A DNA stretch of 64,000 nucleotides. It comes from Leptospira biflexa (GTDB taxonomy: Bacteria > Spirochaetota > DYNZ01). Of the stretch, positions 1 to 64,000 are shown piece after piece. Both the position numbers and the translations under genes were made by a program. The stretch's first letter is position 1; each line of letters begins with the position of its first letter. The stretch is from NCBI GenBank assembly GCA_020720805.1, contig DYNZ01000004.1, forward strand, positions 19,103-83,102, given 5' to 3'. The notes beneath the pieces are model-generated. The model was not told the DNA's origin and did not search any database. It was given only the letters and a program-made list of their open reading frames with translations.

Positions 1-920
1 TATCTCTGGAGATGATGAGTAAAGCTGCCGCTATCGCTGCGGAGACAGGTGGCAAGGCTGATGTTATCCTGCTGGGCACAAAAGCGAGGGAATTTGTTCA
101 GACTTTAACTCTCTATGGCGCGAATGAGATCTTTATCTCGGAAAAAAATATTTTTGATGAATATAAACCAGAACTATTCCTGCAAACCCTGCTTGGTTTT
201 TTGAATGGTAAGAATTATAATGCCGTACTGCTTGGAGCCACATTGCAGGGGAAAGATCTTGCAGCCATGCTTGCAGCTCGCCTGGAAACGGGGTTAGCCA
301 TGGATACCATTGAAATCCGCCTGGACGGGGATCGGCTTCTTTTTAAGAGGCCAGTCTACTCTGGTAAAGCTTACGCGTTTGTAAAGATTAAATCTGATCC
401 CCAGATTGCCACCATTCGTTCCAATAATTTAGAACTGGTTGAGCTCTCTGGCAAGGGTACGGTCACTGAGCTATCCACCCCGGATGTGACAGAGCGCGTG
501 TCTGTTCTGGAAAGATTACGCCAAAAAAGCGAGAGGATTGATGCGACTGAGGCCTCTATCGTAGTGTCTGGCGGCAGGGGAATGAAGAGCATGGAGAATT
601 TCCGGATTCTGGAGGAGCTGGCAGATGTCCTTGGAGCTGGTATCGGTGCATCAAGAGCAGCTACAGATGCAGGTTGGCGTCCTCATTCAGATCAGATCGG
701 ACAGACAGGCAAGGTTGTGTCGCCAAATCTTTATATCGCTTGCGGGATTTCAGGAGCCATCCAGCACATGGCAGGATGCGGCTCGAGTAAGTACATTGTC
801 GCTGTAAACAAAGATCCTGACGCTCCTATATTCCAGGTAGCAACCTACGGAATTGTGCATGATCTCCATGAATTTGTTCCTGTGTTTACAGAAGAAGTAA
901 AGAAAGTTAGAAGCAATTAA
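1..920 (+). CDS. etfA: Electron transfer flavoprotein alpha subunit, 5'-truncated by the window edge. The frame is open to position 3 and about 15-20 N-terminal residues are missing relative to typical EtfA.
   Basis: The translation has the C-terminal FAD-binding EtfA motifs (SGGRG...GASRAAVDAG...QTGKVV...IAVGISGAIQH...NKDPDAPIF). The in-frame upstream codons carry no stop, so the gene continues beyond the window. Confidence 0.85.
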   Translation, partial: SLEMMSKAAAIAAETGGKADVILLGTKAREFVQTLTLYGANEIFISEKNIFDEYKPELFLQTLLGFLNGKNYNAVLLGATLQGKDLAAMLAARLETGLAMDTIEIRLDGDRLLFKRPVYSGKAYAFVKIKSDPQIATIRSNNLELVELSGKGTVTELSTPDVTERVSVLERLRQKSERIDATEASIVVSGGRGMKSMENFRILEELADVLGAGIGASRAATDAGWRPHSDQIGQTGKVVSPNLYIACGISGAIQHMAGCGSSKYIVAVNKDPDAPIFQVATYGIVHDLHEFVPVFTEEVKKVRSN

Positions 921-937
921 TCAGAAGGGATGGGGAT

Positions 938-2290
938 ATGAAAGGATTTAAAATCGAGAATAAGGAAATTGTTATCGCTGGTGCCTTGAGGACCCCTATT
1001 GGACAGGTAAATAAAAGCCTCTCCGGTTTCTATAGCTATCAACTGGGAAGTCAGGTTGGCGAGGCTTTACTCAAACAGTTACAAATCAGCAAAAATGAGA
1101 TTAAGGGTGTTGTTGCAGCAGAAATAGGGCAATCCTCAAAAGCGCCCAATGTCGCAAGGGTGATGTCCGTGGATATGAATTTACCTTTGCAGATTCCCGC
1201 TATAACAGTGGCTAACAACTGTGTTTCTTCGTATGAGGCAGCCGCTGAGGCAATACGCAGGATCATCTTGGGAGAAGGAGATTTACAACTTGTCATCGGG
1301 ACTGAAGCGATGAGTAAATTTCCCCTCTATCTTGATGGTGCCAGGCAGAATAGTAAATTTGCTACTCCTGATAAGATTGTAAAAAATGTAACAGAATTGG
1401 AATCATCTCCGGATGTAAAAATTGTGGATGGCATTATCGAAGGACTGACAGATCCGACTCGCAATGCAAGTATGATTGAGACTGCTGAGATTGCTGTCCA
1501 AAACTATAATTTTAACCAGGAACAGCTCGATAAAGTTGCCTATGAGAGTTATAGTAAGGCATACAAGGCGATTACCGGAGGAAAATACGATAAATATATT
1601 CATAAAATGACTATCGACGGCGAAGAGTTCTCCCAGGATGAGTACATTATGAGTAAAACCGGATTTGTGGAGAAACCAGAACGGTTTGGAAAAGCCTCAC
1701 CTGTATTTGAACATCCCACTTTGGGCGGTATGAAAGCGTTTTATGAAAAATTTGGTTCTTATATCAACAAACCCTATTCACCCGGTAGCAAAGGTGCGGT
1801 CACACTCTTCAACTCCTGCCCACAATCGGATGGTGCAGGTGCAATGATTTTTACAACAGAAGATAAGGCAAAATCACTTGGATTACCCATCCTCGCACGG
1901 GTGGTAACTTACGCTATGTATGGGGTAGATCCAGCACACATGGGTATAGGAATGGCCTACGCTGGTGCTGAAGCATTAAAAAAATCGGGGCTCCAATTAA
2001 AAGATATTGGTTTCTTTGAGATGCACGAAGCCTTTGCGGCAACGATGTTAGGCTCTGTTTATGAGATGAGTGACCAGTTAGGTATCAATATGCGCGAACG
2101 GTATGAAAAAGGTGATATCAACCGTAATGGTGGTACATTGGCTCTTGGTCATCCGCTTGGCGCAACAGGCATTCGGGTGCTGATTAACCAATTGCTAGAG
2201 TTTGATTTTGATCATGATTCTGAATTTAGCCTGGGAACGATATGTGCCGGTGGAGGTGTTGCCGGCTCTTTTATTCTGCAAAGACCTTAA
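938..2290 (+). CDS. Thiolase family protein (acetyl-CoA C-acetyltransferase-like) with an internal insertion of about 60 aa.
   Basis: N-terminal RTPIG motif, NNC active-site Cys region, HEAFA His region, C-terminal NGG.LALGHPLGATG and CAGGG motifs. At 450 aa it is longer than the typical ~390 aa. RBS GGGATGGGG lies just upstream. Confidence 0.8.
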   Translation: MKGFKIENKEIVIAGALRTPIGQVNKSLSGFYSYQLGSQVGEALLKQLQISKNEIKGVVAAEIGQSSKAPNVARVMSVDMNLPLQIPAITVANNCVSSYEAAAEAIRRIILGEGDLQLVIGTEAMSKFPLYLDGARQNSKFATPDKIVKNVTELESSPDVKIVDGIIEGLTDPTRNASMIETAEIAVQNYNFNQEQLDKVAYESYSKAYKAITGGKYDKYIHKMTIDGEEFSQDEYIMSKTGFVEKPERFGKASPVFEHPTLGGMKAFYEKFGSYINKPYSPGSKGAVTLFNSCPQSDGAGAMIFTTEDKAKSLGLPILARVVTYAMYGVDPAHMGIGMAYAGAEALKKSGLQLKDIGFFEMHEAFAATMLGSVYEMSDQLGINMRERYEKGDINRNGGTLALGHPLGATGIRVLINQLLEFDFDHDSEFSLGTICAGGGVAGSFILQRP

Positions 2291-2301
2291 TCATCTGTGT
2301 A

Positions 2302-2350
2302 AAACTGTGGTAATCATTTTTCTGAATTGGCTACCACAGTTTCGCTTTTC
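2302..2350 (+). terminator. Candidate intrinsic terminator after the thiolase gene.
   Basis: Perfect 11-bp inverted repeat aaactgtggta...taccacagttt with a 19-nt loop, followed by the T-rich run cgcttttctgattt. Confidence 0.3.
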
Positions 2351-2447
2351 TGATTTACAAAAGACTCCAATCTGGAAAGATGGAATCTTGCTTCGATGCT
2401 TTCAGATATTGATTTGAAGCAAAATTCCGAATAACAATGGATAGCAT

Positions 2448-2870
2448 ATGGCTGCAAAGAGTGATATTCCAAATAGTGTCATTGGGGAAGGCTCTGTTTT
2501 TGAGGGCAAATTCTACATCAGCGGATCTTTACGAGTCGACGGAAAGTTTGAAGGTGAGATCGAAACAGATGAAGATATGATCATTGGCGACACCGGAAAG
2601 GTAAAGACCAATATTCGAGCTAAGAGGGTGATCGTTTCAGGAACATTGATTGGCAATATTGAAGCCACAGAAGAGGTCAGATTGCTACGCAATGGGAAAG
2701 TCATGGGTAATACCACTGCTCCGATGATTCAAATTCAGGAGGGGGTGATGGCTCAGGGAGAAATAAAAATTACTGGCAATGCCGGCTTCAAGGATGATAT
2801 CAAACGAATCATTGAGCAGGATTACAGTAGTGGTCAGATTATTGATTTTGATGCGGCGAATGCCCGATAA
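2448..2870 (+). CDS. Bactofilin (DUF583 polymer-forming cytoskeletal protein), paralog 1.
   Basis: Right-handed beta-helix bactofilin repeats: VIGEGSVFEGKFYISGSLRVDGKFEGEIET...GDTGKVKTNIRAKRVIVSGTLIGNIEATEEV. Length 140 aa. Confidence 0.8.
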   Translation: MAAKSDIPNSVIGEGSVFEGKFYISGSLRVDGKFEGEIETDEDMIIGDTGKVKTNIRAKRVIVSGTLIGNIEATEEVRLLRNGKVMGNTTAPMIQIQEGVMAQGEIKITGNAGFKDDIKRIIEQDYSSGQIIDFDAANAR

Positions 2871-2972
2871 GGGCTTAGACATTTTATAAATTTTTTTATT
2901 TATTTTTGATCTTTGCGGAGACGATGATAAAAGAGATGCATCATCTCCAAAAGATACCCTTGGATTTTTAGC

Positions 2973-4259
2973 ATGATTAAAAAAAAGTATAATATTTGGG
3001 AACAATTTTTTAAGAATTTTTCTGTAACCTACATTGGCTATGGAAAGTTTTTATACTATCATCGTAATCCCCGCACAAAGAAAATTAAATATGGAAAAAT
3101 TGATTTTACCACTCCAAAAGCGAAATTGGCACTCTCCTCCTTGATTAGTCTTTCGATCGTTTCCTCTTTTCTTTTTGTGCAGTTTCGTAAAGATACGCTA
3201 ACGGCAAAACCACATAAAACGGAAAATTCTCCTAAGATATCCCATGATAAAGATTCACAAATTACCCCCTTATTATCAGCAGAGGAGCTTCACCCAGAGG
3301 AAAAAAAGACAATCACCGGACTCATTTTAGAAGAGTCGCGTAAACTTCTGGATGCCTCAAAGCCTGGGGAGGAGTCCAGGCCAGAGCCTAAGGATAAGGG
3401 CAATACTTTAGACCAGGAAAAGCTCAAATCCCTGTCAGGTAAATCTGATATTGCTACCAGTATCGACGATGAGGATACGGAAAAATTAAAACGAAGTACT
3501 TTATTATCCGATGACACTCGCTTTATTCCTGAGCAGGAAAACAAAAAGGTAAAAATTTACCAATATACTGTCAAAAAGGGCGATAGTGTTGGATCATTGG
3601 CTCGTAAGTTTGGGATTTCTGCGGATACCATCGGAGGAAGTTCCGGAAAAATCATGAATATGGATGAAATCTGGCCTGGTTTGACGCTAAGTATTCCCAG
3701 CCGCGATGGAATTCTGTACAAGATGAAAAAAGGAGAGACATTAGCTCACATCGCGAATCGTTACGGTGTAGCATTGGCAAAAATTCTTGCCGTCAACGCA
3801 TTTGATGACCCTGATAATATTCCTGTAGGCAACCTTATTTTTCTTCCTGATATCAAGCCAAGAAACCTGTTTACAGGATTTCTCTGGCCTGTTGGGGGTA
3901 GAATTACCAGTCTGTATGGTTGGCGGCGTCACCCATTTGTAAATAGTTACCATTTTCATGAAGGTCTTGACCTATCAGCTCCCTATGTAAGCGTCAGAGC
4001 AGCAAAATCTGGAAAAGTTACCTTTTCTGGTTGGATGGGATCTTATGGTATGGTTGTCATTTTATCGCATCCGAACAACTACAAGACAATGTACGCTCAT
4101 AATTCCAGACTCTATGTTCGCGTAGGACAGTATGTTCGTCAGGGGCAGGTAATTTCGCAATCCGGCAGCACTGGGCGAAGTACAGGACCACATGTGCATT
4201 TTGAGATTTGGAAAAATAATCGACCCATGAACCCACTCGCATTACTCCGTAAAAGATAG
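2973..4259 (+). CDS. LysM-domain M23 family metallo-endopeptidase (NlpD/Csd-like). It has an N-terminal TM segment and a low-complexity linker.
   Basis: Two LysM-like modules (YTVKKGDSVGSLARKFGIS and YKMKKGETLAHIANRYGVALAKILAVN). C-terminal M23 motifs HEGLDL...MYAHNS...GSTGRSTGPHVHFEI. Confidence 0.8.
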   Translation: MIKKKYNIWEQFFKNFSVTYIGYGKFLYYHRNPRTKKIKYGKIDFTTPKAKLALSSLISLSIVSSFLFVQFRKDTLTAKPHKTENSPKISHDKDSQITPLLSAEELHPEEKKTITGLILEESRKLLDASKPGEESRPEPKDKGNTLDQEKLKSLSGKSDIATSIDDEDTEKLKRSTLLSDDTRFIPEQENKKVKIYQYTVKKGDSVGSLARKFGISADTIGGSSGKIMNMDEIWPGLTLSIPSRDGILYKMKKGETLAHIANRYGVALAKILAVNAFDDPDNIPVGNLIFLPDIKPRNLFTGFLWPVGGRITSLYGWRRHPFVNSYHFHEGLDLSAPYVSVRAAKSGKVTFSGWMGSYGMVVILSHPNNYKTMYAHNSRLYVRVGQYVRQGQVISQSGSTGRSTGPHVHFEIWKNNRPMNPLALLRKR

Positions 4260-4270
4260 GAAAATTTTTT

Positions 4271-4582
4271 ATGGAGCAGTTTCCGGCAAAAACCGGCGAT
4301 TCTATCATTTCAAATCAGATCGAGATTCCGCAAGGGGAGAAAATTGCCATCACCGACCATGGATGGGAAAGCCGTGGTCTGGAATTGGTCTGTCCACAAT
4401 GTGCCGTTTCCTCCCAGGATGTACTATTGCGGCCACGCAAAAAAAGAGGAAAGGACAGAGAGGGAATTGAAAGAGAGTATATCATCGGGTATCAGCCCTT
4501 TTCGTTATGTCCTCAATGTAAAATCGAAATCTCCGGATCAGAATTTTTTTGTTTTCCTTTTCTGCTATCCGCGATCGAATAA
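4271..4582 (+). CDS. Small zinc-ribbon hypothetical protein.
   Basis: 103-aa ORF with two CPQC motifs about 40 aa apart. Weak SD (aggaaaa) upstream. Its stop lies 3 nt before the TTG start of the next gene. Confidence 0.4.
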   Translation: MEQFPAKTGDSIISNQIEIPQGEKIAITDHGWESRGLELVCPQCAVSSQDVLLRPRKKRGKDREGIEREYIIGYQPFSLCPQCKIEISGSEFFCFPFLLSAIE

Positions 4583-4585
4583 GCC

Positions 4586-5884
4586 TTGGAATTAAATCAG
4601 GAGCAAAAAAAGGTCGTCTATTCGCCGATTGGCTGGAAACGTCTGCTAGCTTGCGCCGGATCCGGAAAAACAACCGTCCTCATCCAACGGGTTTTGTACC
4701 TCATATCCCAAGGGATGAAACCCAGCCGGATATTACTTATCACATTTACCCGCAAATCTGCACGGGAGATGCGATTACGGCTGCGTAGAATGCTGCCTGA
4801 TGGTTCCGAGTATCCCTGGGCTGGTACCTTCCACTCCCTGGCATTTCAGTTATTGCGCAGTTATAACACGATAGCCGATTACTCTCTGCTAAAGGATGGG
4901 GAGGAGGAGGAACTCAAAATGAGCATCGCTTCTCTCTATCAAAATAAGTTATTGTACATCCCTTATGATCTTTTAGCGAACATTAGAAAGCAAAGCGGAC
5001 TGCCTCTTTTTGTGAAGAATATTTATGAAGATTTCTCGCAGAAATTTCATGAGACCAAACGAACGCGCAAACAGATTGGTTTCGATGATTTTTTGCCACT
5101 TCTGTTGAAAGAATGGCAAGAAAATGAAAGTTATAGAAAAGATTTTTCAAATAGATTTGATGCAATTCTAGTAGATGAGTTCCAAGATACCAATCCCGAG
5201 CAGATCGAATTTTTGCAGAAATTTTTAATGCGAAGTCACGATTTTCTTGCTGTTGGTGATGATTGGCAGGCTATATATGGATTTCGTAATGCGGATATGA
5301 CAGTGTTAACCAGGTTCGAAAAATTTTTTCCAAACAGCAAAACATTTTTTTTAACCATGAACTATCGCTCAACTCCTCAAATTATACAAACAGCGAATCG
5401 AGTTTTGGCGTTAAATCGTGAAAAGGTGAAAAAAAAGATGAAGTCTGTTCTACCTGCCGGTTCTGAGGTCCATTTTTATTTTTTTGAGAATAGGAATGAG
5501 TTGCAAAAATGGATATCGGATGCCTGGGTTATGGGAACCAAAATCAGTAAAGAAAAGAAAACAATTTTATGCAGAACAAATGTGCAGTGCAATTTTTTTC
5601 TTCCCGCAGAATCGGAGACGGTAAGTGCTATGACGATCCATCAGGCAAAAGGTTTGGAATTTGATCATGTGCTTGTGGCCGCTTTGGAAGACCATGTTTT
5701 CCCGCATAGGGATGCGGATATCGAGGAAGAACGCCGTCTGCTATTCGTGGCACTTTCCCGGGCAAAAAAAAAGCTGGAGATCGGAATTATAAAAAGCCAT
5801 TTGTCGGTAGAAAAGCAGTTTTCGCGCGAATTGGGTTACGGAATCGTTAACCCTTTTGCATACTCTGAATTTGCTGAATCATAG
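4586..5884 (+). CDS. Compact UvrD/PcrA-like superfamily-1 helicase. It is 432 aa, and the 1B/2B accessory domains appear largely absent.
   Basis: All SF1 motifs sit in compressed order: Q (LNQEQKKVV), I (AGSGKTT), Ia (TFTRKSAREM), II (VDEFQD), III (GDDWQAIYGFRNAD), IV (NYRST), V (IHQAKGLEFDHV), VI (EERRLLFVALSRAKKKL). TTG start. Confidence 0.7.
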   Translation: MELNQEQKKVVYSPIGWKRLLACAGSGKTTVLIQRVLYLISQGMKPSRILLITFTRKSAREMRLRLRRMLPDGSEYPWAGTFHSLAFQLLRSYNTIADYSLLKDGEEEELKMSIASLYQNKLLYIPYDLLANIRKQSGLPLFVKNIYEDFSQKFHETKRTRKQIGFDDFLPLLLKEWQENESYRKDFSNRFDAILVDEFQDTNPEQIEFLQKFLMRSHDFLAVGDDWQAIYGFRNADMTVLTRFEKFFPNSKTFFLTMNYRSTPQIIQTANRVLALNREKVKKKMKSVLPAGSEVHFYFFENRNELQKWISDAWVMGTKISKEKKTILCRTNVQCNFFLPAESETVSAMTIHQAKGLEFDHVLVAALEDHVFPHRDADIEEERRLLFVALSRAKKKLEIGIIKSHLSVEKQFSRELGYGIVNPFAYSEFAES

Positions 5885-7391
5885 TCTGAATCTCATCAGG
5901 ATAAATTCCCTGTTGCTGAGCCCCTTCTAATACCCGTAAAGCTTCCTGGTAATTTCCCTGGTTGGCGTACGAGACTCCGGCATATAACCAGGCATCGTGG
6001 TAGCTGGTTTTGAGGTCGATAGCTTTTTCCATCTGGGCTGCTGCCTCGTGGAGGTTACCTAAACGGTAGTTCAATAAACCAAGTTTAAAAAAGATATCAG
6101 GTTCGCCAGGAAAATGAAGAAGAACTTTTTTATAGGTCTGTAAGGCAGCTTCATTTTTCTCCAAATGGAGCAAGGTATCGCTATAAAATAATAGACTTTC
6201 TGTATCGTCTGGGTTAATGGAGATGGCTTTTTCCAGATCCTGTAAAGCTTTTGAGAAATTTTTATTTTTATACGCCTCCATACCACTATTTTTGATCGTT
6301 GCAAATTCCTCCGCACTCTGCTGCAACTGCAGTTCAGGCTCTGAGGAAAGATCTTTGTCGAGCTCTGAGGTGATATCCAGATCGTCGTTCAGGGGAAAAT
6401 TAGCCTCTTTCGTGGTGATGGCAGGTTGCATATTCGCATCCAGGTCAATTGAGTCCGCATCAATATCGAGATCAATGTCATCCTCGGTTAATTCACCGAG
6501 ATCATGGAACTCCTCTGCCTGGCCAATCGCTTCAGGATTGGCTACTTTTTTTTGCTCCGATGCAAAAACAGGGTCAGGTAGCTGCTCTCTATCATTAGAC
6601 TCCACAATTCTTTCCGAACTTTGCAGCGCTTCCAGCTCTTCCATCGCGTTTTCATAGGCATCTGCCAGGTGATCAATTTCCTCTGCTAAAATACCAAAAT
6701 CATCATTGTTATAGTAATAGGTTCTGGTGTTCCACTTGCCCATGTTAATGTCATGGAGCGTGGTAAGCAGAATTTTTACAGGAGAAACAGTGTAATGTAT
6801 AAGGATGAAGTAGAGAGCGATGGCCAGGAGAAGAAAAAGGAGAGCACCCAGGGCTATTTTTAGCCAAAAAAAAGGAGCTACCTGTGAGAAACTGCTGATA
6901 GCGTTCTGATTTTCAAAAAGGATTCCAAGGATCCAATGCTTGTCATGGCTGGCACCTGAAATCGAGAGATAAATACGGCTCGAATAGCTGGCAGTTAAAG
7001 AGCTGTAACCTTTTGCGGCAATCTCAGATTGGAGCTGCTTCCAGAATAGGGCATTTTTATCATTCTTGAAATTTTCAGGAAGAGTCATCTGGCCAGATTG
7101 GGCTGCAAGGTCACCCTTCTGGTCAAAAATGATAAAATCATAAACTCCGAGTTTTAGGAGTACCTTTTTTAACTCTTCCTGTCTATCAGGAGAAATCGCG
7201 TTATTTTTCCAAAGCCCCTCTTTTTTGAGTATTGGTCGAATTCTATCCTGAACAATGTGCGGAAGTGATTCCGAATACAGCGCAGCGTATGCCTGAAGAG
7301 AATTTTTACGAATGCTCATACCAATGAGAATAAAAGTAGTCATTAGGATTATGGCAAAAATAAGATGAAAAAGGAACAATTTCGATTTCAT
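5847..7391 (-). CDS. Membrane-anchored sensor-like protein with a C-terminal TPR array. Architecture is TM1, periplasmic-like domain, TM2, HAMP-like helix, acidic low-complexity linker, then TPR repeats.
   Basis: Two hydrophobic segments (aa ~8-27 and ~180-200). A HAMP-like segment VSPVKILLTTLHDINMGKW...GILAEEIDHLADAYENAMEEL. A D/E-rich linker. C-terminal TPR-like repeats (ALQDLEKAISINPDD..., YKKVLLHFPGEPD..., AQMEKAIDLKTSYHDAW...). Confidence 0.65.
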   Translation of the reverse strand: MKSKLFLFHLIFAIILMTTFILIGMSIRKNSLQAYAALYSESLPHIVQDRIRPILKKEGLWKNNAISPDRQEELKKVLLKLGVYDFIIFDQKGDLAAQSGQMTLPENFKNDKNALFWKQLQSEIAAKGYSSLTASYSSRIYLSISGASHDKHWILGILFENQNAISSFSQVAPFFWLKIALGALLFLLLAIALYFILIHYTVSPVKILLTTLHDINMGKWNTRTYYYNNDDFGILAEEIDHLADAYENAMEELEALQSSERIVESNDREQLPDPVFASEQKKVANPEAIGQAEEFHDLGELTEDDIDLDIDADSIDLDANMQPAITTKEANFPLNDDLDITSELDKDLSSEPELQLQQSAEEFATIKNSGMEAYKNKNFSKALQDLEKAISINPDDTESLLFYSDTLLHLEKNEAALQTYKKVLLHFPGEPDIFFKLGLLNYRLGNLHEAAAQMEKAIDLKTSYHDAWLYAGVSYANQGNYQEALRVLEGAQQQGIYPDEIQTMIQQIQSMQKG

Positions 7392-7605
7392 GCAAGTTTG
7401 TCCATCTTAAAATACTTCCAAGCGTATGCTACGCTATATAACTATCGGATTTGCGCAAGGTAAAAACAAACCGCAAATAGGAATTATGATGCAGGCTAAA
7501 TGCAAAAGTGGAGGAATAATTAAAACAAGGGAATGTTCTTTGATTGACAAATAGAGCGATTGAAAAACAATTTCCAAGTAATGAGTTCATCGTTGGAGGC
7601 GGAAA

Positions 7606-7947
7606 GTGGCTCTGGATTCAAAAAAAAAGGGAAATGTTGTTATTGTTTACCTGAAGGGCAGGCTTGACGTTCATCTATCTGCTGATGTTGAAAGTGACTT
7701 AAATGTGCTGATTGAGAAGGAAAAGGGTTCGAATTTTCTTTTAAATCTAACAGATGTGGAATATATGAGTTCCAGTGGATTGCGTATTTTTGTGGCAACT
7801 ATGAGGATTTTGAAAGAGCATGGACGGCAGTTAAAGCTTTGTTCATTGAATAGCGCTGTCAAAAAGATTTTCGAAGTTGTAGAATTGATGGATATGTTTG
7901 ATGTAGAGGAAACGGAAGAGGCTGCGCTCAAATCTTTTGGGGTTTAG
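7606..7947 (+). CDS. STAS-domain anti-sigma factor antagonist (SpoIIAA/RsbV-like).
   Basis: 113 aa. Conserved phosphorylatable region LTDVEYMSSSGLRIFV. GTG start with GGAGG 7 nt upstream. Confidence 0.75.
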   Translation: MALDSKKKGNVVIVYLKGRLDVHLSADVESDLNVLIEKEKGSNFLLNLTDVEYMSSSGLRIFVATMRILKEHGRQLKLCSLNSAVKKIFEVVELMDMFDVEETEEAALKSFGV

Positions 7948-7996
7948 ATCAATAGCTGGGGCATTGCGTCCGCAATAGCCCCATCGTGATTTCATT

Positions 7997-8722
7997 TTAC
8001 CAGTTGTCGGATTGCCTATCGGTATACTTTGTTCTGACAATCGCTGTTACATCATCTAGATAAACATAACTCCACTGGTCATTCGTTGTAATGTTTCCTG
8101 GATTGAAAACAAAGGAGACAATTCTTAATTTGCTCTTTTGATTGAGAAAATGGTCTTGTTGTTTAACATGTGAGGGAATTTTAATCGATAATTTACGCCA
8201 GCCGCGAAAATTCAATTGACCGAATGTCAGATAATGGGTGTTATCATCGCTATCTTTTACAATAATCGATAGGCGGCCTGAAAACCCTTTTCCGTACGCC
8301 CAGAGATTCAAACCATAGCAAAATTCATCGATTATAATTGGTTTTATGGGGTAAATGGCCACAGCATCCTCTTTTTTGCCGAAAACCTTAATACCCAGAT
8401 ATTTTTTTGAATCCTTAATCGGGGCTGGATAGTCAGAACGGATTTTGATGTAGGCTTGTTTGTGGCCTTCAAAACGAAAATTTACCTGGTTTGCACCATA
8501 ATCCCCCGATTCAAAGTCCTCCAGGGGCATTTCCAGGTAAATTTTACGGTCTGCTTCCCCTTTTAGATCGAGAGGGGTAAAATTTTCCTCTTTAAATAAT
8601 ACATTTTCGTCGGTTTTTCCGGTTGAACTTTTCGTTGTTTCTGTATTCTGGCCAAATCCTGTTTCCAAAATGGAGAGGGTGAGTACCAATGCAGCGCCCA
8701 GGAAGAGAGCAGTTTTTTTCAT
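7997..8722 (-). CDS. Secreted protein with an N-terminal signal peptide. Its C-terminal region resembles spirochaetal flagellar filament outer-layer (FlaA) family proteins.
   Basis: Signal peptide MKKTALFLGAALVLTLSILETGFG. By recall, the segments GLNLWAYGKGFSGRLSIIVKDSDDNTHYLTFGQLNFRGWRKLSIKIP and KLRIVSFVFNPGN...YVYLDDVTAIV resemble the FlaA motifs LDFDGWRELVWENP and IIRFVGFQI...DFVTYFKDVKLIY. No search was run. Confidence 0.5.
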   Translation of the reverse strand: MKKTALFLGAALVLTLSILETGFGQNTETTKSSTGKTDENVLFKEENFTPLDLKGEADRKIYLEMPLEDFESGDYGANQVNFRFEGHKQAYIKIRSDYPAPIKDSKKYLGIKVFGKKEDAVAIYPIKPIIIDEFCYGLNLWAYGKGFSGRLSIIVKDSDDNTHYLTFGQLNFRGWRKLSIKIPSHVKQQDHFLNQKSKLRIVSFVFNPGNITTNDQWSYVYLDDVTAIVRTKYTDRQSDNW

Positions 8723-8836
8723 GGTTGCAATCCTTGCTTACAATTTTGTTTTGCCTGATAATTTTAGAAAAAGCTATCTTATGTATTATCATCGTTTTCC
8801 TGATTTCAGGAAATCAAGTGAACCGGAAAAAATTCA

Positions 8837-9634
8837 ATGAAATTATCAAAAAAGCGGGAAAATCGTCGGATTTTTCGCGATATTTCACCTAAACTAAATC
8901 GTTTCTCCGGGATTTATCCTGTTTCTTCCGTATTGCAGTTTTTTTTTCCCGCATTATGTCCCATTTGTCACCAAAGCCAAACCTGGGGAACGCTTGGTAT
9001 TTGCCAGAGTTGCGCTGCGGAGTTGGATCTCATTCTTCATTCGCAGGAGAAGCAGGAAAATTGTTTGCGTTGCGGCCTGCCTAGAACTGATTTGGACCAG
9101 GGCAATGGTTTTGATCAGGGGTGTTATCAATGTTCCAAGCGAAATATATACTATGATTCCTTTCATTACTTTTTTTATCATCGGCCGATCCTGAAACAGG
9201 CGATCCATGATTTGAAATTTCGCAAAAACCGTTATGTGGTAAAAATGTTGAGTCCATCTTTTTGGAAATCTGCTGTTGCGCGGTTTCAATGGGATGTGGA
9301 TTTTTTTACGACTATTCCTGTAAGTAAAAAGAGCGCAGCCATGCGAGGTGGAAATCAGACTGAGTTTCTCTTTGCCGGGTTGGAGCATTTTTTTCCTAAA
9401 GAGAGTATTTTGGAAAAACAGGAAGGACGTCATTTGCGTACCTATGGGCGAGTATCCCGTTTTTTTACTGTTTCTGAAGCATACCGTATTCAAGAAGGGA
9501 AAAATATCGTCGGAAAACGAATTCTTTTAGTAGATGACTTCAGTACCAGTGGGGCAACGATAAATTACTGTTCATGGTTATTGAAAGAGAAGCAGGCCAG
9601 TCATGTGATTGCCCTGGTTTTTATGCAGCACTAA
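8837..9634 (+). CDS. ComF family protein (phosphoribosyltransferase-domain competence protein ComFC-like) with an N-terminal Cys4 zinc finger.
   Basis: CPICHQ...CQSC zinc-finger motif. C-terminal PRTase motif ILLVDDFSTSGATI. Confidence 0.7.
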   Translation: MKLSKKRENRRIFRDISPKLNRFSGIYPVSSVLQFFFPALCPICHQSQTWGTLGICQSCAAELDLILHSQEKQENCLRCGLPRTDLDQGNGFDQGCYQCSKRNIYYDSFHYFFYHRPILKQAIHDLKFRKNRYVVKMLSPSFWKSAVARFQWDVDFFTTIPVSKKSAAMRGGNQTEFLFAGLEHFFPKESILEKQEGRHLRTYGRVSRFFTVSEAYRIQEGKNIVGKRILLVDDFSTSGATINYCSWLLKEKQASHVIALVFMQH

Positions 9635-9869
9635 AAACTTTCAGTGCAAACCTTTATTTTGGTTGCCATTATGGAGTTATTGGTTAGTTTTCGTTTTTAT
9701 ACTTATACTGTTTGCATTGGACTTTGTCCTGCAACCGTTAATGCCAAGGTCGATAAGGAAGCGGTTATGGCATTGCCCAACCGGTCAAATCTTGTGCTGA
9801 GTTTATCGAAGCATCGATGCTTTTTGGTATAGCAGGTAACTTATAGCTGATCTTTACTAAGGAAAAACT

Positions 9870-10202
9870 ATGGAAACAAGAGTAGAGGGCAACCTTGATA
9901 TTCTCATTTTGGATGGTCGCATTGATCAGGATATGACTGATACATTAGAACGCTATCTTCAGGAGTATCTGGATACTAAACGGTTTAAACTTATTGTGGA
10001 CATGACTGCAGTTTTACATATTTGTAGCTCTGCTCTGGGGGTGCTTGTTGCAACTAAGAAAAAATTTCAAAAATACGACGGAGATATAAAATTAATTCTA
10101 ATTAACGAAAATTTAAAGCAGTTGTTTGAGATAACTATGCTGAATAAGGTTTTTGAGATATTTGAAGACCAGAAAATGGCGATTAACTCCTTTGATGATT
10201 GA
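9870..10202 (+). CDS. STAS-domain anti-sigma factor antagonist, paralog 2.
   Basis: 110 aa, typical SpoIIAA-like length and layout (LDILILDGRIDQ...VDMTAVLHICSSALGVLV). Confidence 0.75.
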   Translation: METRVEGNLDILILDGRIDQDMTDTLERYLQEYLDTKRFKLIVDMTAVLHICSSALGVLVATKKKFQKYDGDIKLILINENLKQLFEITMLNKVFEIFEDQKMAINSFDD

Positions 10203-10237
10203 TCGAAGGGAAAAAAAATCGACCAATTTAGGTTTGT

Positions 10238-11257
10238 ATGCAAATAGTACAAAAATTTGAGTTAAAGCAAATCCTCAGTCCTATTTTACCGCTTCTGGAT
10301 CATGTTGATACCTATATTCAGAATTTTATTCATACGGATCTGCGCATCTTGAATGTAAGCGCCGCCCAGATTTTTAAAAAGCCCGGGAAAAAAATCAGGG
10401 CCTCCTTTGTGCTGCTCGGAGCTGGTTTGGGGTTAATCCCTGAAGGCTCAGGAGATAAGGAGTATAAAAAAAGGTTATCAACAGCTTTGGACCTGGCTGC
10501 TGGAGTAGAGCTGGTTCATGCGGCAACTCTGGTTCATGATGATATTATCGATCTGGCAAGCTTTCGGCGCGGCGAACAAACCGTCTCGTCGGCATTCGGT
10601 AATAAGGTAGGTGTACTGGTCGGTGATTGGCTGTTTACGAGGGGTTTGGATATTGCGGCAGCGGAAAAACACCCTAGGATTCTGCCAACGCTGATTGATG
10701 CCACGCGAGAAATGGTCAAAGGCGAGCTGGCCCAGATCGAATTTTCGGGGATAAAGACCATCCAGGAAAAGCATTACCTATCTATCATCAGCGCGAAAAC
10801 CGCAAAATTTCTGGGTGCCTGCATCCAGGTTGGCGCATACCATGCAGGTATGAGTGATGAAGATGCAGATTTGCTGTATCAGTTTGGCTATTCATGTGGC
10901 ATGGGGTTCCAGATAGCTGATGACCTGATGGATTTTTCCCAAAAAAGCGTTACGGGGAAAGATGGAGCAAATGACTATTTGGATGGAAAGGTCACATTGC
11001 CTGTCATTTATCTACTTGACAAAAGTGCGGATATAAAGAAAAAACTTATTGAGCTTTTCGCGGAGCGTGATCTTGAGAAATTCGGCATGCTACAGCAGTT
11101 GGTTTATGAACATAACACTTTAGAGATGGCGCTTGCAAAAGGACGGGTCTATGTAGATCAAGGGCTTTTGGCGCTGCGGAAATTGCGTATGCGGAATCAA
11201 AACATAGTGGAGATGCTGGAAAAACTGGTTGGGTTTTTCCTGAATCGTTCGTACTAA
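10238..11257 (+). CDS. Polyprenyl diphosphate synthase (trans-isoprenyl diphosphate synthase family, IspB/HepT-like).
   Basis: First aspartate-rich motif LVHDDIIDL and second motif GFQIADDLMDF. 339 aa. Confidence 0.85.
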   Translation: MQIVQKFELKQILSPILPLLDHVDTYIQNFIHTDLRILNVSAAQIFKKPGKKIRASFVLLGAGLGLIPEGSGDKEYKKRLSTALDLAAGVELVHAATLVHDDIIDLASFRRGEQTVSSAFGNKVGVLVGDWLFTRGLDIAAAEKHPRILPTLIDATREMVKGELAQIEFSGIKTIQEKHYLSIISAKTAKFLGACIQVGAYHAGMSDEDADLLYQFGYSCGMGFQIADDLMDFSQKSVTGKDGANDYLDGKVTLPVIYLLDKSADIKKKLIELFAERDLEKFGMLQQLVYEHNTLEMALAKGRVYVDQGLLALRKLRMRNQNIVEMLEKLVGFFLNRSY

Positions 11258-11275
11258 ACAAAAGGATGCAACTCT

Positions 11276-11497
11276 ATGATATCAGAGCAAAAACAGAAAA
11301 TGTTAGATTTGTATAATCAGGGCATGAATCATTACAAGGAAAGAAATTGGTCTAAGGCCAAGGACTTTTTTTCTCAGGCGCTTACGGTAGTTCCGAATGA
11401 CGGCCCAAGCAAATTGTATGTTTATAGATGTGAACAGTATGAAAAAACATCTCCGCCAGCGGATTGGAATGGTGTTTTTATTATGACTACGAAATAG
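11276..11497 (+). CDS. Small TPR-like hypothetical protein.
   Basis: 73-aa ORF with one TPR-like helix pair (YNQGMNHYKERNWSKAKDFFSQALTVVPND). It lies between the polyprenyl synthase and bactofilin 2. Coding status is uncertain. Confidence 0.35.
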   Translation: MISEQKQKMLDLYNQGMNHYKERNWSKAKDFFSQALTVVPNDGPSKLYVYRCEQYEKTSPPADWNGVFIMTTK

Positions 11498-11508
11498 GAG
11501 AGATTGCG

Positions 11509-11892
11509 ATGGGTAAAAAATTAAGAGCTGATCTGGCAGAAGTATTAATGGATCATGGCGGAAGCATCGCAACCATTTTAGGAGAGAAAACCGAATTTGA
11601 AGGTGTTATGGAATTTGAAAATTCCATCCAGATTGATGGGATTTTTAAAGGGGAGATCAAAACACCTGGGCTGGTTGTGATTAATGATGGTGCGTTGATT
11701 AAGGCCAATATCGATGCATCGATCGTCATTCTCGCAGGTGAGGTGGAGGGAAATATCCGGGCAACGGATAAGGTGATTATCCTCTCGGGCGGTAAATTAA
11801 AAGGAAATATCAAAACGGCAAAATTGAAGATATCTGATGGGGTGGTCTTTGATGGTAATTGCGAGATGATTAAATGGGAAAAAAGCGCATAA
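11509..11892 (+). CDS. Bactofilin, paralog 2.
   Basis: Bactofilin repeats (GEKTEFEGVMEFENSIQIDGIFKGEI...NIDASIVILAGEVEGNIRATDKVIILSGGKLKGNI). ATG at 11509 is preferred over the upstream in-frame 11464 start because an AGGAGAG RBS lies 7 nt upstream. Confidence 0.8.
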   Translation: MGKKLRADLAEVLMDHGGSIATILGEKTEFEGVMEFENSIQIDGIFKGEIKTPGLVVINDGALIKANIDASIVILAGEVEGNIRATDKVIILSGGKLKGNIKTAKLKISDGVVFDGNCEMIKWEKSA

Positions 11893-12025
11893 ACCATATA
11901 CGGGGTTTTTGATAAGCTGCGAAAAGTGGTTAAACCGTTTGATTTGCAAGCTGCAATTCTGTGAAGTCAATGGAAGCAGCCGAATCATTTTTATAAAGAT
12001 ATCTCCCTTCAAGTTGTAAGAGTTG

Positions 12026-12054
12026 TTGACAGTTAGAAGGCCTCTTTTTATCAA
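12026..12054 (+). promoter_or_regulatory. Candidate sigma70-type promoter for the rpsB operon.
   Basis: TTGACA, a 17-nt spacer, then TATCAA. It lies about 220 nt upstream of rpsB, implying a long leader. Confidence 0.25.
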
Positions 12055-12273
12055 GGCAAACTGGCCATTTCCTGCCATTGTTCTATCAAAAAATGAACTA
12101 TCGTGTCTAAAGGGCTGGAATTTGCTAAAAAATTAGAAGAACAATTGAGTTGTTACCAGGATATTTGCTTATTCAGGACGTAACTGTTCTGTTCCGAGAG
12201 CAGATATTTTGAAACCAGGATTCGAAATGAGTAAATTCTGGAAATTAATCGGATAAATGAAGGGAGAAACATT

Positions 12274-13113
12274 TTGTCCATTGTAAGTATGAAAGCATTG
12301 TTAGAGTCGGGAGTTCATTTCGGTCACCAAACCCGTCGTTGGAATCCAAAGATGAAGTCGTATATTTTTACAACCAGAAACGGTATTCATATTATCGATC
12401 TGCAGAAAACACGCCAAAAACTTGAGCAAGCATATTATAAAATGAAAGAGTTTGCCGCTGATGGAAAGAAAGTTCTGTTCGTCGGTACAAAAAAGCAGGC
12501 GCAATCGGCAATTGAACGCGAAGCGCAAAAATGCGGAATGTATTATATAGCATACCGTTGGCCAGGTGGCTTGTTGACCAATTTTGATACTGTTAAAAAG
12601 TCGATCACCCGTTTAAGGGATATCGAAAGTATGCAGGAAAAAGGGGCCTACAATGTTGAAACAAAAAAAGAGCGCCTGGAGTTAGAGCGAGAAGGACAAA
12701 AATTGAATCGAGTTTTAAGCGGAATCAAGGATATGCATAAATTGCCAGATGCAATGTTTATCATTGATCCAAAAAGGGAGGCGATCGCTGTCCAGGAGGC
12801 GCGTAAATTAGGAATTCCTATCTTTGCTGTAGTTGATTCCAATTGTGATCCAACCGAAGTAGATTTCCCGGTTCCTGGCAATGATGATGCGATTCGAGCG
12901 ATTGTCCTGTTTCTGGAGGTCATGTCGCGTGCGGTCATCTCTGGGGTGACCGGTCAGGATATCGAGATTGAAGCGGAAGAGTCTGAAGATAGAAACGCTG
13001 ATTCGGGGCGCGAAGAGAGAGCGAAAGATCGCGATAACCGGGATATGCGTCATACCAGTTCCATCGGTGCTCAATCTGGTTTTCAGCCTGAGAACGAAAA
13101 GGTGGAAAGCTAA
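12274..13113 (+). CDS. rpsB: 30S ribosomal protein S2.
   Basis: Strong S2 N-terminus ([19 protein letters not shown]). TTG start with an AGGGAG RBS 7 nt upstream. Acidic C-terminal tail. Confidence 0.95.
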
Positions 13114-13173
13114 GTTGGTAGATAATGTGCGCAGAGAGTGCTGCCCGCACTTTTGAGCGTTTTAATCCTAAGG

Positions 13174-13226
13174 GTCGAATTTTGCGCTAGCGTGAAATTC
13201 GACACAAAACCTTTGCAAGGTTTTTG
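13174..13226 (+). terminator. Tandem hairpins between rpsB and tsf, attenuator- or terminator-like.
   Basis: A 9-bp perfect stem gtcgaattt...aaattcgac (13174-13203). An 8-bp stem aaaacctt tgc aaggtttt follows (13206-13224), with 5 consecutive T after the loop. Confidence 0.35.
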
Positions 13227-13377
13227 CTCGGTTAGAATTGGCCTCTATGGGCGATGTCGTGCAGCGTGCATATTGCTTTCAGATTATGAAATCTCATGGG
13301 AAGCGACGCTATGGAGAAAACCAATTTCTTTGTTAGGAATAATATTTTTTTAAGGAAAAGATTAGGGGAGAAGACAG

Positions 13378-14268
13378 GTGTCTGAACAAGCCGTATCAAA
13401 GGAATCGTTGAAAGAGCTTCGCGAAAAGAGTGGAGCTGGAATTGTGGATTGTAAAAAAGCGCTTCAGGAAAGCAATGGAGATTTATCCAAGGCGATGGAT
13501 CTGCTTCGTGAAAAAGGTCTGGCTTCAGCAGCTAAAAAATCAGGTCGATCCGCATCAGAAGGTTCAGTCGCGATTCAAACCAGCGCTGATGGCAAATTTG
13601 CAGCGATGGTCGAAATAAATTGCGAAACTGATTTTGTTACAAAAACGGATGATTTTCAGGAGTTGGTTTCCGGCGTTGCTTCTACAGCTGTTGCGACTCG
13701 TGCAGCGGATTTGGAAAAATTGCAAAAGGCAAGCATTGTCAATGCATCCTCAGTTTCCGTTGAAGATTTTATTAAAGAAAAAATCGGTAAAATCGGCGAG
13801 AATATTGTTTTGCGCAAATACGCATCAATGACTGCTGCAGCCCAGAGTTATTTGGCATCCTATGTACACAGCAATGGTAAAATTGGTGTATTACTTGAGG
13901 CCGAATCTGATAAGCCTGAAATATATCAGAAAGAAAATTTTCAGAACTTTATGAAGGATATCTGTATGCATATCGCTGCTACAGCTCCGGCCTATCTGGA
14001 TAGGACAATGGTAAATCCTTCAGAATTGGACAAAGAGCGGGCTATTTATAAAAAGCAGGTTCTCGAAGAGGGTAAGCCTGAGAATATAGCAGATAAAATC
14101 GTCGAGGGAAAACTTAATAAATTTTATGAGGATGTTTGCCTGCTCGATCAGGAGTTTATCAAGGAAAATAAAATCAAGGTAAGCCAGGTTGTCGACCGTG
14201 AGGCGAAAGCTTTAGGCGGAAAAATTGTCCTAAAACAATTCACTAGAATTGTATTGGGTCAGGAATAG
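13378..14268 (+). CDS. tsf: Elongation factor Ts.
   Basis: N-terminal UBA-like EF-Ts motif (LRE.SGAGI.DCKKAL...GDL.KA...LREKG). GTG start. Confidence 0.95.
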   Translation: MSEQAVSKESLKELREKSGAGIVDCKKALQESNGDLSKAMDLLREKGLASAAKKSGRSASEGSVAIQTSADGKFAAMVEINCETDFVTKTDDFQELVSGVASTAVATRAADLEKLQKASIVNASSVSVEDFIKEKIGKIGENIVLRKYASMTAAAQSYLASYVHSNGKIGVLLEAESDKPEIYQKENFQNFMKDICMHIAATAPAYLDRTMVNPSELDKERAIYKKQVLEEGKPENIADKIVEGKLNKFYEDVCLLDQEFIKENKIKVSQVVDREAKALGGKIVLKQFTRIVLGQE

Positions 14269-15015
14269 GTGGAACACCCGTTGCCACAGCTTAAGTATAA
14301 GCGCATCCTGCTTAAGCTGAGCGGGGAAGCACTGATGGGGAATTCTGATTATGGGATATCCCCCGAAGTTGTGTATTATATCGCGAAAGAAATCTATGAT
14401 GTGTATCAAGCTGGCGTTGAGCTGGCCATTGTCATCGGCGGTGGTAATATATACCGTGGATTGAATGCTCAGAAAACGGGTATTGACCGGACTACCGGCG
14501 ACTATATGGGTATGCTGGCAACAGCCATCAATAGCCTTGCTCTTCAGGATCAGCTTGAGAAATTAGGTCTATTTACGAGAGTTATGAGCGCCATTACCAT
14601 ATCGGCTGTTGCGGAACCCTACATCCGACGTCGGGCTATTCGTCATCTAGAAAAGGGGCGATTGGTTATTTTTGCTGCTGGAACGGGCAATCCTTTTTTT
14701 ACAACTGATACTGCGGCTTCATTGAGGGCTCTTGAGATTAACGCTGATGTTATAATTAAAGCAACCAAAGTCGAGGGTATCTTTGATAAAGATCCAAAGG
14801 TAGATCCTACCGCGGTTAAGTTTGATAAAATTACCTATCAGGATGTACTCAATAAGAGCTTGAAAGTTATGGATGCTACGGCAATTGCTCTATGCATGGA
14901 GAATCGTTTGCCGATTTTAGTCTATAATATGACTACTACAGGCTATCTTATGAGGCTTGTGCAGGGTGAGAATATTGGAACCCTGGTAAGCCACTGCGAT
15001 TCAAAAAAATCATAG
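14269..15015 (+). CDS. pyrH: UMP kinase.
   Basis: [12 protein letters not shown]...[10 protein letters not shown]...[12 protein letters not shown] motifs. GTG start abutting the tsf stop. Confidence 0.95.
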
Positions 15016-15063
15016 TTACGACCAAACAATCTTACTCTATTATATTTGTGAGCGTATTAGATT

Positions 15064-15621
15064 ATGAAAAATGAAATAATGAAAGATCTGAAAGAGAAGA
15101 TGTCCAAATCGATCGTTAGTCTTAAATCTGATTTGGCAACGATTCGAAGCGGCCGCGCTAATGCATCGATTTTGGATAATATATCCGTGGAAGCCTATGG
15201 CTCAATGATGCCCATCAATCAATTAGGCACGATATCGATTCCAGAAGCTCGCGCTATTGTGATCCAACCCTGGGACAAAAGCATTCTTAGTGCTTTAGAA
15301 AAGGCAATACAGAAAAGTGATCTTGGTTTAAATCCGAATAATGATGGTTCTATCATCAGGATTAACCTTCCGGAACTGACGGAAGAGCGCAGAAAAGAGA
15401 TGGTGAAGCAGGTAAAAACAAAATGCGAAGATGCAAAAGTCGCAGTGAGAAATATTCGCCGCCATGGGAATGATAAAATGAAGGAGCTGGAAAAGAGTGA
15501 GCATCTAAGCGAGGATGAGATTAAAGATGGGCTCGATGAAATCCAGAAGCTGACAGATAAATATGTTGGCGAAATCGATAGCATCATGGAAAAAAAAGAG
15601 CAAGATATAATGACTGTATAA
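15064..15621 (+). CDS. frr: Ribosome recycling factor.
   Basis: 185 aa with typical RRF features (LATIRSGRANASILDNI...IRINLPELTEERRKE). Confidence 0.95.
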   Translation: MKNEIMKDLKEKMSKSIVSLKSDLATIRSGRANASILDNISVEAYGSMMPINQLGTISIPEARAIVIQPWDKSILSALEKAIQKSDLGLNPNNDGSIIRINLPELTEERRKEMVKQVKTKCEDAKVAVRNIRRHGNDKMKELEKSEHLSEDEIKDGLDEIQKLTDKYVGEIDSIMEKKEQDIMTV

Positions 15622-15631
15622 CAGCCATTCA

Positions 15632-16402
15632 ATGCACACTAACCGCAATTCATTGAAAAATCAGAAACTTATTTCTGAATTAAAGAGCCAGATTATTAGA
15701 GAAAATTGTCCAAAGCATATTGGTATCATTATGGATGGAAATGGGCGCTGGGCGCAGCAACGCGGTCTATCCAGAAGTGCCGGTCATGAAGCTGGCGCTC
15801 AAGCGATAGAACGATTAATGGATGCTGTGCTGACCTGGCCAATTCAAGCCATCAGCCTATACTCTTTTTCTAAGGAAAATTGGAATCGTCCCAAGGAGGA
15901 GATTTCTTTTTTATGGCGTCTGCTTGTATCCTTTATAAAAGGGACCTTAAAAAAAATCCAGCAACAGAATATAAAAATATTGCATAGCGGCGACCTTGAT
16001 GAGTTGCCGTTGCAAGCGCAACGAGCCATAGCAAAGGCGATGAATGCCACGGAAAAAAACACGGGTCTTATTTTAAATTTTTGCATCAATTATGGAGGGC
16101 GTCAAGAAATTGTTAGAGCCTTCAAGAATGCGGTACCTGAGGTTTTTCATGATGGCCATATTGCCATTGACAAAATTACGGAGCAATTGGTGGAAAAATA
16201 TCTTTATACTGCCGGATTGCCTGAACTGGATCTTCTAATTCGTACCAGCGGAGAGTTGCGTCTATCGAATTTCTTATTATGGCAGGCTGCCTATTCTGAA
16301 TTTTGGATAACAGAAAAATATTGGCCAGATTTTGACGAGATTGATCTTTTGGAGGCTCTAGCATCCTTTCAAAATAGAGGAAGACGGTTTGGTGGTTTAT
16401 AG
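15632..16402 (+). CDS. uppS: Undecaprenyl diphosphate synthase (cis-prenyltransferase).
   Basis: HIGIIMDGNGRWA...GLSRSAGH motif and C-terminal RFGG. Confidence 0.9.
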   Translation: MHTNRNSLKNQKLISELKSQIIRENCPKHIGIIMDGNGRWAQQRGLSRSAGHEAGAQAIERLMDAVLTWPIQAISLYSFSKENWNRPKEEISFLWRLLVSFIKGTLKKIQQQNIKILHSGDLDELPLQAQRAIAKAMNATEKNTGLILNFCINYGGRQEIVRAFKNAVPEVFHDGHIAIDKITEQLVEKYLYTAGLPELDLLIRTSGELRLSNFLLWQAAYSEFWITEKYWPDFDEIDLLEALASFQNRGRRFGGL

Positions 16403-17328
16403 TGAAACCCAAAAAAAATGAACCTCATCAGACGAAAAATAATACAATCATACGCGTTTTAACTGGACTAACTTTAGGTCCATTGTTTTTGGTGATGTTG
16501 TTTGTTGATGTTTGGTATTCCATTCCCCTATTTGTCACGTTGATAGCTGCGATGGTTATTGGTTTACGTGAATTGCATACTATGCATAAAATGAAAGGAA
16601 TTATTTTTTCATTAAACATAGCTGCTTTTCTTGGAATTATCTTTATTTCACTTTTTTATGTTTACTATCTACATTCTAGCTATCCTGAAAAATTTTTGGC
16701 ATTTTCTAAAATAAAATATTTTTTATGGGAATATCTTTTTCTGGCTTCTTTGATTGCAATTTTTTTTACATTTATCCAACAGATTTTTTTGCGTCCCCTT
16801 GAGCATTCGGGAAGCAATGTATCCCTAACGTTTTTTTCTGTTTTTTACATCGCTATTCCTATCGCTTTAATTTTTATGTTAAAAGCGAATGCAAGCTATG
16901 GCAATCAGGCTGTTTTATTAGCAGCCGTCTCCTCATTCATCGCTGATACTGGCGCCTTTTTTATTGGAAAAAATTTCGGCAAACATAAAGCGAACATATC
17001 GGCCAGTCCTAATAAGACCTGGGAGGGGTTTGCCGGAGGTATTTTTTTTAACATTCTTGGTATGCTGCTGGTGACCTATCTTTTTCAAACATTTTTTGAC
17101 GGTGCTCTGCTTTCCTATTTCGAAGCATTGATTTTGGGGGGTGTGCTAGCCATTAGCGGTCAGGTAGGTGATTTAGCAGAATCATCATTCAAACGCTCCT
17201 GTCAAATCAAGGATAGCGGTAAAGTGATTCCTGGACATGGCGGAATATTAGATTTGGTCGATGCGGCATTAGTCAACATTCCAGCCTTATTTGTTTATCT
17301 AAAAATATTTAGACCAGAATATTTTTGA
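16402..17328 (+). CDS. cdsA: Phosphatidate cytidylyltransferase.
   Basis: Multi-TM protein with the CdsA signature SPNKTWEGFAGG. GTG start overlapping the uppS stop. Confidence 0.85.
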   Translation: MKPKKNEPHQTKNNTIIRVLTGLTLGPLFLVMLFVDVWYSIPLFVTLIAAMVIGLRELHTMHKMKGIIFSLNIAAFLGIIFISLFYVYYLHSSYPEKFLAFSKIKYFLWEYLFLASLIAIFFTFIQQIFLRPLEHSGSNVSLTFFSVFYIAIPIALIFMLKANASYGNQAVLLAAVSSFIADTGAFFIGKNFGKHKANISASPNKTWEGFAGGIFFNILGMLLVTYLFQTFFDGALLSYFEALILGGVLAISGQVGDLAESSFKRSCQIKDSGKVIPGHGGILDLVDAALVNIPALFVYLKIFRPEYF

Positions 17329-17356
17329 ATTATTTGAGCCGGGTGGGAGATTAATC

Positions 17357-18538
17357 TTGATAAAACGGATTATCATTATGGGTGCGACGGGCTCAGTGGG
17401 AAGTCAAACCATTGATATTCTGGCCAGGCATTCTGAAAATTTTTTACTTTCCGGCGTTTCAATTCATAATAATGTTGAAAAATTGGTTTCACTACTTTCC
17501 CCAATGCCAACACACCTTTTACCAGAATGGATAGCGATCTCTTCAGAGCAATGTCAAACGGCGACGCTTCAGGACTTCTATACATCGAAAGGCAAGAGAT
17601 GCAAAATTCTACAAGGAACGAAAGCCCTGACTGATTTAGTCGATGCAACAAAGCCGGATCTATTCGTTGCCAGCATAGTTGGCTCTGCTGGATTGCCTTC
17701 ATTGATTAAAGCTCTGTCTATGGGGATTGATGTAGCATTAGCAAATAAGGAAGCCTTGGTTATGGGCGGGGAGTTAGTTAAAAAGTTATGTCAGATGCAT
17801 GGTTCTCGTTTACTGCCAGTTGATTCTGAGCACAGCGCTTTGTTTCATTTGATTCACGGTCATGGCAGAGAGAATATTAAAAATATTATTCTAACAGCAT
17901 CAGGTGGCTCTTTTCGGGATTTGTCGATTTCTGAATTGAAGTTTGTTACTCCTGAGCAAGCGCTTCGGCATCCAACCTGGGCAATGGGTCCCAAGATTAC
18001 CATTGATTCTGCGACACTTATCAATAAAGGTTTGGAGGTCATAGAAGCACATTTTTTGTTTGATCAACCGTACCAGGGTATTCAAGTTGTTGTTCATAAA
18101 GAGAGTATTATCCATGCAATGGTTGAATTTTTTAATGGACTCATTTATGCTGAAGTTTCGCCGCCAAGTATGCTTTTCCCAATTCAGTCAGCACTTTTTT
18201 GGCCTGAAATTAGTCGAGATTTTCTGGCGTCCATAGATTTTCAAAAGTTTTTTCAATTGAGTTTTATGCCGGTGGATCATGGTAAATACCCTGGTTTAAA
18301 ATTATGTTATCAGGCAGGCGAAGCAGGAGCCAATGCTGTGATTGTATTGAATGCTGCCAATGAAGTGGCAGTGAATACCTTCTTAAATGGCAAAATTCCC
18401 TTTACTGGTATTTGCGAGATCATAGATCGGACATTACAGTCTATTGCCAGGCAGAATGTTTCCACATTAGAGGATATTTTGTATTTTGATTCCATGGCAC
18501 GGGAACGCGCTGTGGCTTTTACAGGAGAGTATGTATGA
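17357..18538 (+). CDS. dxr: 1-deoxy-D-xylulose 5-phosphate reductoisomerase.
   Basis: N-terminal NADPH-binding IIIMGATGSVGSQT, plus LANKEALV and PVDSEHSA motifs. TTG start. Confidence 0.9.
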   Translation: MIKRIIIMGATGSVGSQTIDILARHSENFLLSGVSIHNNVEKLVSLLSPMPTHLLPEWIAISSEQCQTATLQDFYTSKGKRCKILQGTKALTDLVDATKPDLFVASIVGSAGLPSLIKALSMGIDVALANKEALVMGGELVKKLCQMHGSRLLPVDSEHSALFHLIHGHGRENIKNIILTASGGSFRDLSISELKFVTPEQALRHPTWAMGPKITIDSATLINKGLEVIEAHFLFDQPYQGIQVVVHKESIIHAMVEFFNGLIYAEVSPPSMLFPIQSALFWPEISRDFLASIDFQKFFQLSFMPVDHGKYPGLKLCYQAGEAGANAVIVLNAANEVAVNTFLNGKIPFTGICEIIDRTLQSIARQNVSTLEDILYFDSMARERAVAFTGEYV

Positions 18539-20124
18539 ATCTTATTGCTGGAATTTTTGTCCTCAGTTTAAGTATTCTCATTCATGAACTGGGTCATTTG
18601 TTATTTGGCAGATTGGTCGGAATTCGCGCCCGGGTTTTTTCCTTTGGTTATGGCAAGGGAATCTTAAAAAAAACAATCGGTGATACAACCTACCAGATTA
18701 CTGCGATACCGCTGGGGGGATATGTTCAATTTTACGGAGATGATATTACCCAACGCGACCAGGCCAAACCAGGTGATTTTTTTTATGTCGGGCCATTGAA
18801 AAGAATCATTCCCGTAATTGGCGGTCCCCTCATGAATTTGGTACTTGGATTGATTATTTTCGCTTTTTTTAATTTTGTGGGAAGTGAGAAGCCTTCATCT
18901 AGGATTTTTGTTCCCAGGGAGACAGCCATCCCCGACAAACAAACCGGTTTGATGAAAAAAATTGAAAGTCCAGCTTACAAGGCAGGACTTCGTAACGGCG
19001 ATAAAATCGTTGAAATCAATGGAAAAAAGATTTCAACCTATGCAGATATGAAAGCCGCAGTTATTTTTAACTCAAGCAAGATGATGGATGTCACATTCAT
19101 TAGGGATGGTAAGGAGCGAACAGTTAAGGTGGAATCGATTATCCCCAATGAAGGAGATTTTCCAATTATTGGAGTACAGCCTTATTTTTATTTTGGAATT
19201 CAAAAAATTATTCCGTCAGGGCCAGCATTTCATAGCGGATTTTTAGAAAAGGATATTATCGTTTCTATAGACGGAATCGTTCATAACTCCTTAGAAGAGA
19301 TGATTCGGTATTTGCAACAGAAGCAAATCGGCAAAGTGAAGATAGAAATCGAGAGATCTGGTAAAAGATTAACAAGGGAACTCATTCTTGAATCCAAAAA
19401 TAAAATAATTTTTCAGAATCCTGTTTTGTCCTCTGTTCCAGGATTTTCTTTGGATAATCAATCGATTATTTATTCAGATAGCCTTGCCAGTGCCATTAAC
19501 AAAAAAATAATAAAAATTAATGGCAATATCGTAGCAAATGAAGCTGATTTGCAGAAAATTATCCAGGCGAATCGCGGTAAAAAGGTTTCTATTGAAACGG
19601 GAGCAGGTCAATACACTGTGGTTTTATCATCTGAAAAAATTAATTTTGCAGGAATCTCGTTCCAGATAGCAAAGGTTGATTCTGAAATGGTCAAATATGG
19701 CATCATGGCATCGATCGGTATGGCTTTTATAGATGCATGGGATTTTGTTATCCTGAATTTGAAAGGAATAAAGAAATTATTTTCAGGAGAATTGTCCGTT
19801 CAAGAGAATTTATCTGGCCCAATCCGAATCGCCAAAATGGCCGGTGATGTTGCCGAGCACGGATGGGGGCCGTTATTTCTATTTCTGGCTCAAATCTCGG
19901 TTGTACTCATGATTATGAACCTATTGCCCATTCCTGTTGTGGATGGGGGACATATTCTGTTTTTTCTGGTTGAGGCCGCAATGGGAAAACCTCTGAACCA
20001 GAAATTGCAGGAAAAAATAATGGGTTTTGGAGTATTCTTTTTAATTTCGCTTGGTGTATATGTCATATTCAATGACATATTATCCCTAGAATTTATTAAA
20101 AATATTATTCACCTGTTTGGATAG
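18535..20124 (+). CDS. rseP: RIP zinc metalloprotease RseP (site-2 protease) with tandem PDZ domains.
   Basis: HELGHLLFGR HExxH motif in TM1, a PDZ-rich middle, and a C-terminal LLPIPVVDGGHI motif. It is 529 aa, longer than the typical ~450 aa. Confidence 0.85.
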   Translation: MNLIAGIFVLSLSILIHELGHLLFGRLVGIRARVFSFGYGKGILKKTIGDTTYQITAIPLGGYVQFYGDDITQRDQAKPGDFFYVGPLKRIIPVIGGPLMNLVLGLIIFAFFNFVGSEKPSSRIFVPRETAIPDKQTGLMKKIESPAYKAGLRNGDKIVEINGKKISTYADMKAAVIFNSSKMMDVTFIRDGKERTVKVESIIPNEGDFPIIGVQPYFYFGIQKIIPSGPAFHSGFLEKDIIVSIDGIVHNSLEEMIRYLQQKQIGKVKIEIERSGKRLTRELILESKNKIIFQNPVLSSVPGFSLDNQSIIYSDSLASAINKKIIKINGNIVANEADLQKIIQANRGKKVSIETGAGQYTVVLSSEKINFAGISFQIAKVDSEMVKYGIMASIGMAFIDAWDFVILNLKGIKKLFSGELSVQENLSGPIRIAKMAGDVAEHGWGPLFLFLAQISVVLMIMNLLPIPVVDGGHILFFLVEAAMGKPLNQKLQEKIMGFGVFFLISLGVYVIFNDILSLEFIKNIIHLFG

Positions 20125-20137
20125 AAAGGAACTGGGA

Positions 20138-21871
20138 ATGAGGTGGTCTGAATATTTACTTCCTACTCTTAAGGAGGATCCGGCAGATGCGCAGATTGCG
20201 TCTCACCGTCTGATGATTCGAGCTGGATTGATACGCAAGGAGGCAACGGGAATTTATAGTTATTTGCCTGCTGGTTTTAAGGTATTACGAAAGATTGAAA
20301 ATATTATTCAGGAAGAGATGGATCGAAGTGGAGCTTACCGTGTTATGCTTCCCATCTTAACCAGTGCCCATCTATGGCAGAAGTCGGGTCGGTGGAATGT
20401 CATGGGAAAGGAGATGGTTCGTCTAAAAGACCGGCACGAAAATGATTACGCCTTAGGGCCCACCCATGAAGAATCCATAACAAATATGGTGGGTCAAACC
20501 ACATTTTCTTACCGTGACTTACCGTTAAATCTATACCAGATGCATACGAAGTTCAGAGATGAAATCCGTCCGCGTTTTGGCGTTATGCGAAGTCGTGAAT
20601 TTATAATGAAAGACGCTTATTCATTTGCTATGGACGAAGCCGGTCTTGACAAGCATTACCAGCAGATGCGTAAAACATATAGAAATATATTTTTACGGGT
20701 TGGTCTCGAAACGATACCCGTGCAGGCCGATGTAGGAGCCATGGGAGGGTCAGCCTCTGAAGAGTTTATGATACTTTCATCTATTGGTGAGGAGATCATT
20801 ATTCATTGCCCTTCTTGTCAGTATACCGCAAATCAGGAGGAAGCCAGAAGAAGATCGTTTGAAAAATCAGGTGGAATAAATGGAGACAGGCCGGCACGGG
20901 AGATAGTGGATACGCCATCGGTAAAATCGATTTCTGAATTGGTTCAGTTTTTTGGATTAACAGAAAAGGACTTTTTAAAGAGTGTTGTATATAACGCGGA
21001 TCAAAGAATTATAACTGTCTTTATCAGGGGTGATCTCGAGATCAATGAAATTAAGTTAAAAAATTATTTGAAGGCTCTTGATTTAGTAATGGCTCAAGAT
21101 GCTGAAATACGGGAAGAGCTGGATCAGGAGCCAGGTTTTATTGGTCCAATTCAAATTAAAGGCCATGTCTTGTTTGACCATTCTGTTCTGTCAATGGAGA
21201 ATGTCATTTGCGGGGCTGGTCATAAAGATCGGCATTATAAGAATGTAGTTGTAGGGCGGGATTTTGAAATAGCGGAATCGATAGACTTGCATAAGGTTCA
21301 GGAAGGTCATCCTTGTCCTGTTTGCGGACATGCGTTGATCGAAAAGCCCGGGATAGAACTTGGACATATTTTTAAGTTAGGAAAAAAATATACTCGCTCA
21401 ATGGGAGTAACGGTTCTTGATGAGAAAGGTAAGGAAGTGCAGCCATTGATGGGATGCTATGGTATTGGTGTGAATAGAACCATGGCAGCGGTCATAGAGC
21501 AGCATCACGATGATAATGGAATCCTCTGGCCAATATCCGTTGCACCGTTTGAAATTGGAGTGACATCATTTGCAAAGAAAGCTGATGAAATAACAAGATG
21601 TGACTCCTTTTACGAAACGTTACTTTCTGCTGGTTTTGATGTTTTGTATGATGATCGTCCATTGTCGCCAGGCATAAAATTTAAAGATATGGATTTAGTG
21701 GGAATACCAATTTCGCTTGTATTAGGAAAGAACTTTTTTCAGGATGGATCTATTGAAATCAGAGTCAATAGGGGCCAGAGCAAATACTTAGTAGCTTCGA
21801 AAGATGCTATTGCTACTATTCAGAAAATCAGGAGTGAAATGTTTCAATCTCTGAGAAAAATCATAGAATAG
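20138..21871 (+). CDS. proS: Proline--tRNA ligase, bacterial type with an editing domain.
   Basis: MRWSEYLLPTLKE N-terminus typical of ProRS, plus class II aaRS motifs. ATG at 20138 is preferred over the in-frame GTG at 20117 because an AAAGGAA RBS lies upstream. Confidence 0.9.
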   Translation: MRWSEYLLPTLKEDPADAQIASHRLMIRAGLIRKEATGIYSYLPAGFKVLRKIENIIQEEMDRSGAYRVMLPILTSAHLWQKSGRWNVMGKEMVRLKDRHENDYALGPTHEESITNMVGQTTFSYRDLPLNLYQMHTKFRDEIRPRFGVMRSREFIMKDAYSFAMDEAGLDKHYQQMRKTYRNIFLRVGLETIPVQADVGAMGGSASEEFMILSSIGEEIIIHCPSCQYTANQEEARRRSFEKSGGINGDRPAREIVDTPSVKSISELVQFFGLTEKDFLKSVVYNADQRIITVFIRGDLEINEIKLKNYLKALDLVMAQDAEIREELDQEPGFIGPIQIKGHVLFDHSVLSMENVICGAGHKDRHYKNVVVGRDFEIAESIDLHKVQEGHPCPVCGHALIEKPGIELGHIFKLGKKYTRSMGVTVLDEKGKEVQPLMGCYGIGVNRTMAAVIEQHHDDNGILWPISVAPFEIGVTSFAKKADEITRCDSFYETLLSAGFDVLYDDRPLSPGIKFKDMDLVGIPISLVLGKNFFQDGSIEIRVNRGQSKYLVASKDAIATIQKIRSEMFQSLRKIIE

Positions 21872-21889
21872 AGGTTTATTGTATTTTGT

Positions 21890-21912
21890 ATGGCAACAGA
21901 TGCCATTTTTAT
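21890..21912 (+). terminator. Candidate intrinsic terminator after proS.
   Basis: Stem atggca, loop acaga, stem tgccat, followed by ttttatgttt. Confidence 0.4.
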
Positions 21913-21952
21913 GTTTCCAGGTAATTATTGTATTGACATATAGTATGGTGTC

Positions 21953-22819
21953 ATGATCTATGATTATATGTCGAAAAGAGAGTGGTGTCCCACTCTCTTT
22001 TTTTTGCAAAAAGGAATTTACTATTTGGAAAATCGAGAGGAAATAGAGAATTTAATCATTAACGCGTGCAGTCAAAATCAGCTGGTTCTTGATGATTTGC
22101 GGATAGTTCCTTTAAAAGGAAAGGTGCATATTGAGGTTCGGGTTGAAAAGCGTTTAGCCTGGGAATGGTTTTTGCAAAATCAGGAAATTCCTTTGCATCG
22201 TTATGCTATAGAAGAGCAGTTTGCACTGCGAATATCGCTGGAAGAGTGTGAAATTTTATCATCGGCGATCAATTTGCAGATGGATCAGAGATTTCCGGAC
22301 TTGGATTATGAGCTTGAAGTTAGTTCTCCAGGCCTGTTTCGGGAATTTCGATTTTGGGGCGAATTATTCCTGTTTCGTAACCATTATATTCAATGGAAAA
22401 CTGAAAAAGGGAGTTATCGCGGTTTTTTTCTTGGTTTGGAAGGAATAGAATCACAAAATTTTTTGATCAATCAATTTCCAGAATTGCTAAAAAATCGTTT
22501 TTCTGCGCCTAAAAATCAACTCTCTTTTTGTGGCAATGGGGTGCATTATGAGAATAGATTTTTATTTGTCGAGATTTTGCAGAAGGGCTTATTGAAAAAG
22601 GAAGCCTCTCTGTTAACTGAGATGCTAAAGGCGCTTAGGGAAAAAATAGCAGATAAAGAGTCCTCCCTGGCATTGCTGGAAAATAGAGACATCTTTACTG
22701 CAGAAAAAAATGTCGTTCATGGCGCGCATTTCAAGAAAATTGCCCAAAAGGTTAAAATATTTGCTTGTGCATATCATGAATTAAAAAGAGTAAACTTGGA
22801 ATATATTTTAAGTACATAA
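21953..22819 (+). CDS. rimP: RimP-like ribosome maturation factor with a C-terminal extension of about 130 aa.
   Basis: It occupies the conserved position immediately upstream of nusA. The RimP core motif LEVSSPGL is present. It is 288 aa against ~150 aa for canonical RimP. Confidence 0.6.
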   Translation: MIYDYMSKREWCPTLFFLQKGIYYLENREEIENLIINACSQNQLVLDDLRIVPLKGKVHIEVRVEKRLAWEWFLQNQEIPLHRYAIEEQFALRISLEECEILSSAINLQMDQRFPDLDYELEVSSPGLFREFRFWGELFLFRNHYIQWKTEKGSYRGFFLGLEGIESQNFLINQFPELLKNRFSAPKNQLSFCGNGVHYENRFLFVEILQKGLLKKEASLLTEMLKALREKIADKESSLALLENRDIFTAEKNVVHGAHFKKIAQKVKIFACAYHELKRVNLEYILST

Positions 22820-22894
22820 ATACTCCTGAAAAATGGATATAAAAATTGCTCCGGAATGGTCGGAATTATTAGAAATGAGGACGGTAAAGGTAAG

Positions 22895-24244
22895 ATGTCT
22901 GTAAATAGTGTTTTTGAAGCAGTGCATCAGTTGATTTCAGATAAGGGATTGGACAGAGAAAAAGTGGTCGATGTTGTTCAGCAAGCTCTGTTGTCAGCCT
23001 ATAGAAAAAAATATGGAAATAATTCCAATGTAGAGGCAATTTTTGATAAAGAATCAGAAACAATTAAGGTTTTGGTTCGCAAATTTGTCGTAAAAAGCAT
23101 AGAGAACGACCAAACCCAGATTTGTATTACGGAAGCTCAAAAATTAAATCCAGATGCCCAACTTGGAGATGAAATTCCGATAGAAGAGGATCTAAGCAAA
23201 ATGGGTCGTATCGCTGCTCAGACCGCCCGTCAGGTGGTTATCCAACGCCTTAAAGAGCTTGAAAAGGATATGATCTATCGTGAGTACAAAGATAAAGAAG
23301 GGGATTTGATAAACGGTTATTTTCAACGGATTCATCGGAATAATATCTTTGTAGATTTGGGAAAGACAGAGGGTATGTTACCTCCAAGCGAACGGCTTTC
23401 AAAAGAGAAGTATCGCCCGGGCGATAGAGTAAAGGCTCTCATCTTGGAGGTTCGCAATTCCGCTAAGGGTCCTCAGGTTATTTTATCGAGAAATCATGTA
23501 AATTTTGTAAAAAAACTATTTGAACTTGAGATTCCTGAGATTTATGACGGTATTGTTGAGATTGTGCGAATCGTCCGGGAGCCAGGGTATCGAACAAAAG
23601 TGGCTGTTATGTCTGCCCGGGATGATATAGATCCAGTGGGCGCATGCGTAGGTATGAAGGGTATGAGAATTCAGTCTATTGTTCGGGAAATAGATAATGA
23701 AAAAATTGATATTGTGGAATATACTGAAAATCCCATTCAGTTTGTGACTAAAGCTCTACAGCCGGCAAAAATTAAGGAAGTGATTCTTGTCGATAAAGAA
23801 AACGCTCTGGCCGTAGTCGCAGAGGATCAATTATCTCTGGCAATCGGTAAAGCAGGTTCCAATGCAAAACTTGCATCAAAATTGACAGGCATTGCAATCG
23901 ATATTAAAAATGATACCCAATATCAGGAATACCTTGAAATCCGTATGGAAGAGTCACGCAAGAGGGCGAATGAACTCTTCAAGGATAAAGAGGATCATGG
24001 TGTTGTTGTTGAGCATGAGGAGATTGAAGAGGAGTTTGAGGGCACACCATTGGATCAGTTGGAAGGTTTAACCGACAGATTGTTGGCAGCATTGCAAGAA
24101 GCAAACATTTCAACAGTAGAAGAGTTGCTGGAGATGACTCTGGAAGATTTAACAGCAATCAAAGGAATCGGGTTAAAAACAGCAGAGCAGATCCAGTCCG
24201 TGCTTGCAGAAAATATTGTTCTCGAAGAAGTTGACGAAGATTAG
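22895..24244 (+). CDS. nusA: Transcription termination/antitermination factor NusA with an acidic C-terminal repeat region.
   Basis: N-terminal FEAV..L..KGL....V......AL..AY motif, S1 and KH regions, acidic tail. ATG 22895 is preferred over the upstream in-frame 22856 start. Confidence 0.9.
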   Translation: MSVNSVFEAVHQLISDKGLDREKVVDVVQQALLSAYRKKYGNNSNVEAIFDKESETIKVLVRKFVVKSIENDQTQICITEAQKLNPDAQLGDEIPIEEDLSKMGRIAAQTARQVVIQRLKELEKDMIYREYKDKEGDLINGYFQRIHRNNIFVDLGKTEGMLPPSERLSKEKYRPGDRVKALILEVRNSAKGPQVILSRNHVNFVKKLFELEIPEIYDGIVEIVRIVREPGYRTKVAVMSARDDIDPVGACVGMKGMRIQSIVREIDNEKIDIVEYTENPIQFVTKALQPAKIKEVILVDKENALAVVAEDQLSLAIGKAGSNAKLASKLTGIAIDIKNDTQYQEYLEIRMEESRKRANELFKDKEDHGVVVEHEEIEEEFEGTPLDQLEGLTDRLLAALQEANISTVEELLEMTLEDLTAIKGIGLKTAEQIQSVLAENIVLEEVDED

Positions 24245-24292
24245 AGAAGCAATTTTTATTTTAATGAATTCAATACAAAAAGCGTAGATTAT

Positions 24293-26725
24293 ATGTCCAT
24301 TGAAAATGATTTTGATAAACAGAAGAAAAATGTTCCCCTTAAGGATCTTTTAAAGAAAAAGAATACGAATCAGCCTTCTGAGGAAGAAAACCAATCATTA
24401 GTTTCGAACCGGAAAAAGATTGTTATTAAGAAGTTAAAGGTTGTTCTAAAAAAATCAGATTCTAGCGAGAATTCTACCCGTGATAGCGGTGAAGCCGGGG
24501 GTTCTTCTGGCTCTGGTTCCGTGAAATTGGTATCATCCTTTGATAGTGGACAGAGCAAAAGAGGACCTGTTAAAAATGAGGTTTCGTTGGGTATTAAAAA
24601 GAGTACCGATGAAGCGAAAATTCAGGAGAGCATTCAAAAAAGTATAGCCGCCCATAAAGAGCGGCGTGAGGCAGAGACTCGCCAAGCCGAGCTGGATAAG
24701 CTCAAGGCGGTTGAGCGGGAGAATAGTGCAAGAAATGCAGAAAAGAGCGCCCCAACAAGCCCAGTATTAAAAGAAAAAAGCGAAACAGTAGTAAAGCCAG
24801 CGGAGTCAACTGGATCTGATTTCAAGAAAAAGAAAAACAAGGATCGTCGAGACCAAAAAAAGGAGAACTGGGGTTCCAAGAAAGAGAAAGAGGGTGAAGA
24901 AAAACTGGATAAGGTGATCGTGTTTCAAGGTAAACATCGGGAACCTCAGCAGCCCAAAGTACCTATCCTGCCAAAGCAGATTGAAATCCTGGAGACCATT
25001 ACCGTTGGTGATCTTGCCAAGAAGATGAATCTCAAAGCCAGTGATATCATTGGAAAGTTGATGAAACTTGGTATGATGACTACAATTAACCAGGTACTGG
25101 ATTCTGACACCGCAACCCTGGTTGCGACTGAGTATGGTATGGATGTTCGCATCGTCAGTCTTTATGAAGAAACCATCATTGAGCATACACGTATAGACCG
25201 CCCAGAGGATCATTCGGAACGACCACCCGTAATTACAATCATGGGACACGTTGATCATGGAAAAACAAAGCTGCTGGATGCTATCCGTGAGTCCAATGTC
25301 GTGCAAGGGGAAGCTGGAGGCATTACACAGCATATTGGCGCTTACCAGGTGAAAATTCAGGGTAAAAGAGTTACATTTTTAGATACTCCGGGACACGAGG
25401 CTTTTACGCTAATGCGCTCACGAGGAGCCCAGGTTACAGATATCGTTGTTCTGGTTGTAGCTGCGGACGACGGGGTTATGCCTCAAACAATGGAGGCTAT
25501 TAACCATGCCCGCGATGCAAAAGTGCCCATTATCGTTGCTATCAATAAAATAGATCTTGAAACTGCAAATCCGGAGCGAATCAAAAAGGAATTGAGCGCC
25601 TATGATTTAACTCCAGAAGATTGGGGTGGGCAGACAATCTATGTGGAGCTTTCGGCTAAGAATAAAACGAATATCGATACGTTAATAGAGATGATTTTAT
25701 TGCAGGCTGAAGTTCTGGAATTGAGGGCAAATTCTTCGATTCACGCCAAGGGAACCATCATTGAAGCGAAACTGGATCAGGGGCGTGGTCCTGTCGCCAC
25801 GGTGTTGATCCAGCATGGAACCTTGCGCATTGGCGATCCTTTCGTGGCTGGGGTCTATTTTGGTAAGGTTCGAGCCATATTTAATGATATTGGAGATAAA
25901 ATTGAGATAGCCGGACCCGCTGATCCCGTGGAAATAATTGGATTAAACGGTGTGCCTGACGCAGGAGACCCGTTTGAGTCCGTTGAAAATGAGCGCTATG
26001 CCAAGCAGATAGCACAGAAGCGGCAGGAATTGAAACGACATGAAGAGAGTAAGCGCGTTCAAAAGATAACCTTAGAGCATTTGAACCAGATGATTGCCAA
26101 AGGTGATGTCAAGGAGCTTAAGATTATCATCAAAGCGGATGTTCGCGGTAGTGCGGAAGCCCTACGTGATTCTTTGCAGAATCTTTCAAACGACCAGGTT
26201 ACAGTGCAGGTGATTCATGCGGGTACAGGTGCCATCAATGAGTCTGATGTACTTTTAGCTGCAACATCGAATGCAATTATCATAGGATTCCATGTTCGGC
26301 CAAATAGTAAAGCTGCGGATCTAGCGTCCAAAGAGAATGTGGATATGAAGTTCTACAATATTATTTATAATGTTGTAGATGATATTCGCGGTGCTATGGA
26401 GGGATTGTTGGATCCAGAACTCCAGGAACAGGCTAACGGAAAAGGAGAGGTTCGCGAGACTTTCAAAATATCGAGAGTGGGCACAATTGCGGGAGCTTAT
26501 GTTCTCTCCGGCAAGATTGTCCGTTCGCATAAGGTGCGCTTAATCCGAGAGGGAGAGATTCTTTTTGATGGAGAATTTAAGTCTCTCAAGCGGTTTAAGG
26601 AGGATGTTAACGAAGTCAATGCTGGATTTGAATTTGGTTTCTTGTTGACCGGTTTCAATGATATTCAAGCAGGAGACTCCTTCGAGACCTACGAGATTAA
26701 AGAGGTAAAACAGGTTTTGAATTAA
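24293..26725 (+). CDS. infB: Translation initiation factor IF-2.
   Basis: Low-complexity K/E-rich N-terminus, then a GTPase domain [17 protein letters not shown]...DTPGHEAF...NKID. Confidence 0.95.
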
Positions 26726-26726
26726 T

Positions 26727-27095
26727 ATGGCCGCGCCGAGACGAGTAGAAAAAATACAATCTTTGATTCAACGAGAGATCAGTTCCTATCTCATCAAGGA
26801 GATTCAAAATCCACACATTGGATTTGTTACGATTCTTAGGGTAGAGATGAATCGGGATTTAACGGTAGCTAAGGTTTTTGTATCATTTTTCGGCGATGAG
26901 AAATTAAAAAATCAAAGCTACAAAGCATTGCGATCTACAGAGAAATATGTTCAGTTTCTACTTGGTAGAAATTTAACCATGAAAAATACGCCATTAGTTC
27001 ATTTTGTCTTATCGGACGCTTTGGAAGCAGGGGACAATATGAGCGAAAAGCTTTCCCAGCTTGAGAGTAACCCCTTGTCAAAAGATGAAATGTAA
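26727..27095 (+). CDS. rbfA: Ribosome-binding factor A.
   Basis: RVEKIQSLIQREIS motif. The start lies 1 nt after the infB stop. Confidence 0.9.
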   Translation: MAAPRRVEKIQSLIQREISSYLIKEIQNPHIGFVTILRVEMNRDLTVAKVFVSFFGDEKLKNQSYKALRSTEKYVQFLLGRNLTMKNTPLVHFVLSDALEAGDNMSEKLSQLESNPLSKDEM

Positions 27096-27109
27096 GGATT
27101 GAATGGTTT

Positions 27110-28105
27110 ATGTTCATTCAAGATGGTGTCTTTCTTGTTAACAAGAGAGCAGGAAGAACATCAAACCAGGAGCTGACCGCGCTTAAAAAGAGGCTTAATG
27201 TCAAAAAGATGGGTCACGCCGGCACTCTTGATAAATTTGCCTCTGGATTGATGGTGATCGCAACAGGAAAATATACTAAATTGTTGGATATCTTTCTTAA
27301 ATTTCCCAAATGGTATTTTTTTGAAGTCGATTTTACGAAGATTACAGAAACCCTTGATCCTGAAGGTGAAACAGTTGAATCCTTTGCTGGAGAGTTATCG
27401 AGGAATCAGGTCGCGGATCTTTTGCCCGCATTCCAGGGGAAGATTCACCAGACTCCACCGCTCTATTCAGCCTTAAAAGTACATGGCCGCAGGTTATCAG
27501 ATTGCGCCCGATTGCAAGCAAAAGGGGTGGTTGTTTCCATACCAGAAATCGCGTCGAGAGAGATCGAGATATATCGATTGCGTCTATACCCAAAATCTGT
27601 CAGCCAATTTGTGGTGCATTGCTCGTCCGGTACCTATGTGCGATCTCTGGCGCGTGACATTGGACAAAGGGCTGGTATGGGTGGAACGACCATCCGTTTG
27701 TGTCGAACGCGGATTGGCTCCTGGCATTATAAAAGGGGGGTTCGCTCAGAGGATGTTGGGTCAGATCCCCAGAGCCTGGAGATAGCCAGGTTGGGGGCGG
27801 CAGACTTTCGTAAGCTTGGTTGCACCGCCACAATTGACAATAGCAATCGGAGTTTGTTAACTCAAGGGAGGGTTCCGCAGATTGAAGGGTTGCAAAATAT
27901 TCAAAGTGGAGGGTTGCTGCCCTTGCTATTTGTGTTTGATACAGATCAGCGTCTAGTTGCTTTTTCCTGGCTTCAAGATATGGAGAAGGAGCAGAGATCT
28001 GCCGCTATCGATCAGAACCGTATGAATAGGCGAATCCTACAAAAAAGTAATTGCCAAAATATCGACCTTTCCAGGTTGTTTACAAAATGGAAGATTCTAA
28101 TATAA
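27110..28105 (+). CDS. truB: tRNA pseudouridine(55) synthase with a C-terminal extension.
   Basis: [12 protein letters not shown] catalytic Asp motif in the N-terminal TruB fold. 331 aa. Confidence 0.85.
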
Positions 28106-28163
28106 AATTAGAAGTATATTGAGTTGTTTTTTTAGATTCATTAATGAAAGGGGAGGCAGCGCC

Positions 28164-28430
28164 TTGATCCAGGTAGAAGAAAAAAAAGGTATCATTGAAG
28201 GAAATAAGCTTCATGACAAAGATACAGGCTCGCCAGAGGTGCAAATTGCACTGATAACTGCGAGAATTAACGATTTAAATGACCATTTTAAGGTTCATAA
28301 AAAAGATTTTCATTCGCGTCGCGGTTTGTTGAAACTGGTAGGTCGCAGAAGAAGACTTCTTGATTATGTGAAGAAAAAAGATGTAGAACGATATCGCAGT
28401 ATCATAGGAAAATTAGGAATCAGAAAATAA
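28164..28430 (+). CDS. rpsO: 30S ribosomal protein S15.
   Basis: [12 protein letters not shown]...[27 protein letters not shown] at 28164 with a GGGAGG RBS gives the canonical 89 aa. The upstream 28119 ATG would add an atypical 15-aa extension. Confidence 0.9.
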
Positions 28431-28453
28431 ATCAGATAGGAAACGGTATTTGA

Positions 28454-30562
28454 ATGTCAAGTGTAGAAAGTAAAGAATCCAGATATGAAATCGAATTAGA
28501 TGGCAATACCATCGCAATAGAGACCGGCTGGCTGGCAAAACAGTCAAATGGGGCTGTGGTAGTGCGTTCTGGAGATACCGTAATTCTGGCCACAGCGGTA
28601 ATGTCCACCGAAGTCAAAGAGGGGCAGAATTTTTTTCCATTAACGGTTGAGTATAAAGAGAAATTCTATGCTGCAGGTAAAATACCCGGAGGGTTTATTA
28701 AGCGGGAAGGGAAGCCACGCGAGAAAGAGATATTGGTCTCTCGCCTAATTGATCGTCCACTACGTCCACTTTTTCCTGAGTTCTTTTTAAACGAAGTACA
28801 GATCATGACTCAATTGTTATCTGCTGATCCAAATATTCCAGCCGATGTTCTCTCTATTATTGCTTCATCAGCCTGTCTTGCTATATCGGATATACCCTTT
28901 CATGGACCAGTTGCAAGTGTTCGCGTGGGACGAATCAACAACGAATTTGTACTCAATCCGTCCTGGAAAAAGTTAGAAGAGAGCGATCTTGATCTCGTGG
29001 TAGCGGGAACAGATGTAGCTGTTTTGATGATTGAAGGGGTGAGTAAATTTGTATCTGAAGAGGATATGATCGCTGCGGTTGAATTCGCACATGAAAGAAT
29101 TCGTAAAATTTGCCAGCTGCAAAGTAAAATGGCAGCTGAAATCGGTAAACCGAAATATAAATACACTGAGATTCAACCTGACCAGAATTTAGTTCAGGAA
29201 ATTCACAACCGATTTCGCGCCCAACTTCACGCAGCCTGTTTTATTTCTGAAAAGCAGGCACGAAATGATACCATTGATGGAGTTCTCCAGGCTGCTTTAA
29301 CTGATCTGATGAAAGAATCAGATGGATCAGAAAAGGAGGCAGCGATTAAAGAGATATTTCACAATTTGGAAAAAGAGATTGTGCGCGAGGAGATTCTGGT
29401 TCATGGTAAGCGAACAGATGGCAGGGGATTGACAGATGTTCGTAATATCGATATTCGCTTGGGTTTATTGCCTCGAGCCCATGGATCAGCCCTATTTACC
29501 CGAGGTCAGACCCAGAGTTTAGGCGTGGTAACCTTGGGTACCCAAGGGGATTCTCAAAGGACAGATGATCTTGAAGGGGAATCAAGTAAGCGGTTCATGC
29601 TGCATTACAATTTCCCATCCTTCAGTGTAGGGGAAGTTCGTAAAAATACTGGGCCAGGGCGTCGCGAAATTGGTCATGGTAATTTGGCTGAAAGGGCTCT
29701 GGAAAATATCATTCCATCGAATAAAGATTTTCCTTATACCATACGATTGGTTTCTGATATCCTGGAATCGAATGGCTCTTCTTCTATGGCCTCTGTTTGC
29801 AGTGGATGCCTGGCTCTTGCTCAGGCCGGTGTACCCATACGGGAGACCGTTGCCGGTGTGGCTATGGGGCTAGTTTTGGGGAAGGATGGCAAATATGCAG
29901 TTTTAACCGATATTTCTGGCACAGAAGATCACTTAGGAGATATGGATTTCAAAGTAGCTGGATCAAAGAATGGAATTACATCCTTTCAGCTTGATATCAA
30001 GGTAGAGGGGATAACTCCTGCCATTATGAAAGCTGCATTAGAGCAGGCCAAAATTGGCAGATTTTTCATACTTGATAAAATGATTATGGCAATTCCAAAG
30101 CCATCAGATTCACTTTCCAAATATGCTCCGCGTATCAGTACGATTCAGATTCCCGTGGAAAAAATTGGCGAATTAATTGGACCTGGAGGGAGAAATATTC
30201 GAGCTATCATGGAGGATAGTAAGGCGGAGATCAATATTGAGGATAGCGGTGTTGTGACTGTCGCGGCAAGTAACCAGGAGTCGAGTGCCAGAGCCTTAGA
30301 GATGATTCGAGCTACGATTGAGGAGCTTGAGGTAGGTCGTATTTATGAGGGAAAAGTGAAGCGGATCATGGAGTACGGCGCTTTTGTGGAGGTTGGTCCA
30401 GGCAAAGAGGGTCTTTGTCATATTTCCAAGCTCGACAAACAACGTGTCCGTGCCGTGCGGGATGTCGTTAATGAGGGTGATATGATTAAGGTAAAAGTTT
30501 TAGCCATTGATGATCGTTCCGGAAAAATTGACCTATCACGAAGAGATGCTATGGAATCCTAA
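28454..30562 (+). CDS. pnp: Polyribonucleotide nucleotidyltransferase (PNPase).
   Basis: Two RNase PH domains, then KH and S1 domains at the C-terminus. 702 aa. Confidence 0.95.
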   Translation: MSSVESKESRYEIELDGNTIAIETGWLAKQSNGAVVVRSGDTVILATAVMSTEVKEGQNFFPLTVEYKEKFYAAGKIPGGFIKREGKPREKEILVSRLIDRPLRPLFPEFFLNEVQIMTQLLSADPNIPADVLSIIASSACLAISDIPFHGPVASVRVGRINNEFVLNPSWKKLEESDLDLVVAGTDVAVLMIEGVSKFVSEEDMIAAVEFAHERIRKICQLQSKMAAEIGKPKYKYTEIQPDQNLVQEIHNRFRAQLHAACFISEKQARNDTIDGVLQAALTDLMKESDGSEKEAAIKEIFHNLEKEIVREEILVHGKRTDGRGLTDVRNIDIRLGLLPRAHGSALFTRGQTQSLGVVTLGTQGDSQRTDDLEGESSKRFMLHYNFPSFSVGEVRKNTGPGRREIGHGNLAERALENIIPSNKDFPYTIRLVSDILESNGSSSMASVCSGCLALAQAGVPIRETVAGVAMGLVLGKDGKYAVLTDISGTEDHLGDMDFKVAGSKNGITSFQLDIKVEGITPAIMKAALEQAKIGRFFILDKMIMAIPKPSDSLSKYAPRISTIQIPVEKIGELIGPGGRNIRAIMEDSKAEINIEDSGVVTVAASNQESSARALEMIRATIEELEVGRIYEGKVKRIMEYGAFVEVGPGKEGLCHISKLDKQRVRAVRDVVNEGDMIKVKVLAIDDRSGKIDLSRRDAMES

Positions 30563-30609
30563 GAATAGATCTTAGGAATGAATTTTTCTTTTTTTCTGCT
30601 CGCAACAAA

Positions 30610-30625
30610 CCTGGATTCGTCCAGG
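30610..30625 (+). other. Stable UUCG-tetraloop hairpin downstream of pnp. It could be a terminator or an RNA-processing element.
   Basis: cctgga ttcg tccagg: a 6-bp GC-rich perfect stem with a ttcg loop. Confidence 0.3.
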
Positions 30626-30692
30626 TGCAGTTCTTTGAAGAGGTTTAGTCAATTAACCTTGCTTGTGTATTTCGCCAGCCCCCAATTTTTGA

Positions 30693-31985
30693 GTGGTAGT
30701 TTTCGTGAAATCTAATGAAAAAAAAATATTTATGGGAAAGCTTGCGGGGATACCCATAAATATCCTTTATGAACAGGCAGATTTTATCCCAACAGTTTCC
30801 ATGGGAATCTGGGTCAATAGCGGTTCGCGGCACGAGCAGAATGATCAACTAGGGTATGCCCACCTAGTAGAACATATGGCCTTTAAGGCTATTCCTAAAT
30901 TCGGGGCTCGCCAGGTTGCCCAGAAAATAGACGAATTAGGCGGTCACCTGAACGCCTCTACTTCCCGTGAAAATACATTTTATTACGTCACCGTCACACC
31001 TGATTTATTGATAAAGGGACTTGATCTGCTGATTCAGATCGTTCTGTTTCCTCTCTTCTCGGAAAAAGAGCTAAAGCGCGAGCAGGGTGTTATCTTAGAA
31101 GAGATCAAAATGTACCAGGATTCTCCGGATGATTTTATTCTGGATTACTTTTTAGAAGAAGTCTATAAAAAAAATAGTATTGCACATACAGAATTGGGCA
31201 ATCAAGAGAGTGTATTGGGGTGTACGATTAAAAGTCTCATGGATTTTTATAATCAGCACTACCATAGCGGCAATATTCTTTTTACCATGGTTGGCTCAGA
31301 TCCTGTTGATAAAGCTCTGGCTGCCATTGAAAAAGTATTTGAGAAATATCAAAATCTTGTTAAGCAGCCAAGATCGGTTACCAAACCTAAAAAGCCTGTT
31401 TTTCAACCTGGTTTTTATCATTTGGAAAAAGATCTGGAACAGGTACAATTTGTCGCTGCATTTCCGGCTTATGAAGTAACGAATCAACGCAATTTTGCCC
31501 TTGAGTTGCTGAATATTATGGTTGGAGGAAATCAATCTTCCCTGCTGTTTCAGTCAATACGGGAGAAAAAAGGTTTATGCTATACAATATCCTCTGCTCG
31601 GACAACATTTCTGGACTCAGGTTTTTGGGGAATTTATGGCGCAACTATGCCAGATAGGTTAGTTGTCACCCTAACAACCATGAAGAAAGAACTGGAAAGG
31701 CTTTCAAAAAAATTTTTCACTAAAGGTAATCTTTTTGCTGCAAAAAATTTCTTTAATCTGAATTTTTTAATGTCCCTTGAGTCCAGCGAATATAGAATGT
31801 TCCGGTTGGCAAAGAATTTTCTTTTGTACGGACGCCAAATTGATTATTTGGCGGTAAAACAGAAAGTGGACGCAATTTCAATGGAAGAGGTGTTGCAAGA
31901 ATATCGCGACATTGTTGATTTCCGGAAAATTGCGTTAGTCTCCCTTGGCAAAAAAACGCAGGAAATAAATGGTCATTTTACCTGA
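30693..31985 (+). CDS. M16 family zinc peptidase (pitrilysin-like).
   Basis: Inverted zinc-binding motif HLVEHMAF (HxxEH) and a downstream E. The start is ambiguous among GTG 30693, GTG 30705 and ATG 30732. Confidence 0.8.
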   Translation: MVVFVKSNEKKIFMGKLAGIPINILYEQADFIPTVSMGIWVNSGSRHEQNDQLGYAHLVEHMAFKAIPKFGARQVAQKIDELGGHLNASTSRENTFYYVTVTPDLLIKGLDLLIQIVLFPLFSEKELKREQGVILEEIKMYQDSPDDFILDYFLEEVYKKNSIAHTELGNQESVLGCTIKSLMDFYNQHYHSGNILFTMVGSDPVDKALAAIEKVFEKYQNLVKQPRSVTKPKKPVFQPGFYHLEKDLEQVQFVAAFPAYEVTNQRNFALELLNIMVGGNQSSLLFQSIREKKGLCYTISSARTTFLDSGFWGIYGATMPDRLVVTLTTMKKELERLSKKFFTKGNLFAAKNFFNLNFLMSLESSEYRMFRLAKNFLLYGRQIDYLAVKQKVDAISMEEVLQEYRDIVDFRKIALVSLGKKTQEINGHFT

Positions 31986-33672
31986 TGCAAAGGAAGGATC
32001 AAAAACGAACGACATGGATGACCAGAAAATAAAAATAATGCCAATTGGCGGTGTCGGAGAGATCGGCCGCAACATGATGTTGCTTGAATACGAGCAGGAT
32101 TTGGTCATTATTGACGTGGGATTAAAATTTCCTGATTCGCACCTACCTGGGGTCGATCTGATTCTTCCGGATTTTTCTTATGTGTTGCAGAATGAGAAAA
32201 AATTAAAAGCAATTTTAATTACCCATGGTCATGAAGATCATATTGGAGGGCTTGTCTATTTATTGAAAGATATTGCTGCGCCAGTATATGCTACCAGATT
32301 AACGCTCGGCTTGATTGGAAATAAAATGATTGAGCATGGATTGCAGGAACGGCAGCTTTTTCATGAAGTCAAACCTAGAGATCGCGTAACCATTGGAAAG
32401 TTTCGAGTCGAATTCATTAACGTTAACCACTCTATTGCTGGTTGTTTAGCGCTTGCCATCAATACTCCTGTAGGCACGGTTATCCACACGGGTGATATAA
32501 AAATTGATTCTAATCCTATAGATAATGCTTTATTTGATTTTTATACCTTTGCGCGATATGGCGAAGAGGGGGTGTTGCTATTACTATCGGACTCAACGAA
32601 CGCCAATCGTCCTGGATATACCCGATCAGAAAGTATCACAGGAAAGAAGATCAATGATATCGTTGCAGCTGCAAAGGGAAGGGTTATCATTGCCTCCTTT
32701 GCCTCGAATATCCATAGAATTCAACAGATCATTCAAGTGGCTAGGGCCAATGGTCGTAAAATTGCTCTTTCCGGCCTATCGATGCTAAAAAATGTTGAGT
32801 TAGCGAGACAGCTTGGCTATCTTGAGTATGAAGAAAATGATCTCATCCCATTAAATGATCTAAAATTTCATCCGGATAATAAAATAGCCATTATCACGAC
32901 AGGCAGCCAGGGGGAGCCGCTATCGGCATTAACCAGAATAGCGAATAAAAAACATGCTCATATCAAGGCAGTGGTTGGAGATACGATAATTATATCTGCT
33001 TCCATTATTCCCGGGAATGAAAGAGCGGTCGCTGACAATATCAACAAATTAATGATGTTGGGGGCTGCGGTTGAAATCAACTCCGGTAATGGTATTCATG
33101 TCAGCGGTCATGCGAGCCAGGAAGAGCTAAAGACTATTATTAATATTACTCGCCCCAAATTTTTTATGCCCGTGCATGGTGAGTACCGGCATTTGGTTGC
33201 GCATGCTGATCTGGCAATTGCGACTGATATTCAGCCTGAGAATATTATTATTGCTCAAAATGGCGAAATTATCATTCTGGATCAAAATGGTTACCAAAAG
33301 CGTGGAAATATTCCTGCTAACGATATTTATGTGGACGGGAAAACAATTGGCGATATCGGTTCTTCCGTATTAAAAGATCGAATCACTCTTTCGGAAAATG
33401 GGATCGTTTTTATTGTCATTGTTCTGAGTCAGGATTTTTTTCTGGCCGAGGCGCCCCGCTTTGTCATGCGAGGCTTTATTTTTTCGAAAACAGCTCAAGC
33501 TGTTTACCAGGAGATGGAACTTAATATCGAAAAAATTGTTGATAAGTGGCGATTGGGCAGCCGCAAGAAGGGACTTGAGCATAGGATTAAGAGTACCTTG
33601 AAAAAAATTCTGTTCACATTAACGGGACGTGAGCCCATGATAGAGGTTGAAATCATTCGCCTAGAATATTAA
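31969..33672 (+). CDS. rnj: Ribonuclease J (metallo-beta-lactamase/beta-CASP RNase).
   Basis: IMPIGGVGEIGRNM, HGHEDHIGG and beta-CASP motifs. AGGAAA RBS 5 nt upstream of 31969. Confidence 0.85.
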   Translation: MVILPDAKEGSKTNDMDDQKIKIMPIGGVGEIGRNMMLLEYEQDLVIIDVGLKFPDSHLPGVDLILPDFSYVLQNEKKLKAILITHGHEDHIGGLVYLLKDIAAPVYATRLTLGLIGNKMIEHGLQERQLFHEVKPRDRVTIGKFRVEFINVNHSIAGCLALAINTPVGTVIHTGDIKIDSNPIDNALFDFYTFARYGEEGVLLLLSDSTNANRPGYTRSESITGKKINDIVAAAKGRVIIASFASNIHRIQQIIQVARANGRKIALSGLSMLKNVELARQLGYLEYEENDLIPLNDLKFHPDNKIAIITTGSQGEPLSALTRIANKKHAHIKAVVGDTIIISASIIPGNERAVADNINKLMMLGAAVEINSGNGIHVSGHASQEELKTIINITRPKFFMPVHGEYRHLVAHADLAIATDIQPENIIIAQNGEIIILDQNGYQKRGNIPANDIYVDGKTIGDIGSSVLKDRITLSENGIVFIVIVLSQDFFLAEAPRFVMRGFIFSKTAQAVYQEMELNIEKIVDKWRLGSRKKGLEHRIKSTLKKILFTLTGREPMIEVEIIRLEY

Positions 33673-33788
33673 CCAGTTACCTCTGCGCTGCTTGGACTTT
33701 TTTCCTGCCTCAAACATTTCGCTAAGGGAATCCGTCGATTTCTCCGAGTATAAATAGGGAAGAGACATAAACGGAGGCTTGACGAACT

Positions 33789-36551
33789 GTGTACTATCTG
33801 ATTTCCATACCCTTGCTGATTTGGTTGTTTGTTTCTGCCGCCAACAATGATACGGTTAGTCTAATCTACCATTGGAGAGATCTGCCAATACCATCTCTGC
33901 CAAAATTTTTTCTTGGTAACGCGATCTATGTAGCCCTGGTTCTATTTTCTGGAAAGCTCTTTATGCAGTTTTGGGATCGGAAGATAGGTCGGCAATATAG
34001 GGGTCATTTCCTCTCTCACTCTCTTTTTTATACAACAGCATCCTTGGTTGTTGTCGGTTTTTCTGCGTTTTTTTCCTTTTTATCTCCCAAGGATGCGATT
34101 TGGGGGGGGTATTGGGGACATCAAATGTACGATTTCGTGCGGAATTCTTTCGGTGAAAATCCTGCCTTATTGTTATTGCTGATTCTGCTTTCCTTAGCGG
34201 TTCTCCTCCATTTCCGAATCTCCTGGGTCTCTCATTTTGTCATTGAGTCAAATGATGATCCAATAAAATCTTTTCTAGCAAAAGAGAGGGAGAGTATTCC
34301 CCGTCGTACCCCAGGAAAAACCTCTTATCCCCAGAATTCTATCCAGCATAAAATTCAGGAGAAGAGACTTTTGGGCAATATACCTTGGTTTACGATTGCC
34401 GAGAAGGAGGATCGTCCCCGTTTTTACGAGGTAAAAGAACAGGTCCTTGCTCTGTCCGGGAAAAAAAGAGGAAGCAAAGTCGCGGTTATTTTTGCCGGCG
34501 AAGTTACTGAGCGAAATGCTTCCTTAAAAGATGGCGAAGGTTTCTGGAACCGCCAAAGTCGTGGTTTTCTTGATCCAATTCGCATTCGTGACGAAAATGA
34601 GGTTTTTATCTTTAAAACAAAAAGTGATCAGGAAAAAAGGGACAGGGACAATTATCCCCCGTTGGAGGTGGCAGCAGTCGCAAACCTGGCTCCCTTGAAA
34701 AACCATGAGGAAATCTCCTCGGTCAACATCAATGAGGAGATGCTTGTAGATAAAGGATTGGTATCCTCACAGCACGATTCTCCTGTTGGCAATGATCATG
34801 TAGAGCCATTTGATGGATGTGAGGATTGTTTTGAGGACGGAGAAATCGATCAGATGATCGATGAAGAGGAGATTCTGGAGCAAACCGAGATCAATGAAGA
34901 TCAGGTTTTGGGGCATTCCCCGATGGCTCAGGGAATCTCCCCTCGTGACGAGCAAAACCAGATTCCTGAGGAGATCCAGGATGAAGTAATCGCAGAAGCT
35001 AGGACAACGGTAAAAATTGAACGTTCTTTGGCTAAAACAGAGAAGAGCCGATCGGAAGTTCAGCTAACATTCGATCAGGATTTTGAGAAGGATCTTCTCT
35101 ATTATGATTCACGGGAGTTTCCTCAGTATGTGATTCCCAGAGATATTTTTGAGGAATCGGTTCCTGAAAATGAATTTATCTATAAAACAGAAATCAATAT
35201 TGGTGCCGCAAAGTTGGAGGAGACTTTGGCTCAATTTTCTATCGAGGCCAAAGTGATTGGACATAAGCGCGGTCCCGTTGTTACGATGTACGAGGTGGCG
35301 ATTGCTCCTGGCATAAAGGTCAATCGCATTACAAACCTTGCGGATGATATCGCTATGGCATTTGCTTCTGAAAGCGTGCGCATTATTGCGCCAATTCCTG
35401 GAAAGTCTGCCATAGGGATTGAAGTTCCTAATAAGCACCGCTCTATTGTTCGCCTCGGAGATTTGTGGAATAAGGAGGATGTATTGAAAAAAGGATCGCT
35501 GGTTTTCCCTCTTGGAAAAAAATTAAATGGTGAAGTGGAGTTTCTTGATTTAACGAAAATGCCGCATCTGCTTATCGCTGGTGCAACCGGTTCTGGTAAA
35601 TCTGTTTGCGTCAATTCTATCATAAGTTCGCTGATCTACCGCTATGATCCCTCTCATGTCCGTTTTCTTCTCATTGACCCAAAGCTGGTTGAGTTACAGC
35701 TCTATAATGGAATTCCTCATCTGCTTCATAAGGTTATCACTGATGCCAAGAGTGCCACTGCGGCTCTCTATTGGGTGATCCAGGAGATGGAATACAGATA
35801 TACGATGCTATCCAAGTTAAATGTTCGTGATCTGAACAGCTACAACAGCAAGGTAGAGTCCTATATTTCGCAGGGGTACAAAGATTATAAACGTTTCCCC
35901 TTTTTAGTTATTTTGATTGATGAGTTCGCAGATTTAATGATGGTAAGCGGCAAAGAGTTGGAGGATTTTGTCACTCGAATCGCACAGAAATCCCGAGCTG
36001 TAGGAATCCATCTCATCCTGGCAACGCAACGTCCATCGGTAAATATTATTACTGGAATCATCAAAGCCAATTTTCCGGCTCGGATTGCATTCCAGGTGGC
36101 CTCCATGGTAGATTCTCGGACGATTATTGACCAGAAAGGTGCAGAGAAGCTGCTTGGTAAAGGGGATTCACTCTTTCAATCTCCCTATATGAGTTTTCCT
36201 TTCCGATCGCAAACAGCCTATGTAACAGAGGAGGAGGTGCTGGATCTTGTGAAAGTGGTTCAGCCTATGGCCAAGCCCCGTTTTATTCAGTTAGAATTGC
36301 TGGATGAGGAGACTGGTTCCTCAGTGAATTTCGATGAGGATGATGATCTCTTTGAAGAGGCCGTGGACATTATTCTGGAATCGAGAAAGGCATCGGCATC
36401 CTATTTGCAGCGTCGTCTCAGGATTGGCTACAATCGCGCTGCCCGTATGATTGAAGCGATGGAAGAGCTTGGTTATATCGGTGCCGCCCAGGGAAGTAAA
36501 CCACGGGATATCCTGGTGGATAAAATAGAGAAAAAAAATATCTCTGCCTGA
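33789..36551 (+). CDS. ftsK: DNA translocase FtsK.
   Basis: N-terminal TM segments and a long acidic linker. Motor domain with Walker A LIAGATGSGKSV and Walker B LVILIDEFADL. C-terminal gamma winged-helix domain (ASYLQRRLRIGYNRAARMIE). GTG start. Confidence 0.9.
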   Translation: MYYLISIPLLIWLFVSAANNDTVSLIYHWRDLPIPSLPKFFLGNAIYVALVLFSGKLFMQFWDRKIGRQYRGHFLSHSLFYTTASLVVVGFSAFFSFLSPKDAIWGGYWGHQMYDFVRNSFGENPALLLLLILLSLAVLLHFRISWVSHFVIESNDDPIKSFLAKERESIPRRTPGKTSYPQNSIQHKIQEKRLLGNIPWFTIAEKEDRPRFYEVKEQVLALSGKKRGSKVAVIFAGEVTERNASLKDGEGFWNRQSRGFLDPIRIRDENEVFIFKTKSDQEKRDRDNYPPLEVAAVANLAPLKNHEEISSVNINEEMLVDKGLVSSQHDSPVGNDHVEPFDGCEDCFEDGEIDQMIDEEEILEQTEINEDQVLGHSPMAQGISPRDEQNQIPEEIQDEVIAEARTTVKIERSLAKTEKSRSEVQLTFDQDFEKDLLYYDSREFPQYVIPRDIFEESVPENEFIYKTEINIGAAKLEETLAQFSIEAKVIGHKRGPVVTMYEVAIAPGIKVNRITNLADDIAMAFASESVRIIAPIPGKSAIGIEVPNKHRSIVRLGDLWNKEDVLKKGSLVFPLGKKLNGEVEFLDLTKMPHLLIAGATGSGKSVCVNSIISSLIYRYDPSHVRFLLIDPKLVELQLYNGIPHLLHKVITDAKSATAALYWVIQEMEYRYTMLSKLNVRDLNSYNSKVESYISQGYKDYKRFPFLVILIDEFADLMMVSGKELEDFVTRIAQKSRAVGIHLILATQRPSVNIITGIIKANFPARIAFQVASMVDSRTIIDQKGAEKLLGKGDSLFQSPYMSFPFRSQTAYVTEEEVLDLVKVVQPMAKPRFIQLELLDEETGSSVNFDEDDDLFEEAVDIILESRKASASYLQRRLRIGYNRAARMIEAMEELGYIGAAQGSKPRDILVDKIEKKNISA

Positions 36552-36601
36552 AAATCAAATTCAAATTTTCATTGACAAGGGAACAATCCTTCAAATTTTA
36601 G

Positions 36602-36624
36602 CACTACTCTAGCAATTTGGGAAT
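36602..36624. promoter_or_regulatory. 23-bp near-perfect palindrome upstream of rplM-rpsI. It could be an operator or a leader hairpin.
   Basis: gcaatttggga a tcccaaattgc: 11-bp perfect arms around a single central nucleotide. Confidence 0.3.
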
Positions 36625-36811
36625 CCCAAATTGCCGGGTTATGCATTGCTTTGTGACATAATCAACATTCATTTTGGCAATTTAATATGAGGTATTTTGA
36701 TTACAGAATACCAGCTGATGGGAATGATATACTGCGAAGAAAGTGCTCTTCGGCAAAGCTCAGCCATGGGGAAAACAGATATCTTTTGGGTATAACATAA
36801 AGGTTAATGAA

Positions 36812-37273
36812 ATGGAAAATATGAATAAAACTTTCTCGATTAAAGCGAAAGAAGTCGATAAAAAATGGGTTATATTGGATGCTGAAGACCAGATCCTGGG
36901 AAGATTGGCCACGAAGACAGCCATGATTCTGCGTGGAAAACACAAAGCTACCTATACTCCGTCCATGGACATGGGTGATAATGTGATTATCATTAATGCT
37001 GAAAAAATCAAACTAACTGGCTTAAAAGCGGAAAAGAAAGTCTATCGCTGGCACTCTCTTTTTCCAGGGGGGTTGAAGGAGAGAAGCTTCTCGCAAGTAT
37101 CCTCGGAGAGTCCAGAAAAGATCATTGAGCACGCGGTAAGGGGGATGCTTCCAAAAACAAAATTGGGCAAGAAGCTTTTTCAGAATTTGAAGGTTTACCA
37201 GGGAGCTGAGCATCCGCATATAGCGCAGAATCCTGTAAAAATTGCATTAGATGTAAATTCGAAAGAACAGTAG
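36812..37273 (+). CDS. rplM: 50S ribosomal protein L13.
   Basis: KTFSIKAKEVDKKWVILDAEDQILGRLAT is a typical L13 N-terminus. ATG 36812 is preferred over the upstream in-frame 36743 start. Confidence 0.9.
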   Translation: MENMNKTFSIKAKEVDKKWVILDAEDQILGRLATKTAMILRGKHKATYTPSMDMGDNVIIINAEKIKLTGLKAEKKVYRWHSLFPGGLKERSFSQVSSESPEKIIEHAVRGMLPKTKLGKKLFQNLKVYQGAEHPHIAQNPVKIALDVNSKEQ

Positions 37274-37284
37274 GTTATTGAATC

Positions 37285-37677
37285 ATGAGTGAAGTAAAAA
37301 AGATCTACATAGGTAGAAGAAAAAGTTCCGTTGCTCGCGTTATCGTAGAAAAAGGTACAGGTGAGTTTACTGTAAATGGTATGCCAGCGGATGATTATTT
37401 TCGTCGGAAAACCCTAGGTTTGATTATTCGTCAACCATTGGAATTGGTAACCGAGATTAACCGTTATAATATTCAAGCGAATGTTGATGGCGGCGGTTGG
37501 TCTGGCCAGGCAGGAGCCCTGCGGCTTGGCATCTCCCGTGCATTGAATGATATCAATGAAAAATGGAGACCGGAGTTAAAAAAGGCAGGATTTCTAACTC
37601 GTGATTCAAGAAAAGTTGAGCGAAAAAAATACGGGCGTAAAAAAGCTCGTAGAAGTTTTCAGTTTTCAAAACGTTAA
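37285..37677 (+). CDS. rpsI: 30S ribosomal protein S9.
   Basis: C-terminal [15 protein letters not shown]9 signature. Confidence 0.95.
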
Positions 37678-37706
37678 TCCGCTTCACTATATTTATCTGG
37701 GGTGGT

Positions 37707-40373
37707 ATGAATTCATCAGAAATCAGAAAATCTTTTATCGATTATTTTGTTTCGAAGCAGCATACGTATGTTCCATCAGCGCCCGTAGTGCCTGCTGATG
37801 ATCCTACGATCATGTTTACCAATGCTGGAATGAATCAATTTAAGGATCTCTTCCTGGGTACAGGTGATCGAACCTACACGCGTGCTGCAAATTCTCAAAA
37901 ATGTATTCGGGTTAGCGGTAAGCACAATGACCTGGAGGAGGTAGGATTTGATACCTACCACCATACCTTTTTTGAAATGCTCGGTAACTGGTCTTTTGGT
38001 GATTATTACAAGAAGGAAGCCATCGTCTGGGCTTGGGAACTTTTAACTGACGTCTGGAAGTTGCCCCAGGACAAATTGTATGCAACAGTATTTCGGGATG
38101 ATGATGAGGCAGAAGAGCTGTGGAAGCAGCATACCTTTATCTGTCCGGATCAGGTTCTTCGATTTGGCGAAAAAGAAAATTTTTGGGAAATGGGCGACAC
38201 CGGTCCCTGTGGTCCTTGTTCGGAAATCCACATGGATCTTGGCGAGGAGGCGTGCGATAAACAGCATGTACCTGGTCATGAGTGCAGGGTGAATGGAGAT
38301 TGTGGACGGTTTATTGAAATCTGGAACCTTGTTTTTATTCAATTCAACCGTAAGCCAGATGGCTCCCTGGAGGAGTTGAAAAGCAAGCATGTGGATACAG
38401 GTATGGGATTTGAGCGCATTACCGCCATCATGCAGCAAAAAACCTCAAATTACGATACAGATATTTTCCAGCCTATTATTAAAGCGACGGAGGCTCTTTG
38501 TACTGCCTCCTATAAAGAGAATCCTGTCCCCTTCCGTGTCATCGCGGATCATATCCGTACTTTGAGCTTTGCCATCGCCGATGGGGTTGTTCCTTCCAAT
38601 GAAGGACGTGGATATGTCATTCGCCGTATTTTACGGCGTGCTTCGAGGTATGGCCGGAATATAGGTTTTCTTAAGCCCTTTCTCGGCCAGCTATCTAAGG
38701 TTGTTGTCGAGACAATGGGGGATATTTTTCCCGAATTAAAAGAGAAAGAGAAGTATATCCAGGAAGTTCTCAAATCAGAGGAGAGTAATTTTTTACAGAC
38801 TCTGGAACAGGGGATTCAGCGTTTTGAACAACTAGTATCTCAGGATACCATCCAGGCTTCCAAGGTGATCCCTGGTGAAGAGGCTTTTCGTTTGTACGAT
38901 ACCTATGGATTTCCATTTGATTTGACCTCCCTCATGGCTCGTGAACGAGGTTTTATCGTTGATGAGGCAGCATTTCAAAAATCACTGGAAGAACAGAGAG
39001 AACGGGCCAGGGCTCATGCCAAGAGAGACGATCTCCTGCTAAAATATGTTCAGCAAAACTCTTCTTCTTTCGCGAAAACCAAATTTGTCGGATACGATAC
39101 GGAGGAGATACGCGCCAGGTTACTTCTAGTGCTGGAACAGAAGGTGGACGCTCTTTCCGAACAAAAAATGGTATCCGGTGGCCAGAATGATTCAGAAAAA
39201 AGATGGGCTGTTTTTGAACAGTCTCCCTGTTATGGTGAGGGAGGTGGACAGGTCGGTGATCATGGGGTTATTTTTGACTTAACTCATCAACCTGTTGCAA
39301 ACATTCTCGACACCCAGAAAAGGGAGGAGAGGTTTTTTCATCTGATTCAATTGATAGGAAATGGTTCCTTGCAATCAGGCCAAGAATATTTCATACAAAT
39401 AGATCGTCATCGTAGACGTGGTGTTATGGCAAATCATACTGCTACCCACGCATTGCAGAAAGCGCTTCGTCTCACCCTGGGTGATCATGTAGGCCAGGCA
39501 GGAAGTTTAGTACATCCTGATAGGCTTCGCTTTGATTTTACACACCATAAGCCCTTATCCGTAGAGGAGCTGAGTAAAATTGAAGAGCTTGTCAATGGAA
39601 TGATACAAAGCTATTTACCAGTTTCGATCCAACATACCAATATGGAAAAAGCCAAAGAGATGGGCGCCATGGCTTTTTTTGGTGAAAAGTATGGCGAGGA
39701 GGTTCGCGTAATTCAATTTGGCGATAGTATAGAGCTTTGTGGCGGAACTCATGTACGCAATACAGCCGATATACTTATATTTAAGATCTTAAAAGAGAGT
39801 TCACCGGGAGCAGGAATTCGTCGAATAGAAGCGGCTGCTGGTTACCAGGCCGCTAATTTACTTCTTGAGCAGAGTAGAATTTTAGAGAAAGTGGTCAAAT
39901 CTATGGGAGTGAGCGCTGTTCAACTTCCTGAGACAATACAGATTTTGCAGGAAAAAGCCAAACAACAGCGAAAAACTGACTCTAGCGCAACAACTGAAGC
40001 GCTTAATATCAAAGAGATTTTGGAGCAATATACAAAAATCAACCACTTTGAAGTCCTCTCTTTTATTTTTCCAGAAAACACAGATATGGAAATCTTGCGA
40101 CAAACAGCAGACCGGTTCCGAGATAAAGATGTAAATAGAGTAGCGTTATTGGCAACTCATAATAGTGACAAAGCAATACTGCTTTTTGCATGCAGTAAAG
40201 AGCTGGTTACCCAGAATATGGATTGTAATCAATTGATGAAAGTCGCATCACCGTTTATTCAAGGCGGAGGTGGCGGACGTCCTGATTTTGTGCAGGCTGG
40301 CGGAAAACGCAAGGAGGGATTGTCCGAATCTCTTCATGCCGCTCAAGATTTTATCTCAAAGATGAAAGGATGA
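37707..40373 (+). CDS. alaS: Alanine--tRNA ligase.
   Basis: N-terminal class II catalytic domain, editing domain with HTATH and CGGTH motifs, C-terminal DHHA1-like domain. 888 aa. Confidence 0.95.
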   Translation: MNSSEIRKSFIDYFVSKQHTYVPSAPVVPADDPTIMFTNAGMNQFKDLFLGTGDRTYTRAANSQKCIRVSGKHNDLEEVGFDTYHHTFFEMLGNWSFGDYYKKEAIVWAWELLTDVWKLPQDKLYATVFRDDDEAEELWKQHTFICPDQVLRFGEKENFWEMGDTGPCGPCSEIHMDLGEEACDKQHVPGHECRVNGDCGRFIEIWNLVFIQFNRKPDGSLEELKSKHVDTGMGFERITAIMQQKTSNYDTDIFQPIIKATEALCTASYKENPVPFRVIADHIRTLSFAIADGVVPSNEGRGYVIRRILRRASRYGRNIGFLKPFLGQLSKVVVETMGDIFPELKEKEKYIQEVLKSEESNFLQTLEQGIQRFEQLVSQDTIQASKVIPGEEAFRLYDTYGFPFDLTSLMARERGFIVDEAAFQKSLEEQRERARAHAKRDDLLLKYVQQNSSSFAKTKFVGYDTEEIRARLLLVLEQKVDALSEQKMVSGGQNDSEKRWAVFEQSPCYGEGGGQVGDHGVIFDLTHQPVANILDTQKREERFFHLIQLIGNGSLQSGQEYFIQIDRHRRRGVMANHTATHALQKALRLTLGDHVGQAGSLVHPDRLRFDFTHHKPLSVEELSKIEELVNGMIQSYLPVSIQHTNMEKAKEMGAMAFFGEKYGEEVRVIQFGDSIELCGGTHVRNTADILIFKILKESSPGAGIRRIEAAAGYQAANLLLEQSRILEKVVKSMGVSAVQLPETIQILQEKAKQQRKTDSSATTEALNIKEILEQYTKINHFEVLSFIFPENTDMEILRQTADRFRDKDVNRVALLATHNSDKAILLFACSKELVTQNMDCNQLMKVASPFIQGGGGGRPDFVQAGGKRKEGLSESLHAAQDFISKMKG

Positions 40374-40382
40374 ACTAGATTT

Positions 40383-40877
40383 ATGTCTGTAACTTCTTTT
40401 TCCTTTGATGTTGTTTCTAAAGTGGATTTACAGGAGCTTGACAATGCAATCAATCAGGCGAATAAAGAAATTTCACAGCGTTATGATTTTAAAGGCTCCG
40501 TTTCTCAGATCGAATTAAAAGAGGAGCAGTTGATTTTATTGTCTGATGATGAGATGAGACTAAGAGCGGTTATCGATGTATTACAGAGTAAATTGATCAA
40601 ACGTCAGATTAGCCTGAAAGCTCTTTCGTATGGAAAAATTGAGCCAGCTGCAAAGGGTACTGTCAGGCAAACAGTGGACATCAAACAGGGAATCGATAAG
40701 GAGGCGGCTAAAATCATCAATAATATGATCAAAGATTCAAAAATAAAAGTAAATAGTCAGATTCAAGGCGAACAGTTGCGGGTGACGGGGAAATCAAAAG
40801 ATGACCTTCAAACTGTTATTCAAATGCTCAAATCTGCTGACCTGGAAATAGAGTTGCAATTTGTGAACTTTCGATAA
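40383..40877 (+). CDS. yajQ: YajQ family nucleotide-binding protein (UPF0234).
   Basis: 164 aa. [19 protein letters not shown] and [24 protein letters not shown] match the YajQ family along the full length. Confidence 0.85.
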
Positions 40878-40891
40878 ACCGATCGAAATCC

Positions 40892-41575
40892 TTATCTCAA
40901 ATAGAGATTCCCGAAATAATACCATACCCATCCAAAATAGAGGATGCCTGCCGCAGTTAACCAGGAGAAATTCTGCTCAAAGAATCTTTTTAGTCTTTGT
41001 GCCAGTCTGTGAAGCAGCTGGAGGATTAGGAAAAAGATCAGTATCTTTGCAACGATGAATCCTCCTAAAAAAGCAAAGAGAGCTGATTCGACCTGCACTG
41101 ATTGGATAAAGTCTGGTGTAAAATGCCAGAGTTGACCTAATGTGTAGAACAGCAACGGTTCCGGTAGTGGTAGCAGAAGGAAAGCTATGAAAACTGAGGG
41201 GGTATTGTAAGATAGGAAATAGCTAAGGCTATTTGTTGCGTTTGCAGTGTAACCGGAAAAAATAAGAGGCAATCGCAAATCCAGAAAGCCAATGAGACTG
41301 AATATGGCTCCGCTTGTGACCATTAGCACCGATAGAAAAATCAACATTTTTCCTGTTTTTTGTAATTGGACAAAGACAAGGGGGGCTAGCAGGAATACCA
41401 GCGGTAAGGGTATTGCAAAAAAGTGCAGAAGGATCAAGGCCCAGAGAAACCAACGAAATCCTTTTTTTTTGGTCCATTTTAAAATTAAATGAAAGAAATG
41501 TCCAAACCAGTCTTTGTACGTGGGTATGACATAGATTTTTTCATCGTCAGTATTCTCTGGCAACCATGGCTTCAT
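40892..41575 (-). CDS. Hypothetical polytopic membrane protein.
   Basis: 227 aa with 5-6 hydrophobic segments. It is the last gene of the - strand trmH-family/DUF503/oxidoreductase/tmk operon. Confidence 0.5.
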   Translation of the reverse strand: MKPWLPENTDDEKIYVIPTYKDWFGHFFHLILKWTKKKGFRWFLWALILLHFFAIPLPLVFLLAPLVFVQLQKTGKMLIFLSVLMVTSGAIFSLIGFLDLRLPLIFSGYTANATNSLSYFLSYNTPSVFIAFLLLPLPEPLLFYTLGQLWHFTPDFIQSVQVESALFAFLGGFIVAKILIFFLILQLLHRLAQRLKRFFEQNFSWLTAAGILYFGWVWYYFGNLYLR

Positions 41576-41595
41576 GTTGCTCTCTCCATTTTCTG

Positions 41596-42243
41596 TTATT
41601 GCGTTTTCAGTAATGCTGTCATTTTTTCTTGTAATTGTTCAAATATCATATGTTGTGGTGCGTTTGCGTTGATTATTTCAATATTCTTATCCCATTTAAT
41701 AAGGTTTAGATAGATTTTTCGTGCATCTGTTAAAAATGATATCTTTTCAAAATAGGTTATAGCATGTCCCCTCTGAGAGATTCGTTCCAATGCTTGTTCC
41801 TCTGGCAGATCGAAGAGAAAAGTTTTTTCTGGAAACGGAAACTGCCTTTTAATATTTTCATTTAATACATAGGCTGCTCCCAGGCGTACTCCTTGATAAA
41901 CTGCATTGGAGTAAATATACCGATCCATTAAAATAATCTTTCCTGCCTCAATTGCCGGATTGATATTTTGAACTACATCCTCTGATCTATCTAAAAGGAT
42001 CATATTCAACTCTTCTTCTGCTGTCAATTGTTTATCATCCATGAATTTTTCACGGAGAATTTTTCCTGTGCCATCCAATTTTGGTTCTATCAGGCATGTA
42101 TGCAGAAGCTTTTTGGATTGAAACCAAGCGCATAATTTTTGAAACTGTGTGCTTTTGCCGCTTCCGTCAATGCCTTCCAATACAAAAAAACCTCGTTTTC
42201 GGAGATTTTCCGGAAAAGGTATGGATATCATCTCATGGTTCAT
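41596..42243 (-). CDS. tmk: Thymidylate kinase.
   Basis: P-loop FFVLEGIDGSGKSTQ and DRY motif. Confidence 0.85.
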   Translation of the reverse strand: MNHEMISIPFPENLRKRGFFVLEGIDGSGKSTQFQKLCAWFQSKKLLHTCLIEPKLDGTGKILREKFMDDKQLTAEEELNMILLDRSEDVVQNINPAIEAGKIILMDRYIYSNAVYQGVRLGAAYVLNENIKRQFPFPEKTFLFDLPEEQALERISQRGHAITYFEKISFLTDARKIYLNLIKWDKNIEIINANAPQHMIFEQLQEKMTALLKTQ

Positions 42244-43301
42244 AGCTGAATTGTCCTTCCTTTTTGGGATGCTGATTTGTAAATTGCATCCATCAGAACC
42301 ATTCCCGGATAGGCATGTTTTAATTCAGACTGAAAAATAAATTTTTTCCCTTTACCAGAATGAAAAAAAGCTTGAACCTCTTGATATAGAGCCAAAAAAG
42401 GAGCAAGATTGTGATTTGTTCTGTAATTTTGATCCTGCATTAAGCTGTGAAATCCCTGGTAGTAAGGAGAGTCCTGTGCCAGATATAGCTTTTCATATCC
42501 ATTACCGATCGTAAATCGGCCATGCGATCCCCAGATATCCAATTCAAAATGAAAATAATCCATGATTCCAGAAAATTCAAGGTGTACAGATACACCATTT
42601 TCGTCCATAAGATTGGCCGTGATCCATTTTTCTGTTCCCGAGATAGGTGTTTCATGGAATTCTCCCCAGGCTCTTACCTGGGTAATGCGTGGCAGAATAC
42701 GAGTAACAAGGTCAATCAGGTGCGTACCGTCATGTAAAAGAATGCCTCCATGCTTGTTACTTCGCTCCAAGGTTTTCGCACTATTCTTTCCGCTATTGCT
42801 GTACACATATCCATTGATCGATCGAATGGTACCAATTTTTTTTCCTTCAATCATGCGAAACAGACTACGGTAGCGTGGGCTGTATCTCCGCTCATGGTTG
42901 ACCAGAATTCTTGAAGGAGAGGTATGTAGCTGGCTTATTATTTTTTTTGTTTGGGCCAGAGTCATGGTAACAGGTTTTTCACAGACAATCACAGGAATTT
43001 TCGCAGTAATGGCAGTGGATAAAATTTTATAATGACTCTCAGTCCAAGTCGCAATGATGAGCAGGTCAGGATGGTTGTTCTTTAAGAGTTTTTTGACGTC
43101 AGGATATAGTTGAGCCTCTTTAAGGGGAAATTGGCGGGCGAATTCCTCCAAATTGGTAGCATTGATATCACAAGCTGATGTTATCCGGAAATCTGGGATC
43201 ATTTGCAGAGCCCCTGCATGCGTGCAGGGTTTTTGACGTTTAGGATCTTGTTCCAGTTTCCAGGCTATCCGTCCGCATCCGATAATTGCAGTTTCGATCA
43301 T
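42240..43301 (-). CDS. Gfo/Idh/MocA family NAD(P)-dependent oxidoreductase.
   Basis: N-terminal Rossmann fold AIIGCGRIA. 353 aa. 4-nt overlaps with both flanking genes. Confidence 0.8.
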   Translation of the reverse strand: MIETAIIGCGRIAWKLEQDPKRQKPCTHAGALQMIPDFRITSACDINATNLEEFARQFPLKEAQLYPDVKKLLKNNHPDLLIIATWTESHYKILSTAITAKIPVIVCEKPVTMTLAQTKKIISQLHTSPSRILVNHERRYSPRYRSLFRMIEGKKIGTIRSINGYVYSNSGKNSAKTLERSNKHGGILLHDGTHLIDLVTRILPRITQVRAWGEFHETPISGTEKWITANLMDENGVSVHLEFSGIMDYFHFELDIWGSHGRFTIGNGYEKLYLAQDSPYYQGFHSLMQDQNYRTNHNLAPFLALYQEVQAFFHSGKGKKFIFQSELKHAYPGMVLMDAIYKSASQKGRTIQL

Positions 43302-43612
43302 AGGTTTTCATCCATCTGTAACTCTCGTGTATCCCAAAAAATGGATTGCAGTGAGAGGATTTCAAATCCGCCGGCACTTTCAGCGTAATCTTCAAAATAG
43401 GAAACGAGTTTATTTGCTTCGTCTTGATTGTGAACAAGAGATGCGGCTATGATCTGCGTGCGTTGCCATTTGTCCTGAAACCCATCTTCTCGAATCGAGA
43501 TGTGAAATTTTTCCTGAGAGGAGGCTATGATGGATTTAACCCGCTTTCTTTTTTCTTTGAGGGAATGGCATTCAGGCAGGAAAATATCCATCGTGATCAG
43601 GTTAATCAACAT
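43298..43612 (-). CDS. DUF503 family protein (YlxP-like).
   Basis: 104 aa with the DUF503 signature (PECHSLKEKRKRVKSI...FHISIRE...QDKWQRTQI). Confidence 0.7.
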   Translation of the reverse strand: MLINLITMDIFLPECHSLKEKRKRVKSIIASSQEKFHISIREDGFQDKWQRTQIIAASLVHNQDEANKLVSYFEDYAESAGGFEILSLQSIFWDTRELQMDENL

Positions 43613-44432
43613 TACCGGAAGCCTCTATAAAATAGTGCAAAAGAGATAGAAAGGAGGTGGTAGCATGTGCGACATTTAGACTTTGGATCTTATAATCCAT
43701 GGGTAAGCGGATTTTGCGCACCTTCAATTTACGAAATGATTTTCTGATACCCTTTTCTTCATTGCCCATAACCAGTGCGTAACCTCTTGCTCTTAGTGAA
43801 GTGGGTTGCCATCTGAAAATATTTTCTGCGTCGAAATCTGTTACGGTTAATAAAACCGGAATTTCGCTTTCAGATATTTTTTGCAAAAAAGGATGCAGGT
43901 TAGATACAGTAACAAGTTGAATCCATGAAAATGCGCCTGCGCTAATGCGGTGCACAGCCGGAGTTATACTGCAACTGCCGTCCTGCCCCTGGACGATAAA
44001 ATCTACCCCCAGCGCTGCAGCATTACGGCATATAGCTGAAAAGTTTTGAATATCTGTGATATGGTCTAAAATCAGAATCCTGGCATCGCTGGTGAATAAA
44101 TCCCAAAATTTTTTCTCCGAAAGAGAATGGAGCACTGGGTAATCGGTAAAAAGGATAACTCCTTGGTTGCTGTGTGGCTCTGTAATTTTATTCAGGTAAG
44201 AGGCATGCTGAATATCTATCTCAAGGGAAAATTCTTTTATTAATTCTTGCGCTTCTACGGGCATTCGATCCGCTGTGCTTTCACTCCCTTTAGAACGTAA
44301 AAAATGAAAGGAGGCGAGAACTTTGTTAAAGAGAACCGAATCTTTGTGCTGGATACTTCGTAAAGCACGGATATACTCTTTGACCGGGTGCTGGCCATAT
44401 ATAGGGAATTGGTTGTTTTTTTGCTCGGGCAT
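43602..44432 (-). CDS. TrmH/SpoU family RNA 2'-O-methyltransferase (RlmB-like).
   Basis: SPOUT C-terminal motifs (ALVMGNEEKGI, IPM....SLNVA). Confidence 0.8.
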   Translation of the reverse strand: MPEQKNNQFPIYGQHPVKEYIRALRSIQHKDSVLFNKVLASFHFLRSKGSESTADRMPVEAQELIKEFSLEIDIQHASYLNKITEPHSNQGVILFTDYPVLHSLSEKKFWDLFTSDARILILDHITDIQNFSAICRNAAALGVDFIVQGQDGSCSITPAVHRISAGAFSWIQLVTVSNLHPFLQKISESEIPVLLTVTDFDAENIFRWQPTSLRARGYALVMGNEEKGIRKSFRKLKVRKIRLPMDYKIQSLNVAHATTSFLSLLHYFIEASGNVD

Positions 44433-44549
44433 CGATACTTTGATCTTTCCTCGATTGTTTCATAAAAATTTGGCAAGGCATCAAGAAGAGATCAAGAAAC
44501 AACGGGAAGAAAAATCAAGCATAATATCTTGGAAATGTTTGGAGCAAAA

Positions 44550-45914
44550 ATGGCAAAGATAAAGAGTGTTTTCAAGTGCATGAATTGTGGCTATGAGAGC
44601 ATTAAATGGTTGGGGCGATGTCCTAATTGTGAAGCTTGGAATACCCTTACAGAAAGATTGCCCAAAAATTCGGATGTAGATCGATCTGAAAGGGGAACCC
44701 CTCTGGTGCAACAGTTATACCAAATTTCTTATGAAGAGAAGCAGAGGGTCAGTAGTGGATTTGCAGAACTGGATCGTGTTTTGGGCGGCGGCTTTGTTTT
44801 TGGGTCAACAATTCTCATGGGCGGAGAACCTGGTGCTGGCAAATCAACATTGCTTTTACAGATAGGAATGAATTTAGCACTCCAAGGCAAAAAAGTATTG
44901 TATATGAGCGGGGAAGAGAGCGATAATCAGGTCGCTATGCGCGCGCAACGTATTGGCTCTGGGGAGATACCAGAAAATATACTATTTATATCAAGGGCAG
45001 ATGTTGAATTTGGTACCCAGGTCTGCGTTGACCAGAATATTGATTTTCTCTTTATTGATTCCATACAAACCGCTTTTCTTTCCGCCATACAAACTTCGCC
45101 AGGCAGTATTTTGCAGGTAAGAGAATCAGCCGCATATCTTTGTGATTTTGCCAACAGAAGTGGCATAGTAGTCATTATCGTTGCCCATATTACAAAGGAG
45201 GGTAGTATTGCCGGTCCCAAAATCCTCGAGCATTTAGTGGATAACGTGTTATATTTTGATGGGGAACGATCTGATAATTTGCGAATGATTCGCTCCTATA
45301 AAAATCGATTTGGAAATATCAATGAAATTGCATTATATAAAATGGAAGAGACTGGATTGTTTGAGGTAGATAATCTTCAGGATTTTTTTGTGAAAATGCA
45401 CTATCTGGAAAAAACCAGCGGAAGCACCATTGTACCAACTCGCCAGGGATCTTTAATGGTGCTCATCGAAATTCAAACTTTGGTAAATGAGATTGCCTTT
45501 CAATCACCGCGTAGGGCCTCAGAAGGAATTGATCAGAATAAGTTACATCTATTGGTTGCCGTCTTAGATAAATACTCTGGAATCAATTTACGAAATCATG
45601 ATGTTTTCGTGAAAATGGGTAGTGGTTTTATGCAATATGATACGGCAATGGATTTGGCACTTCTTGCTGCAATATACTCCTCATTGATGCAAAAACCGCT
45701 TCCTGAAAAAACTTTTTTTCTTGGTGAAGTAACACTCGGTGGTATGGTGCGTCCCGTGAAAAATGCTACTGATCGCTTGGAAATTATGAATCAGGTCGGA
45801 TGGCACAAGGGTATTATTTCTGCTCATGATAAAGAAAATGCAGCAAATTTTCAGGGAGATTTACTTTTTGTTGAGAGCCTTGACCAGATGCTGCGCTATC
45901 TTCATGGGAAATAA
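44550..45914 (+). CDS. radA: DNA repair protein RadA/Sms.
   Basis: N-terminal C4 zinc finger (CMNCGY...CPNC), RecA-like Walker A GGEPGAGKST, KNRFG motif, C-terminal Lon-like domain. ATG 44550 (MAKIK...) is preferred over the upstream 44529 start. Confidence 0.9.
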   Translation: MAKIKSVFKCMNCGYESIKWLGRCPNCEAWNTLTERLPKNSDVDRSERGTPLVQQLYQISYEEKQRVSSGFAELDRVLGGGFVFGSTILMGGEPGAGKSTLLLQIGMNLALQGKKVLYMSGEESDNQVAMRAQRIGSGEIPENILFISRADVEFGTQVCVDQNIDFLFIDSIQTAFLSAIQTSPGSILQVRESAAYLCDFANRSGIVVIIVAHITKEGSIAGPKILEHLVDNVLYFDGERSDNLRMIRSYKNRFGNINEIALYKMEETGLFEVDNLQDFFVKMHYLEKTSGSTIVPTRQGSLMVLIEIQTLVNEIAFQSPRRASEGIDQNKLHLLVAVLDKYSGINLRNHDVFVKMGSGFMQYDTAMDLALLAAIYSSLMQKPLPEKTFFLGEVTLGGMVRPVKNATDRLEIMNQVGWHKGIISAHDKENAANFQGDLLFVESLDQMLRYLHGK

Positions 45915-46010
45915 ATAGACTGATTTAATCAGGGATTCCTTAACTTGGCAGAGATGAAAAATAACGTATATTTCCTACTCTTAAAATTTATTTCAGAATC
46001 ATGACTTAAA

Positions 46011-48413
46011 TTAGTCTATCATGTAATTAACATAATTGGCAAATATTTTTTTATAATACTCTCTGGTTTCCAGAAATGGTATTGTTTCCCCTAGTAACAT
46101 GACGTTTTCCGAACTGTAACGTCGTTCCCAAATTATTGCAGTACCTGGTCCAGCATTATAGGCACTGCTAAGCCAGAGAAGATTTCCTCCAAACCGGCGG
46201 TTTTGCTGTCTGATATAATTAGTTGCGGAGAGGATGGAAATTTCTGGATCATTCAGGTTGGGGGGATCAAAGCCGAGTCTTTTTGCGATCGGTTGCCCTG
46301 TTAGGGGCATTAATTGCATCAAACCTATTGCCCCCGCAGAGGACGAGATACGTTCGATAAAGGCTGATTCTGCTTTCATGATCGCCCAAATTAACTCTGG
46401 ATCCACATGAAATCTGGATGAAGCAGATTCTACGATATTTTTATATGGCTTGGCAAAGGCGCTCTGCTTAAGAATTTTTTTCAATGTTCCTGAACATATT
46501 CGATAATTTCCATGGGTTTTGAAAATTTTTAGTGCTTGCAATAAGCTCTGATCGGCATCGGAAAGATGGCTACTCAGGCTCATGAGCAAAAGATGATGCT
46601 GTTCTTTGGAGAGATTTCTTTCTAGGATATCATCGGCTATTTGGTATAATCCAATTTTTGCAAAGATTCCAGCATCAATCGAGGGAGAGTTTTTTCCCTC
46701 AAAGATTTTAGACAAATCGGGCAAAAGAATATCATTTTGGGGGCAATGTTGTTTGTATGAGAATGGGTAGGAAATGATCTCCTGCTGTAACCCTGGCATT
46801 GCAATAGCCCTGTTAACATCATCATTCAGATAGTGGAATAGAGGTTTACTTGCAAGGAGGATGTTGAGTTTTTCCAAATAGCGAACGGTACTATCAGATA
46901 AGGTAAGGTTGCTTTTTTGCAGAATAGGGTTGGTTTTATCTTTTAGCAAGCTTGTAAATTTTTTTCTATTGTTGTTCTGAAGGTAGATTGCAGCCAATAG
47001 TGAATAGTAACTGTAATGATCTCGCTGTAGTAAAGGGTAAAGATAGTAGCTAAGATTTTCGAAACGGTTGGCTCCAAGCGAGATTGCTGACCAGAATAAA
47101 AGTCGTTCTGTTAGCTGATGAGGAGGAATATTTTTCCATAACTCCTTGCTAAAGGAGGCGGCTTTGATCCAATCCTGGTTTTTTATAAAATGAAAAATAT
47201 GGTGCCAATAGACGTTATCAATATATGGACGGCTGCTTCTATCTTTCAGAAATATTTGAAAACTCTCATGGAGGATTGAATTTGAGTTAATCGGTCCGCG
47301 TGAAGCTAATGTGACCAGTAACTGCAATTTTGTGAAAAATTCACCCTTGTAAGAGTGTTTATTGAATAGGGTGAGTATATCGTTTGCTTGTGAATAGAAA
47401 AGTCTATATTTTTTTTTCTGCAATAATCTTCGTTGACTATTGATAAATATTGTTCCGGCTTCTTGCTGATTTTTCTCCCAAATTTTTTCTGCCAATACAG
47501 CTGGCCAAGTTGTGTCGATAAAAAAATTTCTCTGCTCTAAACGGGCTTGCAAAAATAGTATATCCTGGTCTCGAATAGCAATACTATCAAGAATTTGTTT
47601 CGCTTCATTTTTTAATCCTGATTGAAACAAAATAATGGCAGCTTGGCAAAGAATGGATGGCTCCTGGCGAAATTCTTTGGAATTTTTCGCAATTTCACGG
47701 GACGCAATCTTTTTCATCCAGAATGGGTTTTCGCCCTGTAGTATTATTCGGTATTGATCGACTGCTTTTTGAGATTGTCCTTGCTTGTTATAAATTGTGG
47801 CAAGTTTTAGGCGATTCACGGTAAAACGTTCTGCCAGATGATGAAATATCGCCGATGCTTTTTCGTATTGTTTTTCAAAAATTAATTTTTCGCCAGTTAG
47901 ACGCTGAAATTCATTTGATAGAAACGGGTTTTCCACATCAGAAAAAAGATTGATTACAGCCATGCTGCCGTTGTACAAGCCAAAATCCTGAAGAATATCG
48001 CTGATATAGATAGCGGCGTAAGGTGCCAGGGGAGAAAGTGTAGTTGTTCTCATGTATGTTACAATTTCCTGATTTGCGATACGCTTTGGTGTAGAGTCTC
48101 CCTTTTGGGCGGATGCAGATTTCAGAAAAGCGAACAGTGCTTCCTTCTTTTGGTTTTGTTTCCATAAGGCGTAACCTTCCAGAAAGGATAAGGCGTAATG
48201 TTTGGATGACTGTCTTTTTAGGGCTGCGGCAACCGGTATCCACTGCTCCTGCTTTACCCAGGATCTGATTTTCGGGTTTAAATAGATTTTCTGCCACTCT
48301 TGAAAATCGATAGCTTTGATTTCACCTCGCCCTGAACAACTTGCGGATGAAAGGAAGAGCAAAAGCGTTAAAAGCACCATAAAAAAGGTTGATTGTAAGG
48401 TAGTTTGATTCAT
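46011..48413 (-). CDS. Soluble lytic murein transglycosylase (Slt70-like): a superhelical N-terminal domain plus a C-terminal SLT domain.
   Basis: Signal peptide. Long alpha-helical repeat region. C-terminal SLT catalytic motifs ES.F......S.AGA.GLMQLMP and AYNAGPG. 800 aa. Confidence 0.8.
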   Translation of the reverse strand: MNQTTLQSTFFMVLLTLLLFLSSASCSGRGEIKAIDFQEWQKIYLNPKIRSWVKQEQWIPVAAALKRQSSKHYALSFLEGYALWKQNQKKEALFAFLKSASAQKGDSTPKRIANQEIVTYMRTTTLSPLAPYAAIYISDILQDFGLYNGSMAVINLFSDVENPFLSNEFQRLTGEKLIFEKQYEKASAIFHHLAERFTVNRLKLATIYNKQGQSQKAVDQYRIILQGENPFWMKKIASREIAKNSKEFRQEPSILCQAAIILFQSGLKNEAKQILDSIAIRDQDILFLQARLEQRNFFIDTTWPAVLAEKIWEKNQQEAGTIFINSQRRLLQKKKYRLFYSQANDILTLFNKHSYKGEFFTKLQLLVTLASRGPINSNSILHESFQIFLKDRSSRPYIDNVYWHHIFHFIKNQDWIKAASFSKELWKNIPPHQLTERLLFWSAISLGANRFENLSYYLYPLLQRDHYSYYSLLAAIYLQNNNRKKFTSLLKDKTNPILQKSNLTLSDSTVRYLEKLNILLASKPLFHYLNDDVNRAIAMPGLQQEIISYPFSYKQHCPQNDILLPDLSKIFEGKNSPSIDAGIFAKIGLYQIADDILERNLSKEQHHLLLMSLSSHLSDADQSLLQALKIFKTHGNYRICSGTLKKILKQSAFAKPYKNIVESASSRFHVDPELIWAIMKAESAFIERISSSAGAIGLMQLMPLTGQPIAKRLGFDPPNLNDPEISILSATNYIRQQNRRFGGNLLWLSSAYNAGPGTAIIWERRYSSENVMLLGETIPFLETREYYKKIFANYVNYMID

Positions 48414-48753
48414 GAGGCAGTTTACTTTCTATTTTTTAAAAATAGGGCATGGTGAGATCAAAAATTTGGTTATAAATAGGTTTTCATGTTGTAGTGTTTG
48501 CTATTAACAAGAATAAACCGGTTTCCCTTATGGTCATGCTACCCAAATTAACTATTTATATAGCACTTTAGCGCTGCAGGCTTTGGGAGACCAATTTATT
48601 TATGACAATTATGCCAGAAAGAGCGAAGAGCTCTTTCTGGGCCATGTAAATCTAAAACATTTACAAATTTTTATCGTATAATCTTAAAAGAATGAGAGAA
48701 TCATACCGAAAAAAATTTGTTTTTTATTGCCTTTTTCTGTAAATATGGTTTTT

Positions 48754-48811
48754 ATGTATCCAGACTAGTTCGGATACATAGCAATGAAAGTGGAAAAAAC
48801 ACTTTCATTGC
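48754..48811 (+). promoter_or_regulatory. Two tandem perfect hairpins in the 451-bp intergenic region upstream of the hypothetical/bactofilin/pdxA gene string.
   Basis: Hairpin 1 is atgtatcc (10-nt spacer) ggatacat, an 8-bp stem at 48754-48779. Hairpin 2 is gcaatgaaagtg (loop gaaaaaa) cactttcattgc, a 12-bp perfect stem at 48781-48811. No upstream co-directional gene is present for them to terminate. Confidence 0.3.
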
Positions 48812-48864
48812 AGAATACAACGATCCAAACAGGAATTCAACTATTTTTCTTATTTTAATGGTCT

Positions 48865-49611
48865 ATGGGCACTGATTTACACAAAGAAGAGATTGCGCGT
48901 ATCGAAGAGGTGGCTCACGAGCTGGCATTAATTTTAAACACAGTAAAGAGTCCTGCTCAGATAAGCCGTATCCAGAGGAACCTTGAATCATTTAGTAATC
49001 GATATAAGGAGTTGACAGGGAACGATTTATCGGAGACAATTCTCTCTAAATCGTCCGATTCAAGCCAGGTTTTAACAAAAAGCAGATTTCTGTCTAAAAT
49101 AAGAATTGAGCGTGCCTCCCCTCATTGTGAGTACCATGAGATAAATCTAATCTCATCCATTGTTAAAGAGTTTGAGGTCAACTACTGGAGCCTTCTTAGC
49201 GACAGGCATATAAAGCTGGATTACTCAACGGCATCGGAGCGGGACTCCTATTTTACCAAGCTGGAAGAGTTCAAACGCAACTTAAAATTGATCCTGGAAA
49301 ATATTGAAGAGGCGCATCGGACCCAGTCTCGTGAATATCTAGCAAGATTAAGAACGATGCGTATCAAACAGGAGAGGCAAATATTGCTTGAATTTCATGA
49401 TTTCTTTCGTTCTATCAGTCAGTTTCTTGAAAAAATTGTCTTGAATCTTGATGAGGGGAGCAATATCGTACTCAATTCCGACGAAATGGTCACCTATGAC
49501 CGTCATGATGGAAAACCTTATTTTAAAGGGAAAAGTGTTGCTGAGGCAGTGCGTATGATTTATGAGTTTACAAAGGAGTCCGCAGAATCGATCCGGGTTC
49601 CGGATCTATAA
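48865..49611 (+). CDS. Hypothetical protein, predicted alpha-helical, with no recognisable domain.
   Basis: 248-aa ORF on the same strand, 57 nt upstream of bactofilin 3. Coding-like composition. Confidence 0.55.
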   Translation: MGTDLHKEEIARIEEVAHELALILNTVKSPAQISRIQRNLESFSNRYKELTGNDLSETILSKSSDSSQVLTKSRFLSKIRIERASPHCEYHEINLISSIVKEFEVNYWSLLSDRHIKLDYSTASERDSYFTKLEEFKRNLKLILENIEEAHRTQSREYLARLRTMRIKQERQILLEFHDFFRSISQFLEKIVLNLDEGSNIVLNSDEMVTYDRHDGKPYFKGKSVAEAVRMIYEFTKESAESIRVPDL

Positions 49612-49667
49612 ACGTATTTCAGGAAAAACATAATTCATGATAAGAGTGAATCAATAAAGGTAAAGAT

Positions 49668-50120
49668 ATGGCATTAAGTAGAACATCTTCAGAAATGGTA
49701 AATAGCTCTATCGGAGAGGACTCCTTCTTCATGGGAAGATTCCATATCAACGGATCTCTCCGGGTGAATGGACGGTTCGAGGGAAAAACGTTGCAGGCTG
49801 AGCAGTTATATGTTGGCGCAACCGGAAAGATCAAAACGAATATTCGCGCTGTTTCCGTGATTGTCGAGGGAATGATCATAGGCAATGTAGAAGCCAGCAG
49901 CCGAGTTATGCTTTTGCCGACAGCCCGCATTCTGGGAAATATTAAGACTCCGGAATTGATAATCCAGAATGGGGTAATCCTCGAAGGGCAGGTTACCATA
50001 ACTCCAAGCCAGGATAGTTCAGCAAAGGAGATGATTGAATCTGAGTTTGGTGATGATTTTATTCCTCAGGTCTCCCTTTTTTCTGAATATCATGATCCGA
50101 AAAAACAGAAAAAGAGTTAA
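49668..50120 (+). CDS. Bactofilin, paralog 3.
   Basis: Bactofilin repeats (SIGEDSFFMGRFHINGSLRVNGRFEGK...TGKIKTNIRAVSVIVEGMIIGNVEASSRV). The stop overlaps the pdxA start (TAATG). Confidence 0.8.
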   Translation: MALSRTSSEMVNSSIGEDSFFMGRFHINGSLRVNGRFEGKTLQAEQLYVGATGKIKTNIRAVSVIVEGMIIGNVEASSRVMLLPTARILGNIKTPELIIQNGVILEGQVTITPSQDSSAKEMIESEFGDDFIPQVSLFSEYHDPKKQKKS

Positions 50121-51232
50121 TGAACGAATCTATGCAACCCCATCCAAGAAAGAGCTCCGGGATTCCTGTTATCGGAATCACTGCTGGCGATCCTGGAGGT
50201 ATCGGCCCAGAGGTGGTTGCCAAGGCTCTTGAAAATTTAAAAAATAGTGGGAGAACAGGTAAAAAGGGGAGCCTTCCCTGGGATTTTATTCCTGTAATTC
50301 TGGGTGACTCACTTTTTTTTGAGTCCTTTCTATCCAACAATCATGATCTTTTCAAAATCCTAAAAAAATTTGATTTAGGAAAAATGGCAGGGGCTCTTGA
50401 GGTTTTATTGCGGAGCGGCAGGGGTATCTTTCTGGATCTAGGCAACTCTTTAGAGCACAAAACCATAGGAAAAAGTACGGACGAAAATGCCAGGGCATCC
50501 TATTCCTACTTCCGTACTGCGGTAGAATTGGATCAAAAGGGTTTCCTGGATGGCATTGTCACAGGTCCGGTTAATAAGGGTGCGATTAATGGAGCGGGAA
50601 TTCCTTTTGTAGGGCACACGGAAGAGTTTATTCGTCTCATCTCTGATCGGGAGCCGGTACGTCCCTATATGCTTATGCATAGTCATGTCATTAATGTCAT
50701 TCTGTTAACGACACACCATCCGGTTCGAGATATAGAAAAAATTTTGTCCCCTGATCATAGTTATGAGGCTGTCCAGGCGGCAGCAGCATTTTTACGCATG
50801 ATCCATAAAAAAGAGCCGCTCATCGCGTTTTTGGGAATTGATCCCCATGTCGGGGATAAGGGAGCAATTGGAACGATTGATCATACTTTTTCTATCCCGC
50901 TGATCCAAGAGATGAATAAAAGGGGATTGGCTGTGGAAGGACCATTCGCGGCTGATAGCTTTTTTTCAAAAAAAAATCTTGAAAAATATAATCTTATCAT
51001 TTCGGCCTACCACGATCAGGGATTGATCCCTTTCAAAATGTTGAGTTTTGGAAAAGGGGTGAACGTTACCCTGAACTTGCCCCTGCGGCGTACTTCGCCA
51101 GATCACGGAACTGCCTACGAGCTTGCCGGAACCGGTAGCGCTGATGCTGGCAGTATGGTAGAGGCAATCCAGCTCTGCCGGCTCTGGATCCGAGCTGAAA
51201 AGAGCAATCCCGTAATTGGACAAAGTGAGTAA
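50120..51232 (+). CDS. pdxA: 4-hydroxythreonine-4-phosphate dehydrogenase.
   Basis: IGITAGDPGGIGPEV and HTEEF...H.. metal-binding motifs. 370 aa with a short N-terminal insertion. Confidence 0.85.
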   Translation: MNESMQPHPRKSSGIPVIGITAGDPGGIGPEVVAKALENLKNSGRTGKKGSLPWDFIPVILGDSLFFESFLSNNHDLFKILKKFDLGKMAGALEVLLRSGRGIFLDLGNSLEHKTIGKSTDENARASYSYFRTAVELDQKGFLDGIVTGPVNKGAINGAGIPFVGHTEEFIRLISDREPVRPYMLMHSHVINVILLTTHHPVRDIEKILSPDHSYEAVQAAAAFLRMIHKKEPLIAFLGIDPHVGDKGAIGTIDHTFSIPLIQEMNKRGLAVEGPFAADSFFSKKNLEKYNLIISAYHDQGLIPFKMLSFGKGVNVTLNLPLRRTSPDHGTAYELAGTGSADAGSMVEAIQLCRLWIRAEKSNPVIGQSE

Positions 51233-51671
51233 ATCTATGCTATCCTCGGAAATCGTTGTTTTTATCTATATCCTCTGGTTTTTGGCAGTTCTTTTCTGGC
51301 TATTGCGGCGCGGTATAGAGTTAATCTGGAAGCTGGCTGCGGTTGCTGCATTTGCTGCCCATCTCTATTTTCAGTATCCTGTTTTTTTGAAGGTTTGGCA
51401 GGAGATTGAAAGTGATTACGTTCAATTTCTTATGAAATTTACTGTCTCGCTTGGCAAAACCTTTTTTGAACTCTGGAGTGCAATCTGGATGATTGTCATG
51501 GTGGCTGTATTCTATATGGTAAATGAGTTGGCTGCTGAAAAATGGGTTAAAACACTGTTCTTTTTAACGCTCCTAGTTTGGGCAATTTGGTTTGTGAATT
51601 TTTTTTACGGAAAAGAGATAGGAGAATACCTGGGAAAAGAGATTCCAGCCTTTTTCCCTCGAAATTCCTGA
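51216..51671 (+). CDS. Hypothetical membrane protein.
   Basis: 151 aa with 3-4 hydrophobic helices. It overlaps the pdxA stop by 17 nt. Confidence 0.5.
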   Translation: MDKVSKSMLSSEIVVFIYILWFLAVLFWLLRRGIELIWKLAAVAAFAAHLYFQYPVFLKVWQEIESDYVQFLMKFTVSLGKTFFELWSAIWMIVMVAVFYMVNELAAEKWVKTLFFLTLLVWAIWFVNFFYGKEIGEYLGKEIPAFFPRNS

Positions 51672-51820
51672 CCTTGTAGAAAAACTGCTTGCTAATCTAG
51701 GCCGGCAAAACTTTTTTGCACAAAGGCACTTATTCTTAACTATACATCAATAACTTCAACTACCCACCTTTAAGGGACATAATAAAGATACGAATTCTAC
51801 TAACTGAAAGGGAAAATACC

Positions 51821-52237
51821 ATGAGTCCGATTATGGAAATTGAAAAGGATATCATTACAAAAAATGAGTATGAAATTCCAGATTTTAAGGTGGGGGATAC
51901 CATCAAGGTTCACCAAAAAATCGTGGAAGGAAATAAGGAGCGAATTCAGGTATTTGAAGGCGTGGTCATCGCTCGCAATAACAAGGGAAATAGTAAGACT
52001 TTTACAGTAAGACGAGTTTCTTATGAGGTGGGTGTTGAGCGGGTGTTCCCATTATTCACACCCAGGATCGCTCGTTTGGAGATTGTGAGAAGAGGCCGGG
52101 TTCGCCGCGCTAAATTGTATTTTCTCCGTGATAAAATTGGTAAAGCGGGGCGTATTCGTGAGAAAAAAGGGGCATGGAACATTTTGGCCGCCAAAGCCAA
52201 AAACACAGAAGCTGCCTCAACTGAAGCAGAGGTCTAA
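51821..52237 (+). CDS. rplS: 50S ribosomal protein L19 with a C-terminal extension of about 20 aa.
   Basis: [28 protein letters not shown]....FTVRR.S.GVGVER.FPL and [17 protein letters not shown] match L19. Confidence 0.9.
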
Positions 52238-52895
52238 TCCCATAACAGACAGTAATCCCCTGAGAAGCCTTGATCAGGTCATAGATTTTGCCGCACTTGG
52301 CAACAAGAGGTGGGTGGCTGGAATTGATGAGGTTGGCAGGGGTGCCTGGGCAGGTCCCATGACTTTGGCAATGGTTATAAGAGCTGTTCCAGAGGCCTTT
52401 GTATCACTGGATAAACGGATTACAGATTCCAAGAAGGTTCATCTAGGAGTGCGACCGGCATTAGCCAGGATGATTAAGAGTAAAGCCGCACTTACCAGAT
52501 TTGCCTGGTGCCGGTCGGAGGAAATCGACCTCTATGGATTAACTCAGAGCACCATTAGCGCGGTTATGTACCTTCTCGATAAGGTTCCGAAAATAATGCA
52601 GGGCGATTTAATGGTTTGTTTGGATGGTCGCTGGAACATTTCCCATTCCATACCTGTCTTATCCATCATTAAGGGAGATTCGCTTGTTCCTGTTATTTCC
52701 GAAGCTTCGATTCTTGCTAAGGTAGCCCGTGACCGCTACATGGAGATACGGGGATCAGCATTTCCTCAATATGGCTGGGCTCAAAATAAGGGGTATGGTA
52801 CAGCTCATCATAAAAATGCTTTGAAACAATGGGGAATATCACCTTACCATAGAAAGAGTTATCAGCCAATTCAGTCGCTTTTAGCAACACCATAG
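52128..52895 (+). CDS. rnhB: Ribonuclease HII. The start is uncertain: the first in-frame start is GTG 52128, which overlaps rplS by about 110 nt.
   Basis: Catalytic motif [16 protein letters not shown] and downstream D/E residues. No ATG occurs between the L19 stop and the catalytic motif. Confidence 0.75.
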
Positions 52896-52907
52896 AAAGT
52901 TGTACAG

Positions 52908-53210
52908 ATGGAAGCATTCTTTAAATTCATAATCAAATATGCAGTTCTCGTCGCGATTGCAGCTGCAGTGTCGTGGTATTTTTACTATTTTCGACGTAAG
53001 GACATTTTTGGTAAATTTGCTGGAGGAATGGTTGTAGCTATTTTGGGCGCCATTATCTTTGATCTAATTTTTACACTTCACTTCATGAAAGAGATTCTGG
53101 ATTTTTTAACCACCAGAACCTATGTGCATATCCCAGGAGCGTTTTTAGGTGGTTTTCTTGCTCTTTATGTTCTTAACAAGATCAACCACGATCAGGATCG
53201 CCGCAATTAA
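52908..53210 (+). CDS. Small membrane protein, possibly GlsB/YeaQ/YmgE (transglycosylase-associated) family-like.
   Basis: 100 aa with two hydrophobic helices carrying small-residue GxxxG-like motifs (FAGGMVVAILGAIIF). Confidence 0.4.
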   Translation: MEAFFKFIIKYAVLVAIAAAVSWYFYYFRRKDIFGKFAGGMVVAILGAIIFDLIFTLHFMKEILDFLTTRTYVHIPGAFLGGFLALYVLNKINHDQDRRN

Positions 53211-53211
53211 C

Positions 53212-54891
53212 TTAGAAAACGGCATGGGTGATCCAGGCGTTGCTCTCTTTGCCAGGTTCTACCCCCTGTAAAAAGTCTTCCAGACGCAGAAATGGTCGGA
53301 GAAATAGCCAGCGCTCTTTTCTTTTTTTACCGATTCCAGGTAATCTGCTTATCGACCCCGAGGAGATAGAGTTGATATAGATTGGGATGGGTATTCCTAC
53401 CAGGGACCTTTGCTCGTGGTCTATGATACAGAGATCATATTTTTGATAGATTTCAAGATCAGCAAATATTTTACAGGTGATGGGATAGCTAGACAGGGGG
53501 CGCCCCAGCGTGTAGCCATTTTCCAGTTTTTCGATCAGAACATTTCTTAGAATTGTGCCCGCAGGAAAGACAAGTTTCAACATTGGTGTATCGATCTCTT
53601 CTCGAATCTTCTGTTTAAAGTAAAGAAATCTATTCCTCAACCGAGTATTTATTTTACTGGCCATGCCAGCCTCTGCCAACTCTGTATCCTGGTGAGTCAC
53701 GACTTGTCGAATGTTGATTCGCCTTAATAAAACGCCTTCTTCTAACACTTGTTTCAAAAAGCGATAGTTCATCTCAAATGTACCCTCCCGTTCGGCTTTT
53801 AATCCATGGATTAGATTGATTCCAGGAAGCAAAGCAGGTAGCCCTTCGCGTCGGTGACCGCCGCACTGATTGATAAGATGGACCACCTCCATTGCTTGTA
53901 CGCTATCCACTTTCAGGCGATTTGCCGCAATTACCTCAGGATCAACACTTTCGATGCCAAGAGCTGCTGTGTCGCCAGGTGAATTCATGGATGCAATGGC
54001 AGTAAGGATTTCTCTGGATTCCATAGGAAAGTGGGCAATCGTACCGGGGTTTACATTGTCAAGGTGCAGTAGCTGGATACCAGGCGTGGAACTTATAGCA
54101 CGATAGAGGTCAATTACCGCTTTGGGTTCTGGTTTTGGGAAACTGGATTGAAATATCTCCAATCTGCTCTGGTAGGCCAGAATATCCGCCTGTCGACCCA
54201 AACGAAAAAAGAAGATGCCAACCTCTATCAGAGCGGAAACCTCGCGGTGAATGTCTGCAATTTCGCGGAAATGAACAGAGCCGTATAGTTTTTCTGTGCA
54301 GAATGAACAGAATTGGTTGCGAGGACAGCCGCGATAGGTTTCGATTTCAGCGATGATATGGGGATAAAACCGCGCTTGACGGCTGATCTGGGCGCCGAGC
54401 AAACTCCAATGGCTGACTTCATGGTTGCTACGTCGGGCTCGCAATTCCAAAGCGTCGGGAATCTCTCTAGTCTTCGTCCAATTGTAGGCAATTTTCTCCA
54501 GGTCTCCTGGGCAAATATGGATATTTTGGTGGTTGATTGTCTCTTGTTGCCAGATTCTTGCCAGGGAAAAGGGACCACCAAGAAAAATAGGGCTTTTTTG
54601 ATAGCGGATATTTTGGAATAACTGCAGAAGTTCGGCGATGGTTCCTATGCGCGTTGCCAGGTATTTGCCGGGGACTGTTGAGCCTCCGAAAATAAAAAGG
54701 GCATCGTACTCTTTGCTTAGAGAAAAACCATTATCTCGCAAGGAATCGATATGAATATAATCAATTTCCTCCCAGTCGAGGCCGCCAGCGCGCAGCGCTC
54801 CAGCGATATAACGGCTATAAGGGGAGAGAAAGGGTGGAACCCCGAGACAAGTAGGTTCGTCAACATAAAAATCGAGAATGGCAACTGGCAT
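53212..54891 (-). CDS. Putative radical SAM-type enzyme with a non-canonical Cx5Cx2C cluster motif and an N-terminal Rossmann/B12-like domain.
   Basis: ETYRGCPRNQFCSFC lies in an Fe-S context. N-terminal region DALFIFGGSTVPGKY. 559 aa. Confidence 0.55.
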   Translation of the reverse strand: MPVAILDFYVDEPTCLGVPPFLSPYSRYIAGALRAGGLDWEEIDYIHIDSLRDNGFSLSKEYDALFIFGGSTVPGKYLATRIGTIAELLQLFQNIRYQKSPIFLGGPFSLARIWQQETINHQNIHICPGDLEKIAYNWTKTREIPDALELRARRSNHEVSHWSLLGAQISRQARFYPHIIAEIETYRGCPRNQFCSFCTEKLYGSVHFREIADIHREVSALIEVGIFFFRLGRQADILAYQSRLEIFQSSFPKPEPKAVIDLYRAISSTPGIQLLHLDNVNPGTIAHFPMESREILTAIASMNSPGDTAALGIESVDPEVIAANRLKVDSVQAMEVVHLINQCGGHRREGLPALLPGINLIHGLKAEREGTFEMNYRFLKQVLEEGVLLRRINIRQVVTHQDTELAEAGMASKINTRLRNRFLYFKQKIREEIDTPMLKLVFPAGTILRNVLIEKLENGYTLGRPLSSYPITCKIFADLEIYQKYDLCIIDHEQRSLVGIPIPIYINSISSGSISRLPGIGKKRKERWLFLRPFLRLEDFLQGVEPGKESNAWITHAVF

Positions 54892-55075
54892 TATGTTTTA
54901 CCTGAAACATTGTGGATAGAGATTGCCCAAAGACACTTTAGGTTTGTACTATTAAGGTATGGCGATATTCAGTTTTGCATCCTTTTTTTAGCGGAAACGT
55001 TATAGCCCCATGCGAATTCTTGTGCGTCCTGGTTAATCTTTAATGAACCCATTCCCGATAATCTAAAATGAGAAG

Positions 55076-57103
55076 GTGTATTTTTTAACGAATAGGTTGC
55101 TGATGAAAGTAAGGAATCAATCACTTTTCACCGGAATGGGGCAGTTTCTGTTAATTCTGTTGGTATGGATCATTGCGACACCCGTGTCCGCAGGGTTTTT
55201 AGAGCTGGATCAGAAAAAATCAGGTGAAATGAAGGATAGTTCAAAGCAAGATCGTAACCTCGATCCGCTTGATTCAGGGGATTATACCCCTTCTCTGTTT
55301 CAAGGGGATAATTTTCCTGAGGATTTAGCCCGGAATATCCGCGCTGCTTCGACCAGTGGAACCTCAGTGCGCATCTCCTGGGAATTTAAATATCCGGTTG
55401 GCAAAAGGCATTACACACTTTTTCGTCACACCGAGCCCATCGACTCTCTTGCGAAACTTGAAAAATCGGAAGTTATCGGTACATTTCCTGCGGATGAAGT
55501 AAAAATAGATGACCAAGGATTGCCGAAAGGGCTCTATTTTTATGCGGTTGTTGAAAAAGAGAGATTGATTCAGAAAAAAGTTGATTTTTTCCCGGGTCAG
55601 AATTTTACTCAGGATCCTGTTGCGCTAAGCGGCGAAGAGGCGGTACAGAAGAATAATATTGCCATAATTGAAAAACTGCTGGTAGAATTTGTCAATCCGG
55701 CCACAAAAAATGTGGGCTCTTTGAGCTGGATCTGGCGTGGGTCTTCTGAAGTTAATTTGTTGATTTATCGTGCTCAAGAGCCAATTGATTCTCAGGAAAA
55801 GCTGAAAAAGGCCGAGTTGCTTGTTGAGATTCCAGCAGAATTGCAGAAATTTTTAGATTACACCCTTTATACTGGGAAGCCAAATTATTACGCTTTGGTT
55901 GCGCGCAGCGAAAGCGATAAAATGCAAACAAAACAGGATCAACCTGTATTGCTAATTGCTGATCAAAATTATTCTACCAGAGCGCTGCGCACTGACTCTT
56001 TGCCGGAAATGCTGCTGCTGAATTTTGATGCAAAAATGGTTAAAACCGATGAGCAAAATCAATGTCAGGCGCAGCTATCGTGGCGTTATCCAAAGGAGAT
56101 GCTCTCTCCGAAGCAATGGGAGGTGCGTATTTACCGCTCCATGAAAACCATCTCATCGGAAGCGGACTTGCAAGCAGATATGCTGGTTGTTGAGATGAAT
56201 GGAGCATTTCAAAAATATACAGATATGCCATTGGATTGCAGCAAACCCTATTACTATGCCTTGATTCTTGGGACCGGGAAACCGCTGACCTGGTTTACAA
56301 AGATTGACGCGAAGCGAAATTATCTTCTTGTCTCAAAGAGCAGCAAACAACAAGCTCCCGTAATCAGCCAGGATCCACAGGATCGGACGAAAAAGCCGTC
56401 AGGTTCTATTGCGTCCTATACCCAGATATTCTCCTCATTGAGTGCTAAGCCTGATGCAAGGGGAGTGCAAATCCTGTGGCGCTATCAAAAGCAAATCCCC
56501 GAAAGATATCAAAAGCAATGGATCTATATCATTCGTACTGATGAGCCGCCAATCGATTTCGAGACTGTGAGAAATCATGGTGTGATTGTTCATGAATTTT
56601 TAATGAGCAGTGGATTAGAAGCTTTTATAGACGAAACACCCATTGAACGTAAGGTTTATTATTATGTCTTATTGATTGGGCCAGGAAAATCCAGGGTGAC
56701 ACCGCTGGAATATCGGACTGGGTATAATGTTTATGCGCAAGGAGTGATTCCCTTTTTGGAAAAATCCAACCACAATGCGAATGGTTCCTTGCAAAAGAGA
56801 GACCCCAAAAAAAAGAGGATGTTTACGCCAGCCGGGCAGCTTGATATGGTGGAGTTAAATAATATTCTAAATGATTATTACTACCAAGGACAGTATTCCC
56901 AGAGTTACCGTAAACTGGAGATTTTTATAAACAATGCAAATCGTATTGTGAAAAGTAAAGCCTTGTTATATCAGGGTCGATCATTGTACAAGATGGAACG
57001 ATACAGGCAAGCTTTGCCTTATTTCCTGGACAGGGATGTTCAGGAATTATACCAAAAAGAGGCGCTTTTCTGGCAACAGGCTATTTATAAGAAACTGAGA
57101 TAA
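55076..57103 (+). CDS. Secreted or periplasmic protein with four FN3-like repeats and a C-terminal TPR-like tail.
   Basis: Signal peptide (the likely true start is MKVRNQ at 55103, cleaved after VSA). Four ~100-aa modules share a ..[LI]SW...P.....Y.[IV].R...PI.S...L.......YYYA[LV][LIV] pattern. Each module opens with VRISWEFKY, LSWIWRG, AQLSWRYPK or VQILWRYQK. Confidence 0.6.
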   Translation: MYFLTNRLLMKVRNQSLFTGMGQFLLILLVWIIATPVSAGFLELDQKKSGEMKDSSKQDRNLDPLDSGDYTPSLFQGDNFPEDLARNIRAASTSGTSVRISWEFKYPVGKRHYTLFRHTEPIDSLAKLEKSEVIGTFPADEVKIDDQGLPKGLYFYAVVEKERLIQKKVDFFPGQNFTQDPVALSGEEAVQKNNIAIIEKLLVEFVNPATKNVGSLSWIWRGSSEVNLLIYRAQEPIDSQEKLKKAELLVEIPAELQKFLDYTLYTGKPNYYALVARSESDKMQTKQDQPVLLIADQNYSTRALRTDSLPEMLLLNFDAKMVKTDEQNQCQAQLSWRYPKEMLSPKQWEVRIYRSMKTISSEADLQADMLVVEMNGAFQKYTDMPLDCSKPYYYALILGTGKPLTWFTKIDAKRNYLLVSKSSKQQAPVISQDPQDRTKKPSGSIASYTQIFSSLSAKPDARGVQILWRYQKQIPERYQKQWIYIIRTDEPPIDFETVRNHGVIVHEFLMSSGLEAFIDETPIERKVYYYVLLIGPGKSRVTPLEYRTGYNVYAQGVIPFLEKSNHNANGSLQKRDPKKKRMFTPAGQLDMVELNNILNDYYYQGQYSQSYRKLEIFINNANRIVKSKALLYQGRSLYKMERYRQALPYFLDRDVQELYQKEALFWQQAIYKKLR

Positions 57104-57117
57104 AAAGGAAACCCAAA

Positions 57118-58335
57118 ATGAAAATGGCAACGCTAATATCAGGTATCCTAATGGTTGTATTAGGAATTTTTTCATTAATATTCTATGATCACTATTGGTC
57201 GCCAAAGCGTCAGGCTGAAACGATGTTGCGCGAAGCGATTCTCATTGCAGAGCGCAAGACTCCTGAGGCTACCAATGATGCGCTAAAGATTCTTACATCG
57301 ATTTATGCAAAATACCAGGAGTTGCCTGTTGCCAGCAGGGCGTTGATGCACATCGGTTTGGCTTATGAAAAACTGGGATTAAATGAAAGCGCTCTTGAGA
57401 AGTATAATTTTCTAAAAAGCAATGCGCGGGGATTGAACAGGAGTGAACAGGATCTTATTAGCAAACGAATTGCCCACATTCAAATTTTAAGGAATTATTC
57501 CGATGAAGCTGTTTCTCAGTTGTACCAGCTATTGAGTCGAAGTACAGATATGAGGTTTCGGAGTCAGATTTACACTGAGTTAGGAATGCTATATTATAAA
57601 GAGGGTCAGTTGAAAAAAGCCCTTAACGCCTACTCCATTGCAGAAAAGGAGTATGGCCACAATCGCAATGCGACTCTCGGAAAAGCACAGGTATTAAAAG
57701 CGCTTGGTGATCACGACCAGGCATTTGGTATCTATCAGGGTTTTCTCAAATATGGCTTTGAGGGTTCGGATGAATCTAAAGAGGTCAGCTTTCATTTTCG
57801 TAATCAGGCGTACCAACGCGGTAGAGAAAGTCTGGAGAGAAAGAGTTATTGGCAGGCAGTCAGATATTTTCGCATTGTTTTGGATAAATTTCCGGCAAGT
57901 CAAGAAGCATCGCAATCGCTTTACTGGATAGCAGAGGCCTATTTTGGATTAGGAAAATTTTATCCTGCAATAGAGTATTTTAAGCGTGTAGCCGTTTTGG
58001 ATAAGCATGACAAAAAAGATGACGCTTTATTCAAATTGGGAGAAAGCTATTTTGAGTTGAAAAAATTTGAAATTGCTGCAAAATATTTCAATGATATTAT
58101 CCGTTACTATCCTGGAAGCTCATATTTTAATCTGGCAAAAGAGTGGAAGGAACAGTGCGAAAATGAAATTCTAAGCAGAATGAAAAGCTCGCAGAGAAAT
58201 GTGCCGCTGCCCGAAGAGCGCACCTTTTCAAATCAAAAAGATGAAACGGATATAAGCCAGGATGAACCCCGCAACCATAGCGCAGGTAATACCAAAGTAA
58301 CAGCTCCTTCAGGTAAAGGATTTACGGAACTTTGA
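57118..58335 (+). CDS. TPR-repeat protein with an N-terminal membrane anchor.
   Basis: N-terminal hydrophobic helix, then at least 6 TPR-like repeats. It starts 15 nt after the previous gene. Confidence 0.65.
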   Translation: MKMATLISGILMVVLGIFSLIFYDHYWSPKRQAETMLREAILIAERKTPEATNDALKILTSIYAKYQELPVASRALMHIGLAYEKLGLNESALEKYNFLKSNARGLNRSEQDLISKRIAHIQILRNYSDEAVSQLYQLLSRSTDMRFRSQIYTELGMLYYKEGQLKKALNAYSIAEKEYGHNRNATLGKAQVLKALGDHDQAFGIYQGFLKYGFEGSDESKEVSFHFRNQAYQRGRESLERKSYWQAVRYFRIVLDKFPASQEASQSLYWIAEAYFGLGKFYPAIEYFKRVAVLDKHDKKDDALFKLGESYFELKKFEIAAKYFNDIIRYYPGSSYFNLAKEWKEQCENEILSRMKSSQRNVPLPEERTFSNQKDETDISQDEPRNHSAGNTKVTAPSGKGFTEL

Positions 58336-58389
58336 ATTGGGCCGAACACCTTCGTGGCTATTTGTGTCCACGAAGGTGTCATCCCCGTT

Positions 58390-59790
58390 TTACTCGCGGT
58401 ACCATCTTGTACCCTGAGGTGTATCCTCAATGATAATGCCATCCTGCTTTAGTATGTCGCGAATTTCGTCAGCCCTCTTAAAATTTTTATCTGCTCTTGC
58501 TTTCTGTCTTTCCTGCACAAGATTGTGAATGGTTTCGTTCCTATTGTCGGAGTTTTCCTCCTGTGTTGGAAAAATAAACCCAAAAACAGCATCTAGGGAC
58601 TTTAGGTGAGAGATAAGCGCGCTAACAGAGATGTCCCCTTCATTGACCGGCTGTTCCAATGCCTGGTTTGCAAGATGAATCAGGGAGAAGAGTACCGCGA
58701 GTGCTTCTGATATGTTGAGATCTTGATCCATTGCCGTTTCAAAATCCTGAAGGTGTTGCTGTACTGTGATTGTGGACAGAAGGGGGCGCTCTACAGGTAC
58801 CTCATAGAGGCGCCGGGTTAAACTATCAATTTTTTTAAGGGCATGGCGCGCTGATATTAATCCATCCAGAGTAAAATTCAATTTTTTTCGGTAATGTGCT
58901 GAAATGAGTAGATAACGTATTTCTCTTCCCGTATAACCCCGTTCAATCAAATCATTTAATGTATAGAGGTTTCCTAGAGATTTGCTCATTTTTTGATTTT
59001 CTACTAAAAGATGTTCAACATGGAGCCAATAGCGCACAAAGGTATGATTGCCGCAAGCTTCGCTTTGTGCGATTTCATTCTCATGGTGAGGAAAAATAAG
59101 GTCAACACCACCGGTATGGATATCCAGGGATTCTCCCAGAATCTCCTGGGACATGGCAGAGCATTCAATATGCCAACCTGGACGACCGGCTCCAAAGGGG
59201 GTTTCCCAGAATGGCTCATTTTCCTTCCTGCTTTTCCAAAGGACAAAATCGCGGATGTCATCTTTATCATATTCATCAGCATCATAACGAGTGCCGCTTT
59301 GTAAACCTTGGGTGTCGATTCTTGAAAGGCGGCCATATTTGGGAAATTTTGCAATTTTGAAATATGTGGATCCATCGCTTTGATAGGTGAAATTCTGTTC
59401 ATTCAGTTTTTCAATAAACTTCACCATATGCGGGATGTAATCGGTTGCTTTGGGATTGTGTTCAACCGGTTCGATATTTAAGGATTTGCAATCCTGAAAA
59501 AAGATATTGGTATATTTGGTGGTAAAGTCTTGAAGGGAGAGATTCTTTTTTTGAGAACCAGTTATTGTTTTATCGTCAATATCAGTGATATTCAACACAT
59601 GGTTTACCCCATAACCTTTATATTTGAGATATCGACGCAATAAATCATTAAAGATAAAGGTTCGAAAATTGCCAATATGCGCATAATTGTAGACAGTTGG
59701 ACCACAGGAATAGATTTTGACCTGATCTGGATTTTGCGGTAAGAATGTTTCAAGCTGCCGGCTCATAGAATTGTAAAATTGCAGTGTCAT
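58390..59790 (-). CDS. cysS: Cysteine--tRNA ligase.
   Basis: Class I motifs HIGN (CGPTVYNYAHIGNFRTF) and KMSKS. 466 aa. Confidence 0.95.
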   Translation of the reverse strand: MTLQFYNSMSRQLETFLPQNPDQVKIYSCGPTVYNYAHIGNFRTFIFNDLLRRYLKYKGYGVNHVLNITDIDDKTITGSQKKNLSLQDFTTKYTNIFFQDCKSLNIEPVEHNPKATDYIPHMVKFIEKLNEQNFTYQSDGSTYFKIAKFPKYGRLSRIDTQGLQSGTRYDADEYDKDDIRDFVLWKSRKENEPFWETPFGAGRPGWHIECSAMSQEILGESLDIHTGGVDLIFPHHENEIAQSEACGNHTFVRYWLHVEHLLVENQKMSKSLGNLYTLNDLIERGYTGREIRYLLISAHYRKKLNFTLDGLISARHALKKIDSLTRRLYEVPVERPLLSTITVQQHLQDFETAMDQDLNISEALAVLFSLIHLANQALEQPVNEGDISVSALISHLKSLDAVFGFIFPTQEENSDNRNETIHNLVQERQKARADKNFKRADEIRDILKQDGIIIEDTPQGTRWYRE

Positions 59791-59813
59791 AGGATCCTCA
59801 ACATTGGCTCAAA

Positions 59814-60767
59814 TTGAATATGAATCAAATCATAAGAAAACCTTCCGAAATCAACCAGTTTTTCCAGGAAAATGGCGGTGCGCCGTTAAAAAAGCTGGGA
59901 CAGAATTTTTTCATAAATGAGGCTTTGCTCCGCAATCTGGTTCAGGAGATTCGCGAGCCATCTATACAGAGAATACTGGAAATTGGACCAGGATTCGGTA
60001 TGTTGACGCAGCTGATCGCAATGCGGTATGGACGGTGCCGTCCAGAGGTGTTTTTGTTGGAAAAAGACACAATGCTTTGTAAATACCTCCAGCAAACCAT
60101 TCCTGTTGCGATCCACGATGTTCCGATGCAGATTGTATGTGGAGATTTTTTAAAGCCCCCTCAGGAGTTTTTGGATGTTATCGACTTCTGGAAAAAAGAG
60201 CAGCGGGAGCGCAGCAATCAAAATTTACCGGCGTTTCATTATCTATTAGCAGGAAATTTGCCTTACCATATTAGTTCTGATGTATTACTGTGGATGCTTG
60301 AACAGAATTTATTTTCCTCCGGTTTTTTTGTTCTTCAGGATGAGTTTGTGGAAAAACTGGTGCGTCCTGGAAATAGATTAAACCATTGGGTCTTAGCGCA
60401 TGGTTCAGTTACAATTTTAAAAAAAATAGATAAAAATAATTTTTTTCCAGTCCCCGGTGTTGATAGCAGGGCATTTTTATATCAACGGGATCAAAGTCGA
60501 ATAGATGTTTTTCTACAAAAAAATGGATATGCAATTTCAACCAATCAGTTTTTTAAGGCTCTGGAAAAAATATTAAAAATCCTTTTTTGGGCCAATAGAA
60601 AAACGGTTCAGTCTATATTAAAAACGAATCCCCATCAACCATACGATGTTAACGTTATCCAACGCTGGCATGAGGTTTTTGCTATCGATTTTCAAAAAAG
60701 GCCAGAAGAGTTGGAAGCGGAAGAGGTCTGGCAATTGGCAATTGGCTCTCTTTTGTTCCTGAAATAG
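59814..60767 (+). CDS. rsmA: 16S rRNA (adenine1518/1519-N6)-dimethyltransferase RsmA/KsgA with internal insertions.
   Basis: LGQNFFINE, SAM-binding EIGPGFGMLT and LAGNLPYHISS motifs. 317 aa. Confidence 0.8.
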   Translation: MNMNQIIRKPSEINQFFQENGGAPLKKLGQNFFINEALLRNLVQEIREPSIQRILEIGPGFGMLTQLIAMRYGRCRPEVFLLEKDTMLCKYLQQTIPVAIHDVPMQIVCGDFLKPPQEFLDVIDFWKKEQRERSNQNLPAFHYLLAGNLPYHISSDVLLWMLEQNLFSSGFFVLQDEFVEKLVRPGNRLNHWVLAHGSVTILKKIDKNNFFPVPGVDSRAFLYQRDQSRIDVFLQKNGYAISTNQFFKALEKILKILFWANRKTVQSILKTNPHQPYDVNVIQRWHEVFAIDFQKRPEELEAEEVWQLAIGSLLFLK

Positions 60768-60771
60768 AGGT

Positions 60772-63402
60772 TTGGTTATGGCTAAAATTACTTTGGACGA
60801 AAAAGGAATGGAATTTGATAGAAAATGGTTTCCTTCCTGGTTTCCGCATCCTATGTCGCCTGCGCGGGATAAGGCTATTCATTTTTTCTCGAAAATTTTG
60901 GCGGTAGCTAATCCTGCGCAATACCTGGGCGATGAGTACCAGTCCGTTCAGAAAGATCTGGCAAAAATGGAAGTGCGTATTGCGCTATCCTATCCAGATC
61001 TTTATGAAATTGGTATGGCGAATAGAGGAATCGCCTTATTATATGAAGCGGTTAATCGGTTAGATTTCGCGTATGCTGAGCGTGTTTTTGCGCCCTGGCT
61101 GGATATGGAAAAACTGCTTCGCTCAGAGAATTATAAACTCTTTACTTTGGAAAGCGCTACTCCTGTTGCTTTAATGGACATCTGGGGTTTTAACCTCAAT
61201 CATGAATTATTGATAAGCAATGTTTTGCTCATGCTTGATCTTGCTGGATTGCCTTTGTTGGTCGAGCAACGTAGCGAAGAGGATCCTATCATTATCTTTG
61301 CTGGTTCCGCTTCTTCAAATCCTGAACCGCTCAGGAGATTTGCCGACCTTTTTTTTATTGGTGAAGGAGAAGATGCTATTCTTGAGATTTGCAATATCGT
61401 TAGAGATTCTAAAAAGAGAAAATTATCGCGAAAAGCAAGAATTCAAAGACTTTCTGAAATCATCGGCCTTGGGCATCCTAATATTGATAACAATCGAATT
61501 GCAAAACGGTATATCACGAATCCTCAAATGCATTTGATTGAAAAGCCCATTTTGTCGAATATAAAAATTTCACAAAATCGAATGGTAGTCGAACTTGCCA
61601 GGGGATGCGGTTGGGGTTGTCGTTTTTGCCAGGCAGGCTTTATTAAAAGGCCTCTTCGGAATTTTCGAAATGTGGATGCTGACGCAATCGTCCAGAAAAC
61701 TAAAGAAGCAGGTTGGGAAGAGATTAGTCTTAATGCATTATCGATTGGAGATTTTCCTGGATTGGCCGATCTTATTGATTCATTAACCGAAAAGGCCTAT
61801 CCTGCCGGAATTTCAATAAGTTTACCATCCCTGCGTATAGATAATGAGAGTGCTGACATCATTGAAATTACAGGAGGTGTGCGCAAGAGTTCATTGACAT
61901 TTGCTTTGGAAAGCGGCTCCTCCTATATTCGTAATGTGATTCGAAAAAATATTGTTGAAGAAGATTTATATAAAATGTCCTATATTTTTTACCGAAGAGG
62001 ATGGGATATTATTAAAATCTATTTTATGTTAGGTTTGCCAAATTTTCACAATATTGATGAAGCTGGTGAAATCATCAGGGTTCTTGATAATATGTCAAAA
62101 CTTGCGTCAGCTGTTTCGCCTCGTAAAAGAGTTCATGTTACAGTTTCGCCGTTTGTGCCTAAGGCGCATACACCATTTCAATGGGTAGCCATGCAATCTA
62201 TGGAGTATTTTGAAACTTCTCTTCGAAGGATTCGTGCACAGGTCAGCAAACGGGTGCAGGTTAAATATCATGACCCCAAAATGTCTATCTTAGAATCGGC
62301 GCTTTCGCGTGGTGATCAATCCGTTGGCAGTGCCATAGAAAAAGCGTATCAAGATGGTTGCCGCTTTGATGGTTGGAGCGAAACGTTTCATTACTCACTT
62401 TGGCAAAAAGCCTTTGAAGATAGTGGTTTGAATTTACTTTATATTGCATCTCGTGGTTTTGATATCACTGAACCATTGCCATGGCAATATATTGAGGCAG
62501 CTCATCAGAAGCAGCTTCAATATGATTATTTGAAATCAAAAAAGATCAGTATGGAAAATAATCATAAAGATCCTGATCAGGATATTATAATGGGAATTAT
62601 AGAACACCAAAAAAGACAAATTGGAGGGAAGAGCAGACGTAACAATCCAGAAACCACATTAGGCTTAGAAGAAAGGCAACTCATTGAAAAAAAATGGATC
62701 ATATCATTTAGCAAGCAGGGTGTATTGCGATTTATCTCTCATTTAGATTATTTGGAACTTGTCAAATCTGTGTTAAGAAGAGCCGGATTGCCTTTGACTT
62801 TGAGTCAAGGATTTCATTCCAGAGAAAAAATAACATTACCGCCGGCGCTAAGCCTCGGTATCAGCAGCATGGCTGAACCATTTTTAATCTCGTTTTTTTC
62901 AAACCAGGATCTTGCTACGGATGAGGTGCGACAAAAAATACAAAGTCAATTACCTCTTCAAAATAGAGTAGGGAAGATCTACCCTTGGGAAGGAAAGTTA
63001 ATTTTTGATAACGTGACTTATTATATCTATTTGCAAGAAAAAATTTTTGAAAATACGGATCAGCAATGGCTATATGAAAGTTTTTCGCAATTTATAAAGA
63101 CAGGAGAATACCACAAAGAGAAAAAAAGTTCTGGAATGAAGCATGGTAAAAGAAATCGAACGATTCAATCTTCAATTCAAACATTAAAGAAAATTATTGA
63201 AGCAGTACTGGAAACGAACATCGAGAGATCTCTGGCATCCTTCCAGAAGCCGTTTGCTGAATTCAAAATAAAATTAAACGATCAAAATGCGATAGGTATT
63301 GCAGCAATGTTAAATCTCTACACAATGCAAACATGGGACTTACCATGGCATCGTTGCTTTTTTGTAGAAAGGATTGCTTTAAATGGAGAAACTTTTATTT
63401 AA
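60772..63402 (+). CDS. Fused radical SAM protein: a B12-binding-like/radical SAM (TIGR03960-like) N-terminal part and a DUF2344 (TIGR03936-like) C-terminal part.
   Basis: Canonical CxxxCxxC (ARGCGWGCRFCQAGF). The C-terminal module RFISHLDYLELVKSVLRRAGLPLTLSQGFHSREKITLPPALSLGISS matches the DUF2344 signature. Confidence 0.7.
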   Translation: MVMAKITLDEKGMEFDRKWFPSWFPHPMSPARDKAIHFFSKILAVANPAQYLGDEYQSVQKDLAKMEVRIALSYPDLYEIGMANRGIALLYEAVNRLDFAYAERVFAPWLDMEKLLRSENYKLFTLESATPVALMDIWGFNLNHELLISNVLLMLDLAGLPLLVEQRSEEDPIIIFAGSASSNPEPLRRFADLFFIGEGEDAILEICNIVRDSKKRKLSRKARIQRLSEIIGLGHPNIDNNRIAKRYITNPQMHLIEKPILSNIKISQNRMVVELARGCGWGCRFCQAGFIKRPLRNFRNVDADAIVQKTKEAGWEEISLNALSIGDFPGLADLIDSLTEKAYPAGISISLPSLRIDNESADIIEITGGVRKSSLTFALESGSSYIRNVIRKNIVEEDLYKMSYIFYRRGWDIIKIYFMLGLPNFHNIDEAGEIIRVLDNMSKLASAVSPRKRVHVTVSPFVPKAHTPFQWVAMQSMEYFETSLRRIRAQVSKRVQVKYHDPKMSILESALSRGDQSVGSAIEKAYQDGCRFDGWSETFHYSLWQKAFEDSGLNLLYIASRGFDITEPLPWQYIEAAHQKQLQYDYLKSKKISMENNHKDPDQDIIMGIIEHQKRQIGGKSRRNNPETTLGLEERQLIEKKWIISFSKQGVLRFISHLDYLELVKSVLRRAGLPLTLSQGFHSREKITLPPALSLGISSMAEPFLISFFSNQDLATDEVRQKIQSQLPLQNRVGKIYPWEGKLIFDNVTYYIYLQEKIFENTDQQWLYESFSQFIKTGEYHKEKKSSGMKHGKRNRTIQSSIQTLKKIIEAVLETNIERSLASFQKPFAEFKIKLNDQNAIGIAAMLNLYTMQTWDLPWHRCFFVERIALNGETFI

Positions 63403-63451
63403 ATTCAGCAATAATTCATTCAGACATTTCAGGGCGATGCTAGTGAAAGGC

Positions 63452-64000
63452 TTACAAAGATGATTGGTCTAGCTCGATATTAAATTTTTTTACCATTTCC
63501 GGAACAACTCGTTTTATTTCATCATTATATTCGCTGTTTTCATCGGGAAAATGTTGAAAGGAAATAGCAAGACTGGCTATTAAAAATTTATATTCCAGAA
63601 AAAATTCCGATTCTTTGTTTTGAATGAATGGAAAAAGCAGTAGAATCAATTTATGAATAAAAATGCTTTCGTGGGGATTCAGAAAAAATGCCTCGATAAT
63701 TTTAATTTCTTCGTTAATAAAGGCCAGAAAAACATAGAGCATTAGTTCCTCAAGAGATACAAAAGTACTGTCTTCGATGAGTTGTTCTGCTGTTATTTTT
63801 TTCTGTTTATAATTCTGAAGCTGCCGCAAATTGTCTGTAAGTAAATTTTTATCATCACCAGGAAATCTTTCGGTGTGCTTTTGAAAAAGTTTTTGCGTAA
63901 GCAGTTTGTCACCATTGTTGGCTGCGGCAATCACTCGGTAAAGGGAAAGCAATCGAATTCCTTCATTTTCTTCAACTTCTCTTTCGTTGCCGGTCGGTTG
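63452..64000 (-). CDS. Hypothetical protein, probably 5'-truncated by the window end. The frame stays open upstream of the TTG at 63952 up to position 64000.
   Basis: 166+ aa ORF with no recognisable domain. The in-frame upstream codons (..NEREVEENEGIR..) carry no stop. Confidence 0.4.
   Translation of the reverse strand, partial: QPTGNEREVEENEGIRLLSLYRVIAAANNGDKLLTQKLFQKHTERFPGDDKNLLTDNLRQLQNYKQKKITAEQLIEDSTFVSLEELMLYVFLAFINEEIKIIEAFFLNPHESIFIHKLILLLFPFIQNKESEFFLEYKFLIASLAISFQHFPDENSEYNDEIKRVVPEMVKKFNIELDQSSL

Follow-up and report, generated by a model that had tools for sequence, protein, structure and literature searches.

Introduction

Bactofilin genes are known to be paired with genes for M23-type peptidoglycan hydrolases, in one case with a 17-bp overlap between bacA and lmdC (PMC10945521). 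Modules of this kind include BacA-LmdC of Hyphomonas and Rhodospirillum, BbbG/BB0246 of Borrelia burgdorferi and LbbD of Leptospira. In Borrelia, the M23 gene bb0246 comes just before the essential gene bbbG, and bbbG shares a transcript with bb0244 downstream of it (PMC13393453). As outlined in PMC9507126, the helical cell of Helicobacter pylori is shaped by the bactofilin CcmA in concert with membrane proteins and hydrolases of the M23 type. Two further precedents concern vitamin B6. In Escherichia coli, pdxA is found among unrelated envelope and growth genes in the operon lptD(imp)-surA-pdxA-ksgA(rsmA)-apaG-apaH and is expressed from their message (PMC2731931, PMC3384335), and the gene for the PLP-binding homeostasis protein YlmE/YggS is part of the Gram-positive cluster ftsZ-ylmD-ylmE-sepF-divIVA (PMC5943314).

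Here we describe a locus, within a 64-kb stretch of DNA that was analysed as a whole (hereafter the window), in which a bactofilin gene is followed directly by pdxA. The locus resembles the bactofilin-M23 modules in that genes for a bactofilin and a peptidoglycan hydrolase are paired. However, its invariant partner is pdxA rather than the hydrolase, the hydrolase beside this bactofilin in the window is an SLT transglycosylase, and the cluster adds two conserved genes, which we call hyp and mem. Csd5 and Csd7 of the H. pylori CcmA/Csd1/Csd2/Csd5/Csd7 system have no sequence relation to hyp or mem, and pdxA is not part of that system as it is outlined there. As in E. coli, pdxA is embedded among functionally unrelated genes related to the envelope or to growth, but the setting differs in partners and in phylum. 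Here pdxA is the downstream and dependent gene, and its ribosome binding site (RBS) and start are contained in the coding region for a cytoskeletal protein. The ylmE cluster likewise conserves a B6-related gene in a cytoskeletal and division operon, although YlmE binds PLP and is not biosynthetic, and no such overlap is known for its genes. Bactofilin and pdxA are nowhere mentioned together in the literature that we searched, and their linkage appears to be previously undescribed.

Results

Gene content of the locus

The locus begins with hyp (48865-49611, + strand), which encodes a soluble, all-helical protein of 248 aa from an unnamed family. It is followed on the same strand by the third of three bactofilin paralogues in the window (bactofilin 3, 49668-50120, 150 aa), by pdxA (50120-51232, 370 aa), whose product belongs to the 4-hydroxythreonine-4-phosphate dehydrogenase family, and by mem (51237-51671), which encodes a small membrane protein. 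The open reading frames of 248, 150 and 370 aa are confirmed, but the gap between the first two is 56 nt (49612-49667) and not 57 nt as stated in an earlier note on this DNA. A gene for an SLT-domain lytic transglycosylase (46011-48413, - strand) is transcribed divergently from hyp, and the AT-rich intergenic region of 451 nt between them (48414-48864) is presumed to hold the divergent promoters. A promoter and terminator scan of the locus performed no better than chance or shuffled sequence. An inverted-repeat search located three strong hairpins in the intergenic region (48614-48640, 48753-48780 and 48781-48811), none of which is conserved in the relatives compared, and an Rfam search gave no credible match.

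Conservation of the bactofilin-pdxA pair

Using bactofilin-core peptides as the sole query, we retrieved 80 metagenomic loci with flanks of up to 13 kb. In 76 of the 77 with sufficient sequence, the next gene after bactofilin is pdxA, and all four genes occur together in 26 of the 80. The same four-gene order is present in close relatives, and it is also kept in distant loci with different flanks, such as L090, L092 and L174 (the last from a "Spirochaetes bacterium"); spirochete names among the metagenomic loci are confined to L091, L174 and L175. The upstream neighbors vary and include genes for a methyltransferase, a cyclophilin, MBL and NUDIX proteins, a histidine kinase and IlvD, and the pair has therefore been retained while its surroundings were shuffled. 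Conservation of the gene order, which the earlier note had named as a check on its proposal, extends far beyond close relatives. Its description of the four genes as one unit is thus upheld by gene order in close and distant loci, but an overlap between pdxA and mem, which formed part of that description, is doubtful (see below).

The PdxAs encoded beside bactofilin comprise 55 unique sequences with a median pairwise identity of 36%, and these fall into 12 clusters at 50% identity. In a neighbor-joining tree, a single branch parts them from 40 sampled PdxAs of other phyla. This divergence, together with the separation by one branch, indicates that the pair is old and has been inherited vertically.

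Bacterial genomes often contain closely packed genes with short overlaps, and the exact stop/start overlap seen in the window is unconserved even in its closest relatives, so four unrelated genes might simply have come to lie side by side in a compact genome. Such chance adjacency is refuted by the conservation of the pair across loci of independent context, and we regard it as extremely improbable. Control loci were collected by a genome-collection scan with a PdxA alignment; among the matches listed, all of them PdxAs of other phyla with at most 38% identity, an adjoining bactofilin was found in none of 80 loci and a bactofilin within 6 kb in two. The four genes therefore form a real and ancient spirochete gene cluster, the fixed core of which is bactofilin and pdxA. 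It is rather probable that the window carries its own version of an operon that has long been inherited vertically in spirochetes and is built on a bactofilin and a translationally coupled pdxA.

The bactofilin/pdxA junction

The last A of the bactofilin stop codon TAA (50118-50120) is the first base of the pdxA ATG (50120-50122), and the resulting TAATG (50118-50122) had been correctly recognized in the earlier note. In most lineages, pdxA instead starts with a weak TTG located 8-38 nt inside the 3′ end of the bactofilin gene, and a consensus GAGGAG occupies positions -10 to -5 relative to this start, ending 4 nt before the TTG. This Shine-Dalgarno motif is encoded by the bactofilin tail residues IPEEFL. 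In the clade that includes the window, the tail is longer and pdxA starts at an ATG of its own, with an overlap of 1 nt in the window or a gap of 5-21 nt in relatives. The EE of the tail motif decays to QV, AI or PI in this clade, where the start has moved, and only a purine-rich AAGAG precedes the pdxA ATG of the window. On this comparison, the TAATG is a local and relaxed form of an older, deeper overlap.

Codon usage provides a further view of this overlap. The two tail Glu codons are GAG in 63 instances and GAA in 15, whereas the rest of the same genes uses GAG 436 times and GAA 817 times, which corresponds to an odds ratio of 7.9 by a Fisher test that ignores the shared ancestry of the loci. 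The excess of GAG indicates selection at the nucleotide level. In the window and in most lineages, the pdxA start is at or upstream of the bactofilin stop, with the RBS within the bactofilin ORF, as in coupled overlapping gene pairs, and from this spacing and sequence we infer both an operon structure and translational coupling of pdxA to bactofilin. The coupling of a cytoskeletal scaffold to a PLP-biosynthesis enzyme had been called unusual. This description fits the partner but not the principle, because the E. coli lptD-surA-pdxA-ksgA-apaGH operon is a precedent for pdxA among unrelated envelope genes. In that operon, pdxA is also said to overlap the neighboring ksgA, a finding reportedly made by Roa et al. 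in 1989.

The pdxA product

The 370-aa protein matches the Pfam family PdxA (PF04166, E=4.6e-76). TIGR00557 is its top model at 275.7 bits, a score below the equivalog cutoff of 290.35. The same model ranks first for all 10 representative orthologues, which come from other lineages, and exceeds its cutoff in five (292-330 bits). The window protein aligns to the E. coli PdxA structures 1ps7 and 1ptm, and it retains the E. coli motifs GHTE, TTH, PH.G, YHDQG and RTS.DHGTA with their catalytic and metal-binding residues. Residues H166, H199, H243, H298, D299, K153, R324, S326 and H329 are invariant in the 55 linked PdxAs. An N-terminal insertion had been proposed for this protein; it is real but shorter than claimed, being nine residues (RTGKKGSLP, aa 45-53) in a variable loop, and it is confined to the window and two of three close relatives, with the third and the other linked PdxAs lacking it. 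To speak of a pdxA "copy", as had been done, is unsupported because a search of the 64-kb window found no second pdxA.

These data bear on whether the enzyme has left PLP synthesis and now oxidizes a different 4-phospho-hydroxy acid as part of a pathway linked to the envelope. The family does include D-threonate-4-phosphate and terephthalate-diol dehydrogenases, the window protein and half of the representatives score below the TIGR00557 cutoff, and in seven loci (L138, L141, L145, L153, L159, L160 and L170) the N-terminal GDPxGIGPE is changed to GDP[TS]SINYE. Nevertheless, TIGR00557 beats the D-threonate-4-phosphate dehydrogenase model by about 100 bits or more in every representative, with the other half passing its cutoff, and the residues at the metal and substrate site of E. 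coli PdxA are all invariant. Moreover, no kinase or companion gene of the alternative pathways is present in the Pfam-annotated neighborhoods. A change of substrate is thus very unlikely, and PdxA has most likely kept its role in making the PLP precursor, as judged from its conserved active site. A fusion of bactofilin to PdxA produced by a frameshift was also considered and set aside, as the loci contain no fused ORF and the best 120 PdxA homologues include no protein of about 470 aa, the length that a fusion would need.

The helical protein encoded upstream

The 248-aa protein was described in the earlier note as alpha-helical and lacking a recognizable domain, and this description stands: it matches no Pfam or NCBIfam family and is predicted to be all-helical, with a pLDDT of 91 for its AlphaFold2 model. 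A sequence-profile search of the PDB returned only designed or coiled-coil noise, Foldseek with the model gave no PDB match at E<=0.001, and fold searches of the PDB with two hyp models recovered generic helical bundles but no specific fold. Only five close homologues were found, and a word-indexed search that used the hyp profile yielded just six proteins. An exhaustive profile search expanded the family to about 137 cluster representatives, mostly of about 250-280 aa, and all members with a named source are spirochetes. The gene is evidently under purifying selection. Its dN is 0.33-0.42, lower than that of pdxA, at saturated synonymous sites. The earlier note had counted a lack of purifying selection (dN/dS near 1) against its proposal, and this objection fails. 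Because synonymous sites are saturated in nearly all pairs, the comparison yielded dN values and three dN/dS ratios (0.09-0.20).

The proposal that hyp is a bactofilin-associated factor fares well in part. It is a good candidate for such a role, but it is not specific to bactofilin. The gene is located immediately upstream of bactofilin in 30 of the 62 testable bactofilin-pdxA loci and is absent from the other 32. In addition, in the Leptospiraceae locus L091 it adjoins pdxA directly, with no bactofilin between them, and paralogues, which make up the remaining half of the family tree, follow flaA-flaA in L089 and L175. Because these observations, and the resemblance of the upstream hydrolase to the flagellar-assembly transglycosylase BB0259 in the window as in several further lineages, could be explained if hyp were a PdxA-linked factor or a protein related to flagella or cell shape that merely shares the promoter region, we considered this alternative and find it unlikely. 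All nine hyp-ascertained loci of the subfamily that includes the window protein have bactofilin, pdxA or both beside hyp. Furthermore, hyp is present in most major PdxA clades and is therefore probably an ancestral member of the cluster. Genes other than hyp that immediately precede bactofilin were examined as possible hidden homologues, and they belong to unrelated families.

The downstream membrane protein

The gene mem encodes three to four hydrophobic helices, as judged by hydropathy, and its product matches no family in Pfam or NCBIfam. The earlier note had it overlapping pdxA by 17 nt, which requires translation to begin with the TTG at 51216. If it begins instead with the in-frame ATG at 51237, 4 nt past the pdxA stop, the protein has 144 aa. 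This is the length called on identical contigs, relatives have 142-145 aa, and the aligned N-termini agree. The overlap is thus probably an artefact of choosing the longest ORF. An alignment of the family reveals invariant residues R24, E28, K32, E101 and K105. The gene is found downstream in 42 of 52 testable loci, in 25 of which it directly follows pdxA.

Bactofilin 3 and the divergent hydrolase

The 150-aa protein matches the Pfam Bactofilin family (PF04519) with E=3e-24 and 85.5 bits against a cutoff of 27.9, its residues 14-109 aligning to positions 2-97 of the 98 in the model. Its orthologues are 56-80% identical, and bactofilin is the slowest-evolving gene of the cluster. The start that gives 150 aa is supported because the N-terminus MALSR... 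is conserved in orthologues.

The divergently transcribed gene of the window encodes a protein with a Pfam SLT match (E=1.1e-25). It resembles the Borrelia flagellar-assembly transglycosylase BB0259, but its score of 146 bits with NCBIfam NF047373 is below the cutoff of 234 for that model. Among the 46 orthologous loci with at least 3.5 kb of flank, 38 have a divergent SLT or LysM-M23 hydrolase gene upstream, and in 27 it is LysM-M23. Loci such as L095-L100 and L174 have the M23 gene directly beside the bactofilin-3 orthologue; in L090 and L092, hyp lies between the two. In the window, bactofilin 3 is flanked by hyp and pdxA and has the SLT protein as its closest hydrolase, and a LysM-M23 gene follows bactofilin 1.

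Discussion

Our analyses suggest that the locus is most likely a bactofilin morphogenesis operon in which pdxA is a translationally coupled passenger. The invariant core is one bactofilin paralogue with pdxA, which would be coupled to its 3′ end, and frequent accessories are hyp upstream, mem downstream and a divergent hydrolase, either a LysM-M23 endopeptidase or an SLT transglycosylase. Ribosomes translating or finishing bactofilin would hand initiation on to pdxA. If initiation is delivered in this manner, then PdxA, a low-abundance enzyme, would make up a small, constant share of what is translated from a cytoskeletal message linked to growth, similar to the way in which E. coli pdxA is carried by its envelope operon. 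Bactofilin would more plausibly have hyp and mem as its physical partners, and these may connect a bactofilin without the canonical membrane-targeting peptide both to the membrane and to the hydrolase in the periplasm.

A mere passenger would not be expected to be retained so strongly, in all but one of the testable loci, and the retention could equally reflect a direct functional tie. For example, PdxA might be recruited to the bactofilin polymer, to hyp or to mem, so that the PLP precursor would be made, or its synthesis controlled, where peptidoglycan is remodelled. Another possibility is a second, non-enzymatic role of PdxA in the bactofilin module. Adjacency has persisted despite PdxA identities of 25-36% and shuffled flanks, the L091 arrangement hints at a link between hyp and PdxA, and the PLP-binding ylmE is likewise retained in the Gram-positive ftsZ/sepF/divIVA operon (PMC5943314). 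However, fused proteins are lacking among the sequences searched above, PdxA has no module-specific feature save the variable loop, and a start embedded in the upstream gene is reason enough for the pair to resist separation. We consider it fairly unlikely that PdxA, or its local product, is a working part of the bactofilin module.

A bolder proposal, which we regard as distinctly doubtful, is that hyp, bactofilin, PdxA and mem form one physical assembly on the cytoplasmic side of the membrane, facing the M23 or SLT hydrolase in the periplasm, with the conserved acidic tail IPEEFL of bactofilin and hyp tethering or regulating PdxA. If this were true, synthesis of the B6 cofactor would be tied spatially or stoichiometrically to zones of peptidoglycan insertion in spirochetes, and the gene overlap would reflect co-assembly beyond economy of expression.

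The cluster nominates hyp, a helical bundle, and mem, a small polytopic protein, as candidate partners or adaptors of spirochete bactofilins. It also provides an example of a deeply conserved overlap in which the codons for the C-terminal tail of a cytoskeletal protein also contain the RBS and start codon of the gene for a vitamin-B6 enzyme. Because the tail is dual-coding, part of what would be called a conserved bactofilin tail motif may serve translation of the neighboring gene and not bactofilin function, which matters for anyone mutating or tagging the bactofilin C-terminus.

A separate observation concerns the other end of this protein. Bactofilin 3 of the window begins with MALSRTSSEMVNSS, which is not a membrane-targeting peptide of the MFSKKKK type. 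The most prevalent N-terminal motif of spirochete (Spirochaetota) bactofilins has been found to differ from the MFSKKKK membrane-targeting consensus (PMC12448750). The window protein agrees with that report, and the targeting peptide is not strictly family-defining.

Gene order and its conservation

The cluster comprises four genes on the forward strand of the window: a 248-aa helical protein without a Pfam or NCBIfam family (48865-49611), a 150-aa bactofilin, here bactofilin 3 (49668-50120; Pfam PF04519, E=3e-24), pdxA (50120-51232; 370 aa, Pfam PF04166, E=4.6e-76) and a small membrane protein, likewise without a Pfam or NCBIfam family, whose longest ORF of 151 aa begins at a TTG (51216-51671). 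Bactofilin stop and pdxA start share one base in a forward-strand TAATG at 50118-50122. An earlier note, made from the sequence alone, had described these genes as a single unit, and its observation was largely correct. The ORFs and the TAATG lie where it placed them, with a gap between the first two genes of 56 nt rather than 57. The 17-nt overlap that it reported between pdxA and the membrane protein gene exists only if the latter starts at TTG; an in-frame ATG at 51237, 4 nt beyond the pdxA stop, gives 144 aa, which is the length called on identical contigs (JGI metagenome 3300000234; run SRR1560848) and agrees with the 142-145 aa and the aligned N-termini of relatives.

Upstream of the 248-aa protein gene lies a divergent gene for an 800-aa SLT lytic transglycosylase, which resembles the Borrelia flagellar-assembly enzyme BB0259 with a score below that model's cutoff. 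The window, from an uncultured spirochete, also encodes the FlaA flagellar sheath protein. The 451-nt interval between the SLT gene and the cluster is packed with three strong inverted repeats (48614-48640, 48753-48780 and 48781-48811; arms of 11, 14 and 12 nt), two of them perfect and each unique in the window; they had no Rfam match and were not found in the relatives' loci. On the 3′ side, the Pfam-annotated stretch continues with rplS, rnhB and a 100-aa membrane protein gene. Read from its GTG start, the longest rnhB ORF (52128-52895, 255 aa) would share 110 nt with rplS, and because gene calls in relatives give 216 aa, its true start is probably further downstream. The 100-aa membrane protein gene (52908-53210) is found again in the compared loci L001 and L002. 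The gene after it (53212-54891), convergent and encoding a radical-SAM protein of about 560-600 aa, recurs in L001 only; both proteins are unassigned.

A search of 5.8 billion proteins returned only four non-identical close homologues of the 248-aa protein (47-61% identity). Gene order could be read for three of them, which were placed on sufficiently long contigs. All three carry the complete four-gene order, so that the arrangement is conserved in every placeable close relative, and rplS and rnhB come next in the contigs that reach that far (L001-L003). In these relatives the genes are separated by short gaps and do not overlap: bactofilin and pdxA lie 5-21 nt apart, and 6-14 nt separate pdxA from the membrane protein gene. 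The 248-aa ORF is under purifying selection (dN 0.33-0.42, with synonymous sites saturated), its dN being lower than that of pdxA in the same genomes.

Linkage of pdxA to the bactofilin

For a wider survey we aligned six orthologous bactofilins, 58-80% identical to bactofilin 3, and scanned metagenomes with two peptides from the bactofilin core; because only these peptides were used, pdxA could not bias the recovery of loci. The scan returned 80 loci encoding 66 distinct bactofilin proteins, which were annotated with HMMs built from the cluster sequences. Where at least 300 nt followed the bactofilin stop (n=77), pdxA was the next gene in 76. In the sole exception, L140, the bactofilin is followed by 604 nt without pdxA and then by the membrane protein gene; no PdxA-like ORF was found in that interval (1769-2372), and this lineage may have lost or moved pdxA. 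Among the matches listed in a control scan for PdxA, the 80 loci of other phyla, mostly Bacteroidota, included none with an adjacent bactofilin and two with one within 6 kb.

The remaining genes are linked more loosely. The 248-aa protein gene directly precedes the bactofilin in 30 of 62 testable loci. Of the 52 loci testable for the membrane protein gene, 42 have it downstream, 25 of them with no gene between it and pdxA, and a divergent hydrolase gene lies upstream in 38 of 46 (LysM-M23 in 27, SLT in 11); all four genes occur together in 26 of the 80 loci. Where the 248-aa protein is absent, the upstream gene encodes a methyltransferase, cyclophilin, metallo-beta-lactamase-fold protein, NUDIX hydrolase, histidine kinase, cyclase or IlvD, and the bactofilin-pdxA pair therefore persists through rearranged surroundings. 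A single unit is thus an apt description at the evolutionary level, as conserved linkage, with the first and last genes missing from some loci.

The pair also appears to be old. The 55 unique full-length PdxAs encoded next to orthologues of bactofilin 3 (linked PdxAs) are 25-99% identical to one another (median 36%) and form 12 clusters at 50% identity, the linked bactofilins being less diverged (56-80% identical). In a neighbor-joining tree, one branch parts 40 sampled PdxAs of other phyla from all linked PdxAs, and the Leptospiraceae PdxA groups among the linked sequences. This pattern fits vertical inheritance of the pair since early spirochete evolution rather than repeated recruitment.

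The bactofilin/pdxA junction

In most lineages pdxA can start only at a TTG, located 413 nt after the bactofilin ATG and 8-38 nt upstream of the bactofilin stop, and independent gene calls concur. The consensus of 56 distinct junctions is AAGAACAAGATAATCCCCGAGGAGTTTC-TTG. It places a GAGGAG Shine-Dalgarno motif at -10 to -5 of the TTG, within the codons for the bactofilin tail ..KNKIIPEEFL... At the two Glu positions beneath the motif, 63 codons are GAG and 15 are GAA, whereas the rest of these bactofilin and pdxA genes favour GAA (817, against 436 GAG), a GAG enrichment with an odds ratio of 7.9 in a statistic that ignores the shared ancestry of the sequences. The window's clade has an ATG start for pdxA and a bactofilin tail longer by about 10 residues, with QV, AI or PI in place of the former EE. 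The GAGGAG consensus, the GAG codon bias and the drift of EE where the start has moved together indicate that the junction is constrained as a ribosome-binding site, and that the TAATG of the window is a relaxed descendant of a deeper overlap. In one subgroup (L138, L141, L145, L153, L159, L160 and L170), the pdxA TTG directly abuts the bactofilin stop (position about 5442 of the 10-kb loci).

Identity of the linked PdxA

The window PdxA aligns with E. coli PdxA structures over the catalytic half, and H166, H199, H243, H298, D299, K153, R324, S326 and H329 (window numbering) are invariant in 55 of 55 linked PdxAs. For this protein and 10 representatives, TIGR00557 (PdxA) is the top NCBIfam model, with the D-threonate-4-phosphate dehydrogenase model scoring well behind. 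The window protein, at 275.7 bits, falls just below the equivalog cutoff of 290.35, as do five of the 10 representatives. The subgroup with the abutting TTG has changed the N-terminal glycine-rich motif from GDPxGIGPE to GDP[TS]SINYE, and its member L141 scores below the cutoff. The N-terminal insertion described in the earlier note is present, but only as a 9-residue loop (RTGKKGSLP) limited to the window and two close relatives.

The two uncharacterised proteins

A profile built from five sequences of the 248-aa protein and searched against 1.84 billion cluster representatives gave 137 matches, mostly of about 250-280 aa and 95 of them at <1e-10. Members with 29-32% identity to the window protein were examined for context. 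Of these, P0008 and P0152 repeat the order of 248-aa homologue, bactofilin and pdxA in other surroundings: upstream lie genes for a divergent LysM-M23 peptidase and a GGDEF protein, and the membrane protein gene comes one gene further downstream. In P0006 and P0012 a bactofilin comes next before the contig ends, and in P0018, from a Leptospiraceae MAG, pdxA follows directly with no bactofilin between. In this last locus (L091, 5001-6746) the gap between the homologue and pdxA is 0 nt, and NfeD and two Band_7 genes come before them. A 'Spirochaetes bacterium' MAG has M23 (on the minus strand), bactofilin, pdxA, the membrane protein gene and a TPR protein, and the 248-aa homologue is absent.

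The family tree has two halves, with every member next to bactofilin or pdxA in one of them. The other holds two distant paralogues of about 20% identity, L089 (6001-6783) and L175 (5001-5792, from a 'Spirochaetia bacterium' MAG), each immediately downstream of two tandem flaA genes. Since these paralogues adjoin flaA pairs in two separate spirochete contigs, the family has a second conserved context beside flagellar sheath genes. The 248-aa protein is soluble, with no hydrophobic segment and a pI of 6.1. Its AlphaFold2 model (58-sequence alignment; pLDDT 91, pTM 0.72) predicts a helical hairpin at the N-terminus and a helical bundle at the C-terminus, with a disordered linker (residues 64-68, pLDDT <50) between them, and a Foldseek search of the PDB gave no significant match. 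It is credible as an ancestral cluster member and candidate partner; the evidence does not link it to the bactofilin in particular, as opposed to PdxA or a broader shape or flagellar function. The membrane protein has three to four hydrophobic helices and belongs to a conserved family with invariant charged residues (R24, E28, K32, E101 and K105) in the connecting segments.

Relation to known bactofilin modules

M23 endopeptidase genes frequently accompany bactofilin genes; the Hyphomonas pair has a 17-bp overlap, and its products interact (PMC10945521). In Borrelia burgdorferi, the M23 gene bb0246 lies just before the gene for the essential bactofilin BbbG, which shares a transcript with bb0244 (PMC13393453). 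Among spirochete bactofilins, the commonest N-terminal motif is not that of the membrane-targeting consensus (PMC12448750). Our literature search found no paper naming bactofilin and pdxA together. Against this background the cluster is a variant bactofilin-hydrolase module whose nearly invariant, overlapping pdxA was previously unremarked; it differs from known modules in adding pdxA and two uncharacterised conserved genes. In E. coli, pdxA lies within an operon of unrelated envelope and growth genes, lptD-surA-pdxA-ksgA-apaGH (PMC2731931, PMC3384335), and ylmE, encoding a PLP-binding protein, is conserved in the Gram-positive ftsZ operon (PMC5943314). The most economical mechanism, and one we consider reasonably probable from the gene arrangements, is that a bactofilin morphogenesis operon would carry pdxA as a translationally coupled, low-level passenger. 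Given how strong the bactofilin-pdxA linkage is, PdxA could instead be tied directly, in function or physically, to the bactofilin module, which we think rather unlikely. The dual-coding junction and the two candidate bactofilin partners offer concrete points for testing.

The 150-aa form of bactofilin 3 used here differs from a JGI call (L007, 2867-3256) that begins at an internal Met and gives 129 aa; conservation of the MAL(S/T/A) N-terminus in orthologues supports the longer form. Besides bactofilin 3, the 64-kb window encodes two further bactofilin paralogues, three in all, as many as in Borrelia burgdorferi (PMC13393453). One (2448-2870; 140 aa, 43% identical to bactofilin 3) has a LysM-M23 peptidase gene (2973-4259) after it on the same strand, and this is the classic bactofilin-M23 pairing. 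The other (11464-11892; 142 aa as listed) is more divergent, at 28% identity to bactofilin 3, and lies between a polyprenyl synthetase gene and rpsB.

Follow-up and report, generated by a model that had tools for sequence, protein, structure and literature searches.

A conserved gene pair encoding an FN3-repeat protein with a TPR tail and a membrane-anchored TPR protein in uncultured Spirochaetota

Does a protein built of fibronectin type III (FN3)-like repeats act together with the membrane-anchored TPR protein encoded directly behind it, and if so, in what? The two genes lie in a stretch of spirochaete DNA of 64,000 nucleotides that was analysed as a whole and is referred to here as the window. 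In agreement with a preliminary description of the locus, they are located between a radical SAM gene (53212-54891, minus strand) and cysS (58390-59790, minus strand). The gene models are as follows.

55103..57103, plus strand: gene 1 (p1), 666 aa from the ATG at 55103; ORF scan and public gene call
57104..57117, plus strand: intergenic spacer of 14 nt with a ribosome-binding-like AAAGGA
57118..58335, plus strand: gene 2 (p2), 405 aa; ORF scan, Pfam/NCBIfam matches, AF2 model and orthologues

The open reading frame of p1 had been placed at 55076-57103 (675 aa, GTG start). The frame itself was correct, whereas the GTG is probably 27 nt too early. The ATG at 55103, which is also the start of the public gene calls, is probably the start of p1 and provides the protein with a classical signal peptide. 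Similarly, p2 was correctly described as a 405-aa protein encoded immediately downstream of p1, but the spacer comprises 14 nt and not 15 nt. AAAGGA is positioned 8-13 nt ahead of the p2 ATG and no terminator was found in the spacer; a promoter/terminator scan of the locus gave a chance-level result.

Domain architecture of p1 and p2

The following features were assigned to p1.

55103..55192, plus strand: signal peptide, aa 1-30 (MKVRNQSLFTGMGQFLLILLVWIIATPVSA); sequence, AF2 helix 2-25, signal-like N-termini of orthologues
55193..55210, plus strand: motif GFLELD at the mature N-terminus; orthologue comparison
55316..55630, plus strand: FN3-like domain R1, aa 72-176; hhalign, AF2 strands 77-175 with pLDDT >90, Foldseek
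55658..56002, plus strand: FN3-like domain R2, aa 186-300; hhalign, AF2, Foldseek
56009..56347, plus strand: FN3-like domain R3, aa 303-415; hhalign, AF2, domain counts in orthologues
56411..56770, plus strand: FN3-like domain R4, aa 437-556; hhalign, AF2, Foldseek
56828..57100, plus strand: six-helix TPR tail, aa 576-666; AF2, hhalign, family survey

The N-terminus of p1 consists of MKVR, a hydrophobic core and VSA|GF, and the orthologues also have signal-like N-termini, which bears out the signal peptide noted earlier. Judged by the -3/-1 rule, signal peptidase I is predicted to cleave at VSA|GF. The signal peptide has no lipobox cysteine, and beyond it we found no beta-barrel, outer-membrane anchor or known export signal in p1. 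F32 is nearly invariant in the family alignment, and a related motif, [FY][LI]x[DE], is present at the mature N-terminus of p1 orthologues.

Self-BLAST of p1 detected no internal repeats, so that profile methods were needed. Using block profiles taken from a 41-member family alignment, hhalign matched the blocks to each other with probabilities of 99.3-99.9 % (E 1e-20 to 1e-31), while the p1 tail, included as a negative control, stayed below 1 %. The four modules, each of ~105 aa, are thus homologous, as had been proposed from their shared sequence pattern. The AF2 model of p1 (mean pLDDT 80.8, domain cores >90) contains four beta-sandwiches followed by a helical tail. When this model was compared with the PDB using Foldseek, tandem FN3 arrays, or proteins with such arrays, made up nearly all of the top 50 matches (E 3.9e-13 to 2e-9, probability 1.00), with LAR FN1-4 (3.9e-13) and fibronectin FN7-10 (2.8e-12) at the top. 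The modelled repeats thus agree with the FN3 fold, a seven-stranded beta-sandwich of about 90-110 aa, and the suspected resemblance to FN3 holds at the level of structure. At the level of sequence, p1 from the window matched none of the Pfam FN3 models even at E <= 1 and so stays below the gathering score of PF00041 or a related model. Among the 41 aligned relatives, 3 matched PF00041 and 9 matched PF18370 at E < 0.01 (best E 3.1e-10), and the family profile reached PDB FN3 domains at E 4.3e-5. The repeats have a signature of their own, with W in strand B, YR[SA]xxPI, YYYA[LV] and a C-terminal NYT..PV.

Conservation within the family peaks in the p1 tail (37-55 % identity), which is found in 145 of 149 representatives and contains the invariant residues K617, K619 and R626. 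R1 is the best-conserved FN3 domain, with 39-44 % identity to close orthologues, and identity is lowest in the middle domains (15-33 %), with R3 as the least conserved domain of all (15-27 %) and absent from 16 orthologues that have three FN3 domains. The number of FN3 domains per p1 varies: four in 25 loci, three in 16, and two, one or none in others. Among the representatives it ranges from 1 to 6; overall, four is the most frequent number and the full range is 0-6.

The tail itself forms six helices at residues 576-665 (pLDDT >90), in keeping with the helix-turn-helix hairpins of ~34 aa that define TPRs. As a single sequence p1 reached TPR_2 only at E 0.91; the family profile matched consensus TPR proteins at E 1.3e-3, and hhalign aligned the tail with p2 residues 237-290 at 96 % (E 2e-9), which upholds the earlier view that the tail is TPR-like. 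Moreover, 11 of the 41 relatives weakly matched tol_pal_ybgF, at E >= 1.5e-4. The p1 tail is a TPR of the YbgF type and resembles the YbgF-like repeat of p2.

For p2, the features are these.

57127..57183, plus strand: transmembrane segment, about aa 4-22; hydropathy, flank charges in 51 orthologues, AF2 helix 2-44
57130..57666, plus strand: YfgM-type TPR-like region, aa 5-183; Pfam PF09976 (TPR_21)
57805..58140, plus strand: YbgF/CpoB-type TPR module, aa 230-341; TIGR02795, PDB matches
58201..58332, plus strand: disordered tail, aa 362-405; AF2 pLDDT about 30
58318-58332, plus strand: GFTEL-COOH at the end of p2; orthologue comparison

The only hydrophobic segment of p2 is N-terminal. Its flanks carry a net charge of +2.25 on the N-terminal versus -0.5 on the C-terminal side, and this positive-inside bias is present in 49 of 51 orthologues, confirming the N-terminal anchor. 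On the basis of these sequence features, p2 is predicted to be a bitopic inner-membrane protein with its N-terminus inside and the remainder in the periplasm. The AF2 model (pLDDT 79.8) shows TPR-like helices throughout. PF09976 scores 29.3 bits against p2, above its gathering score of 25.5, and covers profile positions 10-180 of 193 with the anchor inside the match, which assigns this region to the YfgM type; among seven aligned p2 relatives, the precomputed PF09976 match is weak in the window protein, faint in P0007 and unmarked in P0008. The second module scores 88.2 bits against TIGR02795 (cut-off 90.1; profile positions 4-116 of 119), and its best natural PDB match is YbgF (2xev, E 1.3e-14), with CpoB (6g5s) at 7e-9. 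The protein ends in G[LF][TS]E[LI] or EN[VMI][AG]E[LI] in 51 of 51 orthologues. In the AF2 model this C-terminal peptide, part of the tail of low pLDDT, is not docked on p2 itself.

Distribution of the p1 family and conservation of the pair

Word-index searches with p1, either alone or as a six-member profile, returned the query only. This outcome is an artefact because the search considered 8000 candidates. An exhaustive HMMER search recovered at least 327 clusters (50 % identity), of which 143 reached E <= 1e-10, and p1 is thus not an orphan. Every named cluster of the p1 family comes from Spirochaetota MAGs, and all relatives originate from environmental or bioreactor MAGs, none from pathogens. 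No Pfam or NCBIfam model matched p1, no description of the p1-p2 pair was found in the literature searched, and FN3 repeats fused to a TPR tail are a combination without a described family.

Since the p1 alignments are too divergent, related loci were collected with the p2 alignment. At p2 identities of 31-63 %, the gene immediately preceding p2 in the same orientation is p1 in 47 of 51 loci, despite changing flanks. In the clade of the window the pair is flanked by the radical SAM gene and cysS; in 30 other loci, relA and the gene of an HtrA-like protease take their place, and Wzy_C or a cNMP-binding gene is present elsewhere; conserved neighbours outside the window's clade are relA, maf, ylbF, the HtrA-like protease, gidB/spoU and hisS. 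The radical SAM gene and cysS, being confined to the clade of the window, were rejected as parts of the unit. This adjacency establishes the suggested conservation of the pair in related genomes and strongly supports a functional coupling of p1 and p2, which form one operon that is conserved among uncultured spirochaetes. In three full loci (L005, L018, and L053), p2 has no adjacent p1, showing that p2 does not strictly depend on p1 unless these genomes encode a p1 at another site. A fusion of the two proteins was not found among the 149 representatives. None of the main conserved neighbour clusters scanned represents tol-pal, bam, sec or flagellar genes, and the conserved neighbours scanned point to no particular pathway.

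A possible periplasmic scaffold and its alternatives

Of the functions suggested in the preliminary description, that of a periplasmic scaffold is the best supported, by topology and by domain content. We therefore favour, tentatively, a model in which p1 and p2 would constitute a lineage-specific scaffold in the periplasm of uncultured Leptospirales-like Spirochaetota, a reading that we consider plausible but not quite probable. In this model, p2 would be held in the inner membrane by its single N-terminal helix and expose to the periplasm a solenoid of TPRs with about 16 helices, first the YfgM-like and then the YbgF/CpoB-like half. The p1 protein would be exported by Sec, cut by signal peptidase I and presumably retained in the periplasm, where it may bind p2 physically by docking through its invariant C-terminal three-hairpin module of the YbgF type. 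The string of FN3 domains may be a modular spacer whose length varies (0-6 domains, most often four) and which sets the distance between the inner membrane and the better-conserved N-terminal end of p1, i.e., R1 and the short acidic FLxD/E peptide, which would be directed towards the cell wall or the outer membrane. The pair may have a role in envelope biogenesis.

If this is true, a large branch of the Spirochaetota, nearly all of it uncultured, has its own two-protein envelope scaffold, which shares the TPR module of CpoB and YfgM and adds an FN3 stalk that differs in length between lineages. The previously unannotated p1 family gains an architecture, a partner gene and a testable model, and the varying number of FN3 domains represents a natural experiment on whether periplasmic distances are measured at all. 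No general principle is changed; the domains are ordinary and imply no activity.

An unlikely but serious contender is that the two genes are co-regulated from a shared promoter without their products forming a complex. In this case, p2 would be a stand-alone envelope factor similar to YfgM or CpoB, whose task may be to coordinate wall synthesis or to serve as a translocon-associated chaperone anchor, and p1 would be an independent periplasmic protein. The loci L005, L018, and L053 fit this explanation, as p2 has no adjacent p1 there and still retains its C-terminal motif, and so does the fact that recognisable YfgM and YbgF modules are present in p2 alone. It accounts less well for a p1-p2 adjacency that outlasts the total turnover of the flanks across deep divergence. 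In addition, the one segment that p1 always retains is a TPR unit of the kind present in p2, as would be expected of an interaction module.

A rather improbable reading assigns p2 the function of a membrane-anchored TPR receptor that gathers periplasmic proteins by short terminal peptides. The motif [FY][LI]x[DE][DET] at the mature N-terminus is common to p1 and to the HtrA-like protease that adjoins p2 in 30 loci: it was counted in 16 of 44 p1 proteins and in 22 of 30 HtrA-like proteases, compared with 3 of 196 other ORFs with a signal-peptide-like N-terminus. At the C-terminus of p2, a disordered tether bears an invariant acidic peptide (ENVAEL-COOH or GFTEL-COOH). This peptide resembles either the ligands of EEVD type that TPR carboxylate clamps accept or a PDZ ligand, and the three-hairpin tail of p1 has a size that matches such a clamp. 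If true, this would represent a new peptide-addressed docking system that gives a protease and an FN3 ruler their positions in the periplasm of spirochaetes.

The preliminary description had alternatively proposed an adhesin-chaperone pair. In such a pair, p1 would be an FN3 adhesin exposed on the cell surface, which p2 would assist as a periplasmic chaperone or in export. Strings of FN3 domains are frequent in adhesins, and weak matches to p1 relatives were obtained for the LIC12587 lipoprotein family (5 of 41, best E 7.5e-5), one member of which was reported to bind host ligands (PMC6735628), and for CHU_C (6 of 41). However, both matches are far under the cut-offs and the LIC12587 likeness is at the level of FN3 only. 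Neither a lipobox nor a beta-barrel nor a known export signal is present in p1, its end domains are more conserved than the middle ones, and the relatives stem from environmental or bioreactor MAGs and not from pathogens. Tail-only versions of p1 with zero FN3 domains still adjoin p2, although the adhesive part of an adhesin would not be lost. Without specific support and with its FN3 part dispensable, an adhesin is improbable.

Even less credible is that the pair represents a collar-like TPR protein and its accessory partner in the periplasmic flagellar apparatus of spirochaetes. The host is a spirochaete with FlaA encoded at 7997-8722, and p2 weakly matches the C-terminal model of FlcA (NF047371, E 2.5e-6). 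This match scores 26.3 bits against a cut-off of 300 and reflects generic TPR similarity, for which reason membership of p2 in the FlcA family was rejected; furthermore, FlaA is 47 kb distant within the window, and none of the scanned conserved neighbours is a flagellar gene. Finally, spurious ORFs or meaningless low-complexity repeats, which the initial query-only homology searches and the repeat-free self-BLAST might have indicated, are refuted by the clusters recovered with exhaustive HMMER, by the confident AF2 models of both proteins and by the mutual matches of the repeats, with conservation across hundreds of clusters ruling out both a low-complexity artefact and chance.

Comparison with known systems

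The statement that the pair is not recognisable as a known system is valid for p1, which matches no Pfam or NCBIfam model, but not for p2 with its YfgM-type and YbgF/CpoB-type regions. In E. coli, the inner-membrane-anchored periplasmic TPR-like protein YfgM associates with PpiD and the SecYEG translocon. Like YfgM, p2 has a single-pass N-terminal anchor that is directly followed by TPR-like helices. Compared with YfgM, p2 is about twice as long and additionally contains a YbgF-type module as well as a disordered tail whose C-terminal peptide is conserved; PpiD or Sec genes were not found near p1-p2.

BamD/YfiO, PorW/SprE, and PilW contain TPRs of the same type as p2, and the BamD structures 3qky (E 2.2e-10) and 5waq (within E 2e-10 to 2e-6) match p2. 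The score of p2 against TIGR03302 (BamD) is 67 bits, under the cut-off of 81.4, and p2 has a transmembrane helix instead of a lipobox cysteine or lipoprotein signal and lacks a bam gene context. On account of the score and the missing lipoprotein signal, p2 was not assigned to BamD.

With tandem FN3 arrays, such as those of fibronectin and of the LAR/RPTP and cytokine-receptor ectodomains, p1 shares the fold and the beads-on-a-string arrangement. Some of its relatives, though not p1 from the window, match the bacterial FN3-like PF18370 (RGI_lyase beta-sheet domain). What distinguishes p1 from these arrays is the signature of its repeats and their fusion to a TPR tail.

Both proteins resemble CpoB/YbgF, the periplasmic TPR protein of the Tol-Pal system that couples peptidoglycan synthesis to outer-membrane constriction in E. 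coli (PMC4458516). The match of p2 residues 230-341 to the YbgF TPR model spans the full model, and the p1 tail has TPRs of the same type. Membership in the CpoB/YbgF family was rejected, since p2 stays under the TIGR02795 cut-off, p1 has no score against this model, and architecture and gene context differ: p2 combines an uncleaved anchor with a YfgM-like half, whereas the signal peptide of CpoB is cleaved off and its trimerisation domain is a coiled coil, and the main conserved neighbour clusters scanned beside p1-p2 contain no tol-pal genes. The overall layout of p1 is that of CpoB, with an elongated region between the signal peptide and a small TPR at the C-terminus, but with FN3 domains in place of the coiled coil. 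In the favoured scaffold, p1 would thus be built like CpoB, as a stalk with a C-terminal TPR.

A two-gene unit in uncultured Spirochaetota

Two open reading frames (ORFs) on the same strand make up the interval: p1, encoding a protein with a signal peptide, fibronectin type III (FN3)-like domains R1–R4 and a C-terminal TPR tail, and p2, encoding a membrane-anchored TPR protein.

55076-57103, +, p1 ORF from a GTG start, 675 aa
57118-58335, +, p2 ORF, 405 aa
53212-54891, −, radical SAM gene, 559 aa, divergent from p1
58390-59790, −, cysS, convergent with p2

Both ORFs and both flanking genes lie where the preliminary description had placed them, except that public gene calls, which hold the identical protein, start p1 at ATG 55103. 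The resulting 666-aa form, whose numbering is used throughout, opens with a signal peptide of textbook form (MKVR followed by a hydrophobic core and VSA|GF), as had been proposed. The genes do adjoin, with a measured spacer of 14 nt rather than 15 nt; AAAGGA precedes the p2 ATG, and no terminator-like site was found between p1 and p2. Scans of the region for promoters and terminators stayed at chance level.

A word-index protein search with p1, and also with the family profile, returned the query alone. Exhaustive HMMER searching of 1.84 billion representatives yielded 327 p1-family clusters with E ≤ 1e-3, of which 143 reach E ≤ 1e-10. A word-index result of "no homologues" is unreliable for proteins such as p1, probably because K/E-rich linkers fill its list of 8000 candidates. 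Named p1 relatives are "hypothetical" or "tetratricopeptide repeat" proteins from Spirochaetota, Leptospiraceae or Spirochaetia MAGs. Relatives of p2 share 38-63 % identity, and scanning GTDB species genomes with their alignment added 45 loci, every one of them in a MAG of uncultured Spirochaetota or Leptospirales. The p1 family is unannotated and, as far as seen, confined to largely uncultured Spirochaetota; in the literature we found no description of this p1–p2 pair.

The conservation check suggested earlier was run by applying p1 and p2 HMMs to the ORFs called in each locus: in 47 of 51 loci, p2 is directly preceded on its own strand by a p1 homologue ending 0-190 nt away. The exceptions are L029, where the contig end cuts the locus, and L005, L018 and L053, in which p1 is truly absent upstream of p2. 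The pair is flanked by the radical SAM gene and cysS in the window's clade. Some 30 other loci have a relA/spoT gene in divergent orientation and a gene for an HtrA-like Trypsin_2-PDZ protease in convergent orientation at these positions, and elsewhere a Wzy_C or cNMP-binding gene adjoins the pair. Only the p1–p2 linkage survives across lineages while the surrounding genes change, and this is our main argument that p1 and p2 work together. The two genes form a solid, well-delimited conserved pair; their domains are ordinary, and the analysis revealed no surprising property.

Domain architecture of p1 and p2

No Pfam or NCBIfam model matched p1, the sub-threshold traces of TPR_2 (E 0.91) and DUF6544 (E 0.11) being far under their cut-offs, and self-BLAST of p1 saw no internal repeats. 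Cut from a 41-member family alignment and compared as profiles (hhalign), the four blocks initially recognised by a shared sequence pattern match one another over ~100 columns with probabilities of 99.3-99.9 % and E values of 1e-20 to 1e-31; the p1 tail against the blocks, used as a negative control, gave <1 %. The AlphaFold2 model built on this alignment (mean pLDDT 80.8) contains four beta-sandwich domains (strands 77-175, 188-297, 306-410 and 443-548; mostly pLDDT >90) joined by disordered linkers, and its low pTM of 0.33 is expected of beads on a string. A six-helix tail follows (576-665, pLDDT >90) and matches consensus TPR in the family profile (E 1.3e-3), in line with the TPR-like tail first reported. 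Most of the top 50 Foldseek matches in the PDB were ectodomains containing FN3 or FN3 arrays in tandem, led by LAR FN1-4 (3.9e-13) and fibronectin FN7-10 (2.8e-12), then gp130, contactins and Tie2. The predicted structures thus bear out the proposed FN3 fold, and the repeats are conserved, so that a low-complexity artefact is excluded.

Sequence comparison gives a weak but consistent link to FN3: FN3 domains of RPTP-delta and neogenin match the family profile (best E 4.3e-5), and among 41 relatives PF18370 (FN3-like) matches nine, PF00041 three and TPR_16 nine. p1 is FN3 by fold, yet lies under every sequence threshold and is a member of no described family.

Domain HMMs applied across the loci gave the architecture R1-R2-R3-R4-tail in 25 and R1-R2-R4-tail in 16, together with shorter versions:

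L042:6825-7976, p1 with two FN3 domains, adjoining p2
L041:192-980, p1 with one FN3 domain, adjoining p2
L016:7464-7955 and L025:4436-4903, p1 without FN3 (tail only, 155-163 aa), adjoining p2

These four versions would make a useful natural deletion series; in the tail-only proteins a charged linker joins the tail to an SQYLLDEE motif that follows the signal peptide. Across 149 p1 representatives the FN3 number ranges from 1 to 6 (four in 73, three in 37, two in 20), and the tail was found in 145. Compared with its four nearest full-length orthologues, p1 shows identities of 37-55 % in the tail, 39-44 % in R1, 29-38 % in R4, 21-33 % in R2 and about 17-27 % in R3; over the same genome pairs, identity is about 31-34 % for whole p1 and 52-63 % for p2. 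The tail aligns with p2 residues 237-290 (hhalign, 96 %, E 2e-9), the p2 HMM matches the tail stretch in dozens of p1 relatives, and tol_pal_ybgF weakly matches 11 of 41. Judged by these profile matches, the p1 tail is of the same TPR kind as the YbgF-like module of p2.

Many Pfam TPR models match p2. Residues 5-183 correspond to PF09976 (TPR_21/YfgM type; 29.3 bits vs a gathering score of 25.5), a model that takes in the anchor, and residues 230-341 match the whole tol_pal_ybgF TPR model of NCBIfam (88.2 bits vs a cut-off of 90.1). Among PDB sequences the best natural match to the latter module is YbgF 2xev (E 1.3e-14), followed by BamD 3qky (2.2e-10) and CpoB 6g5s (7e-9). As candidates for p2, BamD (67 bits vs a cut-off of 81.4) and FlcA (FlcA_CTERM, 26 bits vs 300) were rejected. 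In the AlphaFold2 model (pLDDT 79.8) residues 2-44 form a long N-terminal helix, sixteen further helices extend to residue 360, and the tail (362-405) is disordered; Foldseek returned generic TPR solenoids only. Each of the 51 orthologues has exactly one hydrophobic segment, which agrees with the N-terminal anchor originally ascribed to p2. The short N-flank has a mean net charge of +2.25 vs −0.5 in the 15 residues past the helix, a pattern seen in 49 of 51, and under the positive-inside rule this suggests that the TPR part faces the periplasm.

A putative envelope scaffold and its terminal peptides

The best explanation, which we hold tentatively at somewhat less than an even chance, is a periplasmic scaffold with a role in envelope biogenesis, because the layout of p1 parallels that of CpoB. 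In such a scaffold p2 would be an inner-membrane-anchored periplasmic TPR platform with a YfgM-type and a YbgF/CpoB-type half, and p1 its Sec-exported partner, retained in the periplasm and physically binding p2, with the small YbgF-type TPR module as its indispensable part. The FN3 domains would act as an exchangeable spacer, since their number changes, the middle domains drift fastest and both ends are held. An FN3 domain is ~3.5-4 nm long, so three to five would reach ~10-20 nm from the docking point, the scale of the periplasm.

Co-regulation of the two genes without a complex is unlikely; it is favoured by the three loci that lack p1 and opposed by the persistence in p1 of precisely the TPR unit. 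The preliminary description had offered an adhesin–chaperone pair beside the scaffold; an adhesin with a helper would suit the way FN3 arrays are commonly used and the weak matches to LIC12587 and CHU_C among p1 relatives, but is improbable given that p1 carries no surface-anchoring signal and that tail-only variants occur. A flagellar collar role is more improbable again, as p2 misses the FlcA score and lacks the gene context.

Conserved peptides mark the ends of both proteins, and of the HtrA-like protease whose gene lies convergently after p2 in 30 loci.

58318-58332, +, p2 C-terminal peptide GFTEL-COOH (its counterparts lie in the p2 orthologues of L003-L055)
55193-55210, +, site of the mature p1 N-terminal motif
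L018:9208-10365 and L053:4121-5245, examples of the HtrA-like ORF (the motif was recorded for p1 and HtrA-like ORFs in L012-L053)

The p2 C-terminus is conserved in 51/51 orthologues, also where p1 is absent, as EN[VMI][AG]E[LI]-COOH or, within the window's clade, as G[LF][TS]E[LI]; it follows a variable, disordered, often acidic tether. Its sequence is similar to ligands of TPR clamps or PDZ domains. Directly past the signal peptide, mature p1 begins with [FY][LI]x[DE][DE] in many orthologues, and the mature protease with the same kind of motif (SSFLSETE..SPLK); the strict pattern [FY][LI]x[DE][DET] occurs in 22/30 proteases and 16/44 p1 proteins, vs 3/196 other signal-peptide-like ORFs of the same loci. 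The terminal peptides could be ligands of TPR grooves or of the protease PDZ domain, in which case p2 would be a peptide-addressed docking platform, a reading we consider rather unlikely.

Genomic setting and comparison with known systems

The sequence derives from a metagenome assembly (JGI 3300000234, SRR1560848). Apart from the pair and its flanks it carries housekeeping genes (rpsB-tsf-pyrH, uppS-cdsA-dxr-rseP, proS, nusA-infB, pnp, ftsK, alaS, radA, those for a lytic transglycosylase and a bactofilin, pdxA, rplS and rnhB), together with a gene that marks the organism as a spirochaete:

7997-8722, −, FlaA, spirochaete-specific flagellar filament outer-layer protein

This content places the window in the core chromosome of a spirochaete. 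A further, unrelated TPR protein of 514 aa (5847-7391, −) is encoded ~600 nt from FlaA on the same strand. Cell-wall and morphogenesis genes encode an SLT lytic transglycosylase (46011-48413, −), a bactofilin (49668-50120, +) and a LysM-M23 peptidase (2973-4259, +); housekeeping genes separate them from the pair, to which they are unlinked in other loci. The radical SAM protein beside p1 scores 23.1 bits, below the Pfam cut-off of 29.5, and has no NCBIfam family, its top match being MiaB (E 1.7e-5, 23.7 bits); its conservation divergently 5' of p1 is confined to the window's clade (L003, L007/L011, L008; 574-612 aa). Another gene (60772-63402, +), syntenic in L001 and L003, encodes an 876-aa fusion of a TIGR03960 B12-binding radical SAM protein (521 bits) with a TIGR03936/DUF2344 radical-SAM-associated protein.

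In kind, the p1–p2 pair would be a periplasmic TPR scaffold. The earlier statement that no known system is recognisable holds for p1 but not for p2, which passes the Pfam test for a YfgM-type domain. E. coli CpoB couples the synthesis of peptidoglycan to constriction of the outer membrane driven by Tol (PMC4458516). p2 falls narrowly under the CpoB equivalog score and clearly differs from CpoB in architecture and gene context; p1 parallels the CpoB layout of signal peptide, elongated stalk and C-terminal TPR.
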